DNA of 64,000 nucleotides from Anaeramoeba ignava BMAN (GCA_028826165.1 JAPDFW010000098.1:175173-239172), one strand, 5' to 3'. Shown: positions 1 to 64,000, counted from the stretch's first letter. Program-made: numbers and translations. The notes: generated from the sequence alone by a model not told the origin.

Positions 1-1557
1 AAAGAATCACGTGAGAAAGAAAAGAAAGAAATTGAGAATTTCGCAGCAAATGCTATTTTTGTTTCAGGAAATAAGGATAAAGATGAAAATGAAATTAAAA
101 TTGAAGATGAAGATGAAGATGAAGATGAAGATGAAAATAAAATTGAAAATAAAATTGAAAATCAAAATCAAAATAAAATTGAAAATCAAATTGAAAATCA
201 AAATAAAATTGAAGATGAAAATCAAAAAAATAATCAAATCAAAATTCGAATTCCAATTCCTATTAAAAATCAAAATCAAAACCAAAATGAAAATGAATAT
301 AAAATTCATTATCAAAATCAAAATCAATATAAATATCAAAACAAATACCAAAAACCAACAATAATTGATGATGAATCTCCCGTTTTTGAACCAGAAATTG
401 AATATCATTCTGAACAAAATCCCAATCCTTCTTATTCAAAAAAAACTTCAGAAGCAAAAGAAATATCAAGTGATTCAGATTTCGAATCAAAATTCCAAAA
501 ACCAAAAGTCATTGATTCATCAAGTGAATCTGAAGACACAGAATCAGATCAAGAAAAATTGCCAAAAAAACCCATCAATTCACATGAGGAATGGAGCTTT
601 GGTATTGTGAATAAAAAACTTGAAATATTGGATTCAGGAATAATTAAGATTGAAAATGATATTTTGTTCTTTAATCCAAAAAAATCAAAAGAAATCAAAA
701 AACCAATAATAGAAATTAAATTTTTTACTCATCCAAAACAAGATCAACTCGCAAGAATTCAATTTGATTCTTCAAATTCAGTTTTCATTATTCTTGAATC
801 TAAGCAAGAAAGATTAACTCTGATGAAATCTATTGAAGCTTCAAAAAGAAGACAAAGAAAACTTTTGAAAAACTCAAAATTGTTCCCAAAAAATAAATCA
901 AATGAAAAAATTATGAGAAATTTAAACTCAAATCTCAATCCCAAAAAATTCAAAATTGAAATTCTCAATTCAAAATTTGAAAAAACATCAAACGGAACAA
1001 TTGAACTTCGTGACATGAAATATATTCTTCAATATTCTTCAAGAACAATAACTGGATTTTGTGATGAAACATTGAAATTCAAAAAAAGTACTTCAAATCC
1101 GTTGATACTTTTATTGGAACAAACTGGAAATCCTTCAACAAAATTCCAATTTTTATCATCAAGTGATCGCAATGAATTTTTTGAAATGAAAAGAGCTCAA
1201 AAAAAGCTCATTTCAAGTATAAAAAGACAAAATATCCAAAAATCAAAGAAATCACTCAAATTAAATTCACCAAAATTAAATTCACCAGTTGTTTATAACA
1301 TTCAAATTCTTGATAATCAATTCAACTTCTTAAAAGATGGAAAAGTTGTAATTCGTTCTTCTTCTTTTGTTTTTTATTATGGAACTGAAAAGCAAATTTA
1401 TTCAGCTGAAAATGATTCAATCAAAACATTTCTTCATCCAAATCGCTCTAAAATTATGAGATTGGATTTAAATTCAAAACGTTTTTTTATTAGTTTTCAA
1501 TCTGAAAAAGAAAGACATGATTTTTTAACAAATTGGGAAAAAGTTTATTTGAATTAA
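1..1557 (+). CDS. 3' part of an uncharacterised protein with a low-complexity E/N/D region and three C-terminal PH-like modules (5' end outside the window)
   Basis: ORF 559-1557 extends upstream through NE/NQ repeats. Three ~110-aa units end in similar motifs (IILESKQERLTL / FQFLSSSDRNEF / ISFQSEKERHDF). Confidence 0.6.
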   Translation, partial: KESREKEKKEIENFAANAIFVSGNKDKDENEIKIEDEDEDEDEDENKIENKIENQNQNKIENQIENQNKIEDENQKNNQIKIRIPIPIKNQNQNQNENEYKIHYQNQNQYKYQNKYQKPTIIDDESPVFEPEIEYHSEQNPNPSYSKKTSEAKEISSDSDFESKFQKPKVIDSSSESEDTESDQEKLPKKPINSHEEWSFGIVNKKLEILDSGIIKIENDILFFNPKKSKEIKKPIIEIKFFTHPKQDQLARIQFDSSNSVFIILESKQERLTLMKSIEASKRRQRKLLKNSKLFPKNKSNEKIMRNLNSNLNPKKFKIEILNSKFEKTSNGTIELRDMKYILQYSSRTITGFCDETLKFKKSTSNPLILLLEQTGNPSTKFQFLSSSDRNEFFEMKRAQKKLISSIKRQNIQKSKKSLKLNSPKLNSPVVYNIQILDNQFNFLKDGKVVIRSSSFVFYYGTEKQIYSAENDSIKTFLHPNRSKIMRLDLNSKRFFISFQSEKERHDFLTNWEKVYLN

Positions 1558-1791
1558 AAACAAAAAAAAATAAATCAATTCAAATTAAGAAATGAAAAGA
1601 AAAAGAAACAAAAAAAAAATTTGGTTTTTATTTTTTTTATTTTTTTTTTTTGAATGAATTATTGAGAAGAATTGATCTCAATCAATATCAAAAAAATTTT
1701 TTTTTGAGTTGAAAAAGTAAAAAAAAAATCAAGAACTTTTTTTTTTGAAACGGTAAACTCATTAACTAAAAAAAAAAAAGAAAAAAAAAAT

Positions 1792-4700
1792 TTAGCAACA
1801 TTTCTTTTTCTTTTTTGATTTTGGATTTTTCTCAGTATCTTCTGGAATAACTAAAGCAGAAGTTGGAACAAATTCTGCATTAGCAGTATTTTCAAGGAAA
1901 TTACTATCTTTATCTTTAGCAACATCATAAATTCTTTTTAATAAATCAGTAAAGCATTCTTCAACATTAGTTGAATCCAAAGCAGATGTTTCAATAAAAG
2001 CTAATTGTTTTGATTCTGCAAGTTTTTGACCCTTTTTTTTTAATGAATTTTTTAATGAATTTTTTTAATGAATTTTAATTTCAATTTTATAAATGAATTT
2101 TATAAATGAATTTTAATTATTCACTTCTTCAACTGAAACTTGTCTTCTGTCTTTTAAATCAATCTTATTTCCAACTAAAGTTACAAATATATTTTGTTTA
2201 CAATTTTCAAAAACTTCATCAATCCATTTAGCTGCTCTTTCAAATGTAGTATGGTTAGTAGTATCATAAACAACAAGACCACCAACAGCACCTCGATAAT
2301 AACTTTTATATTTCAATTTAAATTTAATTTCAATTCAATTTAAAATCAATTCAATTTAAATTTAATTTCAATTTAGTTTCAATTTAAAATAAATTCAATT
2401 TAAAATCAATTCAATTTAAAATCAATTTAAAATCAATTTAATTTCAATTCAATTTCAATTTAAAATTAATTTAATTTCAATTTAAATTTCAATTTAATTT
2501 CATTTCAATTTCAATTTAAAATAAATTTAATTTCAATTCAATTTAAAATCAATTCAAAATCAATTTAAAATCAATTTAATTTCAATTTAAAATAAATTTA
2601 ATTTCAATTTAAAATCAATTTAAAATCAATTTAATTTCAATTTAATTTCAATTTAGTTTCAATTTAAAATCAATTTAAAATCAATTCAATTTAAAATCAA
2701 TTTAAAATCAATTTAAAATCAATTTAATTTCAATTTAATTTCAATTTAAAACCAATTCAAAATCAATTTAATTTCAATTTAAAATCAATTTAATTTCAAT
2801 TTAAAATCAATTTAATTTCAATTTAATTTCAATTTAATTTCAATTTAATTTCAATTTAATTTCAATTTAATTTCAATTTAATTTCAATTTAATTTCAATT
2901 TAAAATCAATTTAGTTTCAATTTAAAATCAATTTAAAATTATTAACCCTGCTGTAATTGCATTATATCTTTCTTGTCCTGCAGTATCCTAAAATTTAAAA
3001 TTTAAAATTTAAAATTCAGATTAAAGATTCAAATTTCAAATTTCAAATTTCAAATTAAAATTGTTTTTACCCAAATTTGTGCTTTAATAACTTTATCATC
3101 AAAATGAACAACTTTTGTTGAAAATTCAACACCAATCGTACTTTTTGAATCACTATCAAATTCATTTTTGCAGAATCTTGTTAATAAATTTGATTTTCCA
3201 ACAGCAGAATCACCTTTTTATAATTAAATTAATTTTATAAATAATTTTATATTTAATATTATATTTAATTTTATATTTAATTTTATATTTAATTTTGTAT
3301 TTAATTTTATATTTAATATTATATTTAATTTTTATATTTAATTTTATATTTAATTTTATATTTAATTTTGTATTTAATATTATATTTAATATTATATTTA
3401 ATTTTATATTTAATTTTATATTTAATTTTATATTTAATTTTTATATTTAATTTTATATTTAATTTTATATTTAATTTTTATATTTAATATTTATATTTAA
3501 TTTTATATTTAATTTTATATTTAATTTTATATTTAATTTTTATATTTAATTTTTATATTTAATTTTTATATTTAATTTTATATTTAATTTTTATATTTAA
3601 TTTTATATTTTATATTTAAATAATATTATATTTAATTTTTATATTTAATATTATATTTTAATTTTATATTTAATATTATATTTAATTTTGTATTTAATAT
3701 TATATTTAATTTTATATTTAATATTATATTTAATTTTATATTTAATATTATATTTAATTTTATATTTAATATTATATTTAATTTTTATATTTATTATATT
3801 TAATATATATTTAATTTTATATTTAATATTATATTTAATTTTATATTTTAATATTATATTTAATATTATATTTAATTTTATATTTAATTTTTATATTTAA
3901 TTTTATATATTTAATATTATATTTAATTTTATATTTAATATATTTAATATTATATTTAATATTATATTTTTATTATATTTAATTTTATATTTTTTTTTAT
4001 ATTTAATATTGTATTAAATTTTATATTTAATTTTGTATTTAATTTTGTAAAATAATTTTATATTTAATTTTATATTTAATTTTATATTTAATATTATATT
4101 TAATTTTTGTATTTAATTTTATATTTAATATTATATTTAATTTTATATTTAATTTTAAATTTTTATATTTAATTTTTATATTTAATTTTATATTTAATTT
4201 TATATTTAATTTTATATTTAATATTATATTTAATATTATATTTTTAAGGATTAATTTTATATTTAATTTTATATTTAAATTTTATATTTAATTTTATATT
4301 TAATATTATATTTAATTTTATATTTAATTTTATATTTAATTTTATATTTAATTTTATATTTAATTTTATATTTAATTTTATATTTAATATTATATTTAAT
4401 TTTATATTTAATTTTATATTTAATTTTATATTTAATTTTATATTTAATTTTATATTTAATATTATATTTAATATTATATTTAATTTTATATTTAATTTTG
4501 TATTTAATATTGTAAATAATTTTATAAATAATTTTATATTTGTAAATAATTTTGTAAATAATTTTGCATTTGAATTGTTTGGTATTTTTACCAACAAGCA
4601 AAATCTTAAATAAGAAATTTTCTCTTTCATCCATTTCATCTTCAATTACATGAGCCCCATCGTCACTACTATCACTTAAACTCTTTTTATCTTCATCTTC

Positions 4701-4943
4701 ATCTTTTTCTTTTTCTTTTTCTTTGTCATTGTCATTGTCATCTTGTTTTTCATTTTCAATGTCTTTTTCATCTTGTTTTTCATCTTGTTTTTCGTCTTGT
4801 TTTACATTTTCATCTTCATTTTTTGTAATCTCTTTATCTGACTTTTTTTTTTAATTTAAATTTTTTATTTAAATTTTTATTTCATTTGTTTTGTTTTTGC
4901 TTTTTAAAAAATATTATATATTAATTTAAATTAATTTTACCAT
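1792..4943 (-). CDS. RAB11: Rab11-like small GTPase with acidic N-terminal extension, 6 exons
   Basis: Spliced product contains [55 protein letters not shown] and a C-terminal KKKCC. All five introns are GT-AG and in phase. Confidence 0.85.
2305..2945. repeat. Intronic microsatellite (AATTTAATTTC / AATTTAAAATC units)
   Basis: Tandem ~11-bp units inside a Rab intron. Confidence 0.9.
3215..4560. repeat. Intronic microsatellite (TATATTTAATTT)n
   Basis: Tandem ~12-bp units filling Rab intron 2. Confidence 0.9.
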
Positions 4944-5273
4944 AATAAAAAAAGTAAAAAATAAAAGGAAAAAAATGAAAACATTAAATTCCAAAAAAAA
5001 ATTTTTTTTTGCTTTTTTTTTTAAATAAAAATAAAAATAAAAATAAAAGAGAATAAGAACAAAATTAAAATCAAAATTTAAATTGAAATTTAAAATTTTC
5101 TTAAACGGTTTATTTTGAAAAAAAAAAAAACGGAAAAATTGAAAGAAAGTGAAAAAAAGGATGAAGAATTAAAATTAGAATTAAAATTAGAATTAGAATT
5201 AGAATTAAAATTAGATTTAAAATTAGAATTAGAATTAAAATTAAAATTAGATTTAAAATTTAAATTGAAAGAA

Positions 5274-8200
5274 TTATTTTTTTTCATCTTTAACTAATTC
5301 CCATTCAATTTCTGATAAATTGTTTTCTTGATTAATTGAACTTATTGCATTTTGATCTGAAGCAAATTCAATCTTTCCAAACACTGAAATATAAATTTTC
5401 ACAAATCCTTTATATACTTTCACTTCTGCATTACGAATTACTGCAATATTATTAACATTAACTTTATCAATTTGCTCTATATTTTTGGATTTGAATTTAT
5501 ATTTATATTTATATTTTAAATATTTATATTTATATTTATATTTATATTTATATTTATATTTATATTTATATTTATATTTATATTTATATTTGTATTTATA
5601 TTTATATTTATATTTATATTTATATTTATATTTATATTTATATTTATATTTATATTTATATTTATATTTATATTTATATTTATATTTATATTTATATTTA
5701 TATTTATATTTATATTTATATTTATATTTATATTTATATTTATATTTATATTTATATTTATATTTATATTTATATTTATATTTATATTTATATTTATATT
5801 TATAATTATATTTATATTTATATTTATATTTATGTTTATATTTATGTTTATATTTATATTTATATTTATATTTTATATTTATATTTTATATTTCGTTTTT
5901 GTTTTTCATTTAATTTTTATTTTATTTTATATTTTATATTTTATATTTTATATTTATGTTTATATATTTATATTTTATATTTTATATTTTATGTTTATAT
6001 TTATTTATTTTTTTTATATTTATATTTTATGTTTATATTTATATTTATATTTCATATATTTTGTTTATTTTATATTTTATATTTATAATTATATTTATAT
6101 TTATATTTATATTTATATTTATATTTATATTTATATTTATATTTATGTTTATATTTTTATATTTTATTTTATGTTTATGTTTATATTTATGTTTATGTTT
6201 TATATTTTATGTTTATGTTTATTTTATGTTTATATTTATATTTATATTTATATTTATATTTATATTTATATTTATATTTATATTTATATTTATATTTATA
6301 TTTTATATTTATATTTATATTTATATTTATATTTATATTTATATTTATATTTATGTTTATATTTTATATTTTTTTTGTTTATTTTATTATATTTTATATT
6401 TATATTTATATTTATATTTATATTTATATTTATATTTATATTTATGTATTTATATTTATATTTATATTTATATTTTTATGTTTATATTTATTATTTATAT
6501 TTATATTTATATTTTATATTTATATTTATATTTATATTTATTTATATTTTATATTTTATATTTATTATTTATATTTTATATTTTATATTTATATTTATAT
6601 TTATATTTATATTTTATGTTTATATTTATATTTATATTTATATTTATATTTATATTTTATATTTATATTTATATTTATATTTATATTTATATTTTTATAT
6701 TTATATTTATGTTTATATATTTTATTTATGTTTATATTATATTTATATTTTTATTTTATATTTTATTTATATTTTATATTTTATGTTTTTATATTTTATA
6801 TTTATGTTTTTATATTTATATTTTATATTTATATTTTATTTATATTTTATATTTATATTTTATATTTATATTTATATTTATATTTATATTTTATATTTTT
6901 TATTTATATTTATATTTATATTTATGTTTATTTATATTTTATATTTATATTTATATTTTATATTTATATTTTATATTTATATTTATATTTATTTATGTTA
7001 TATTTATATTTTATATTTTATATTTATATTTATATTTTTATTTTTATTTATATTTATGTTTATATTTATATTTATATTTATATATATTTATATTTATGTT
7101 TATATTTATATTTATATTTATATTTATATTTTATATTTTATATTTTTTATTTTATATTTTATGTTTATATTTATATTTATATTTATATTTATATTTATAT
7201 TTTTATTTATATTTATATTTATTTATATTTATATTTATATTTATATTTATATTTATATTTATATTTATATTTATTTATATGTTTATATTTATATTTATAT
7301 TTTATTTTTATTTTATTTTATTTTATTTTATTTTTAATATTTATTTTTTTTTTTCGTTTTTATTTTTCATTTTAATATTAATTTTCGTTTTTATATTTTA
7401 ATTTTCATTTTCGTTTTTAATTTTAATTTTAATTTCGTTTTCATTTTAATTTAATTTTTTTTATATTTTCATTTTTTTCATTTTTCGTTTTTAATTTTTA
7501 TTTTATTTTTATTTTATATTTTTATATTTTATTTTTCATTTTTTATTTTTATTTTATATTTTATATTTTATATTTATATTTATATTTATATTTATATTTA
7601 TATTTATATTTATATTTATATTTTATATTTTATATTTATATTTATATTTATATTTATATTTATATTTATATTTATATTTATATTTATATTTATATTTATA
7701 TTTATATTTATATTTATATTTATATTTATATTTATATTTATATTTATATTTATATTTATATTTATATTTATATTTATATATTTATTTATATTTTATTTAT
7801 ATTTATATTTGCATTTATATTTATATTTTATATTTATATTTATATTTATATTTTATTTATATTTTATTTTATATTTTATATTTATTATATTTATATTTAG
7901 ATTTATATTTATATTTATAATTATATTTATATTTATATTTATATTTTAATATTTATTTTCATTTTAATTTCATTTTAATATTGATTTTAATTTTATATTT
8001 ATATTTATATTTATATTTATATTTAGATTTTCATTTTCATTTAATTTTATATTTATATTTATATTTTCATTTTAATTTTAATTTTAATTTTAATTTTCAT
8101 TTTAATTTTCATTTTGATTCAAAATCTTGAATAAAAGTAACAAGAAAAAAAAAACTGCAAACCATTTTTAAGAACAACAAGAATACAACCAGTTTCATCA

Positions 8201-8435
8201 CCAACTAGACATTCAGCTAATTTAGTATGAACACCAAGAATATCAGTTCGATCTAAAACAATTTTTTTTTCAAGAATTTTCACAATAACATTTACTCCTT
8301 TTAATTGAGGTTCTAATTGATCAATCTTTATAACTTTAAATAAGTAAAATAACGTAAATAAAAAGGAGAGTTGATTTTAATTTAATTTTTTTTATCAATT
8401 TTATAAAATTTACAAGTTGGTTTTATAAGAGACAT
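5274..8435 (-). CDS. Small single-OB-fold nucleic-acid-binding protein (SSB/RPA-like), 3 exons
   Basis: Spliced product [30 protein letters not shown]...[25 protein letters not shown]...[11 protein letters not shown]...FGKI...[11 protein letters not shown]. The VGDETG motif is typical of OB-fold proteins. The 2.7-kb intron spans about 5478-8162. Confidence 0.85.
5490..8110. repeat. Intronic (TTTATA)n microsatellite
   Basis: About 2.6 kb of a hexamer repeat; it explains the spurious YL/IF/YI ORFs. Confidence 0.95.
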
Positions 8436-8570
8436 AATATTTTTTTTTTAAAAGAAAAGGAAAAAAATGGAAAATTAAAAAATTAAAAAAAAAATTTTTT
8501 TCTCCTTTTTTATTTTTTATTTTTTTCATTTTTTTCATTTTTTTTTTCTTCTTTTTAAATTAAAAAAAAA
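8436..8570. promoter_or_regulatory. Putative 135-bp bidirectional promoter
   Basis: Head-to-head ATGs at 8435 (-) and 8571 (+). An A-tract half is followed by a T-tract half containing TTTCATTT motifs. Confidence 0.6.
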
Positions 8571-10598
8571 ATGTTTTCTTTATCAAAAAAAGTAATTGAT
8601 TCAAAATCTCCTTTTTCAAGATTATTTTCAAAAGTAGCAGTTGTTCTTTCAGGTTGCGGTAAGTAAATAATCTTCCTCATAAGATTCTCTTTATTAATTT
8701 ATTACTTTATAGGTGTTTATGATGGATCAGAAGTAATAAAAAAAAGAATAAAAAAATAACTGAAAAATAACGGAAAAAAAATTTATCAATTTTTACAAAA
8801 ACAAAAACAATTACAATAAACAAAGATACAAGAAGCAGTGTCTACATTAATTCATCTTTCCAAAAATGGGGCTGAATATCAATGTTTTGCTCCAAATAAA
8901 GAACAAATGCATGTTATTGATCATTTAAAAACTGAACCTACAAAAGAATCTCGAAATGTTTTAACTGAATCTGCTAGAATAGTTCGTGGAGATATAAAAC
9001 CTCTTAATGATATTAATATTAAAGAAATGGATGCTATTATTTTTCCTGGTGGTTTTGGTGCTGCTAAAGTATTTATTTTTACAAGAATTTGCAAAAAAAA
9101 TTTAAGAAGATATTTATATTTATTTAAATATTTACATTTATATTTATTTAAATATTTACATTTATATTTATATTTATATTTATATTTATATTTATATTTA
9201 TATTTATATTTATATTTATATTTATATTTATATTTATATTTATATTTATATTTATATTTATATTTATATTTATATTTATATTTATATTTATATTTATATT
9301 TATATTTATATTTATATTTATATTTATATTTATATTTATATTTATATTTATATTTATATTTATATTTATATTTATATTTTTATATTTATATTTTTATTTA
9401 TATTTTATATTTATATTTATTTATATTTTATTTATATTTATATTTATATTTTATATTTATATTTATATTATTTATATTTATATTTATATTTATATTTATA
9501 TTTATATTTATATTTTATTTTATATTTATATTTATATTTTATATTTATATTTATTTTGATATTTATATTTATATTTATGTTTATGTTTATGTTTATTTTA
9601 TGTTTATATTTTATATTTCATTTATATTTATATTTTATTTATTTTTATATTTATATTTATATTTATTTAAATATTTATATTTATATTTTATATTTATTTT
9701 TATATTTTTTATATATTTATATTTATATTTATTTTAATATTTATATATTTTTATATTTTTATTTTTATTTTAAATATTTTATATTCATTTATATTTATAT
9801 TTTATATTTAAATATTTATATTTATATTTTATATTTATATTTTATATTTTTAATTTATATATTTTATATTTTTTTTTTATATTTTATATTTTATGTTTAT
9901 TTATGTTTATATTTTATTTATATTTATATTTTATATTTATATTTATATTTATATTTTTATTTTATATTTATATTTATATTTATATTTATATTTATATTTA
10001 TATTTATATTTATATTTATATTTATATTTATATTTATATTTATATTTATATTTATATTTATATTTATATTTATATTTATATTTATATTTATATTTATATT
10101 TATATTTATATTTATATTTATTTAAATATTTATATTTATATTTATTTAAATATTTATATTTATTTAAATATTTATATTTATATTTATATTTATATTTATA
10201 TTTATATTTATATTTATATTTATTATTAATAATAAAAGAATTTAAGCGATTTTGCAACAAAAGGAAAAGATTTCGTAGTTGATACAGAAGTAGAGAAAAT
10301 ATTAAAAGAATTTCACAAACAAAAAAAACCTATTGGTTTAATATGTATTGCACCAGTTTTAGGAGCAAAAGTATTTAAAGATTGTATAGTTACTATTGGA
10401 GATGATCCAGGAGTTAAAGATGTTATTCAATCCGTTGGCGCTCGTCATAAAGATTTGGATCCTGAAGAGATTTGTGTTGATGATAAAAATTTAATTATCT
10501 CAACTCCTGCTTATATGAAGGCTCAAAAAATTAATGTTGTTTTTGATGGAATTGGTAAATTAGTCAAGAAAGTTCTTGAATTTACTGAAAAGAAATAA
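8571..10598 (+). CDS. GATD3: ES1/GATD3/ElbB-like DJ-1/PfpI-family protein (glyoxalase/deglycase), 4 exons
   Basis: [66 protein letters not shown]. Three in-phase GT-AG introns. Confidence 0.9.
9110..10225. repeat. Intronic (TTTATA)n microsatellite
   Basis: Hexamer tandem repeat in ES1 intron 3. Confidence 0.95.
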
Positions 10599-11000
10599 AT
10601 TCTTAATTTCTTTCTTAATTTCCTTTTCTTTCAATTTGATATTTTCTCTCAAAATAAAATTTAATCCAAATTTTGAAATGAATTTTTAATTGGAATTTGA
10701 AATAAATTTTGAAATAAATTTTGATTAAAATTTTTAATTGGAATTTGAAATAAATTTGAAATAAATTTGAAATAATTTTGAAATAAATTTGAAATAAATT
10801 TGAAATAATTTTTGAAATGAATTTTTAATTGAAATTTGAAATAAATTTTGAAATAAATTTTGATTAAAATTTTTAATTGGAATTTGAAATAAATTTGAAA
10901 TAAATTTTGAAATAAATTTTTTTAAAAATCGGATAAAATTATTTTCATTTTTTTCTTTTTCATTTTTTTCTTTTTCATTTTTTTCTTTTTCATTTTTCAA

Positions 11001-13856
11001 ATGAAATTTTTATTCATTTCATTTGCGTTAATTTTACATCTATCTTTCAAAACAAATGCATTAATTGAATCATTTAGTTATGAATCAGATGAAAAAGCAA
11101 TTCAATTTGATTTGTTTGGATATTTAAAAAATGGTACAATAGACATGAATATTGTAAACAGAAAAATAATAAAGAAAAAGAATTTTAAAACAAAAAAAAA
11201 ATTTAACTGAAATTTTTACAAAACCTAAAAAAAAAATTATTTATTTAATGAATTAAAGCAAGTTTCTGGAGATTCAAGCAATATAAATTATGTTGTTTGT
11301 TCTTATTCTGAGTTAAAAACAGTAAATTTCAATTTTAATTTCAATTTTAATTTTAATTTTAATTCAAATTTCAATTTTAATTTTAATTTCAATTTTAATT
11401 TTAATTTTAATTTCAAAATCAATTTTAATTTTAATATTAATTTCAATAATAATTTAAATATTAATTTGTAGACTAAAATTGACCAACAAAAATTATGCCA
11501 TAATTTATTTGATGAACAAAGTCTTCATTGTATAATTAATGAACAAATTATTAATAATACTTATTCTGGTTTTTATCGGATTACGAAAAAAGATCATTAT
11601 TTTTTCTTTGTCACAAATTGTCAATCTACAGGAAATCATAAATATACTGTTTGCTTTCTTTCTTTTTCTTTTATCTTTCAAACAATTTCAAAATCAAAAT
11701 CAAATTCAAAATCAAAATCAAATTCAAAATCAAATTCAAAATCAAAATTAAAATCAAAATTAAAATTAAAATCAAATTCAAATTCAAAATCAAAATCAAA
11801 ATCAAAATCAAATTCAAAATCAAAATCAAAATCAAAATTCAAAATTAAATTCAAAATTAAAATCAAAATTAAAATTAAAATTAAAATTAAAATCAAAATT
11901 AAAATCAAAATCAAAATTCAAATTCAAATTCAAAATCAAAATCAAAATTCAAAATTAAAATCAAAATTAAAATCAAAATCAAATTCAAAATCAAAATCAA
12001 AATTCAAAATCAAAATTAAAATCAAAATCAAATTCAAAATCAAAATAAGTTTGATTACACTTTAATGAATCCAAATGGTGAATATCTTAGTACAGATTAT
12101 ATTCCTTTGCCTGTTGTTTATTTGATTTTCATTTTTATTTGGATTGTTTTTATGATACTTTGGATATTCAACTGGATTAGACATAGAAAAACTAAAATTA
12201 ATCTTCATAGATTACTTTCTTTTACTTTATTCATAATGACAATAAATTTAATAGGACAATTCTTATATTGGAGAATTTTATCTACAAAAGGTAAAACAAA
12301 ATTAAATATAAAATTATTTATAAAATTATTTATAAAATTATTTATTAAAATTAATTATTAATTTAATTATAAAATTATTTATAAAATTATTTATAAAATT
12401 ATTTATTAAATTATTTATTAAATTATTTATTAAATTATATATAAAATTATTTATTTATTTATTTATAAATTTATTTATAAAATTATTTATAAAATTATTT
12501 ATAAAATTATTTATTAAATTATTTATTAAATTAAATATAAAATTAATTATAAAATTATTTATTAAATTATTTATTAAATTATTTATAAAATTAAATATAA
12601 AATTAATTATTAAATTATATATTAAATTTATTTATAAAATTAATTATAAAATTATTTATTAAATTATTTATTAAATTAATTATAAAATTATTTATTAAAT
12701 TATTTATAAAATTATTTATTAAATTATTTATTAAATTATTTATAAAATTATTTATTAAATTATTTATTAAACTATAATTAAATTAAATATAAAATTATTT
12801 ATAAAATTTAGGAAAAATCTCAATTAATATTTTTGCAGGAATTCTTTTAACAGATGCTTTATCACAATTTTTATTTTATATATCACTTTTATTTATCGCA
12901 AGAGGATGGAGTATTATTCACCCTGAACTTGATGGACAATCAGCTCGATATTCATTTACAATTGTTTTTTGTCTTGTTATATTTTCTGAATTACTGGCTG
13001 CAACATCAGGATTTTTTGCAACTTTATTCTTCTTTTTATGGTTGATTGCATATTTCTATTTGTTAAGAAGACTTTTTAGAACAACTAATGAAAATCAAAC
13101 AATGCTTAAAAATCAACTTATATTGATTAGAGATATGGATATAAATCCAACAACAACTCCAATTTATGAGAAATATGTTTTATTTAGAAAATTTAAAAAA
13201 GCAATAACAATTTATCTTTTCCTTCAAATATTGGTAAGTTATAATTAAATTCCAAAAAGTAAAATTGGAACAAATTAATTTTGATCCACTTTTTATATAT
13301 ATATATATTTTTTTTTCAAAATTTAGATCTATTTTATTGGATCTCTTTTCCTTTATTTTAGTCCTTGGATTACAGAATTACTTTTCTTAATTGCTTCTAC
13401 AATCCTTTCATTTGGAGTTGGTTTTACATTTCGTCTTAAATCATTCCATTCTTTATTTAATGATTTACCAAACACTGGATATTCAAATTTAGAAAATCAA
13501 AATAATTCGCAAAATGTAATAATATTTATTCTTAATCATTTTAAATTGATTATTGATTATTGATTATTTTTCTATTTTAGGAAGCAAATGAAGCAGAATT
13601 AATTGGTCCTAATCTTCGAACTTGGGATGGAGAAATTGAACTAGTAAATATTTTTAAAAAAAATTTTTGTTCTCATTTATTTATTTCTTATTTCTTTTAT
13701 TTTTATTAGTCTACATTACTCAAAAATAAACAAATGGAAGTTGATTTAACAAATGAATCTATGATTCTTGTTCAAAATCCTCAAGAAGATGATCATATAG
13801 CAGAAATTGATATTGCAATTCAATCAAATTTTGAAGATTCAAAAACTAAAAATTGA
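11001..13856 (+). CDS. GPR107/GPR108-like GOST-family (lung 7TM) protein, about 8 exons
   Basis: Signal peptide, FGYLKNGTI, MNPNGEYLSTDYIPLPVVY, LLFIARGWSI, KYVLFRKF and GFTFRL are consistent with the family. GT-AG introns. Confidence 0.75.
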
Positions 13857-14114
13857 ATACACAAAAAAATATTTTTTTTCTTTTTACTTTTTTTGCTTTT
13901 TTTACTTTTTTTTTTGTTCTAGAAAGAAAGAATGAATGAATGAATCAATAAATGAATCAATAAATGAAATCATTTTAATTTGAAAAATATTTTTTAAAAA
14001 AAGAAAAAGTAAAAAAAAGTTCGTAATTTGATTCATTATTTATTTTGATTTTTTTTTTTATAAATGAAGAAGATTTTATTCCAACAAAAAAAAAGCAAAA
14101 AAAAAAAAAATATT

Positions 14115-15800
14115 CTATTTAAAAGATTTTTTTTTTTGATAAACAAGAGTATCAAAAAGACTAATTTCATTTTGAGAAATTTGACCTTGAGATTTTAATT
14201 TGAGAAGTTTTTTTTTTAAAGAAGATACATTTGGTTCATCAACAGAATCAAGATTAAGTCTATGTTTTCTTGGAAAAATACCTTCTTTTTGAAGTTCTAT
14301 TTCTCTTGCTGTTGTTTTTGCAAGTTGATTTGGTAAAACTGGTGGAAAAAAAGGTTGTTGTGGCAAAAATGGAAATGGAAATGGAAATGAAAATGGAAAT
14401 GGAACATTTTGTGAAATTGGATATTTTTTTTGATTTGAATTATTTTGTCCAGGAAAACCTATTGGTATTTGAAGTGGATAACCAAACATATTTGGTGATT
14501 GATATTTTGTGTATTTTTCTTCTTTTCTTCTTGATTTTCTTTTGTATTTTCTTCTTCTTCTTCTTTTATTTTTTTTGAGATCAATTTGATTTTGATTTTG
14601 ATTTTGAATTTGATTTTGATTTTGATTTTGATTTTGATTTTGATTTTGATTTTGATTTTGATTTTCTTTTTCATCTTCTTTTTCACTTTTTGATTTTGAT
14701 TTTCATTTTGATTTTTGATTTTGATTTTCTTTTTTCTTTTCACTTTTTCTTTTTCTTTTTCAATTTTTTTCACTTTCTTTTTTTCACTTTCAATTTCTTT
14801 TCACTTTCGTTCTTTTTCACTTTCAATTTCTTTTTTTTCTTTTTCACTTTCAATTTTTCAATTTCTTTTTCACTTTCAATTTCTTTTTCACTTTTCAACT
14901 TTTTCATTTTTCTTTTTTCAATTTCTTTTTCACTTTCAACTTCTTTTTCACTTTCACTTTTTTTTTTTCTTTTTCAACTTCTTTTTCACTTTCATTTTCA
15001 ACTTCTTTTTCATTTCTTTTTCACTTTCAATTTCTTTTTCACTTTCTTTTTCTTTTTCATTTTCAATTTCTTTTTCACTTTCATCTTTTCATTTTTCATT
15101 TTTTTTCAACTTCTTTTTCACTTTCAACTTCTTTTTCACTTTCAACTTCTTTTTCATTTTCATCTTCTAAACCAAAATCTTTTTCCTTTAAGAACTCATT
15201 TTTTGGTCTCTCAACTTGCCACAAATAATTCTCCAAGAAAACAAAAACTTTATTCTCAATAAGACTTTTTTTTTGGTTATCACGTTGTGAAATCATCCAA
15301 CTCACAAGCAAATCATAAGTTAATTTTTTACCTATTAATCAAAACAAAAGAAAAAAAAAATTTAATAATTAGAATAATAAAAGAAAATAAAAGAAAAAGA
15401 AAAAAGAATTAGAAAATTCAAAGACTCTTACCAATTCCAAGTTCTTTTCCAATTTGAGATTCTTTAAGTGAAAGAGAACTTGTTAATTCTTTAATCATTT
15501 TATTAAAACTTAATCGAGGTTGGTTCAGTTCAAAAAAATTTGAATCGTTTGAATTATAAATAAAATTAAAATGTTCAAAAACTTTAACTTTTTCTTCTTC
15601 TTTATTAACTTCATTTATCTTTGAATCTTGGTTATTCTTTTGAGATGAAATTTTGGTTGATTCTTCTATATTTTTGAATTGAATAAAAATTGGTTTAAGT
15701 TTTTTTTTTTTTTGAGAAATAGATTTTAAATAAGGAAATTTTCAATTTTTAAGTTTTTATTATCCAAATTATTATTCTTACTTTTGATTGGAGATTCCAT
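14115..15800 (-). CDS. Uncharacterised protein: globular N-terminus, E/K/S low-complexity centre (frame broken by indels), Pro/Phe-rich C-terminus
   Basis: MESPIK, intron, KESTKISS...KELGIG, intron, KKLTYDLLVSWMISQRD. Terminal ORF 14115-14489. Confidence 0.6.
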
Positions 15801-16194
15801 GCTTTAAATTAATCTCAAAAAATTTTAATCTAATTACTTATAAAGTCAATTTAAAAAAAAAATGAAAAATTCAAAAGTAAAAAAAATCAATTCTTTTTAA
15901 GAAAATGTTTTGATATCTTTTGAGTGTAAAAAAAAAACACAAAAATGAAAAAAATAAAATCCTTTTAATTTTTTTTTTCGAAATGAATGAATTCAATTAA
16001 TCTTACAAAAAAAAACACATAACCTTTTTCTTTTTCTTTTTATTTTTATTTTTATTTTTATTTTTAGGATTAGAAAAATACCCTTAAGGATAATAAATCC
16101 TTCTTTAAAGTTTAAATGAGAAATATTTTCAATAAAAGGATTCAATTTTTTCAAATGAATTAATGATAAAGAAAATGAGAGGAAATCAAGCAAT

Positions 16195-17385
16195 TAAATT
16201 ATTTTAATTATTTTAATTATTTCAAATTAAATTATTTCAAATTAAATTATTTGAATTATTTCTAATTAAATTATTTAAATTATTTGAATTAAATTATTTC
16301 CAATTAAATTATTTCAAATTAAATCATTTGAATTAAATTATTTCCAATTAAATTATTTCAATTAAATTATTTCCAATTAAATCATTTCAATTAAATTATT
16401 TCCAATTAAATCATTTCAATTGAATTATTTCAAATTAAATCATTTTCAATTAAATTATTTCCAATTAAATTATTTCAATTAAATTATTTCAATTAAATTA
16501 TTTCAAATTAAATTATTTCAATTAAATTATTTCAATTAAATTATTTCCAATTAAATTATTTCAAATTAAATTATTTCAAATTAAATTATTTCCAATTAAA
16601 TTATTTCCAATTATTTCCAATTAAATTATTTCCAATTAAATTATTTGAATTATTTGAAATTAAATTATTTGAATTATTTGAATTAAATTATTTGAAATTA
16701 AATTATTTGAATTATTTCCAATTAAATTATTTGAATTAAATTATTTGAATTAAATTATTTGAATTAAATTATTTCAAATTAAATTATTTCAATTTAAATT
16801 ATTTCAAATTAAATTATTTGAATTAAATTATTTGAATTAAATTATTTGAATTAAATTATTTCAAATTAAATTATTTCAAATTAAATTATTTCCAATTAAA
16901 TTATTTCAAATTAAATTATTTCAATTAAATTATTTCCAATTAAATTATTTTCAATTGAATTATTTGAATTAAATTATTTCAAATTAAATTATTTCAAATT
17001 AAATTATTTCAATTTAAATTATTTCAAATTAAATTATTTCAAATTAAATTATTTCAAATTAAATTATTTCAATTTAAATTATTTGAATTAAATTATTTGA
17101 ATTAAATTATTTGAATTAAATTATTTCAAATTAAATTATTTCGAATTAAATTATTTCAATTAAATTATTTCAATTAAATTATTTCCAATTAAATTATTTC
17201 AAATTAAATTATTTCAAATTAAATTATTTCAAATTAAATTATTTCAATTTAAATTATTTCAAATTAAATTATTTCAAATTAAATTATTTCAAATTAAATT
17301 ATTTGAATTATTTCAATAAAATTAACTTATTTCCATTAAATTATTTAAAATTAAATTATTTCAATTATTTCAAATTAAATTATTT
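16195..17385. repeat. Intergenic 14-15-bp minisatellite (TTCAAATTAAATTAT / TTGAATTAAATTAT)
   Basis: About 1.2 kb tandem array between divergently oriented genes. Confidence 0.95.
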
Positions 17386-17470
17386 TTTGTTTGTGAATTT
17401 TTTTTTTTCATTTTTCCAATTTTTTTTTTCATTTTATTTTTTCCTTCATTTTTATTTTGGGATTAACAAA

Positions 17471-19709
17471 ATGAAACCAGGTGATTTAGTTGGAATTATT
17501 CTTTATAGCTTGATTTTAATTTTTACAATAGTTTGGAAAATCTTTTAAATTTTTAAAAACAAAAAAAAAATCCTAATTTAACTTTTTAATTTAATTTTTA
17601 ATTCGTATTTTTATTTAATTTTTTTATTATAAAAAGGTTCAACTTATTCGTTTTTATATATATAAAAAAATAAATCCTTACAATTTACTTCAAATTCAAT
17701 TTCATGTTTTAGTTCTTTTTTTTCTTATTGGTTTGAATTAAAATTTTGTTTTTGGATTAAATTTTTATTAATTTTTTAAATTTAAAATTTTTTTTATTCA
17801 AAATAGGTCGAATAATTTGGTTAGCTTTAAACAATGTTAAAAATGCCAATGCATTACTTAAATTTATATTAAATCGATTTGCTTATTTAAGTTTCTTTAC
17901 TTCATTTACACTTCTTGTTTTTTTTTGGTAAATAAAATTATAAATAAAATTATTTATTAAATTAATTATAAAATTAATTATAAAATTATTTATAAAATTA
18001 AATATAAAATTAATTATAAAATTAATTATAAAATTAATTATAAAATTATTTATTAAATTAATTATAAAATTAATTATAAAATTATTTATTAAATTATATA
18101 TAAAAATTATTTTATAAAAAGAAATTTATAAAATAAAAAAAGAAACAGAAATTAAAAAAATTAATTTAAAAAAAATTAAATATAAATTAATTATAGAAAA
18201 ATTATTTATAAAATTAATTATAAAATTATTTATAAAATTAAATATAAAATTAAATATAAAATTATTTATAAAATTAATTATAAAATTAGTTATAAAATTA
18301 TTTATAAAATTATTTATAAAATTAATTATAAAATTATTAATAAAATTATTTATAAATTTATTTATAAAATTATTTATAAAATTATTAATAAAATTATTTA
18401 TAAAATTATTTATTAAATTATTTATAAAATTAATTATAAAATTAATTTAATTAGGGCTGAAATTTCTCATGGTTTAATTTCAGGAGCAAATCAAACATCT
18501 TTGAAAAAACTTAAGATACCTTTTTTTATTGCAAATGCTGTTTTATATTTATATACTTTGATTTGTGCAATTGTTTTTGATTTCACTCATTCAGAAATAG
18601 AGGATATATTAATATAAATATTAATTTAATATTTTTGATAATTGCAGTGATTTTCTTTTGTTATTTCTTTAAAATTTTAATTTATGATTTGCGTTCTTTC
18701 AAAAAGTTTAAAGGTTAAAAATTAAATTTTTAAAAATAGAAATAGAAATTTAAATATAATTTAAAATAGAAATAGAAATAGAAATAGAAATAGAAATAGA
18801 AATAGAAATAGAAATAGAAATAGAAATAGAAATAGAAATAGATTAAAATATTGATTTAAATATTAATTAAAATATTGATTTAAATATTAATTTTAAATAT
18901 TGATTTAAATATTTATTTAAAATATTGATTTAAATATTTATTTAAAATATTGATTTAAATATTGATTTAAATATTGATTTAAATATTAATTTAAATATTA
19001 ATTTAAATATTAATTTAAATATTAATTTAAAATATTAATTAAAATATTGATTTAAAATATTAATTTAAATATTAATTAAAATATTGATTTAAATATTAAT
19101 TTAAATATTAATTTAAAATATTAAAATAGAAATCTATTGGTGTTTCAGTTTCTAAAAAAAGAACTTTATTGAAAATTGCTGGAATTACAGTAACTTTTTC
19201 TACATCCTTTTTACTAAGATTTGCTATGCTTCTTTATCGACCAATAACTGATAAATACTTTAAATATGGAGTAAAATTAAAATTTAAATTCAAATTTAAA
19301 TTTAAATTCAAATTAAAATTTATTTTGAAAATTAAAATTATTTTCCAATTTAAAAGATTTATATTACTTTTACTTATTTTGTTCCTGAAATGATTCCAAC
19401 TTGTGTTCAATTATTTGTAATGAGACTTAAATTTGTTAGTCGAGCTCCTTCAATTTCTCAAGTTCCTTCTGGTACAACAACAGTTACTCTTTTAAAAACT
19501 GTAAGAATAAAAATGTTTTTTTTTAAATGTTTTTAATGTTTTTTTTTTAAATGTTTTTAATGTTTTTTTTTTAAAAATGTTTTTAGAAAGAGCCGGAAAA
19601 ATCAGAAAATTCAGATAATACAAGTGATTATTGAAATTAAATTGATTAATTTTTTTTTTATCGTTTACTTTTTTCAGGCAAAAAATACCTGAATAAAAAA
19701 AAAACATAA
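17471..19709 (+). CDS. THH1/TOM1/TOM3 (GPR137-like) seven-transmembrane protein, about 8 exons
   Basis: VQLIRF, LNRFAYLSFFTSFTLLVFFWAEI, FLLRFAMLL, YFVPEMIPTCVQLFVM. One apparent 1-nt frameshift near 18610. Confidence 0.75.
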
Positions 19710-19904
19710 TTAATGTTTTAATTTCTTTTAAAACAGAAAATGTTCCACTTTTTTTGTTTTTTTGCTTTTTTTTTAATCAAATAACTGAAAAGTCAAATCT
19801 CTTTTAAAGTTGAAAAACAAAAAAAAAAACATTTTAGATCAAAACAAAAATCTTTTTATTTTTCGTTTTATAAATCATTTTTCTTTTCCTTAAAAAAAAA
19901 CAAA

Positions 19905-21361
19905 ATGAAAATTTATTTGATTTTTTTATTATTTTTATTATTAAATTCTAAAATCAATTGTTTTTCAAAGTTTCTCAAAAAAATTCCAAGATTTAATTGG
20001 AAAGGAAATAAAATATCAAATGAATTTTGTGATTATCAAACAAAAACTTATCGAATTAAATGGGAAATTGAAGATGATGAATGCGAACAATTAGAATATT
20101 TTCAATCAATTAGCAATTTTGTTTTTTTTGGATTTCTTTTCAGTTTAACTCCTTTTATAATTCTTATAAAAATTTGTTTTTCAAAATGTTGTTTCAAAAA
20201 AAGAAAAAAAGTGGAACAAAAAAAAAAGCAAAATTTCCAAAAATATAAATTAATTTTGAAAATAATTTCTTTGGTTTTTATGTAAGAAATTTTACTTCAA
20301 AAAAAAATCACAAAAAAATTTCTTTATTATTTGATAAGTTTTTTAATTTTATTCCAAATTGTTGAATTAGCAAAAATTATGAATTCAATTAAAACTTCAA
20401 TTATTTTAATTTCTGAATCAACTTTGAAAGTGGAAAATCAAGGAAAAAATATTTTTTATTCTTTAGAAAATTTTCGAAAAGCAAAAATAACAAATGCCAA
20501 CATTGAATTAGCTTTTCAAGAATCAAATTATATTAAGTAAATCATTTTGAATAATTTAAGATTTTTTAAACTGAGAAAATTTATTAATTAATCTTCTTTT
20601 ATTTTGCTTTGGAAAAAAAACTCAAGTTATCAATCAAGTTTAATTGAAAAATTTTCCAAAATTGGGAAAATTATTTGGTTTGTTCTTAATTTTCTTTCCA
20701 TTTGCTTTCTTTTACTTTTTGAACTGCTTTTTTTAATGAAGTTTTGTTTCCATTCCAAAAAATTTTCCAAATATTTCCCAAAAATTTTTTTGATAGGATC
20801 AAGTTTATTTTTTTTGAATTTTGGGATTAACTTTGCTTTATCAATAATTAATAATGATTTTTGTTATGAAATTGAAAAGAGAAGAGATAATTATGGACTT
20901 AATTGGATAGTTTATTCATCAGGAAGGAAATATTTTTCCAATTTTGTTGAAGGATGTGAAGATGTTCTTTATTATTACAAAAATCAAAATCAAAATCAAA
21001 ATCAATTTATTGAATATTTTCAAAATTTATTGATTGAATCACAAAATCTTGAAAATGGAAATTTTGTTCAGGAAATATTTCAGAATTTAATTCCTTCTTT
21101 TTGTAAATCAATGTTAATTGGAATGGAATCTTTTATTTTTTCTTCTTTTTTTAGTGGAATTATTCTTTTTTATGGAAGTTTAATCTTATTAAAATTAAAA
21201 AGAGAAGAAGAGGAACAACAATTTAAAAAGAAGAAGAAGAAGAAGAAATTGAACTTGAAAATTTAAATTTAAATTTCAATGAAAATGAAAATGATTTAAA
21301 AATTGAAGAATTAAAACAATCTTATCAAATCTCTTTTAAAGTTGAAAAAAATTCTCTTTGA
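19905..21361 (+). CDS. Multi-pass membrane protein, possibly Tweety/prominin-like
   Basis: Signal peptide, EYFQSI followed by a TM helix and CFSKCC, FALSIINNDFCYEI, PSFC followed by a TM helix. Introns about 20282-20338 and 20537-20626. The end at 21361 needs one homopolymer correction near 21225; otherwise the CDS ends at 21266. Confidence 0.5.
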
Positions 21362-21398
21362 AAAAAATGATCAAAACAAATTGAATATTTTTCGTTTT

Positions 21399-24227
21399 TT
21401 AAAAAAATTTGAACAAAGGATCAATAATTGTAAATAAAGAACTATCATAATCATAATAAATTTGAGAAGAATCATTTTGATTTTGATTTTGATTTTGATT
21501 TTGATTTTGATTTTCATTTTCCCAAGAAAATTGAGAATTTTTATCTAAAATTTTAAATCCTATTGTTTGATTTCCACGAAATTCAAATTCAATTTTGATT
21601 GGATATTTTTGATTTTTTTGCTGATTTAAATTATCTAAATTATCTCTTGAATTCTTTGTTTTTTTATAAGGTAATTGCCAAGCATTAGGTTTTGATTCAG
21701 ACCAATTACCAAATTTAGAAAGAATTCTTAATTCTCCTTTTTCGATCCAAATTTTTTCAATTCCTTCATAATTTATTTGAATATTTTGAATATTTGATTT
21801 TTTTTGAACTTTATATTCAATTTTAATTCCATCATTTGTAATTCTGAAAATCAAATCAATTCCTTTCCATAAATTCTTATAAATAATTGATTTATAACTT
21901 GGAACGTCACTTTTCCATTTGGATTTATCGTTTCCAAGAAAGAAATTAAATTTTGTAACTGCTTTTTCTAATCCATTAATTTTAACTTTTTTACTTGAAT
22001 TTAAAAATTGAATTTTTGTAAAATGAAATTTTGTTTGTTCTTGATTTGATGTTTCATTTTCTGTTGATTCGTTTTTAATTGTGTATATATTTCTAATTAT
22101 GAATTTATCTTTGTAGAAAAATAATGTTGATTGTTTTGTGTCGATATAAAACTTAACAGAAGATTCATATTGCATATCATTTTTAACGAAGCAAATCCTT
22201 TATTTTTAATTTAATATTTAATTTAATATTTAATTTAATATTTATTTTAATATTTTAATATTTATTTTAATATTTATTTTAATATTTATTTTAATATTTA
22301 TTTTAATATTTATTTTAATATTTATTTTAATATTTATTTTAATATTTATTTAAATATCTATTTCAATATTTATTTCAATATTTATTTTAATATTTATTTT
22401 AATATTTATTTTAATATTTATTTTAATATTTATTTTAATATTTATTTTAATATTTATTTTAATATTTATTTTAATATTTATTTTAATATTTAATTTAATA
22501 TTTAATTTAATATTTATTTTAATATTTAATTTAATATTTATTTTAATATTTTAATATTTATTTTAATATTTATTTCATTATTTAATTTAATATTTATTTT
22601 AATATTTATTTTAATATTTATTTTAATATTTATTTTAATATTTAATTTTAATATTTATTTTAATATTTAATTTAATATTTAATTTAATATTTATTTTAAT
22701 ATTTTAATATTTATTTTAATATTTTAATATTTAAATATCTATTTCAATATTTAATTTAATATTTATTTTAATATTTATTTTAATATTTAATTTAATATTT
22801 AATTCAATATTTATTTTTAATATTTATTTCAATATTTATTTTAATATTTATTTTTGATATTTATTTTAATATTTATTTTAATATTTATTTTTAATATTTA
22901 TTTTTAATATTTATTTTAATATTTATTTTTAATATTTATTTTAATATTTATTTTAATATTTATTTCAATATTTATTTTAATATTTATTTCAATATTTATT
23001 TTTAATATTTATTTCAATATTTATTTCAATATTTATTTTAATATTTAATTTAATATTTAATTTAATATTTATTTCAATATTTATTTTAATATTTATTTTA
23101 ATATTTAATTTAATATTTAATTTTAATATTTATTTCAATATTTAATTTTAATATTTATTTTAATATTTATTTTAATATTTTAATATTTAATTCAATATTT
23201 AATTTAATATTTATTTTAATATTTATTTTAATATTTATTTCAATATTTATTTTTAATATTTATTTTAATATTTATTTTAATATTTATTTTAATATTTATT
23301 TTAATATTTATTTTAATATTTATTTTAATATTTATTTTAATATTTATTTTAATATTTATTTTAATATTTATTTCAATATTTATTTTAATATTAAATTTAA
23401 TATTTTAATATTTATTTTAATATTTATTTCAATATTTAATTCAATATTTATTTTAATATTTATTTTAATATTTAATTTAATATTTATTTTTAATATTTAT
23501 TTTAATATTTATTTTAATATTTATTTTAATATTTATTTTAATATTTATTTTAATATTTATTTTAATATTTAATTTAATATTTATTTTAATATTTATTTTA
23601 ATATTTATTTTAATATTTATTTTAATATTTAATTTAATATTTATTATAATATTTATTTTAATATTTATTTTAATATTTATTTTAATATTTATTTTAATAT
23701 TTAATATTTAATTTAATATTTAATTTAATATTTATTTTAATATTTATTTTAATATTTAATTTAATATTTATTTCAATATTTATTTTAATATTTATTTTAA
23801 TATTTATTTTAATATTTTAATTTAATATTTATTATAATATTTAATTTAATATTTATTTTAATATTTATTTTAATATTTATTTTAATATTTATTTTAATAT
23901 TTAATTCAATATTTATTTTAATATTTATTTCAATATTTATTTTAATATTTATTTTAATATTTATTTTAATATTATTGATTTCAATATTTAATTTAATATT
24001 TATTTCAATATTTATTTTAATATTTATTTTAATATTTATTTTAATATTATTGATTATCACTTTTGACTTTCTATTATTGATTCTACTTCTTTAGGAATAG
24101 GATTTAATTGTTCTTTTGGTTTATTTTTAAAAAATTGTTCTTGATTAAAATCATGACTAAAATTTTTAGTAAAAATAAATTGAAGAAAAAAGAAAATGAA
24201 TAAAAATAAAAATAAAATAAATTTCAT
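21399..24227 (-). CDS. Secreted stand-alone DUF7948-type domain (N-terminal domain of prokaryotic SBBP beta-propeller surface proteins), 2 exons
   Basis: Signal peptide, FVKNDMQ, NFFLGNDKSKWKSDVPSYKSIIYKNLWKGIDL, KPNAWQ, YDSSLFTIIDP. In-phase intron about 22198-24060. Confidence 0.75.
22200..24050. repeat. Intronic (AATATTTATTTT)n 12-mer array
   Basis: About 1.85 kb tandem repeat. Confidence 0.95.
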
Positions 24228-24335
24228 AATGAAATAATAAAAGAAATAAAAAGAAAAAAAAGAAAAAAAATGAATTTATAAAAAACTAAAAAATTTTTTT
24301 TTCATTTTTTTCTTTTTTAAAAAATAAAAATAAAA

Positions 24336-27300
24336 ATGAAAAAAACAAAAAAACCGAAATATAAAAAAAATAAAAGAAAACAACAAAAACAACAACAAAA
24401 AGCAAATGAAGCGAAAGAAATCAAAGAATTAGAACAACGACTAAAACTTGAAAAACCTCCGCCAACAGGAAATGATTTAAAAATTAATAACGAAGAAGAT
24501 GTGAATAATTTTCTTGAAAATTATAGAATTAGATATAAACCTGTAAAGACCTTTTCAGAATTGCCTATTTCTTTTAATACAAAAAAAGGTCTTTCTTTTA
24601 ATAATTTTACTCAAATGACTGAAATTCAACGTGCTGCTATTCCTCATGCTTTGGTTGGAAGAGATCTTTTGGGTGCTGCTGTTACTGGTTCTGGAAAAAC
24701 TTTGGCTTTTATTGTTCCTGTCTCTATCAATATTATAATTTAAATTACAATTATAATTACAATTATAATTATAATTAAAATTCATTTATAAATTTGAAAT
24801 TATAATTACAATTACAATTATAATTAAAATTCATTTATAATTATAATTAAAATTAAAATTCATTTATAAAATTAAAAATAAAAATCAAAATTAAAATTAA
24901 AATTAAAATTAAAATTAAAATTAATATTAAAATTAAAATTAAAATTAAAATTAAAATTTAAAATTAAAATTAAAATTAAAATTAAAATTAAAATTAAAAT
25001 TAAAATTAAAATTAAAATTATAATTAAAATTAAAAATAAAAATAAAATTAAAATTAAATTCATTTATAAATTTGAAATTAAAATTAAAATTAAAATTAAA
25101 AATTAAAAATTAAAATTAAAATTAAAATTAAAATTAAAATTAAAATTAAAATTAAAATTAAAATTAAAATTAAAATTAAAATTAAAATTAAAATTAAAAT
25201 TAAAATTAAAATTAAAAATAAAATCAAAATTAAAATTAAAATTAAAATTAAAATTAAAATTTAAATTAAAATTAATATTAAAATTAAAATTAAAATTAAA
25301 ATTAATATTAAAAATTAAAATTAAAATAAAATTAAAATTAAAATTTAAATTAAAATTAAAATTAAAATTAAAATTAAAATTAAAATCGGATAAAAAATTA
25401 AATAAAGATTTTAGAAAATCTTTACCGTTCACGTTGGACTTCTCTTGATGGAGTTGGAGCAATTATAATCTCACCAACTCGAGAATTAGCTCTTCAAATA
25501 TTTACAGTTTTAGAAAAAGTAGGACAATTCCATTCTTTAAGTGCAGGATTAATAATAGGAGGAAAAGATGTAGATTTTGAAAAAGAAAGAGTTTCATTAA
25601 TGTCTATTTTAGTTTGCACTCCTGGAAGATTACTTCAACATATGAATGAAACTTTTGGATTTAATTGTGAAAACTTAAAAATGTTAGGTAATTTTTTTAT
25701 TTAAAATAAACCTATTTTTGAAATAATTTTAATTAAAATAAATATTATAATAATTATTTAAAATTTATTTGAAATAATTTTGATTAAAAAAATATTTAAT
25801 ATTTATTTTAATATTTTAATATTTATTTTAATATTTATTTTAATATTTATTTTAATATTTATTTTAATATTTATTTTAATATTTATTTTAATATTTATTT
25901 TAATATTTATTTTAATATTTATTTTAATATTTATTTTAATATTTATTTTAATATTTATTTTAATATTTATTTTAATATTTATTTTAATATTTATTTTAAT
26001 ATTTAAAATTTATTTAAAAAAATATTTAATATTTAAATAATTAAAAAAGTTTTGGATGAAGCTGATAGAATTCTAGATATGGGATTCGCAGAAACTATTA
26101 ATGCTATCCTCGATAATCTTCCTTTACAAAGACAAACACTACTTTTTTCAGCAACTCAAAGAACTACTTTAACTCAATTAATGAGATTGAATTTAAAAAA
26201 CCCCGAATATATTTCTGTTCATGAACACGCAGAAAAATCAACACCTGAAAGACTATCTCAATTCTATATTACTTGCCAATTAGACGAGAAAATCAATGTT
26301 GTTTATTCCTTTATTAAAACCCATTTGAACCAAAAAATTCTAGTATTTTTAACAAGTTGCAAACAAGTGAAGTTTTTTTTCGAAGCTTTTCGCCATTTAC
26401 AGCCAGGGATCCCATTGTTGCATATCCACGGGAATATGAAGCAAGCAACAAGAACAGAAATTCACGATGATTTCTGTAAAAAAAAGCGGGCCGTTATGTT
26501 CACAACAGATTTATCATCAAGAGGACTTGATTTTCCTGCTGTACATTGGGTAGTTCAAGTCGATTGTCCTGAAGACGTTGATACTTATATACATCGTGTT
26601 GGCAGAACTGCAAGAAATGAATCCTTTGGTAGCGCTCTTTTGATTTTATGCCAAAGTGAAGAGCCTGAAATGATATCTCTTTTGCAATTGCGCAAAATTG
26701 TTTTGACAAAAATCGAAATTAATGATGATAAAATGCTTTCAATTCAAACTGCTTTGCAAGGATTACTTTCAAAGTTTCCTCAACTTAAATATTTTGCGGA
26801 AAGAGTAAGTTTTTCTTTAATTTAAATAAAAAGAAAATTTTTTTAAAAAAAGTGGAACAAAAAGTGGAACAAAAAAATTTTTTTATTTTAAAAAAGTGGA
26901 ACAAAAAAATTTATTTATTTTTTCCTTTTTTTTTGATAATAGAGTTTCGTTACTTATGTTAGATCAATTTTCTTCCAGAAAAATAAGAAAGTATTCCAAC
27001 TTGAAAAATATCCATTAGATAAATATTCACAATCACTTGGTTTAGTTTCTACACCAAAAATCAAAGCGATAAAAAGAGAAATTTCAAAGAAAAAAAGAAA
27101 AGAAATTGATATTGAAGAAAAACAAGAAAAAAAAGATCAAGAAAAACAAAAGCAAAAACAAGGAATTCCTCGTGATGAAAAAATAATGTTGAGAGAAAAT
27201 AGAGATGTTCTCTCAAAAGATTGGTTGAAATTGAAAGAATTAAATGAAAACGAAGAAGATTTTTTGACAAAAAAAGAAGATGGAGTTCATAATTATCTAA

Positions 27301-27935
27301 CAAGTGAAGAATTGAATAATGAAAATCAAATAGAAAAAATAAGATCTAAGCAAAGAATCAAAATTGGGAAATCTGGTTTAACAACAAAATATAATAAAAA
27401 AGTAGTTTTTAGTGATGATGATTCAGATGAAAATTCAAATCAAAATTTAGATGAAAATCAAAATTTAGATGAAAATCAAAATTTAAATGAAAATGAAAAT
27501 TTAGATGAAAATGAAAATGAAAATCAAAATTTAGATGAAAATTTAAATCAAAATCAAAATCAAAATCAAAATCAAAATCAATTCGAACCTTATTCATCAA
27601 CTACTTTTGATGATATTCAAAATTTTAGAAAATCTGTTAGAGAAAAAATTCAAAAATCAGATCAAGAAGATAGAATTTTGGAAAATAAAAAATTAAAACA
27701 AAGAAGATTAAAGAAAAAATTAAGTGAAAAAGGATTAGATTTTGCTGTTGAAAATATAAAAGAAAAACAAGAGTTAAATGAACCAAAACTTTTAGAAAAA
27801 AAACCAAAAAAAAATCAAAAAAAATCAAAAAAAGTTTCAACAAAATTTCAAGAAAATTCATTAGAAAATATGGAACAAAATTCATTAGAAAATATGGAAC
27901 AAATAGCAATGAAATTACTTCATAATAATCTTTAA
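24336..27935 (+). CDS. DBP4: DEAD-box RNA helicase DBP4/DDX10, 4 exons
   Basis: [90 protein letters not shown]. Confidence 0.93.
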
Positions 27936-28143
27936 AAACAATTTTAAAAACAATTTTAAAAACAATTTTAAAAAGAATTTGAGAATTTATTTAGAAAATA
28001 AACTTTTTTAGATTGAAATAAACTCTTTTAGTTTTTTTTTTAAATTTAAACCAAAATGAAATTAAGAAAAAAAAAAGTGGAATGAAAATTGAAAATTAAG
28101 AAAAAAAAGTGGAATGAAAATTGAAAATTAAGAAAAAAGTGAA

Positions 28144-29150
28144 TTATTTTTTTTCTTTATCTTGTCTTATTAAATTCATTAACCATGACATTTCTTCTGC
28201 AACATCAATAATGTTTATTTTTCCTTCTTTATCTTCTTTTGAATCTCCTTTATTATAACCAACAGTTAACTATTTAAAAAAAATCAAAATTAAAATTTTT
28301 GGATTTTGATTTTTAAATATTTATTTACATTCCAATAAGTTGAACCAGGAATAATAAATCCAAGTGGTGTAAAGAAATAATTTAATTGTGAAAATGTTCC
28401 TGCTGCTCCTCCTCTTCTATTTACTGCAATAGAAGCTCCAACTTTATGATAAAATGGACTATGACCTTTTTCATCTCTATTTAGTGCTGCAATCTTATTT
28501 TAATATTAATTTTAATTTTAATTTTAATTTTGATTTTAATATAAATTTTAATATTAATATTAATATTAATTTTAATATTAATATTAATTTTAAATTTAAT
28601 TTTAATTTTAATTTTAATTAATTTTAATTTTAATTTTAATTTTAATTTAAATTTTAATTTTAATTTTAATTTTAATTTTAATTTTAATTTTAATATGAAT
28701 TTTAATTTTAATTTTAATTTTAAATTTAATTTTAATTATAATTTTAATTTTAAATTTAATTTAAATTTTAATTTTTGGATTGTAATTAAATGTTTAAAAA
28801 AAAGGAAAAAGAATTACAATTCCAACACGATCAATAAAAGTTTTAATTTGACCACTAGGACCAGCAACATAAACAGGAGAAGCAATAATAACACCATCAG
28901 ATTCTTTAATTTTTTGATAACATTCATTAACACAATCATCTTCTATAACACATTTTTCAGTTTTATAACAACTTCTACAATCTAAACAACCTTGTGTTAT
29001 TTTTTTTCCAATTTGGATACTTTCTGTTTTAATGTTTTTATCTTTAAAAACATCAAACATTGTTTCAATCATCCAATGTGTATTCCCTCGATATCTTGGA
29101 CTTCCGTTAACTGCAAATACTTTTAATGGTTTTTTTATTAAATCACTCAT
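28144..29150 (-). CDS. isf: Iron-sulfur flavoprotein (Isf, NADPH-dependent FMN reductase fold), copy A, 3 exons
   Basis: NGSPRYRGNT, Cx2Cx2Cx5C (CLDCRSCYKTEKC), IIASPVY, KTFIDR, RRGG, PGSTYWN. Confidence 0.9.
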
Positions 29151-29761
29151 TAATTAAGAAAAATGTGAAAAATGAAAAATGAAAAATGAAAAATGAAAAA
29201 AAAAAGCAAAAATTTTTCTTGTTTTTTTTTGATTTAATTTGGTTCTTTGATTTTTGGAAATTTCTTTAAATTTCAATTTAAATATTATTTTAAATTAACT
29301 ATTAAATTAAATATTTATTATTTTATTAAAATAAATTAAATCCAAAAAAAGTGGAATAATTTATTAAATTAATCAAAAAAATATGAATATTTACTTAATA
29401 AAATATTTATAAATAAAAATAATATTATTTTAAGATAAATATTAAAAATATAATATTATTTTTAAATAAAAATATTAAATTAAATATTATTATTTTATTA
29501 AAAATATTAAATTTAAATCCAAAAAGTGGAATAATTTTTAAATTTCAAAAAAATTAATCAAAAAAATATAAACTATATTTATTTTTTAAAATAAATAAAA
29601 AAATAATTTATTAAATTCAAAAATATAAATATTTACTTAATAAAATATTCTTTAAGATCAAATAAAAATAAATATTATTTTAAATTAAATATTAAATTAA
29701 TTATTTATTATTTTTTTATTTAAATCAAAATGAAAAAAAGTGGAATTAAGAAAAAAGTGAA

Positions 29762-30888
29762 TTATTTTTTCTTTATCTTGTCTTATTAAATTCATTAACC
29801 ATGACATTTCTTCTGCAACATCAATAATATTGAATTTTCCTTCTTTATCTTCTTTTGAATCTCCTTTATTATAACCAACAGTTAACTATTTAAAAAAAAT
29901 CAAAATTAAAATTTTTGGATTTTGATTTTTAAATATTTATTTACATTCCAATAAGTTGAACCAGGAATAATAAAACTATGGGCTAAAAAGAGATAATTTA
30001 ATTGTGAAAATGTTCCTGCTGCTCCTCCTCTTCTATTTACTGCAATAGAAGCTCCAACTTTATGATAAAATGGACTATGACGCTTTTTATCTCTATTCAT
30101 TGATGCCAACTTATTTTAATTTTAATTTTAATTTTAATTTTAATTTTAATTTTAATTTTAATTTTAATTTTAATTTTAATTTTAATATTAATTTTGATTT
30201 TAATTTTATAAATGAATTTTAATTTTAATTTTAATTTTGATTTTAATTTTATTTTTAATATTGATTTTAATTTTAATTTTAATTTTAATTTTAATATTAA
30301 TTTTAATTTTGATTTTGATTTTGATTTTAATTTTATAAATGAATTTTAATTTTAATTTTAATTTTAATTTTAATTTCAATTTAAATTTTATTTTTAATTT
30401 TAATATTGATTTTAATTTTAAATTTAATTTTAATTTTGATTTTAATTTTAATTTTAATTTTAATTTTAATTTTGATTTTAAATTTAAATTTAATTTTAAT
30501 TTTAATTTTAATTTTTGGATTGTAATTAAATGTTTAAAAAAAAGGAAAAATCTACATGACCAACACGATCAATAAAAGTTCTAATTTGACCACTAGGACC
30601 AGCAATATAAACAGGAGAAGCAATAATAACACCATCAGATTCTTTAATTTTTTGATAGCATTCATTAATACAATCATCTTCTATAGCACATTTTTCAGTT
30701 TTATAACAACTTCTACAATCTAAACAACCTTGTATCATTTTTTTTCCAATTTGGATACTTTCTGTTTTAATGTTTTTATCTTTAAAAACATCAAACATTG
30801 TTTCAATCATCCAATGTGTATTCCCTCGATATCTTGGACTTCCGTTAACTGCAAATACTTTTAATGGTTTTTTTATTAAATCACTCAT
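29762..30888 (-). CDS. isf: Iron-sulfur flavoprotein (Isf), copy B, tandem duplicate, 3 exons
   Basis: Same motifs and intron positions as copy A, with near-identical upstream sequence. The stop position depends on a homopolymer length. Confidence 0.9.
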
Positions 30889-31004
30889 TAATTAAGAAAA
30901 ATGTGAAAAATGAAAAATGAAAAATGAAAAAAAAAAGCAAAAATTTTTCTTGTTTTTTTTTGATTTAATTTGGTTCTTTGATTTTTGGAAATTTCTTTAA
31001 ATTT

Positions 31005-31730
31005 CAATTTAAATATTATTTCAAATTAACTATTAAATTAATTATATATTATTTTATTAAAATAAATTAAATCCAAAAAAAGTGGAATAATTTATTAAAT
31101 TAATCAAAAAAATATGAATATTTACTTAATAAAATATTTATTAAATTAAAATAATCTTTAAGATCAAATAAAAATAAATATTATTTTAAATTAAATATTA
31201 AATTAATTATATATTATTTTATTAAAATAAATTAAATCCAAAAAAAGTGGAATAATTTATTAAATTATTCAAAAAAATATGAATATTTACTTAATAAAAT
31301 ATTTATTAAATAAAAATATTCTTTAAGATCAAATAAAAATAAATATTATTTCAAATTAAATATTAAATTAATTATTTATTATTTTGTTAAAATAAATTAA
31401 ATCTAAAAAAGTGGAATAATTTATTAAATTAATCAAAAAATATAAATATTTACTTAATAAAATATTTATTAAATAAAAATATTCTTTAAGATCAAATAAA
31501 AATAAATATTATTTTAAATTAACTATTGAATTAATTATATATTATTTTGTTAAAATAAATTAAATCTAAAAAAAGTGGAATAATTTATTAAATTAATCAA
31601 AAAAATATAAATATTTACTTAATAAAATATTTATTAAATTAAAATATTCTTTAAGATCAAATAAAAATAAATATTATTTCAAATTAAATATTAAATTAAT
31701 TATTTATTATTTTATTAAAATAAATTAACT
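31005..31730. repeat. Tandem array of ~164-bp AT-rich units (about 4.5 copies); degenerate version at ~29270-29750
   Basis: The GTGGAATAA anchor recurs at ~31082, 31247, 31411 and 31575. Confidence 0.9.
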
Positions 31731-32209
31731 GAATTGAAAAAAAAACAAATTTTCTTTATAAAATATTTTTTTAAAAATTTTTCAAATAATCCCTCTAAAT
31801 GATCAGAAAATAAAAGGAAAATAAAAGGAAAATAAAAGGAAAATAAAAGGAAAATTTTAAGAATAAAAGAACTTAAATTAAATTAAATTAAATTAAATGA
31901 AATTAAATCAAATTTATGAAGATATTTCAAAGTGATTAAACTCAACATGACGTGGTAAAGAAAAAGAATAAAAAAAAATTTTTTTTTAAATTAAAATTAA
32001 TTAAAAAAAACAAAAGATCACTTTTCTTTCAATTCATTTTTTTTCTTTTTTAAAAAATTTTTTCTATTAATTTTTGTTTTTGTTTTTTTGTTGTTTTTGT
32101 TGTTTTAATTAATCAAATAAATTGCAAATTTAAATTAAAAAATATAATTAAAAATTTTATTTAAAGAAAAAATTTTTTTATTCAATAATTTTTAATTTTG
32201 AATATTATT

Positions 32210-34114
32210 ATGATTAAATTTCCAAAACTTTTTACAACCTTTTCATTCAATAATCCAATCAATTCAAATAAAATTGAAAACTATTTAAATATTTCAACAA
32301 ATCAATTTGATTATCAAAAAAAAACAAATATAAATGAATCAAGTTTAATAAGTAAACAAAATAAAGGAAAATTTAGATCAAATTACAATCAAAAAAAGAA
32401 TTTAAAAGGAATTGAATTAATTAAAGAAAAAAGAATGAAGAAAAAAACAAGTTTAGAAAAAGGAAATTCAAAAAGAATAAATTTAAGAGATGATTATTTA
32501 GCAATTGATAAAGAAATGGATATTGATAATCAATTAATTCAAAATGATTTAAATGAAAATGATTTAATTCAAAGTGATTTAATTCAAAATGATTTAATTC
32601 AAAATCAATTAATTCAAAATGATTTAATTCAAAATGATTTAATTCAAAGTGATTTAATTCAAAATGATTTAATTCAAAGTGATTTAATTCAAAATGATTT
32701 AATTCAAAATGATTTAATTCAAAATGATTTAATTCAAAATGATTTAATTCAAAATGATTTAATTCAAAATGATTTAAATGAAAATGATTTAATTCAAAAT
32801 GATTTAATTCAAAATGATTTAATTCAAAATGATTTAATTCAAAATGATTTAATTCAAAATGATTTAATTCAAAATGATTTTAATATTCAAAAAAAACCAT
32901 TCAAATCTAATATTGATAAACATGTTAGTCTTCCAACTTTTGATCACATTCCAAATAATTTTGGCTCTTATCCATTTAATATCAATCAAAAAATTCATCA
33001 AAAAATCAAGAAAAAATTAGAAATCCTATTTGAAAAATTTCTTAATCAAACAAAAGAAGAATCAAAAAAATCATTCACTAATTTTTGTACTTTCCAGATC
33101 AATTCAAATCAAATCGATCCAAATAAACGAGAACATTTAAAATCAAGATTCAACTCACTTTCTCAAATTAATTTTGCCAATCGCTGTTTAACAGATAACC
33201 ATCTTGAAATGATGTTAGAAAAAGAAAAAAGCTTCCAAAAAGAAAAGATCCAAAATTCCAAAATTCACAATCAAAATTATCGGAATAAAATGATTGATTC
33301 CATTTCATTTTCTTGTCACGAACTTGATCTTACGAAAGAAACCTTTTATTTATCAATTGAATATTTTGAACGTTTGATTAATTTAATTCCAAATAAAATT
33401 TCACATCAAGAAAAATTGTATCAAAACGCTTGCATATTACTTGCTGCTAAAATGAATGAAGAAGAGGTTCCTTCAATTTCTCTTTTTGCTCCTTTCTTTG
33501 AATTTGATCAAAATTACGATCAAAAATTGATCGAAGCTGAAAAGGAAATTTTAAAAATATTCAATTATAAATTAACAGATCCAACAATTAACAGTTTTTT
33601 GATTTATTTTTTGGATCGAGCAAGATGGTGTTTCCCAATAGAATCCTTTCCAAGCTTGGCTAAAGGTAGCATAGATTATGATTTGGTTCACGAGTATTCA
33701 AGTATTATTTCACATATTCCGAAAAAGCATGATCAACTTCAAAATCCAAAAGATATTCAATTTGTGGAACGTTTTTTCAAGATTCCAAAATTCCCAAAGG
33801 ATCTGTATTGGATCATTTGTGAGATTATTAATCTTGCTCTTCGTGATGTTAAAAGCCTTCAATTCCAACCGAGTCTTATTGCAGCTGCTGCTTTTTCTTG
33901 TTATTTTCGTGATCCAAAACTTGTTGAATTAATTACAACTTTTTCTCAAGAAAATTTATTTCAATGTAAAAATTGGATTTCAAAATATGATCGTTCTCAA
34001 AGAAGAGCATTTAAAATCAATGATGAATTTCTTGATTTGATTAAAGAAGATGAAGTTTTTTTTCATTTTCATAACGTATCAGCTAATGAATTTATAAGAA
34101 GATTTTTAGATTAA
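32210..34114 (+). CDS. Cyclin-box protein (A/B/E-like) with N-terminal (NDLIQ)n repeat, intronless
   Basis: YRNKMIDSI...ETFYLSIEYFER, ACILLAAKMNEEEVP, EAEKEILKIFNYKL..PTINSFL, FQPSLIAAAA. Confidence 0.85.
   Translation: MIKFPKLFTTFSFNNPINSNKIENYLNISTNQFDYQKKTNINESSLISKQNKGKFRSNYNQKKNLKGIELIKEKRMKKKTSLEKGNSKRINLRDDYLAIDKEMDIDNQLIQNDLNENDLIQSDLIQNDLIQNQLIQNDLIQNDLIQSDLIQNDLIQSDLIQNDLIQNDLIQNDLIQNDLIQNDLIQNDLNENDLIQNDLIQNDLIQNDLIQNDLIQNDLIQNDFNIQKKPFKSNIDKHVSLPTFDHIPNNFGSYPFNINQKIHQKIKKKLEILFEKFLNQTKEESKKSFTNFCTFQINSNQIDPNKREHLKSRFNSLSQINFANRCLTDNHLEMMLEKEKSFQKEKIQNSKIHNQNYRNKMIDSISFSCHELDLTKETFYLSIEYFERLINLIPNKISHQEKLYQNACILLAAKMNEEEVPSISLFAPFFEFDQNYDQKLIEAEKEILKIFNYKLTDPTINSFLIYFLDRARWCFPIESFPSLAKGSIDYDLVHEYSSIISHIPKKHDQLQNPKDIQFVERFFKIPKFPKDLYWIICEIINLALRDVKSLQFQPSLIAAAAFSCYFRDPKLVELITTFSQENLFQCKNWISKYDRSQRRAFKINDEFLDLIKEDEVFFHFHNVSANEFIRRFLD
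32525..32882 (+). repeat. Coding 15-bp minisatellite AATGATTTAATTCAA
   Basis: More than 20 tandem units encoding NDLIQ variants. Confidence 0.95.
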
Positions 34115-34335
34115 AATGCAAAAATTTGAACTAGTGAAAAATTTTATTCTTCTTTTTTTTCCATTTAATTTTAATTTTTAATTTTCTTTTTAAGTTTAAT
34201 TTTTCTTTTTAATTTTGATTTTTTAGTTTCATTTAGATTTCTAATTTCAACATTAAAAATTTTTAGTTGCAAAAAAATTTTTTCATTTTTTCATTAATTC
34301 AAAATAAAAATAAAAATAAAAATAAAATAGAAAAA

Positions 34336-37300
34336 ATGTCTGAAAAAGAATCACAAAATGAATTAATAGAAACAGATACAGATATAAATGAGAGTGAAAG
34401 TGAAAATGAAAATGAAAATAAAAAAATTCCAAAACGTTCTTGGCAAAAGCTTTTATTGTTGAGTATATGTTTAGCTGGTGTTATATTTGCTTATGCTCAA
34501 CAAATTGGTCAAATGACTGCATTTTTTCGTGAATTAGGTCTTTCTCAAACAGTTGTATCAATAATGTAATTAATTATTTATAAAATTATTTATAAAATTA
34601 TTTATAAAATTATTTACAAAATTATTTATAAAATTAATTATAAAATTATTTATAAAATTAATTATAAAATTATTTATAAAATTAATTATAAAATTAAATA
34701 TAAAATTATTTATAAGTTTATTACAAGTTTATTTATAAAATTATTTATAAAATTATTTATAAGTTTATTTATAAGTTTATTTACAAGTTTATTTATAAGT
34801 TTATTTATAAAATTATTTACAAAATTATATATAAAATTATTTATAAAATTATTTATAAAATTATTTATAAAATTATTTATAAAATTATTTATAAAATTAA
34901 ATATAAAATTATTTATAAAATTATTTATAAAATTATTTATAAAATTATTTATAAAATTATTTATAAAATTATTTATAAAATTATTTATAAAATTTTATAA
35001 AATTATTTTATAAAATTATTTATAAAAAATATAATTATTTATAAAATTATTTATAAAATTATTTATAAAAATTATTTATAAAATTTATTTATAAAATTAT
35101 TTATAAAATTATTTATAAAATTATTTATAAAATTATTTTAAAATTAATAAAAATTATTTATTATTTATAAAAATTATTTATAAAATTATTTACAAAATTA
35201 TTTATAAAATTATTTATAAAATTATTTATAAAAATTATTTATAAAATTATTTATAAAATTATTTACAAAATTATTTATAAAATTATTTATAAAATTATTT
35301 ACAAGTTTATTTATAAGTTTATTTACAAAATTATTTACAAGTTTATTTACAAGTTTATTTACAAGTTTATTTACAAGTTTATTTACAAGTTTATTTACAA
35401 ATTTATTTATAAGTTTATTTATAAAATTATTTATTTATATAAAATTATTTATAAAATTATTTATTTATAAAATTATTTATAAAATTATTTACAAGTTTAT
35501 TTTAAAATTAAGTTTATTTATAAAATTATTTACAAGTTTATTTACAAAGTTTATTTACAAGTTTATTTACAAGTTTATTTTACAAGTTTATTTTATAAAA
35601 TTATTCATTTATAAATTTATTTAAGTTTATTTATAAGTTTATTTTTAAAAGTTTATTTTAAAATTTATTTATAAAATTATTTATAAAATTATTTATAAAA
35701 TTATTTATAAAATTATTTATAAGTTTATTTACAAGTTTATTTACAAGTTTATTTACAAGTTTATACAAGTTTACAAAAGTTTATTTATAAAATTATTTAT
35801 AAAATTATTTATAAGTTTATTTATAAAATTATTTATAAAATTATTTATAAGTTTATTTATAAAATTATTTATAAAATTATTTATAAAATTATTTATAAAA
35901 TTATTTATAAAATTATTTATAAAATTATTTATAAGTTTATTTATAAGTTTATTTATAAAATTATTTACAAGTTTATTTACAAGTTTATTTACAAGTTTAT
36001 TTATAAATTTAATTATAAAATTATTTATAAAATTATTTATAAAATTATTTATAAAATTATTTATAAAATTATTTATAAAATTATTTATAAAATTATTTAT
36101 AAAATTATTTACAAAATTATTTATAAAATTATTTATAAAATTATTTATAAAATTATTTATAAAATTATTTATATAAAATTATTTATAAAATTATTTATAT
36201 AATAGATGGGTTGCTGGTCCAATAAGTGGATTTTTAGTACAACCCCTTGTTGGAATTTGGAGTGATCGGTAAAAAAAATTTAATTGAGTTATTAATCAAA
36301 ATTAATAAAAAAATATATAAAACTAGATCCACAAGTAGATGGGGAAGAAGACGTCCATTCTTACTTGGAGGTGCTATTTTTGTGGTTTTATCCGAAATTT
36401 TGGTTTCTAATTCACGTGATTTAGGATCTAAAATGGGTGACACACCATCTCATAATCCAGCAGCAATTACTCTTGCTGTAATCGGATTTTGGATTATGGA
36501 TCTTGCTAATAACACACTTCAAGGTCCAAGTAGAGCTTTATTAGCTGATTGGGCACCTGATTACCAACAAAAACTTGGAAGCGCGTTTTTTTCTCTTTGG
36601 GTTGGTGTTGGAAATGTTGGTGGTTATTTTTCTGGTTCTGTTGACTGGTAATGTCAGTTTGAAAAAAAAAAGGAAAAAAAAATTTTTTTTCTTTTCAGTT
36701 TTTGATCAAATTTGATCAAAAGGTGAAAAAAAAGTTTTATTCTTTTAAATTGGAAAATCTTTTTTCTTGATTCTGAATTCTTTTTATTTAGGTCGAGTTA
36801 TTTTTCCACTTTTGAAACGAGTAATTGCAAAAATGCTTGTGCAAATTTAAGATTTTCTTTTATGATTGGAGGAATTATAATTTTAACAACAAATCTAATC
36901 ACACTTTTTGCAATTAAAGAAGAAAGATTTATAAAAAGCAAAAATAAGAACAAAAAAGCGCCGAATCCATTTACTATGTTATTCAAAGGAATTACAAAGC
37001 AACCGAAATGGTTCAAATTGGTTAATCTTGTGAATTTTTTAAGTTGGATTGGTTGGTATTGTTTTTTTATGTATGGAACAGATTGGTTTGGAAGTAGGAT
37101 TTATAACGGAAAACCCAAAAATCCATGTCCCGATTATCCAAAACATTCGGATTGTTTAAAGTATGAAAAGGGAGTAGCAAGAGGATCACTTGCATTAACA
37201 TTTGAATCAGGATTATGTTTAATACTTTCGCCATTTGTGCCCAGAATTATTGACAAAATTGGGATCAAAATTACATATTTTATCGGACAAGTTGTTTTTG

Positions 37301-37758
37301 GAATTGTTTTATGTTTGACAGTTTTTGTGAGAAATGAAGCTGTTGCAATGATAATGTTTGCTTTTGTTGGAATTCCTTTAGCAACAACAATGATTATTCC
37401 ATATACGATTATAGGCAAATTAGCGCCTAAAAAAGATAATGGTTTATTTATGGGAATTCGTAACTTATTTGTTGTTATTCCTCAATTAATTGTTTCACTT
37501 ACAATGGGTGCTTTGGTTTCTCATCCTTTCAAAGGAAATTCTTCTTGGGCAATGTTTGTTGGTGGTATTTTTGAGTTTGTTGGTGCTGGTTGTGTTTTTC
37601 TGTTGATTGTTGATAAATCTGAACTTTCTGTTGAAGAAAAGAAAAAATTATTAGAAAATGAAAATGAAAATGAAAATGGAAATGAAAATGAAATTGAAAA
37701 TGAGATTGGAATTGGAATTGGAATTGGAATTGAAAATGAGAATGAAAATGAAAATTGA
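34336..37758 (+). CDS. SLC45/SUC-type (GPH/MFS) sugar:H+ transporter, 4 exons
   Basis: [70 protein letters not shown]. Confidence 0.9.
34570..36200. repeat. Intronic 12-mer array (AAATTATTTATA / AAGTTTATTTAC)
   Basis: About 1.6 kb. The same unit occurs in introns at ~12295-12810 and ~17930-18450. Confidence 0.95.
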
Positions 37759-37879
37759 GATTGGAATTGATCCAAAAATTGATCCAAAAAATATTGTTAA
37801 TTGATTTAAAATTTTTTTTATTTGAAAGTAAACAAATCTTTTTTTTTAAACTTTATTTTACATTTTTATTTGATTAAAT

Positions 37880-39365
37880 TATAATTAAATAATTTTATAA
37901 TTTAAATTAATTTTTTTAAATTTATTTATTGATTATTTTTATTCCACTTTTTTTTAATTAAATTATAACTTAAATAAATAATTATTTTATTTATAAATAA
38001 ATTAATAATTTTAAATAGAAATATTGAATAAATTATTTTATAATTTAAATTAATTTTTTTAAATTAATTTATTTATTATTTTTATTCCACTTTTTTTTAA
38101 TTAAATTATAAGTTAAATAAATTAATATTTTATTTATAAATTAATTAATATCTTTAAATAGAAATATTGAATAAATAATTTTATAATTTAAATTAATTTT
38201 TAAACTTATTTATTGATTATTTTTATTCCACTTTTTTTTAATTAAATTATAAGTTAAATAAATTAATATTTTATTTATAAATAAATTAATAATTTTTGAA
38301 TAGAAATATTGAATAAATAGTTTTATAATTTAAATTAATTTTTTTAAATTTATTTATTGATTATTTTTATTCCACTTTTTTTTAATTAAATTATAACTTA
38401 AATAAATAATTATTTTATTTATAAATAAATAAATATTTTTGAATAGAAATATTGAATAAATAATTTTATAATTTAAATTAATTTTTTAAATTAATTTATT
38501 TATTATTTTTATTCCAATTTTTTTTAATTAAATTATAAGTTAAATAAATTAATATTTTATTTATAAATAAATTAATAATTTTTGAATAGAAATATTGAAT
38601 AAATAGTTTTATAATTTAAATTAATTTTTTTATACTTATTTATTTATTATTTTTATTCCACTTTTTTTTAATTAAATTATAAGTTAAATAAATTAATATT
38701 TTATTTATAAATAAATTAATAATTTTGAATAGAAATATTGAATAAATAATTTTATAATTTAAATTAATTTTTTTAAACTTATTTATTGATTATTTTTATT
38801 CCACTTTTTAATTAAATTATAAGTTAAATAAATAATTATTTTATTTATAAATTAAATTAATATCTTTGAATAGAAATATTGAATAAATAATTTTATAATT
38901 TAAATTAATTTTTTTAAACTTATTTATTGATTATTTTTATTCCACTTTTTAATTAAATTATAACTTAAATAAATAATTATTTTATTTATAAATAAATAAA
39001 TATTTTTGAATAGAAATATTGAATAAATAATTTTATAATTTAAATTAATTTTTTTAAATTAATTTATTTATTATTTTTATTCCAATTTTTTTTAATTAAA
39101 TTATAAGTTAAATAAATTAATATTTTATTTATAAATAAATTAATAATTTTGAATAGAAATATTGAATAAATTGTTTTATAATTTAAATTAATTTTTTTAT
39201 ACTTATTTATTTATTATTTTTATTCCACTTTTTTTTAATTAAATTATAAGTTAAATAAATAATTATTTTATTTATAAATAAATTAATATTTTTGAATAGA
39301 AATATTGAATAAATTGTTTTATAATTTAAATTAATTTTTTTAAACTTATTTATTGATTATTTTTA
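37880..39365. repeat. Tandem array of ~143-bp AT-rich units (about 10 copies)
   Basis: GAAATATTGAATAAA recurs at ~38018, 38161, 38303, 38446, 38589, 38732, 38873, 39013, 39156 and 39299. Confidence 0.95.
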
Positions 39366-39548
39366 TTAGGATTAAGATTTAATTAAAAAAAAAAAGAAAG
39401 AAATAATAATTAATCATTAAATACAAAAAATTAATAATTTAAATAAAAAATTTAAATAAAAAATTTTTTTCCTTTTTTCTTTTTTTCATTTTTTTTCCCT
39501 TTTTTAAATTGTTTTTCTTTTTATTTTTGTTATTATTATTATTATTGA

Positions 39549-42278
39549 ATGAAAAACGTTTTCAAAACAAAGAATAACGTACAATTAAACTTATTAAAAA
39601 ATGAAACAAAAAAACAAAAGAAGAATAATTTAGAAAAACAAAAAAATCAAAAAAATCAAAACAAATTTGAAAAAGAATTATATTTTCCAAATCAAAATGA
39701 AGATTTTGCAAAAAAAACACCATTTATTTCTTTTAACGAACAACCGGAAATAAATAAAAGTTTTGAAAGCAATTCAAATAAAATGGATAATATAATTCCA
39801 CGTGTTTTTGATTATAAAAAATCTCAAGAAGAAACAAATGCTAAATGTAAAGATGATAAATGTCAAATTGAAGGAAAAATTGATAAAAAACCAAAAATTA
39901 ATACTAATGCAAATGTTAATGTCAATTTTACTTCATTTTTGTTAATGAATAATCATAAATCAAATGTTTATTTTTATGATAATTCGTTTAATTATTATGA
40001 AAAATTGAACAAAAATGAAAATGAAATTGAAAATGAAATTGAAATTGAAAATGAAATTGAAATTGAAAATCAAAATCAAAATCAAAATCAAAATCAAAAT
40101 CAAAATCAAAATCAAAATCAAAATCAAAATCAAAATCAAAATCAAAATGAAAATCAAAATCAAAATCAAAATAAAAATCAAAATCAAAATCAAAATAATA
40201 AAAATCAAAATCAAAATCAAAATCAAAATCAAAATAAAAATCAAAATCAAAATCAAAATGAAATTGAAATTGAAAATCAAAATGAAAATGAAAATCAAAA
40301 TCAAAATCAAAATCAAAATGAAAATCAAAATCAAAATGAAATTGAAATTGAAAGTAAAAATCAAATTAAAAATCAAAATCAAAATCAAAATCAAAATCAA
40401 AATCAAAATCAAAATCAAAATGAAATTGAAAGTAAAAATCAAATTAAAAATCAAAAAATAAAAATAAATACCAAAAAAACACAAAAAAATACTAACATAA
40501 AAAATAACGAACAAAAAAACAAAACTCAAATTAATATCAAAAAAGAAGAAGAGGAAAAAGAAGAAAAAGAAGAAAAAGAAAAAACGGAATTTTATGAAAA
40601 AGCATTTGAAGAGATGAAAAAATTATCAGAAGAAGTATTTCGAATATCAAAAAACGGAAAAGAAGAAAGAAAAGAAGAAAGAAAAAGAAGAAAAAGAAGA
40701 AAAAGAAGAAAAAAAAGAAGAAAAAAAAGAAGAAAAAAAAGAAGAAAAACGAGACAGTTTTAAATATGCAATATGGAAAAAAGAGCAAAAATATTTACAT
40801 GAGGATATAAGTATGAAGCTTCATGCGGAGGTGATGGATTTCTATGAACATATAAAACCGAGAGGCGCTGAAATTATATTACGAAATGAAGTATTAAAAC
40901 GAGTAGAAAAATTTATAAAGGAAATTTGGAATGAAGCAGAAATTATATTATATGGATCAAGTGGAAATGGTACATTTTTACCAAATTCGGATATTGATAT
41001 TACAATTATTCTTAATAATGATATTTCTAATGACAGGTTAATTAAAAAACTTAGTCAAGAAATTCTTTCTTCTAAAAAAGAAATCTTCGCCGTTAATCAA
41101 GTTATTGAGACTGCGAAAATCCCTATTATCAAGTTGTTTGATAAACAGTCTCAAATGTTGATTGATATTTCTTTTAATGCTCCTTCTGGTTCGAAAAGTG
41201 TTCAATTGATTAGGAAATATATTAAGATATATCCTCCTTTACAACCTTTACTTTTTGTTTTGAAAAGGTAATTAAAATTAAAATTTATTTAAAAATTTAT
41301 TTTGAAATTAATTTTGAAATTAAAATTAAAATTTATAAAATTTATAGATTCCTCCAAGTTTCTAGACTTAATGAACCATTCCATGGTGGAATAGGAAGTT
41401 ATCCTCTAATCCTCATGCTTGTATCACATTTCCAACTTCATCCAAGTGCTCAAAATCAAAAATATACAACAAATTTAGGATCACTTTTAATAGATTTTTT
41501 TAATCTTTATTCAAATTTCAATTACATAACAACTGGAATTAATGTTTTGGAAAACGGATCCTATTTTTCTAAACAAGAACTTGGCTTTTTAAATCCAAAT
41601 CAACCTGAAATACCAGTTATTATTGATCCTTTAAATCCAACTCTTAATGCTTCAAGAAGTTCTTACTCAATTATTGATTGCATTGACTCTTTTAAACTTG
41701 CTTTTGATTTACTTTCAAATGATAAAGGTCTCAAATCTATTCTTATTCCTTATAAATTCGAGAAATATTATAATCTTTTATCTTTTGGAATAATCCCTTT
41801 TAATTCTTTTACTCCAAATTATCAAAAAAATTTCAATTTTTATCATCCATATTCAAATCAATCTAAAAATTCAAAAGAAAATTTTTTCCAAATTAAAAAT
41901 TATTCAAATTCAAGAACAAATTATTCAAATTATTCAAATTATTCAAATTATGCAAATTATTCAAATTATTCAAATAATCATGTTTCTTATCAAAAAAATA
42001 TTGTTGTTGATTCACGTTCATTTGAACCAAATTCTCGCAAAATAATTTGCAATTATAATCAAAATCAAAATCAAAATCAAAATCAATATCAAAATCAAAA
42101 TCAAAATCAAAATCAAAATCAAAATCAAAATCAAAATCATAAATTTTTTCCAAATCGTAATTATTTTGGTGGAAAATTCCCAAATTTAGAAGAAGAAGCT
42201 CCTCGTAGTCAAAGATATTCAAATAATAGAGAACAAAAAAGACATCGTTATAAAAAATCAAACAGATTTTTCAATTAA
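39549..42278 (+). CDS. TRF4: Non-canonical poly(A) polymerase Trf4/PAPD5/TENT4
   Basis: LHAEVMDFYEHIKP, YGSSGNGTFLPNSDIDI, AKIPIIKL, IDISFN, LNEPFHGGIGSY, NLGSLLIDFF, IIDPLNP. Intron 41268-41347. The frame break in the A-rich repeat at ~40670-40745 is probably an error. Confidence 0.88.
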
Positions 42279-42389
42279 AAAAATATGTGTGAAATTTTTT
42301 TTAGAAATTGTAAAAATATCAAAAAATAATAATAAAAAGATCATAAAAGGAAAGAAAAGAAAGAAAAGAAAGAAAAGGAAATTATTTTT

Positions 42390-42469
42390 TGATAAACTTT
42401 TCAAAAATAAAAAAATTTTTCAAATTCGAAATTTATTTTTTTCATTTTTTTTCTTTTTTAAAAATGAAT
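42390..42469 (+). repeat. Direct repeat copy 1 (copy 2 at 43943-44021)
   Basis: TGATAAACTTTTCAAAAATAAAAAAATTTTTCAAATTCGAAATTTATTTTTTTCATTTT...AAAAATGAAT occurs on both sides of the BTB-TLDc gene. Confidence 0.9.
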
Positions 42470-43945
42470 CAAGATCAATTTTTTCAAAATTCTTCAAAAT
42501 TAATTAACGATTTTAAAAAACTAAGAACTTCTCAAAATCAATTTTCAGATTTTGAAATTATTATTACAAAAGATCCTCAAAACAAACAAATCCAAAAAAT
42601 AATTAATTGCCATAAAGCAATTCTTTCTTGTCGATGTGATTATTTCCAAGCTCTATTCCAAAGTAAAATGAAAGAATATCAAGAAAACAAAGTCTATTTC
42701 AACGATATTTCATCAAATATAATGGAGAATATAATTGATTATCTTTATACTGGAAATATTCCAATCAATTCTGAAAACGCGATTGAATTATTAATTTCTT
42801 CAAAAAAATTTCTTTTGGATGATCAACTTATTCAAACACTCAATCAATTCATTTACCAAAATTTGGATCCCTCAAATATAACTGAAGTTCTCCAATTTGC
42901 TTCAAATTTTAATCTGAAAGGATTGCACAGAAAATCCATTGATTTTATTTCGCAAAATTTTGAGAAAGTTAGTTTAACCGATCAAATTCTAAAACTGACA
43001 GAATCTGAGATTCTTTTAATTTTGAATAATCCAAAAATTTATCCAACTTTTTCTGAAATTGAACTGTTCAATACTTTGATAAAATGGGCTCAATTCCATT
43101 TGAATTATATTGTGAACCCAGAATCAATTGAAAATGAAGAACAATCAAACCAAATCCAAAAATTTATCGCAAAATTCATTCCGCAGATTCGTTTCTGTGA
43201 TATTGATAGTGAAAATATCCAGAAAATCAGCAAACTCGAAGTTGTTCCAAAAGGAGTAATGGAAGATATTTGCAAATTCTCAATAGCAGAAAAGGAAGAA
43301 GGAATGGAATTAATGGAGAAATATAACAAAATGGGGTATTTCATTTTCGAAACGAGAAAAAATACTTTTGGAAAATCAAAAATAATCAATCAAAACGATC
43401 AACAATTCATTTATGAACTCAAAAAGTGGATTAACAACCCAAATTTTTTAAAGAAAATGGAACTAGGATATTCAGGAAAAGAAAACGGATGGTTATCAAC
43501 AGATTTCCATTCAAGATGTGATAACAAGGGAGAAATACTCGTTTTAATAAAAACAAGCAAGGATTGCATTTTTGGAGCTTATTCAAAAGTAGGATTTGTT
43601 AAGAAGGAAACTCTTTGGAAATCACAAATGGATGAAATTGGGAATATTGATGATCCTGATGCTTTTATTTTTTCACTAGTTAATCCAAAAGGTGTTTCTC
43701 TTCAGAAATTCCCTGTCAAAGAAGGATTGAGTGCAATTGTTTATTCTCCTTATTGTGGTCCTGATTTTAATGATTTTAGAGTTGGTGGTTATCCAAAAGA
43801 AAAGTTACTTAATACTGTCGATACTTCTTTTTTCGGTTATCATTTCCATTTACCTGATGGAATGAGATATTATACAAAAGCATCTCAACAATATTTAACA
43901 GGGATAACACCTTGTAAAGTTGTTGAATTGGAAGTTTTTTATTGA
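42464..43945 (+). CDS. BTB-BACK-TLDc protein
   Basis: SDFEII...CHKAILSCRCDYFQALF...IDYLYTG (BTB); SEIELFNTLIKW...QIRF (BACK); DFHSRCDNKGEILVLIKT...IFGAY...AFIFSL...ELEVF (TLDc). Confidence 0.9.
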   Translation: MNQDQFFQNSSKLINDFKKLRTSQNQFSDFEIIITKDPQNKQIQKIINCHKAILSCRCDYFQALFQSKMKEYQENKVYFNDISSNIMENIIDYLYTGNIPINSENAIELLISSKKFLLDDQLIQTLNQFIYQNLDPSNITEVLQFASNFNLKGLHRKSIDFISQNFEKVSLTDQILKLTESEILLILNNPKIYPTFSEIELFNTLIKWAQFHLNYIVNPESIENEEQSNQIQKFIAKFIPQIRFCDIDSENIQKISKLEVVPKGVMEDICKFSIAEKEEGMELMEKYNKMGYFIFETRKNTFGKSKIINQNDQQFIYELKKWINNPNFLKKMELGYSGKENGWLSTDFHSRCDNKGEILVLIKTSKDCIFGAYSKVGFVKKETLWKSQMDEIGNIDDPDAFIFSLVNPKGVSLQKFPVKEGLSAIVYSPYCGPDFNDFRVGGYPKEKLLNTVDTSFFGYHFHLPDGMRYYTKASQQYLTGITPCKVVELEVFY

Positions 43946-44015
43946 TAAACTTTTCAAAAATAAAAAAATTTTTCAAATTCGAAATTTATTTTTTTCATTT
44001 TTTTTCTTTTCAAAA

Positions 44016-45788
44016 ATGAATGATTGTTTATTTTTTGGTTTAAATAAAGAACCAATTCTTATAAAAAATGAATCATATAAAATAACAAAACCAATTCAAT
44101 TCAAAAATGAAAATGAAAATGAAAATGAAAATGAAAATGAAAATGAAAATGAAAATGAAAACGAAAAACAAATTAAACAAATTTCATCAGGTTTTTTTTC
44201 AACAATTTTCCTTTTTAAAAATGGAAAAGCAATAGAATATTTAAATGGAAATGATCCAAAACAAAATCCTTCAAAAATCCAAATTGAAGAAAATATTCAA
44301 AAAGTAACTGTTGGTTCTCAAAATGTAGCTATTTTAACAATAGAAGGAAATGTATTTGCCAAAGGGTTAAATATTAATCCAAATAACATAAAAGAATTTA
44401 TCAATATTTCATCATTAATTGAAGATAAAAATGATAGAATAATTGAAGATATTGTTTGTTCTGCTGATTCAATTTATTTATTAACTTCAAATCAAAATGC
44501 TTATGGAATTGGTTCAAATGGATATGGTCAATTTGGTTTTGATTCTAAAACACTTAAAAAAACAGAAAAACCAATTTTAATAATGAAAAATGTTTCTAAA
44601 ATATTTTCAGGAATTTCTTCACTTTTTGTTTTTCTTTTAAATTCAAATCAAGAATTATTTGGATACGGTGATAATAGTGATGGTCAACTTGGATTAGGAG
44701 AATCAAGAAAAAAAGAATCCAAAATACAAAATATTCCAAAAGGTAAAATAATTGATATTCAATGTGGAAATGAATATTCAATAATGTTGATTGAAAATGA
44801 AAATCAAAATCCAAAAAGAAAACTTTATTTAACTGGAGATTCTCTATATAATGGACTTGGCAAAGATGGATATACTTATGAATTTACTGAAATCAAATCA
44901 TCTTTATTTGAAAATGATGATGATATTCTTAATTTTTCTGTTGGATATGCACATACTTTGATTTTAACTTCCAAATCAAAATTAATAGTATTTGGAAGTA
45001 ATTCTCATGGTCAATTAGGAACTGGAGATACAAATAATCAATATATTCCAATTCAAATTGAACTTCCTAAATTAAGATTTAATGAAGATATTTTTAATTA
45101 TCATGTTCTTTGTGGAAATGAAAATTCATTTCTTTATTATTCTTTTTCTTCTTTTTCCAATCTTGAAGAAGATTTGATTAATCTATTTCGAAGAAAAGAA
45201 TTTTGTAATATTTCATTTAAAACCAAAAATGGAGAAATAATTTCAGCTCATAAATTAATATTACAAGCTATAATTGGACAAGATGATCAAATTGAAAAAC
45301 TTCAAGAATTAATTTCAAATAAATCATTTAAAGAATCAAATCAAATATTTGAAATGATTTATTCAAACAATTCCAAAATAAATCCAAAATTATATGAAGA
45401 AATTAAAATTGATTTTAATTTATTTGTATCAATAGAAGAATCAATGAAAGAATTAATTGAATTTGAAAATGAAAAAGATTTTATAATTGAAAGAAAAGAA
45501 AAACAATATAAATTTCCTAAATTAATATTAATAATGAGAAGTAAATTATTCCGAGAAAAATTTTTATCAGTAACAGAAGATAAATCAAATAAAGTTACAG
45601 ATTATAGTGAATTAAGTGATGAATCATTTCAAATATTAGAATATTGGATTTATTCAAATCAAATTAAAGAAGAAATTCAAATTACAAAAGAAATTATTAA
45701 TGAAATTCAAATTGGAATTGATTATTTTCAATTAAATCAAACATATCCAAATTTATTGGATTTATTAATTAACAAATTTAAAAATTAA
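44016..45788 (+). CDS. RCC1-like beta-propeller + tandem BTB-like domains, paralog 1
   Basis: GxNxxGQLG repeats, CG/VGxxHT motifs, DLINLFRRKEFCNISF...AHKLIL, and a second BTB-like segment ending in EYWIYS. Confidence 0.88.
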   Translation: MNDCLFFGLNKEPILIKNESYKITKPIQFKNENENENENENENENENENEKQIKQISSGFFSTIFLFKNGKAIEYLNGNDPKQNPSKIQIEENIQKVTVGSQNVAILTIEGNVFAKGLNINPNNIKEFINISSLIEDKNDRIIEDIVCSADSIYLLTSNQNAYGIGSNGYGQFGFDSKTLKKTEKPILIMKNVSKIFSGISSLFVFLLNSNQELFGYGDNSDGQLGLGESRKKESKIQNIPKGKIIDIQCGNEYSIMLIENENQNPKRKLYLTGDSLYNGLGKDGYTYEFTEIKSSLFENDDDILNFSVGYAHTLILTSKSKLIVFGSNSHGQLGTGDTNNQYIPIQIELPKLRFNEDIFNYHVLCGNENSFLYYSFSSFSNLEEDLINLFRRKEFCNISFKTKNGEIISAHKLILQAIIGQDDQIEKLQELISNKSFKESNQIFEMIYSNNSKINPKLYEEIKIDFNLFVSIEESMKELIEFENEKDFIIERKEKQYKFPKLILIMRSKLFREKFLSVTEDKSNKVTDYSELSDESFQILEYWIYSNQIKEEIQITKEIINEIQIGIDYFQLNQTYPNLLDLLINKFKN

Positions 45789-45932
45789 AATTAAAATTAA
45801 AATTTAAATTAAAATCAAAATCAAAATTAAAATTAAAATTAAAATTAAAATTAAAATTAAAATTAAAATTAAAATTAAAATTAAAATTAAAATTCCAAAA
45901 TTTATTTTTTTCATTTTTTTTCTTTTTCAAAA

Positions 45933-47681
45933 ATGAATGATTGTTTATTTTTTGGTAAAAATCAATATCCAAAACTTATCAAAAATAAACCAAATAAAAT
46001 AATAAAACCAATCCAATTTAAATTTAAAAATGAAAATGAAAATGAAAATGAAAATGGAAATGAAAATGAAAAACAAATTAAACAAATTTCATCAGGAGCA
46101 TTCTCAACAATTTTCCTTTTTAAAAATGGAAAAGCAATAGAATATTCAAATGAAAAAGATTCAAAACAAAATCCTTCAAAAATCCAAATTGAAGAAAATA
46201 TTCAAAAAGTAACTGTTGGTTTTGCAAATGTAGCTATTTTAACAATAGAAGGAAATGTATTTGCCAAAGGGTTATATATTAATCCAAATAATATAAAAGA
46301 ATTTATCAATATTTCATCATTAATTGAAGATAAAAATGATAGAGTAATTGAAGATGTTGTTTGTTCTGCTGATTCAATTTACTTATTAACTTCAAATCAA
46401 AATGCTTATGGAATTGGTTCAAATAATTATGGTCAACTTGGTTTTGATTCTAAAACACTTAAAAAAACAGAAAAACCAATTTTAATAATGAAAAATGTTT
46501 CTAAAATATTTTCAGGAATTTCTTCACTTTTTGTTTTTCTTTTAAATTTAAATCAAGAATTATTTGGATACGGTGATAATAGTGATGGTCAACTTGGGTT
46601 AGGAGAATCAAGAAAAAAAGAATCCAAAATACAAAATATTCCAAAAGGTAAAATAATTGATATTCAATGTGGAAATGAATATTCAATAATGTTGATTGAA
46701 AATCAAAATCAAAATCCAAAAAGAAAACTTTATTCATGTGGAGATTATAGATATAATGGACTTGGCAAAGATGGATATACTTATGAATTTACTGAAATCA
46801 AATCATCTTTATTTGAAAATGACTATATTCGTGAATTTTCTGTTGGAAATGGTGATACTTTGATTTTAACATCCAATTCAAAATTAATAGTATTTGGAAG
46901 TAATTCTCATGGTCAATTAGGAACTGGAGATACAAAACATCAACTAATTCCTATTCAAATTGAACTTCCTAAATTAAGATTTAATGAAGATATTTCCAAT
47001 TATCATGTTCTTTGTGGAAATGAAAATTCATTTCTTTATTATTCTTTTTCTTCTTTTTCCAATCTTGAAGAAGATTTGATTAATCTATTTCGAAGAAAAG
47101 AATTTTGTAATATTTCATTTAAAACCAAAAATGGAGAAATAATTTCAGCTCATAAATTAATATTACAAGCTATAATTGGACAAGATGATCAAATTGAAAA
47201 ACTTCAAGAATTAATTTCAAATAAATCATCTAAAGAATCAAATCAAATATTTGAAATGATTTATTCAAACAATTCCAAAATAAATCCAAAATTATATGAA
47301 GAAATTAAAATTGATTTTAATTTATTTGTATCAATAGAAGAATCAATGAAAGAATTAATTGAATTTGAAAATGAAAAAGATTTTATAATTGAAAGAAAAG
47401 AAAAACAATATAAATTTCCTAAATTAATATTAATAATGAGAAGTAAATTATTCCGAGAAAAATTTTTATCAGTAACAGAAAGTGATTCTAATAAAGTTAC
47501 AGATTATAGTGAATTAAGTGATGAATCATTTCAAATATTTGAATATTGGATTTATTCAAATCAAATTAAAGAAGATATTCAAATTACACAAGAAATTATT
47601 AATGAAATTAAAAAAGGAATTGGTTATTTTCAATTAAATCAAACATATCCAAATTTATTGGATTTATTAATTAAATTTTAA
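45933..47681 (+). CDS. RCC1-BTB protein, paralog 2
   Basis: Intact 582-aa ORF with the same architecture. Confidence 0.88.
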   Translation: MNDCLFFGKNQYPKLIKNKPNKIIKPIQFKFKNENENENENGNENEKQIKQISSGAFSTIFLFKNGKAIEYSNEKDSKQNPSKIQIEENIQKVTVGFANVAILTIEGNVFAKGLYINPNNIKEFINISSLIEDKNDRVIEDVVCSADSIYLLTSNQNAYGIGSNNYGQLGFDSKTLKKTEKPILIMKNVSKIFSGISSLFVFLLNLNQELFGYGDNSDGQLGLGESRKKESKIQNIPKGKIIDIQCGNEYSIMLIENQNQNPKRKLYSCGDYRYNGLGKDGYTYEFTEIKSSLFENDYIREFSVGNGDTLILTSNSKLIVFGSNSHGQLGTGDTKHQLIPIQIELPKLRFNEDISNYHVLCGNENSFLYYSFSSFSNLEEDLINLFRRKEFCNISFKTKNGEIISAHKLILQAIIGQDDQIEKLQELISNKSSKESNQIFEMIYSNNSKINPKLYEEIKIDFNLFVSIEESMKELIEFENEKDFIIERKEKQYKFPKLILIMRSKLFREKFLSVTESDSNKVTDYSELSDESFQIFEYWIYSNQIKEDIQITQEIINEIKKGIGYFQLNQTYPNLLDLLIKF

Positions 47682-48082
47682 AATTAAAATTAAAATTAAA
47701 ATCAAAATTAAAATTAAAATTAAAATTAAAATTAAAATTAAAATTAAAATTAAAATTAAAATTAAAATTAAAATTAAAATTAAAATTAAAATTAAAATTA
47801 AAATTAAAATTAAAATCAAAATCAAAATTAAAATTAAAAATTAAAATTAAAATATTAAAATTAAAAAAAAATTAAAAATTAAAATTAAAATTAAAATTAA
47901 AAATTAAAATCAAAATCAAAATCAAATCAAAATTAAAATTAAAATCAAAATTAAAAAAATTAAAATTAAAATCAAAATTAAAATTAAAATTAAAATTAAA
48001 ATCCAAAATTAAAATTAAAATTAAAATTAAAATTAAAATTAAAATTCCAAAATCATTTTTTTCATTTTTTTTCTTTTCAAAA

Positions 48083-49861
48083 ATGAATGATTGTTTATTT
48101 TTTGGTGATAATCAATTACCAAAACTTATCAAAAATGAACCAAATTCAATAATAAAACCAATTCAATTTAAATTTAAAAATGAAAATGAAAATGAAAATG
48201 AAATTGAAAATGAAATTAAACAAATTGCAATTTGTTATTTTTCAACAATTTTCCTTTTTAAAAATGGAAAAGCAATAGAATATTTAAATGGAAATGATCC
48301 AAATCAAAATCCTTATAAAATCCAAATTGAAAATATTCAAAAAGTAACTGTTGATTCTATAAATGAAGCTATTTTAACAAAAGAAAGAAATGTATTTGCC
48401 AAAGGAAAAGATATTAATCCAAATAATATAAAAGAATTTATCAATATTTCATCATTAATTGAAGATAAAAATGATAGAGTAATTGAAGATATTGTTTCTG
48501 GAGAACATTCATTTTACTTATTAACTTCAAATCAAAATGTTTATGGAATTGGTTCAAATCAATATGGCCAACTTGGTTTTGATTCTGAAACACTTGAAAA
48601 AACAGAAAAACCAATTTTAATGATGAAAAATGTTTCTAAAATATTTTCAGGAGATTCTTCAACTCATGTTTTTCTTTTAAATTCAAATCAAGGATTATTT
48701 GGATGCGGTGAGAATGAATATGGTCAACTTGGATTAGGAAAATCAAAAGAAGACAAAAAAATCCAAAAATTAACCAAAATCCAAAATATTCCAAAAGGTA
48801 AAATAATTGATATTCAATGTGGAAATTATCATTCAATAATGTTGATTGAAAATGAAGATGAAAATCAAAATCCAAAAAGAAAACTTTATTCAATTGGAAA
48901 TTGGTTTTATAATGGACTTGGCAAAGATGGATATACTTATGAATTTACTGAAATCAAATCATCTTTATTTGAAAATGACTATATTCGTGAATTTTCTGTT
49001 GGAAATGGTGATACTTTGATTTTAACATCCAATTCAAAATTAATAGTATTTGGAAGTAATTCTCATGGTCAATTAGGAACTGGAGATACAAAACATCAAC
49101 TAATTCCTATTCAAATTGAACTTCCTAAATTAAGATTTAATGAAGATATTTCCAATTATCATGTTCTTTGTAGAAATAATAAATCATTTCTTTATTGGTC
49201 TTCTCCTTTTCTTTCTTCTTTTTCCAATCTTGAAGAAGATTTGATTAATCTATTTCGAAGAAAAGAATTTTGTGATATTTCATTTAAAACCGAAGATGGA
49301 GAAATAATTTCAGCTCATAAATTAATATTACAAGCTATAATTGGACAAGATGATCAAATTGAAAAACTTCAAGAATTAATTTCAAATAAATCATCTAAAG
49401 AATCAAATCAAATATTTGAAATGATTTATTCAAACAATTCCAAAATAAATCCAAAATTATATGAAGAAATTAAAATTGATTTTAATTTATTTGTATCAAT
49501 AGAAGAATCAATGAAAGAATTAATTGAATTTGAAAATGAAAAAGATTTTATAATTGAAAGAAAAGAAAAACAATATAAATTTCCTAAATTAATATTAGTA
49601 ATGAGAAGTAAATTATTCCGAGAAAAATTTTTATCAGTAACAGAAAGTGATTCTAATAAAGTTACAGATTATAGTGAATTAAGTGATGAATCATTTCAAA
49701 TATTAGAATATTGGATTTATTCAAATCAAATTAAAGAAGAAATTCAAATTACAAAAGAGATAATTAATGAAATTCAAATTGGAATTGGTTATTTTCAATT
49801 AAATCAAACAAATCCAAATTTATTGGATTTATTAATTAAGAAATTTAAAAATCAAAATTAA
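48083..49861 (+). CDS. RCC1-BTB protein, paralog 3
   Basis: Intact 592-aa ORF with the same architecture. Confidence 0.88.
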   Translation: MNDCLFFGDNQLPKLIKNEPNSIIKPIQFKFKNENENENEIENEIKQIAICYFSTIFLFKNGKAIEYLNGNDPNQNPYKIQIENIQKVTVDSINEAILTKERNVFAKGKDINPNNIKEFINISSLIEDKNDRVIEDIVSGEHSFYLLTSNQNVYGIGSNQYGQLGFDSETLEKTEKPILMMKNVSKIFSGDSSTHVFLLNSNQGLFGCGENEYGQLGLGKSKEDKKIQKLTKIQNIPKGKIIDIQCGNYHSIMLIENEDENQNPKRKLYSIGNWFYNGLGKDGYTYEFTEIKSSLFENDYIREFSVGNGDTLILTSNSKLIVFGSNSHGQLGTGDTKHQLIPIQIELPKLRFNEDISNYHVLCRNNKSFLYWSSPFLSSFSNLEEDLINLFRRKEFCDISFKTEDGEIISAHKLILQAIIGQDDQIEKLQELISNKSSKESNQIFEMIYSNNSKINPKLYEEIKIDFNLFVSIEESMKELIEFENEKDFIIERKEKQYKFPKLILVMRSKLFREKFLSVTESDSNKVTDYSELSDESFQILEYWIYSNQIKEEIQITKEIINEIQIGIGYFQLNQTNPNLLDLLIKKFKNQN

Positions 49862-50002
49862 AATTAAAATCAAAATTAAAATCAAAATTAAAATTAAAAT
49901 CAAAATTAAAATCAAAATTAAAATTTAAATTAAAATTAAAATTAAAATTAAAATTAAAATTAAAATTCCAAAATCATTTTTTCATTTTTTTTCTTTTCAA
50001 AA

Positions 50003-51766
50003 ATGAATGATTGTTTATTTTTTGGTTCAAATCTAAATCCAATTCTTATCAAAAATGAACCAGATAAAATAACAAAACCAATCCAATTTAAATTTGAAAA
50101 TGAAAATGAAAATGAAAAACAAATTAAACAAATTTCATCAAGAGCATTCTCAACAATTTTCCTTTTTAAAAATGGAAAAGCAATAGAATATTCAAATGAA
50201 AAAGATTCAAAACAAAATCCTTATAAAATCCAAATTGAAAATATCCAAAAAGTAACTGTTAGTTCTCAAAATGTAGCTATTTTAACAATAGAAAGAAATG
50301 CATTTGTAAAAGGAAGAGATATTAATCCAAATAATCCAAGTGAATTTATCAATATTTCATCATTAATTGAAGATACAAATGATAGAATAATTCAAGATAT
50401 TGTTTCTGGAGTTTTTTCAATTTACTTATTAACTTCAAATCAAAATGCTTATGGAATTGGTTCAAATGGATATGGTCAACTTGGTTTTGATTCTGAAACA
50501 CTTAAAAAAACAGAAAAACCAATTTTAATGATGAAAAATGTTTCTAAAATATTTTCAGGAACTTATTCAGATCATGTTTTTCTTTTAAATTCAAATCAAG
50601 AATTATTTGTATGCGGATATAACGAATATGGTCAACTTGGATTAGGAGAATCAAGAAGAAAAGAAATCAAAATCCAAAAATTAACCAAAATCCAAAATAT
50701 TCCAAAAGGCAAAATAATTGATATTCAATGTGGATATGGTTATTCAATAATGTTAATTGAAGATGAAAATGAAAATCCAAAAAGAAAACTTTATTCATGT
50801 GGAAATTATCGATATAATGGACTTGGCAAAAATGAAGATACTTATAAATTTACTGAAATCAAATCATCTTTATTTGAAAATGATTATATTCTTGATATTT
50901 CTGTTGGATGTTATCATACTTTGATTTTAACTTCTAATTCAAAATTAATAGTATTTGGAGATAATAGATATGGTGAATTAGGAGCTGGAGATACAAAACA
51001 TCAATCAATTCAAATTCAAATTGAACTTCCTAAATTAAGATTTAATGAAGATATTTCTAATTATCATCTTTCTTGTGGCTTTTATGAATCATTTCTTTAT
51101 TATTCTCCTCCTTCTTTTTCCAATATTGAAGAAGATTTGATAAAATTATTTGAAAGAAAAGAATTTTGTGATATTTCATTTAAAACCAAAAATGGAGAAA
51201 TAATTGAAGCTCATAAATTAATATTGAAATATAGATTAAATCAAAATGAAAATCAAATTGAAATTGAAAAACTTGAAGAAATTATTTCAAATAAATCAAT
51301 TAAAGAATCAAATCAAATATTTGAAATGATTTATTCAAATAATTCCAAAATAAATCCAAAATTATATGAAGAAATTAAAATTGATTTTAATTTATTTGTA
51401 TCAATAGAAGAATCAATGAAAGAATTAATTGAATTTGAAAATGAAAAAGATTTTATAATTGAAAGAAAAGAAAAACAATATAAATTCCCTAAATCAATAT
51501 TAATAATGAGAAGTAAATTATTCCGAGAAAAATTTTTATCTGTAACAGAAGATAAATCTAATAAAGTTACAGATTATAGTGAATTAAGTGATGAATCATT
51601 TCAAATATTTGAATATTGGATTTATTCAAATCAAATTAAAGATGAAATTCAAATTACACAAGAAATTATTGATGAAATTCAAATTGGAATTGATTATTTT
51701 CAATTAAATCAAACAAATCCAAATTTATTTGATTTATTAATTAATAAATTTAATAATCAAAATTAA
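50003..51766 (+). CDS. RCC1-BTB protein, paralog 4
   Basis: Intact 587-aa ORF with the same architecture. Confidence 0.88.
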   Translation: MNDCLFFGSNLNPILIKNEPDKITKPIQFKFENENENEKQIKQISSRAFSTIFLFKNGKAIEYSNEKDSKQNPYKIQIENIQKVTVSSQNVAILTIERNAFVKGRDINPNNPSEFINISSLIEDTNDRIIQDIVSGVFSIYLLTSNQNAYGIGSNGYGQLGFDSETLKKTEKPILMMKNVSKIFSGTYSDHVFLLNSNQELFVCGYNEYGQLGLGESRRKEIKIQKLTKIQNIPKGKIIDIQCGYGYSIMLIEDENENPKRKLYSCGNYRYNGLGKNEDTYKFTEIKSSLFENDYILDISVGCYHTLILTSNSKLIVFGDNRYGELGAGDTKHQSIQIQIELPKLRFNEDISNYHLSCGFYESFLYYSPPSFSNIEEDLIKLFERKEFCDISFKTKNGEIIEAHKLILKYRLNQNENQIEIEKLEEIISNKSIKESNQIFEMIYSNNSKINPKLYEEIKIDFNLFVSIEESMKELIEFENEKDFIIERKEKQYKFPKSILIMRSKLFREKFLSVTEDKSNKVTDYSELSDESFQIFEYWIYSNQIKDEIQITQEIIDEIQIGIDYFQLNQTNPNLFDLLINKFNNQN

Positions 51767-52111
51767 AATTAAAATTAAAATTAAAATTAAAATTAAAATT
51801 AAAATTAAAATTAAAATTAAAATTAAAATTAAAATTAAAATTAGAATTAAAATTAAAATTAAAATTAAAATTAAAATTAAAATTAAAATTAAAATTAAAA
51901 TCAAAATTAAAATTAATATTAAAATTTAAAATTAAATTAAAATTAAAAATTAAAAAATTAAAATCAAAATCAAAATTAAAATCAAAATTAAAATTAAAAT
52001 TTAAATCAAAATTAAAATTTAAATCAAAATCAAAATTAAAATCAAAATCAAAATTAAAATTAAAATTAAAATTAAAATTAAAATTAAAATTAAAATTAAA
52101 ATTAAAATTAA

Positions 52112-53070
52112 AAATATGAGAATAGATTTAAATTAAATACTAAATTGAAATTAATTTTATTTTATATTTATAAATAAAATTAATACACAAAATATATTAT
52201 TATTAATTAATTTCTTGATATTTAATTAATAAAATATTTTAATTAATTTTTAAATAGAATGGAAATAGATTTAAATTAAGTATTAATTTCAAATTAATTT
52301 TTATTTTATATTTATAAATAAAATTAATTATTAGAAAATATATTATTATTAATTAATTTATTGATATTTAATTAATAAAATATTTTAATTAATTTTTAAA
52401 CAAAATGGAAATAGATTTTAAATTAAATATTAATTTGGAATTAATTTTTATTTTATATTTATAAATAAAATTAATACAAGGAAATATATTATTATTAATT
52501 AATTTTTGATATTTAATTAATAAAAATATTTTAATTAATTTTTAAACAAAATGAGAATAGATTTGAATTAAATATTAATTTGGAATTAATTTTTATTTTA
52601 TATTTATAAATAAAATTAATACTAAAAATATATTATTATTAATTAATTTTTGATATTTAATTAATAAAATATTTTAATTAATTTTTAAAACAAAATAGAA
52701 ATAGATTTGAATTTAATATTAATTTGAAATTAATTTTTATTTTATATTTATAAATAAAATTAAAAACACAAATATATTTTTATTAATTAATTTTATTGAT
52801 ATTTAATTAATAAAATATTTTAATTAATTTTTAAATAGAATGGTAATAGATTTAAATTAAATATTAATTTGGAATTAATTTTTATTTTATATTTATAAAT
52901 AAAATTAATTATTAGAAATATATTATTATTAATTAATTTTTTAATATTTAATTAATAAAATATTTTAATTAACTTTTAAACAAAATGGGAATAGATTTAA
53001 ATTTAATATTAATTTGAAATTAATTTTTATTTTATATTTATAAATAAAATTAATACTAAAAAATGGGATA
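52112..53070. repeat. Tandem array of ~145-bp AT-rich units (about 6.5 copies)
   Basis: AATAGATTT recurs at ~52121, 52264, 52410, 52556, 52700, 52845 and 52990. Confidence 0.95.
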
Positions 53071-53273
53071 AATAAATGGAAAAAATTTAAATAAAAAATA
53101 AAAAAGAAATTTTTTCGAATGAAAAAAAAATTTTAACAAAAAATTTAAATTAAAAAATAAAATAAAAATAAAAAGAAAAAATTTAATTAATTTTATTTTC
53201 ATTCTTTTTCTTTTTTAATAAATTTTTATTTTTAAATTTAAATTTTTTTAAAAACAAAAACAAAAACAACAAA

Positions 53274-53852
53274 ATGCAATCAATTAAATGTGTAGTTGTT
53301 GGAGATGGAGCAGTTGGTAAAACATGTTTATTAATATCATATACAACAAATGCATTTCCAGGAGAATATATACCAACAGTATTTGATAATTATTCAGCCA
53401 ATGTAATGGTAGATGGAAAACCAATCAATTTAGGATTATGGGATACAGCAGGACAAGAAGATTACGATAGATTAAGACCATTATCATATCCACAAACGGA
53501 TGTATTTTTGATTTGCTTTTCATTGATTTCACCTTCTTCTTTTGAAAACGTTAGAGCTAAATGGGTTCCTGAAATTCATCATCATTGTTCTAATGTTCCT
53601 ATGATTCTTGTTGGTACTAAGCTTGATTTGAGAGATGACCAAGATACTATCATGAAACTTGAAGAAAAAGGTTTATCTCCTATTAGTTATCAAGCTGGTA
53701 TGGATATGGCTAAAGAAATTAAAGCGGTTAAATATTTGGAATGTTCTGCTTTGACTCAAAAAAATTTGAAAACTGTTTTTGATGAATCTATTCGTGCTGT
53801 TCTTTCTCCTGTTAAACCTGATAAACCAAAAAAGAAATGCTCTATTTTATAA
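53274..53852 (+). CDS. RAC1: Rac1-like Rho GTPase, intronless
   Basis: [50 protein letters not shown]...; CAAX motif CSIL. Confidence 0.97.
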
Positions 53853-54007
53853 TTTTCTTTTTTTTTTAAAAACAAAAACAAAACAATTTTTTTAATAAAA
53901 TATCTTGTTATTGAAAAATCAAAATCAAAACAATTTTTTTATTTTTTTATTTTTGGAATTCTTTTTTTTTTTTGTTCCACTTTTTTCTTTTTTTAAAAAA
54001 ACAAATT

Positions 54008-55782
54008 TATTATTTAAATATTTAACATAAAAATATAAAAAATAAGAATAGATTTAATTTAATATTTAATTTATAAATTAATTTAAAAATATAATTTAAT
54101 ATTTAATTTTATTATTAAAATAATAATTTAATGTTTTAGGTTTAAATATTTTATTATTTAAATATTTAACATATAAATATAAAAAATAAGAATAGATTTA
54201 ATTTAATATTTAATTTATAAATTAATTTAAAAATATAATTTAATATTTAATTTTATTATTAAAATAATAATTTAATGTTTTATATTTAAATATTTTATTA
54301 TTTTAAATATTTAACAAATAAATATAAAAAATGGGAATAGATTTAATTTAATATTTAATTTATAAATTAATTTAAAAATATAATTTAATATTTAATTTTA
54401 TGTTTAAAATAATAATTTAATGTTTTATATTTAAATATTTTGTTATTTAAATATTTAAAATAAAAATATAAAAATAAGAATAGATTTAATTTAATATTTA
54501 ATTTATAAATTAATTTAAAAATATAATTTAATATTTAATTTTATTATTAAAATAATAATTTATTGTTTTTATATTTAAATATTTTATTATTTAAATATTT
54601 AACATAAAAATATAAAAAAATAAGAATAGATTTAATTTAATATTTAATTTATAAATTAATCCCAAAAATATAATTTAATATTTAATTCTATTATTAAAAT
54701 AGTAATTTAATGTTTTAGATTTAAATATTTTATTATTTAAATATTTAACATATAAATATAAAAATAAGAATAGATTTAATTTAATATTTAATTTATAAAT
54801 TAATTTAAAAATATAATTTAATATTTAGTTTTATTATTAAAATAATAATTTATTGTTTTAGATTTAAATATTTTATTATTAAAAATTTAACATATAAATA
54901 TAAAAATAAGAATAGATTTAATTTAATATTTAATTTAGAAATTAATTTAAAAATATAATTTAATATTTAATTTTATTATTAAAATAATAATTTAATGTTT
55001 TAGATTTAAATATTTTATTATTTAAATATTTAACATAAAAATATAAAAAATAAGAATAGATTTAATTTAATATTTAATTTATAAATTAATTTAAAAATAT
55101 AATTTAATATTTAATTCTATTATTAAAATAATAATTTAATGTTTTAGATTTAAATATTTTATTATTTAAAATATTTAACATATAAATATAAAAATAAGAA
55201 TAGATTTAATTTAATATTTAATTTATAAATTAATTTAAAATATAATTTAATATTTAATTTTATTATTAAAATAATAATTTATTGTTTTAGATTTAAATAT
55301 TTTATTATTTAAATATTTAACATATAAAAATGAAAAATGAAAATAGATTTAATTTAATATTTAATTTATAAATTAATTTAAAAATATAATTTAATATTTA
55401 ATTTTATGTTTAAAATATTAATTTAATGTTTTAAATTTAAATATTTTATTATTTAAATATTTAACATATAAATATCAAAAATAAGAATAGATTTAATTTA
55501 ATATTTAATTTATAAACTAATTTAAAAATATAATTTAATATTTAATTTTATTATTAAAATAATAATTTAATGTTTTAGATTTAATTATTTTATTATTTAA
55601 ATATTTAACATAAAAATATAAAAATGGAAATAGATTTAATTTAATATTTAATTTATAAATTAATTTAAAAATATAATTTAATATTTAATTTATAAATTAA
55701 TTTAAAAATATAATTTAATAATTAATTTTATGTTTAAAATAATAATTTATTGTTTTAGATTTAAATATTTTATTATTTAAAA
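54008..55782. repeat. Tandem array of ~144-bp AT-rich units (about 12 copies)
   Basis: GAATAGATTTAATTTAATATT recurs at ~54046, 54190, 54335, 54478, 54624, 54768, 54910, 55054, 55198 and beyond. Confidence 0.95.
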
Positions 55783-56195
55783 ATATTTTGAAAATTGATT
55801 TTTGAAATTAAAATTTTATCTTTTTTTTGAATTAAATTGAATTAATATTAATTTGGAAATTTGTTTTAAAATTTAAATTTATTAATAATTTTTAAATTCC
55901 AAAAAAAAAAATTAAATTAAAAATTAAATTAAAATAATTTTCCTTTTTTTTTTAATAATAAAAATTAATAAAAAATAATAATAATTTATTAATAAATTAA
56001 TTTAAAATAATAAATTAAAAAGAAAATTAAATTAATTATTAATTTAAATTTATTCTTATTTTTTATATTTTTATTTATTTTCAAAATCCACTTTTTATTC
56101 ATTTTTTTATTAAATTTTTTTTTTCATTTTTTTCCTTTTTTTTTTAAAAACAAAAAACAAAAATACAAAAACAAAAACACAGAAACAAAAACAAA

Positions 56196-57912
56196 ATGGA
56201 TAACAATAATAATAACCAAATTGAAAATGAAAATGAAAATGAAAATGAAATGAAAAATTTAGAAAAAAAAGGTAACAAAAAATTTAATTAAAGATTATTC
56301 AAACCTTTTAAATGGAAATTCATTTAAAGATTTTTCAATTTTTGTTGAGAATAAATCAAATCCTTTTGAAATTAAAGTTCATAAATCAATTTTATCTTCA
56401 AGATCTCCTTTTTTTAATGAGTCATTAAGGCAAGAATCTCTTTCTATTTTTTTAAATCAATTTAATAAAAAAGAAATGGAATCAATTTTGAGTTATATTT
56501 ATTATGGAAATATTTCTTTTGAGAATCAAGAAAATCTTATTCAATTATTAGAAATTTCAATTTATTTTAAATTAAATTTATTGAAAGAAATTATTCAAAA
56601 AAAAATTTCAAATTCAATTAATTATTCAAATTTTTTCCAATTTTTATTCCAAAATCGAAATTTAAATTCAAATGAAATTGAAATAAAATGTTTTGAATTA
56701 ATAAATCAAAATTTTTCCCAAATTCAGAATAATGAGAATTTATTCAATTTAACTAAAGAAGAAATTATCAAATTTATTCAATTTAAACAAGAAAAAAAAG
56801 AAATTTTTCAATTTGATTTTTTTCAATTTTTAAATAATTGGATTAAAAAAAGGGTTAATTCATTAAAATTAAAGAAAGAAAAAGAAAAAGAAAAAGAAAA
56901 GGGAATTGAAAAGAAAAGATTATTTCATTCTTTTTTTTCATTATTTGATAAAGATTCAATTTCAAAACAAGATTTTGATAAATTAAAACAATTTGATTTT
57001 TTTCTTCCAAATTCTTTTTTAGTTTATATTCAAAACAAAGTTATTCAAGATAATCAAAAAGAGATTGAAAACCAAAAGAAAGAAAAAGAAATTGAAGAGA
57101 AATGGAAGAAAGAGGTTGAGAATAAAAATAAAGAAATTGAAGAGAAATGGAAGAAAGAAATTGAAGAGAAATGGAAGAAAGAAGTTGAAGAGAAATGGAA
57201 GAAAGAAGTTGAAGATAAAAACAAAGAAATTGAAGATAAAAACAAAGAAATTGAAGATAAAAACAAAGAAATTGAGAAAATGAAACCTATTTTTGATAAA
57301 TATCGAGATCAATACCAAAAATATTTGGAATATGAACAACAAATGAAAGAATTGGAAAAAGTATTTTCAGATTCAGAAATTATTCAAGATATTGAATATG
57401 TTAAGAAATTACAAGAATGGATAAATGATAATGATTTTTTTTCTAAAATGAAAAAAGGATTTTCAGCAAAAAGAGATGGATTTTCTTGTCAAAATTGGCA
57501 TAAAGCAGTTGATGGGAAAGGAAAAACATTAGTTATTATCAAAACAAAAGATAATTTTATTTTTGGAGGTTTTACTCAAGTTGGATTTAATGGAGATAAA
57601 GGAAACATTTATGATTCAAATGCATTTATTTTTTCATTAAGAAATGATAAAGGAGATAGAATACCTGAAAAGTTTACACATAAACAAGGTCGTGCAATTT
57701 TGTCTAGTTTAAGTTATGGTCCAAGTTTTGGTGGATATGGTGGATATTATGATTTTCAATTATCTTCTAATTTACAACCTGGTTGTTCAGAATTTGGTCA
57801 TACTTATCATCTTCCTAATGGAATTACTTATAATTCAAATGAAGCTCAAAGTTATTTAGCTGGTTCTTATGATAAATGGGTTGTTGATGAAGTTGAAACT
57901 TATTTTATTTAA
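56196..57912 (+). CDS. BTB-coiled-coil-TLDc protein
   Basis: KDFSIF...KVHKSILSSRSPFF...LSYIYYG (BTB), (EIEEKWKK)n coiled coil, WHKAVDGKGKTLVIIKTKDNFIFGGFT...AFIFSL...EVETY (TLDc). Frame break at ~56270. Confidence 0.85.
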
Positions 57913-58379
57913 AAATTAATTAATAATAAGAAAATCAAACTTTTTTTTTTAATTTTTTTTTTCAAAATTTAATTCAATTTTAATTTACTTTTAATCAAAT
58001 TAATTTCTTTAAAATAATAAATAAGAAACAAATTTAATTTTAAATAATTTAATTTTAATTTAAAATATTTATTAAAAATTTAATTAATAAAAATAATCCA
58101 AAAAAAAAATAATAAATTTTAAAAATTGAATATTTTTAATATAATAAATAAAAATAAAAATTGAAAATAGAAATTAATAATAATTAAATTTAAATTCATT
58201 AATTAAAATATTAAAATAAAAAAAATCAAATAAAATTTATTATTAATTAATATTTAAATATTAATAAATTATAATCAAAATCAAAAATAGAATAATTAGT
58301 AAATTATTTTTTTAGAAAGTTTATCTTATTCAATCATGTTAAATTCAATTTATTTAAAATTTTTTAATTTTTTAATTTT

Positions 58380-58875
58380 ATTTTTTAATATATTTTATTA
58401 TAATTAAAATTGGAATAATAAATAATTAAAAATATTAATATAATAAATAAAAATATTATATCAAATTAAATTAAAATAAATTTAAATTAAATTATTATTA
58501 AATATTATTAAAATTAAATATTTATCTTTATTAAAATATTTATTCCACTTTTTTTAATATATTTTATTATAATTAAAATTGGAATAATAAATAATCAAAA
58601 ATATTAATATAATAAATAAAAATATTATTTCAAATTAAAATAAAATAAATTTAAATTAAATTATTATTAAATATTATTAAAATTAAATATTTATTTTTAT
58701 TAAAATATTTATTCCACTTTTTAATATATTTTATTATAATTAAAATTGGAATAATAAATAATTAAAAATATTAATTTAATAAATAAAAATATTATTTCAA
58801 ATTAAAATAAAATAAATTTAAATTAAATTATTGTTAAATATTATTAAAATTAAATATATATCTTTATTAAAATAT
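58380..58875. repeat. Tandem array of ~168-bp units (about 3 copies)
   Basis: TGGAATAATAAATAA recurs at ~58411, 58580 and 58748. Confidence 0.85.
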
Positions 58876-58889
58876 TTCAATTTTCTTCT

Positions 58890-59456
58890 CAATTTTATTA
58901 AATTATTGGGAATTATTTTATATTATTTTAAATAAAGAAATATTAATAAAATATATAAAATATGATTAATTTTAAATTTAATTATTTAATATTCTTTATT
59001 CTATTTTGAAATAAATTAATTAAAAATATTTTATTAATTTTATTAAATTATTGGGAATAATTTTATATTATTTTAAATAAAGAAATATTAATAAAATATA
59101 TAAAATATAATTAATTTTAAATTTAATTATTTAATATTCTTTATTCCATTTTTGAAATAAATTAATTAAAATATTTTATCAATTTTATTAAATTATTGGG
59201 AATAATTTTATATTATTTTAAATAAAGAAATATTAATAAAATATATAAAATAAAGAATTAATTTTAAATTTAATTATTTAATATTCTTTATTTCATTTTT
59301 GAAATAAATTAATCAAAATATTTTATTTATTTTATTAAATTATTGGGAATAATTTTATATTATTTTAAATAAATAAATATTAATAAAATATATAAAATAT
59401 AATTATTTCTAAATTTAATTATTTAATATTCTTTATTCCATTTTTGAAATAAATTA
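58890..59456. repeat. Tandem array of ~145-bp units (about 4 copies)
   Basis: TTATTGGGAAT recurs with its GGG at ~58908, 59053, 59198 and 59345. Confidence 0.9.
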
Positions 59457-59773
59457 ATGAAAAAGATTTTATTATTGAAAGAAAAGAAAAACAATATAAA
59501 TTTCCTAAATTAATATTAATAATGAGAAGTAAATTATTCCGAGAAAAGTTTTTATCAGTAACAGAAGATAAATCAAATAAAGTTACAGATTATAGTGAAT
59601 TAAGTAATAAATCATTTCAAATATTTGAATATTGGATTTATTCAAATCAAATTAAAGAAGAAATTCAAATTACACAAGAAATAATTGAAGAATTAGAAAC
59701 AGGAATTGATTATTTTCAATTAAATCAAACAAATCCAAATTTATTTGATTTATTAATTAAAATTAAAATTTAA
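59456..59773 (+). pseudogene. 3' fragment of an RCC1-BTB paralog (second BTB only)
   Basis: Homology starts abruptly at AATGAAAAAGATTTT (NEKDF), directly after the 145-bp array. Confidence 0.85.
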
Positions 59774-59888
59774 ATTTAAATTAAAATTAAAATTAAAATT
59801 AAAATTAAAATCAAAATTAAAATTAAAATTAAAATTAAAATTAAAATTAAAATTCCAAAATCATTTTTTCATTTTTTTCTTTTCAAAA

Positions 59889-61723
59889 ATGAATGATTGT
59901 TTATTTTTTGGTTATAATAAAGAACCAATTCTTATAAAAAATGAACCAAACAAAATAATAAAACCAATCCAATTTAAATTTGAAAATGAAAATGAAAATG
60001 AAAATGAAAATGAAAATGAAAATGAAAATGAAAATGAAAATGAAAATGAAAATGAAAAACAAATTAAACAAATTTCATCAGGTTATTTTCAACAATTTTC
60101 CTTTTTAAAAATGGAAAAGCAATAGAATATTTAAATGAAAATGATTCAAAACAAAATCCTGAAAAAATCCAAATTGAAGAAAATATTCAAAAAGTAACTG
60201 TTGATTATCGAAATGAAGCTATTTTAACAATAGAAGGAAATGTATTTGCCAAAGGAAAAGATATTAATCCAAAAAATCCAAATGAATTTATCAATATTTC
60301 ATCATTAATTGAAGATACAAATGATAGAATAATTGAAGATATTGTTTCTGGAGGTTTTTCATTTTACTTATTAACTTCGAATCAAAATGTTTATGGAATT
60401 GGTTCAAATTATTTTGGTCAACTTGGTTTTGATTCTGAAACACTTAAAAAAGCAGAAAAACCAATTTTAATGATGAAAAATATTTCTAAAATATTTTCAG
60501 GAATTTCTTGTTATCATGTTTTTCTTTTAAATTCAAATCAAGAATTATTTGGATGCGGAAATAACGAGAATGGTCGACTTGGCTTAGGAGAATCAAGAAA
60601 AGAAGAAACAAAAATTCAAAAATTAACCAAAATCCAAAATATTCCAAAAGGTAAAATAATTGATATTCAATGTGGAGTTTTTCATTCAATAATGTTGATT
60701 GAAAATGAAAATGAAAATGAAAATGAAAATGAAAATCCAAAAAGAAAACTTTATTCATGTGGATATTGCAGATATAATGGACTTAGTAAAGAAAACGAAG
60801 ATACTTATGAATTTACTGAAATCAAATCATCTTTATTTGAAAATGATGATAATATTCTTGATATTTCTGTTGGAGATTCTCATAATTTAGTTTTCACAAC
60901 TCAAGGAAAACTTTTAGGATTTGGAAGAAATTTATTTAATCAATTAGGAATTGTAAATACACAAGATAAATTTATCCCAATTCAAATTGAACTTCCTAAA
61001 TTAAGATTTAATGAAAATATTTCCAATTATCATATTTCTTGTGGATATCGAAATTCGTTTCTTTATTATTCTCCTCTTTCTTTTTCCAATCTTGAAGAAG
61101 ATTTGATAAAATTATTTGAAAGAAAAGAATTTTGTGATATTTCATTTAAAACCAAAAATGGAGAAATAATTGAAGCTCATAAATTAATATTGAAATATAG
61201 ATTAAATCAAAATGAAAATCAAATTGAAAAACTTCAAGAAATTATTTCAAAAAAATCAATTAAAGAATCAAATCAAATATTTGAAATGATTTATTCAAAC
61301 AATTCCAAAATAAATCCAAAATTATATTCTGAAATTAAAGAAATTATAAATTCAAATGAAAAAATTGAAGAAACAATGAAAAGAATTTATTTAAATGAAA
61401 ATGAAAATGAAAAAGATTTTATAATTGAAAGAAAAGAAAAACAATATAAATTTCCAAAATTAATATTAATAATGAGAAGTGAATTATATCGAGGAATGTT
61501 TTTATCTGTAACTGAAGATAAATCTAATAAAGTTACAGATTATAGTGAATTAAGTAATAAATCATTTCAAATATTTGAATATTGGATTTATTCAAATCAA
61601 ATTAAAGATGAAATTCAAATTACACAAGAAATAATTGAAGAATTAGAAAGAGGAATTGATTATTTTCAATTAAATCAAACAAATCCAAATTTATTTGATT
61701 TATTAATTAAAATTAAAATTTAA
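59889..61723 (+). CDS. RCC1-BTB protein, paralog 5 (1-nt frameshift at ~60087)
   Basis: Two ORFs join by restoring one T in a T-run (TATTTTCAACA versus TATTTTTCAACA in paralog 3). Error or pseudogene. Confidence 0.75.
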
Positions 61724-61909
61724 TAATCAAAATTAAAATTAAAATTAAAATTAAAATTAAAATTAAAATTAAAATTTAAAAATTAAAATTAAAATTAAAA
61801 TTAAAATTAAAATTAAAATTAAAATTCAAAATTAAAATTAAAATTAAAATTAAAATTAAAATTAAAATTAAAATTCCAAAATCATTTTTTCATTTTTTTC
61901 TTTTCAAAA

Positions 61910-63657
61910 ATGAATGATTGTTTATTTTTTGGTTTTAATAATTATCCAATTCTTTTCAAAAATGAACCAAATAAAATAACAAAATCAATTCAATTTAAAT
62001 TTGAAAATGAAAATAAATTTGAAAATGAAAAACAAATTAAACAAATTTCAACAAGTGAATTTTCAACAATTTTCCTTTTCAAAAATGGAAAAGCAATAGA
62101 ATATTTAGACGAAAATGATCCAAATCAAAATCCTCAAAAAATCCAAATTGAAGAAAATATTCAAAAAGTATCTTTTGGTTATCATAATGAAGCTATTTTA
62201 ACAATAGAAGGAAATGTATTTGCCAAAGGAATTGATATTAATTCAAATAATCCAAAAGAATTTATCAATATTTCATCATTAATTGAAGATAAAAATGATA
62301 GAATAATTCAAGATATTGTTTCAGGAAATAGTTCAATTTACTTATTAACTTCGAATCAAAATGTTTATGGAATTGGTTTGAATTATTCTAGTCAACTTGG
62401 TTTTGATTCTAAAGCACTTTATAAAACAGAAAAACCAATTTTAATGATGAAAAATGTTTCTAAAATATTTTTAGGAAGTACTTCAAATCATGTTTTTCTT
62501 TTAAATTCAAATCAAGAATTATTTGGATGCGGAGATAATAATTATGGTCAACTTGGATTAGGAGAATCAAGAAAAGAAACAAAAATCCAAAAATTAACTC
62601 AAATCCAAAATATTCCAAAAGGTAAAATAATTGATATTCAATGTGGTGTTTCTTTTTCAATAATGTTGATTGAAAATGAAAATGAAAATGAAGATCTAAA
62701 AAGAAAACTTTATTCATGTGGATATTCTCAATTTAATGGACTTGGCAAAGAAGATGAAAATACTTATAAATTTACTGAAATCAAATCATCTTTATTTGAA
62801 AATGATGATATTCTTGTTGAAATTTCTGTTGGAAATGCTCATACTTTGATTTTAACTTCCAATTCAAAATTAATAGTATTTGGATATAATAGATATGGTC
62901 AATTAGGAACTGAAGATACAAAAGAAATACAATTAATCCCAATTCAAATTGAACTTCCTAAATTAAGATTTAATGAAAATATTTCTAATTATCATATTTC
63001 TTGTGGATATCGAAATTCATTTATTTATTATTCTCCTCTTTCTTTTTCCAATATTGAAGAAGATTTGATAAAACTATTTGAAAGAAAAGAATTTTGTGAT
63101 ATTTCATTTAAAACCAAAAATGGAGAAATAATTGAAGCTCATAAATTAATATTGAAATATAGATTAAATCAAAATCAAAATCAAAATGAAAAACTTCAAG
63201 AAATTATTTCAAAAAAATCAATTAAAGAATCAAATCAAATATTTGAAATGATTTATTCAAACAATTCCAAAATAAATCCAAAATTATATTCTGAAATTAA
63301 AGAAATTATAAATTCAAATGAAAAAATTGAAGAAACAATGAAAAGAATTTATTTAAATGAAAATGAAAAAGATTTTATAATTGAAAGAAAAGAAAAACAA
63401 TATAAATTTCCTAAATTAATATTAATAATGAGAAGTGAATTATATCGAGGAATGTTTTTATCTGTACAGAAGATAAATCTAATAAAGTTACAGATTATAG
63501 TGAATTAAGTAATAAATCATTTCAAATATTTGAATATTGGATTTATTCAAATCAAATTAAAGATGAAATTCAAATTACACAAGAAATAATTAATGAAATT
63601 CAAATTGGAATTGATTATTTTCAATTAAAATCAAAATTAAAATTAAAATTAAAATAA
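61910..63657 (+). CDS. RCC1-BTB protein, paralog 6 (frameshift at ~63466; last ~15 codons replaced by microsatellite)
   Basis: TCTGTACAGAA versus TCTGTAACAGAA in paralog 4. Homology continues to DYFQL and then runs into (AAAATT)n. Confidence 0.75.
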
Positions 63658-63876
63658 AAATCAAAATTAAAATTAAAATTAAAATTAAAATTAAAATTAA
63701 AATTAAAATTAAAATTAAAATTAAAATTAAAATTAAAATTAAAATTAAAATTAAAATTAAAATTAAAATTAAAATTAAAATTAAAATTAAAATCAAAATT
63801 AAAATTAAAATTAAAATTAAAATTAAAATTAAAATTAAAATTAAAATTCATTTTTTTCATTTTTTTCTTTTCAAAA

Positions 63877-64000
63877 ATGAATGATTGTTTATTTTTTGGT
63901 TTAAATAATTATCCAAAACTTTTCAAAAATGAACCAAATAAAATAATAAAACCAATTCAATTTAAATTTGAAAATGAAAATGAAAATGAAAAACAAATTA
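63877..64000 (+). CDS. RCC1-BTB protein, paralog 7 (5' end only; runs off the window)
   Basis: MNDCLFFGLNNYPKLFKNEPNKIIKPIQF. Confidence 0.85.
   Translation, partial: MNDCLFFGLNNYPKLFKNEPNKIIKPIQFKFENENENEKQI

Follow-up and report, generated by a model that had tools for sequence, protein, structure and literature searches.

The window, a 64,000-nucleotide stretch of DNA from the anaerobic amoeba Anaeramoeba ignava BMAN, holds seven full-length copies of one gene family and one fragment (Table 1). Five of the full-length copies keep an open frame; C5 and C6 carry a frameshift. The break in C5 was seen as two tblastn reading frames, in the indel listing and in the sequence itself; that in C6, whose 3' end enters a microsatellite, was likewise seen as two tblastn frames, in the indel listing and in the sequence. 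A T-rich leader with TCATTTTT motifs precedes every copy, based on the consensus of 73 upstream regions. The seven N-terminal variants and the other loop variants listed in the initial annotation were all recovered where it had placed them.

Table 1. Gene copies, copy parts and spacers of the RCC1-BTB array in the window
Feature	Position	Strand	Description
Copy C1	44016-45788	+	Open, 590 aa; RCC1 propeller and BTB-BTB; Pfam RCC1, WD40_RLD and BTB matches
Spacer	45789-45895		(AAAATT)n
Copy C2	45933-47681	+	Open ORF, 582 aa; mosaic with C1 and C3
Spacer	47682-48045		(AAAATT)n
Copy C3	48083-49861	+	Open ORF, 592 aa; Pfam matches
Spacer	49862-49965	not assigned	(AAAATT)n microsatellite; read from sequence
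Leader of C4	49966-50002	+	T-rich, conserved, repeated TCATTTTT motifs; directly 5' of ATG
Copy C4	50003-51766	+	Open, 587 aa; reference copy
C4 propeller	50003-51112		aa 1-370
C4 BTB1			~aa 375-477
C4 BTB2			~aa 480-587
Lone C-terminal (BTB2) copy fragment	59456-59773	+	blastn match to reference nt 1438-1764; ORF 59522-59773
Spacer	59775-59855		(AAAATT)n
Copy C5	59889-61723	+	Frameshifted in the assembly; 1-nt deletion in T run near 60085-60095
Spacer	61726-61875		(AAAATT)n
Copy C6	61910-~63640	+	Frameshifted; 1-nt deletion near 63467, outside any homopolymer
Spacer	63640-63845		(AAAATT)n
Copy C7 (start)	63888-64000	+	Runs off the window; open 590-aa gene in L011

Domain architecture and extent of the family

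Every copy codes for an RCC1-like propeller of seven blades and, C-terminal to it, two BTB folds. Pfam RCC1 and RCC1_2 scored above cut-off in all four copies scanned (C1, C3, C4 and C6), while WD40_RLD passed its 150-bit cut-off in C4 only. The BTB model PF00651 reached 30.7-44.1 bits (cut-off, 20.5), matching residues 388-456 and 486-575, and the domains are assigned to BTB/POZ on this score above the gathering threshold. An AF2 model of C4 (mean pLDDT 88.5) contains 26 strands in seven units in the propeller and two alpha/beta units at 375-477 and 480-587. With seven RCC1 repeats and seven blades in this prediction, the N-terminal domain is, as modelled, an RLD propeller; Foldseek aligned it to the RPGR, HERC2 and RCC1 propellers with E ~1e-22 and TM ~0.8. 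An N-terminal RLD and two BTB domains in one polypeptide constitute an RCBTB-type layout. The BTB-BTB tail is constant across copies by column entropy, in agreement with the near-constant BTB region initially described, and the linker between the two BTB domains occurs in two distinct cassette forms.

Approximately 1,200 copies occur genome-wide, or roughly 5% of 42.8 Mb, in tandem arrays with (AAAATT)n spacers between copies. A 23-mer from BTB2 occurs 1,233 times in the genome (control, 0) and a 23-mer from the propeller 1,155 times (control, 2). A count from the 5' start motif gave only 439, an undercount, since there is a second start variant (MNEI...). In a protein search, all close matches were A. 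ignava proteins and the nearest A. flamelloides relative was only 34% identical; by this homology the family is specific to the A. ignava lineage. More deeply diverged RCC1-BTB genes of A. ignava include P0136, P0149 and P0157. The main text of the genome paper does not mention it, and the repertoire appears to be previously undescribed.

Hypervariable loops and diversifying selection

Variation is concentrated in about 57 hypervariable codons, in three loops per blade, with the remainder forming a conserved scaffold and the BTB-BTB tail. Eleven arrays were sampled. Column entropy in 38 genomic copies agreed with that in 87 independent family proteins (r=0.95), which bears out the early impression that the copies differ at short recurring positions. 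That impression had counted about two such positions per blade, where we found three recurring patches. It had also expected the variable residues on a single propeller face. With face membership assigned by the topology of the model strands, 52 of the 53 hypervariable propeller sites lie in or adjoin the Sa-Sb and Sc-Sd loops, and one lies in loops of the opposite face. Tyrosine, histidine, tryptophan, aspartate, arginine and serine are enriched at these sites and isoleucine, leucine and methionine are depleted, a choice of residues that runs counter to AT mutational bias. The sites had been described as rich in Y, F, W, S, N and R; this holds for Y, W, S and R, but F shows no enrichment and N does not exceed background.

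Among solved structures, UVR8, the plant UV-B photoreceptor, is the closest by sequence. Hypervariable positions align with UVR8 W233/R234, W285/R286 and W337/R338 and with residues of its WGWGxxGxLG motifs; these residues build the dimer interface of UVR8 (PMC4501546). The hypervariable G-x-x-H and G-x-N-x-x-GQLG positions correspond to positions on the dimer and partner-binding face of UVR8 (PMC4501546). UVR8 differs in being a conserved single gene without BTB, in which the interface Trp and Arg are fixed.

Recombination among copies is too free for a single tree, and dN/dS was therefore estimated without tree-based site models, at hypervariable sites chosen from an independent set of proteins. 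Hypervariable dN/dS was 2.6 (CI 2.0-3.5) relative to the sites' own silent positions, 2.5 relative to flanking silent sites and 8.6 relative to distant silent sites, whereas scaffold codons gave 0.25. A value at or below 1, which the initial annotation had named as the outcome that would count against its reading, lies outside the confidence interval. Among the window's five open copies, hypervariable codons differ in amino acid in 64% of comparisons (pN/pS 2.5) and scaffold codons in 7% (pN/pS 0.46). A model-free measure gave the same picture: pi is 0.49 and 0.41 at the first and second positions of hypervariable codons and 0.08-0.20 at four-fold degenerate sites. Diversifying selection thus acts at short recurring loop positions. 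The proposed extension of near-identity to synonymous sites did not hold, as silent divergence of the scaffold is ~7-10%. Silent diversity is threefold higher at no more than two codons from hypervariable sites and falls with distance.

Under neutrality ~4-5 stops per copy would be expected and the probability of an open frame would be ~1%. The observed open fraction, about one half, is roughly 50 times the neutral expectation, and the reading frames are therefore maintained.

Exchange and turnover among copies

Linkage disequilibrium decays rapidly, with r2 reaching its floor within 10-30 nt, and four-gamete tests on 34 intermediate-frequency silent variants found no linkage. Copies within the window are visibly mosaic; in C2, for example, nt 480-780 are nearly identical to C1 and nt 840-1020 to C3. 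Identical tracts of at least 300 nt were found in only one of 703 copy pairs, and recent whole-gene duplication was therefore rejected as the source of scaffold identity. Movement of loop patches as whole cassettes was likewise rejected, since columns within a patch are nearly independent. Segments with identical scaffold and different loops occur at most at roughly twice the chance rate and were not counted as support. The silent-diversity gradient and the loss of linkage fit diversifying selection on a pool shuffled by gene conversion, by analogy with the fungal HNWD and the MATH-BTB genes.

Frameshifts break about half of the copies sampled. The breaks include deletions of 26-41 nt, which are atypical of sequencing error, and intact and broken copies are therefore truly distinct. 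The copies exchange sequence and undergo birth and death, although the quality of the assembly, which is based on early Nanopore data polished with Pilon, limits the fine-scale view; the assembly itself could have introduced the single-base frameshifts and some of the fine-scale mosaicism.

Candidate function of the family

From the encoded proteins, the family resembles a diversified repertoire for intracellular recognition on a very large scale, and its members are probably ubiquitin-ligase adaptors. The best explanation, which we put forward tentatively and at somewhat below an even chance, is an RCBTB-like receptor family of ~1,200 copies, each with a variable face and a constant tail that couples to Cullin-3. 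That the encoded proteins are cytosolic and RCBTB-like is part of this explanation and is offered with the same reserve. The variable propeller face would bind ligands that are varied and change fast, all receptors would share a single partner, most likely Cullin-3, through the constant BTB tail, and proteins bound by a receptor would be ubiquitinated. The ligands may derive from bacteria, viruses or selfish elements met as prey or symbionts. The repertoire would have grown by tandem duplication and unequal exchange in (AAAATT)n-flanked arrays, with gene conversion among copies, positive selection at the loops and rapid birth and death as further drivers. A hypervariable face would argue against one conserved GTPase partner of the kind served by an RCC1-type GEF.

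An immune or surveillance role may be envisaged for such proteins. The initial annotation had supposed a protist host and pointed to symbionts; the organism is a protist and does carry bacterial symbionts, a Desulfobacter among them. We regard as doubtful the more specific proposal of a germline, combinatorially shuffled system of about a thousand intracellular receptors for innate immunity or symbiont policing, each joining a binding face of its own to a shared Cul3 module, with the broken copies as a store of loop variants for gene conversion.

A Cul3 orthologue is present in A. ignava, as identified by homology. The cullin on contig C58 has Cullin-3 as its best match among solved structures (E 4e-119), and the annotated 736-aa protein P0277, also found in the EukProt transcriptome-derived set, has Cul3 orthologues as its best matches. 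The other cullin loci tested were four Cul4-like and one Cul1/2-like, leaving C58 as the only Cul3-like locus. Human RCBTB1, which has a like architecture, is reported to be a CUL3 substrate adaptor (PMC4974088). A predicted complex of the BTB tail and the N-terminal domain of Cul3 (P0277 residues 1-385) scored 0.20 (mark, 0.34), which counts neither way. In the alignment with KBTBD4, the phi-x-E motif of the alpha3-beta4 loop has T-E-D under L-K-E, and V-T-E would fit with a shift of one residue.

BTB2 resembles a known Cul3 adaptor only weakly (E 0.016), as would suit a binding repertoire without ubiquitin ligation. In that case the BTB folds would be there only for oligomerisation or for a different partner, and ligands would be sequestered, blocked or scaffolded by the propellers, some of them at membranes through a prenyl tail. 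A polybasic stretch and a CaaX box, e.g. CLIF, do end 12 of 120 family proteins, and RCC1-like propellers bind partners outside ligases in UVR8, RPGR and RCC1. We consider this reading unlikely, given that the BTB tail is near-invariant over ~1,200 copies, which fits one common downstream partner, that a Cul3 orthologue exists and that RCBTB1, of the same architecture, is linked to CUL3.

Selfishly amplifying or incompatibility-type adaptors, diversified in conflict with other host or selfish genes, are improbable. Neither a partner locus nor a transposon feature or drive element turned up in the arrays or their flanks, although the extreme species-specific expansion, the distance of the nearest A. 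flamelloides relative, the rapid birth and death and the many broken copies would all be expected of intragenomic conflict. Nematode families of ubiquitin-ligase adaptors have been linked to hybrid incompatibility (PMC12951971). An intragenomic-conflict origin has been proposed for nematode F-box and BTB families.

It is very improbable that the family is mostly a non-functional, recent tandem repeat whose loops reflect relaxed constraint, local mutation, biased conversion and, in part, assembly error. The broken half of the sampled copies, the noisy reads behind the assembly and the raised silent diversity beside hypervariable codons favor it. In addition, none of 93 tail matches or of the best 120 full-length matches was an ORF of this subfamily from the EukProt A. 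ignava transcriptome, a set in which Cul3 and two distant RCC1-BTB genes are represented; the sequencing runs listed for the organism are of uncertain kind, none recorded as RNA. This absence, the broken copies and the weak BTB2 match count against the preferred reading too. Yet dN at the loops is 2.5 times the silent rate of their immediate surroundings, and 1 falls outside the confidence interval; the constraint on the scaffold, the excess of open frames, the residue choice against AT bias and the 26-41 nt deletions all speak against a decaying repeat. Least probable of all is a programmed diversification of loops by targeted hypermutation or templated micro-conversion from broken donor copies: the silent-diversity gradient, the loss of linkage within 10-30 nt and the large pool of broken copies are in its favor, but diversifying selection with recombination predicts the same gradient, loop patches are not transferred as cassettes, E, K and Q are frequent (together 26% of hypervariable residues) and third codon positions vary, unlike adenine-directed DGR-type mutagenesis, and one assembly cannot reveal somatic change. 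Templated conversion has parallels in the chicken Ig pseudo-V genes and the trypanosome VSG mosaics.

The preferred reading, a receptor repertoire coupled to Cullin-3, combines features of several known systems. Nearest by features are the Atlas clusters of RCBTB-type architecture, and RCBTB1, RCBTB2 and the IBtk-like group share the order of an RCC1-like propeller and then two BTB domains (PMC4974088). RCBTB genes are conserved and single or few per genome, whereas the A. ignava family has ~1,200 copies with hypervariable loops in one species; the likeness is one of architecture. The fungal NACHT-WD40 non-self recognition genes HNWD, HET-D and HET-E are alike in having a beta-propeller on a highly conserved scaffold (PMC1805685, PMC2873952). 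They are also alike in that positive diversifying selection acts on the interaction face, at a handful of positions in each blade, and in exchange among copies (concerted evolution) with pseudogenes in the pool. The fungal genes, however, have a WD40 fold with a NACHT and death domain effector instead of an RCC1 fold with BTB, and their shuffling unit is a repeat within ~10 genes, whereas in A. ignava whole genes in arrays totaling ~1,200 copies swap short tracts.

Thomas, in Genome Research in 2006, reportedly described expansions of MATH-BTB and F-box adaptors with positive selection in the substrate-binding domain. These nematode and grass families are lineage-specific expansions of cullin-ligase substrate adaptors, the role that we infer for the A. 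ignava proteins, with positive selection in the substrate-binding domain, a conserved cullin-binding domain and a proposed anti-pathogen role (PMC4091423). They differ in recognition through MATH or FBA domains and in having tens to a few hundred members, in contrast to an RCC1 propeller family that makes up ~5% of its genome and has loops near saturation.

If the preferred reading is true, the family would be among the largest known diversified repertoires for recognition in unicellular eukaryotes and the first on an RCC1 propeller, and the recurring design of a constant effector, a conserved scaffold and hypervariable loops would extend to Metamonada. It may also supply a natural library of putative propeller binders on one scaffold. 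The host must distinguish bacterial symbionts from bacterial prey, and the family would provide a concrete gene set for the policing of intracellular bacteria and viruses by a protist.

The gene array and its family

The distal part of the window carries seven head-to-tail copies of one gene (C1 to C7, with C4 as the reference copy) and one fragment (see table). Each copy encodes an RCC1-like propeller followed by a C-terminal tail of two BTB folds (BTB1 and BTB2). Some 35 nt 5' of each ATG is a conserved T-rich leader, common to 73 copies, in which the TCATTTTT motif occurs two to four times; it resembles the parabasalid initiator consensus TCAYW. An (AAAATT)n microsatellite lies 3' of every copy and begins at or within its stop codon, so that the C-terminal tails vary (…KFNNQN, …IKIKI). 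Such spacers could favor unequal exchange.

Positions of the gene copies and neighboring features in the window
Feature	Position	Strand	Remarks
BTB-BACK-TLDc gene	42389-43945		upstream of C1, flanking the array
Whole array	44016-64000	+	seven copies and one fragment
C1	44016-45788	+	open frame (C1-C4, 582-592 aa)
C2	45933-47681	+	open frame (C1-C4, 582-592 aa)
C3	48083-49861	+	open frame (C1-C4, 582-592 aa)
T-rich leader (example)	49966-50002		
C4	50003-51766	+	open frame (C1-C4, 582-592 aa)
Rac-type GTPase	53274-53852		between the two copy groups
TLDc protein gene	56476-57912		between the copy groups; Lys/Glu-rich coiled stretch precedes TLDc domain
Very A+T-rich tandem repeats	58300-59450		~1.1 kb, directly upstream of the fragment; units ~150-180 nt, two types
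Solitary C-terminal fragment	59456-59773		
C5	59889-61723	+	one reading-frame change in assembly
C6	61910-~63640	+	one reading-frame change in assembly
C7	63888, past window end	+	open 590-aa gene in locus L011
(AAAATT)n spacers	45789-45895, 47682-48045, 49862-49965, 59775-59855, 61726-61875, 63640-63845		

All close protein matches to the family were from Anaeramoeba ignava (locus tags M0811_). The window covers 175173-239172 of contig C99 in the 42.8-Mb assembly, throughout which three conserved 23-mers were counted. The BTB2 23-mer occurred 1,233 times with up to two mismatches (reversed control, 0) and the mid-propeller 23-mer 1,155 times with up to three (control, 2). The MNDC variant of the start motif occurred 439 times, a lower count because a second start variant, MNEI, exists. 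These counts indicate a family of about 1,200 copies, amounting to about 2.1 Mb of coding-type sequence or about 5% of the genome, and tandem arrays were found on most large contigs. Since the nearest A. flamelloides protein (1,590 aa) shows just 34% identity, and this along part of the protein, and since the deeper RCC1-BTB genes (34-60% identity) are A. ignava without exception, the expansion is, as judged by these sequence comparisons, confined to this species. RCC1 and BTB are unmentioned in the main text of the genome paper (PMC11550330), and in the available part of its supplementary text the names occur solely in a table of lateral-transfer annotations. Longer A. ignava relatives (P0122-P0125 and P0129; 50-73% identical), annotated as 'aardvark', carry N-terminal extensions of 280-540 aa, pointing to merged gene models or to fusions of the armadillo-RCC1-BTB type.

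Pfam detected several RCC1 repeats and BTB in every copy tested. An AlphaFold2 model of C4, built from 48 aligned family and subfamily sequences (mean pLDDT 88.5), contained seven four-stranded units in residues 1-370 and two BTB-type alpha/beta units in residues 375-477 and 480-587. A signal peptide is absent because the N-terminus forms the closing strand of the propeller. Foldseek matched the propeller to RCC1-like domains, those of RPGR, HERC2, RCC1, HERC1 and UVR8 (E ~1e-22; TM by target 0.72-0.82), and the nearest ESM Atlas clusters share the architecture of an RCC1-like domain with two BTB domains. About 10% of family members terminate in a polybasic stretch and a CaaX box (…KKKEKCLIF, CSIF, CFIF), among them proteins P0010, P0015, P0016, P0021, P0024, P0026, P0056, P0069, P0082, P0099, P0104 and P0114 and copies in loci L013, L018, L023 and L034; from this motif, the subset would be predicted to be prenylated and membrane-anchored.

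Location and selection of the hypervariable codons

Every loop-variant string listed in the initial annotation was found in the window sequence. In an alignment of 38 open genomic copies and 87 further database proteins of the family, column entropy was closely correlated between the two sets (r=0.95), so the short recurring variable positions hold in independent sequences; three patches recur per blade rather than the two first described, the third being at the end of the Sc-Sd loop. Entropy reached 1.5 bits or more in 57 columns grouped in 26 patches (22 within the propeller), and the last 200 residues contained just two such columns, each with few alleles. Multi-column patches were near saturation, with one four-column patch presenting 103 distinct variants in 125 sequences. 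Hypervariable sites were enriched in Y (3.4-fold), H (3.8), W (3.6), D (2.3), R (1.8) and S (1.4) and depleted in I, L and M.

Faces were assigned from model topology and homology. Each unit of the model runs Sa, loop, Sb, turn, Sc, long loop, Sd, loop. Loops Sa-Sb and Sc-Sd of a beta meander share one face, and the Sb-Sc and Sd-Sa connections share the other. The Sa-Sb or Sc-Sd loops held 41 of the 53 propeller hypervariable sites and the adjoining strand ends another 11, with one in an Sb-Sc turn and none in any Sd-Sa loop. Aligned with UVR8, the G-x-x-H patch matches the GWRHT tryptophan and arginine (W233/R234, W285/R286, W337/R338) and the G-x-N-x-x-GQLG patch the WGWGxxGxLG residues, which together form the UVR8 dimer interface (PMC4501546). 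By topology and homology, the variable sites fall on one propeller face, with 52 of 53 in or next to the Sa-Sb and Sc-Sd loops, as the initial annotation had anticipated.

Selection was assessed by Nei-Gojobori counts on 38 coding sequences, with hypervariable sites defined on an independent protein set. In line with the diversified loops originally described, dN/dS at these sites was 2.6 relative to their own silent sites (95% bootstrap CI 2.0-3.5), 2.5 relative to silent sites in conserved codons no more than two codons away (1.8-3.6) and 8.6 relative to silent sites at least five codons away (6.2-12.2), versus 0.25 at conserved codons (0.19-0.33). In the window's five open copies alone, pN/pS was 2.5 for hypervariable and 0.46 for conserved codons. 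As Nei-Gojobori site counts can mislead at 80% A+T, raw nucleotide diversity was also measured. It was 0.485, 0.413 and 0.277 at positions 1, 2 and 3 of hypervariable codons. At four-fold degenerate sites it fell with distance from a hypervariable site, from 0.200 (up to two codons) through 0.129 (three to four) to 0.083 (further out), making replacement positions two to six times as diverse as the best available proxies for neutrality. The first position of hypervariable codons had a G+C content of 37%, contrary to mutational bias.

Exchange among copies and integrity of reading frames

Pairwise nucleotide distances were narrowly spread around a median of 0.091 (1-99% range 0.070-0.135). Among 121 common two-allele sites, mean r2 was 0.20 within 10 nt and 0.03-0.04 beyond, where a sample of 38 sequences has a floor near 0.03, and all four gametes were present in about 90% of site pairs. 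Near-absent linkage was repeated in 34 intermediate-frequency silent variants at conserved codons, and columns inside one patch varied nearly independently. Mosaics were visible within the window, with C1 almost identical to C2 at nt 480-780 and C2 to C3 at nt 840-1020. The BTB1-BTB2 linker and the start of BTB2 (alignment nt ~1200-1400) each occur in two sharply distinct cassette forms (e.g. AIIGQDDQIEKL versus KYRLNQNENQIEKL), whose combinations differ among C1-C4 and locus L011.

The simplest reading is that the copies act as a recombining population, in which short-tract conversion and unequal exchange would homogenise the scaffold and selection would keep up loop diversity. This reading predicts a peak of silent diversity beside selected sites, as observed; a local mutational process would yield an equal peak. 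Consensus errors in a family of 1,200 copies could account for part of the linkage loss. Among the 34 silent variants, many are A/T changes, and these are hard to explain by recurrent mutation.

In family genes, about 6.9% of random single-base changes create a stop, so that at the silent divergence seen, neutrality would give 4-5 stops per copy and a probability of about 1% of remaining open. Five of the seven window copies are open. Eleven arrays, sampled solely because their start motifs cluster, held 36 full-length copies, 16 with a single frame and 20 with a frame change. Many lesions are 26-41-nt deletions or indels outside homopolymers, unlikely to be sequencing errors; some others, single bases in A or T runs, could be. 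The assembly derives from R9 Nanopore reads (ABruijn, Racon, Nanopolish and two rounds of Pilon), which leaves the fraction of broken copies uncertain. The annotation contains many clusters of 143-160-aa C-terminal ORFs from the family (sizes 44, 20, 19, 13, 10 and others; about 150 sequences in all), as would follow from widespread breakage among copies. Indels of 1-2 nt fall at one shared TTTCAAATAAATCAAT site in four broken copies (L031, L032, L033; gene nt ~1295-1362), reflecting either a consensus error that recurs or a hot spot of mutation.

Cullin-3 and known systems

The genome contains at least eight cullin loci, among them a tandem pair on contig C57. Six others were typed: one Cul1/2-like, four Cul4-like (a minimum for this type; contigs C64, C71, C74 and C109, loci L042, L043, L046 and L047) and one Cul3-like. 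The last, on contig C58, encodes a 736-aa protein (P0277) whose best matches are Cullin-3 orthologues and which is also in the transcriptome-derived EukProt set. BTB2 aligned weakly with the KBTBD4 BTB (E 0.016), the phi-x-E position reading T-E-D, or V-T-E if shifted by one residue. No EukProt A. ignava transcriptome sequence was found among the best 120 full-length matches or the 93 conserved-tail matches to the family; the same transcriptome does include Cul3 and two distant RCC1-BTB genes (P0149, P0157). This absence may reflect expression that is low or conditional, or a repetitive family that de novo assembly failed to reconstruct.

Expansions of MATH-BTB and F-box adaptors were reportedly described by Thomas in 2006. 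The expanded nematode and grass families are the closest known system in proposed function (PMC4091423). In architecture, the closest are RCBTB1/2; RCBTB1, reported as a CUL3 adaptor (PMC4974088), has the identical order of an RCC1-like domain and two BTB domains. In evolutionary mode, the closest are the fungal HNWD/HET-E genes, where positive diversifying selection acts on four positions per WD40 repeat, on the interaction face of the propeller, and repeats undergo concerted exchange with the participation of pseudogenes (PMC1805685). New here are the use of the RCC1 fold as variable scaffold, the family's scale, its host lineage and the fine-grained exchange. The initial annotation had read the array as diversified ubiquitin-ligase substrate receptors with a possible role in immunity, a reading that is supported in part. 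There is good support for a diversified repertoire, under selection and located on one face, that is carried on an unchanging BTB module; coupling to Cul3 is plausible, and the family may serve in immunity or surveillance.
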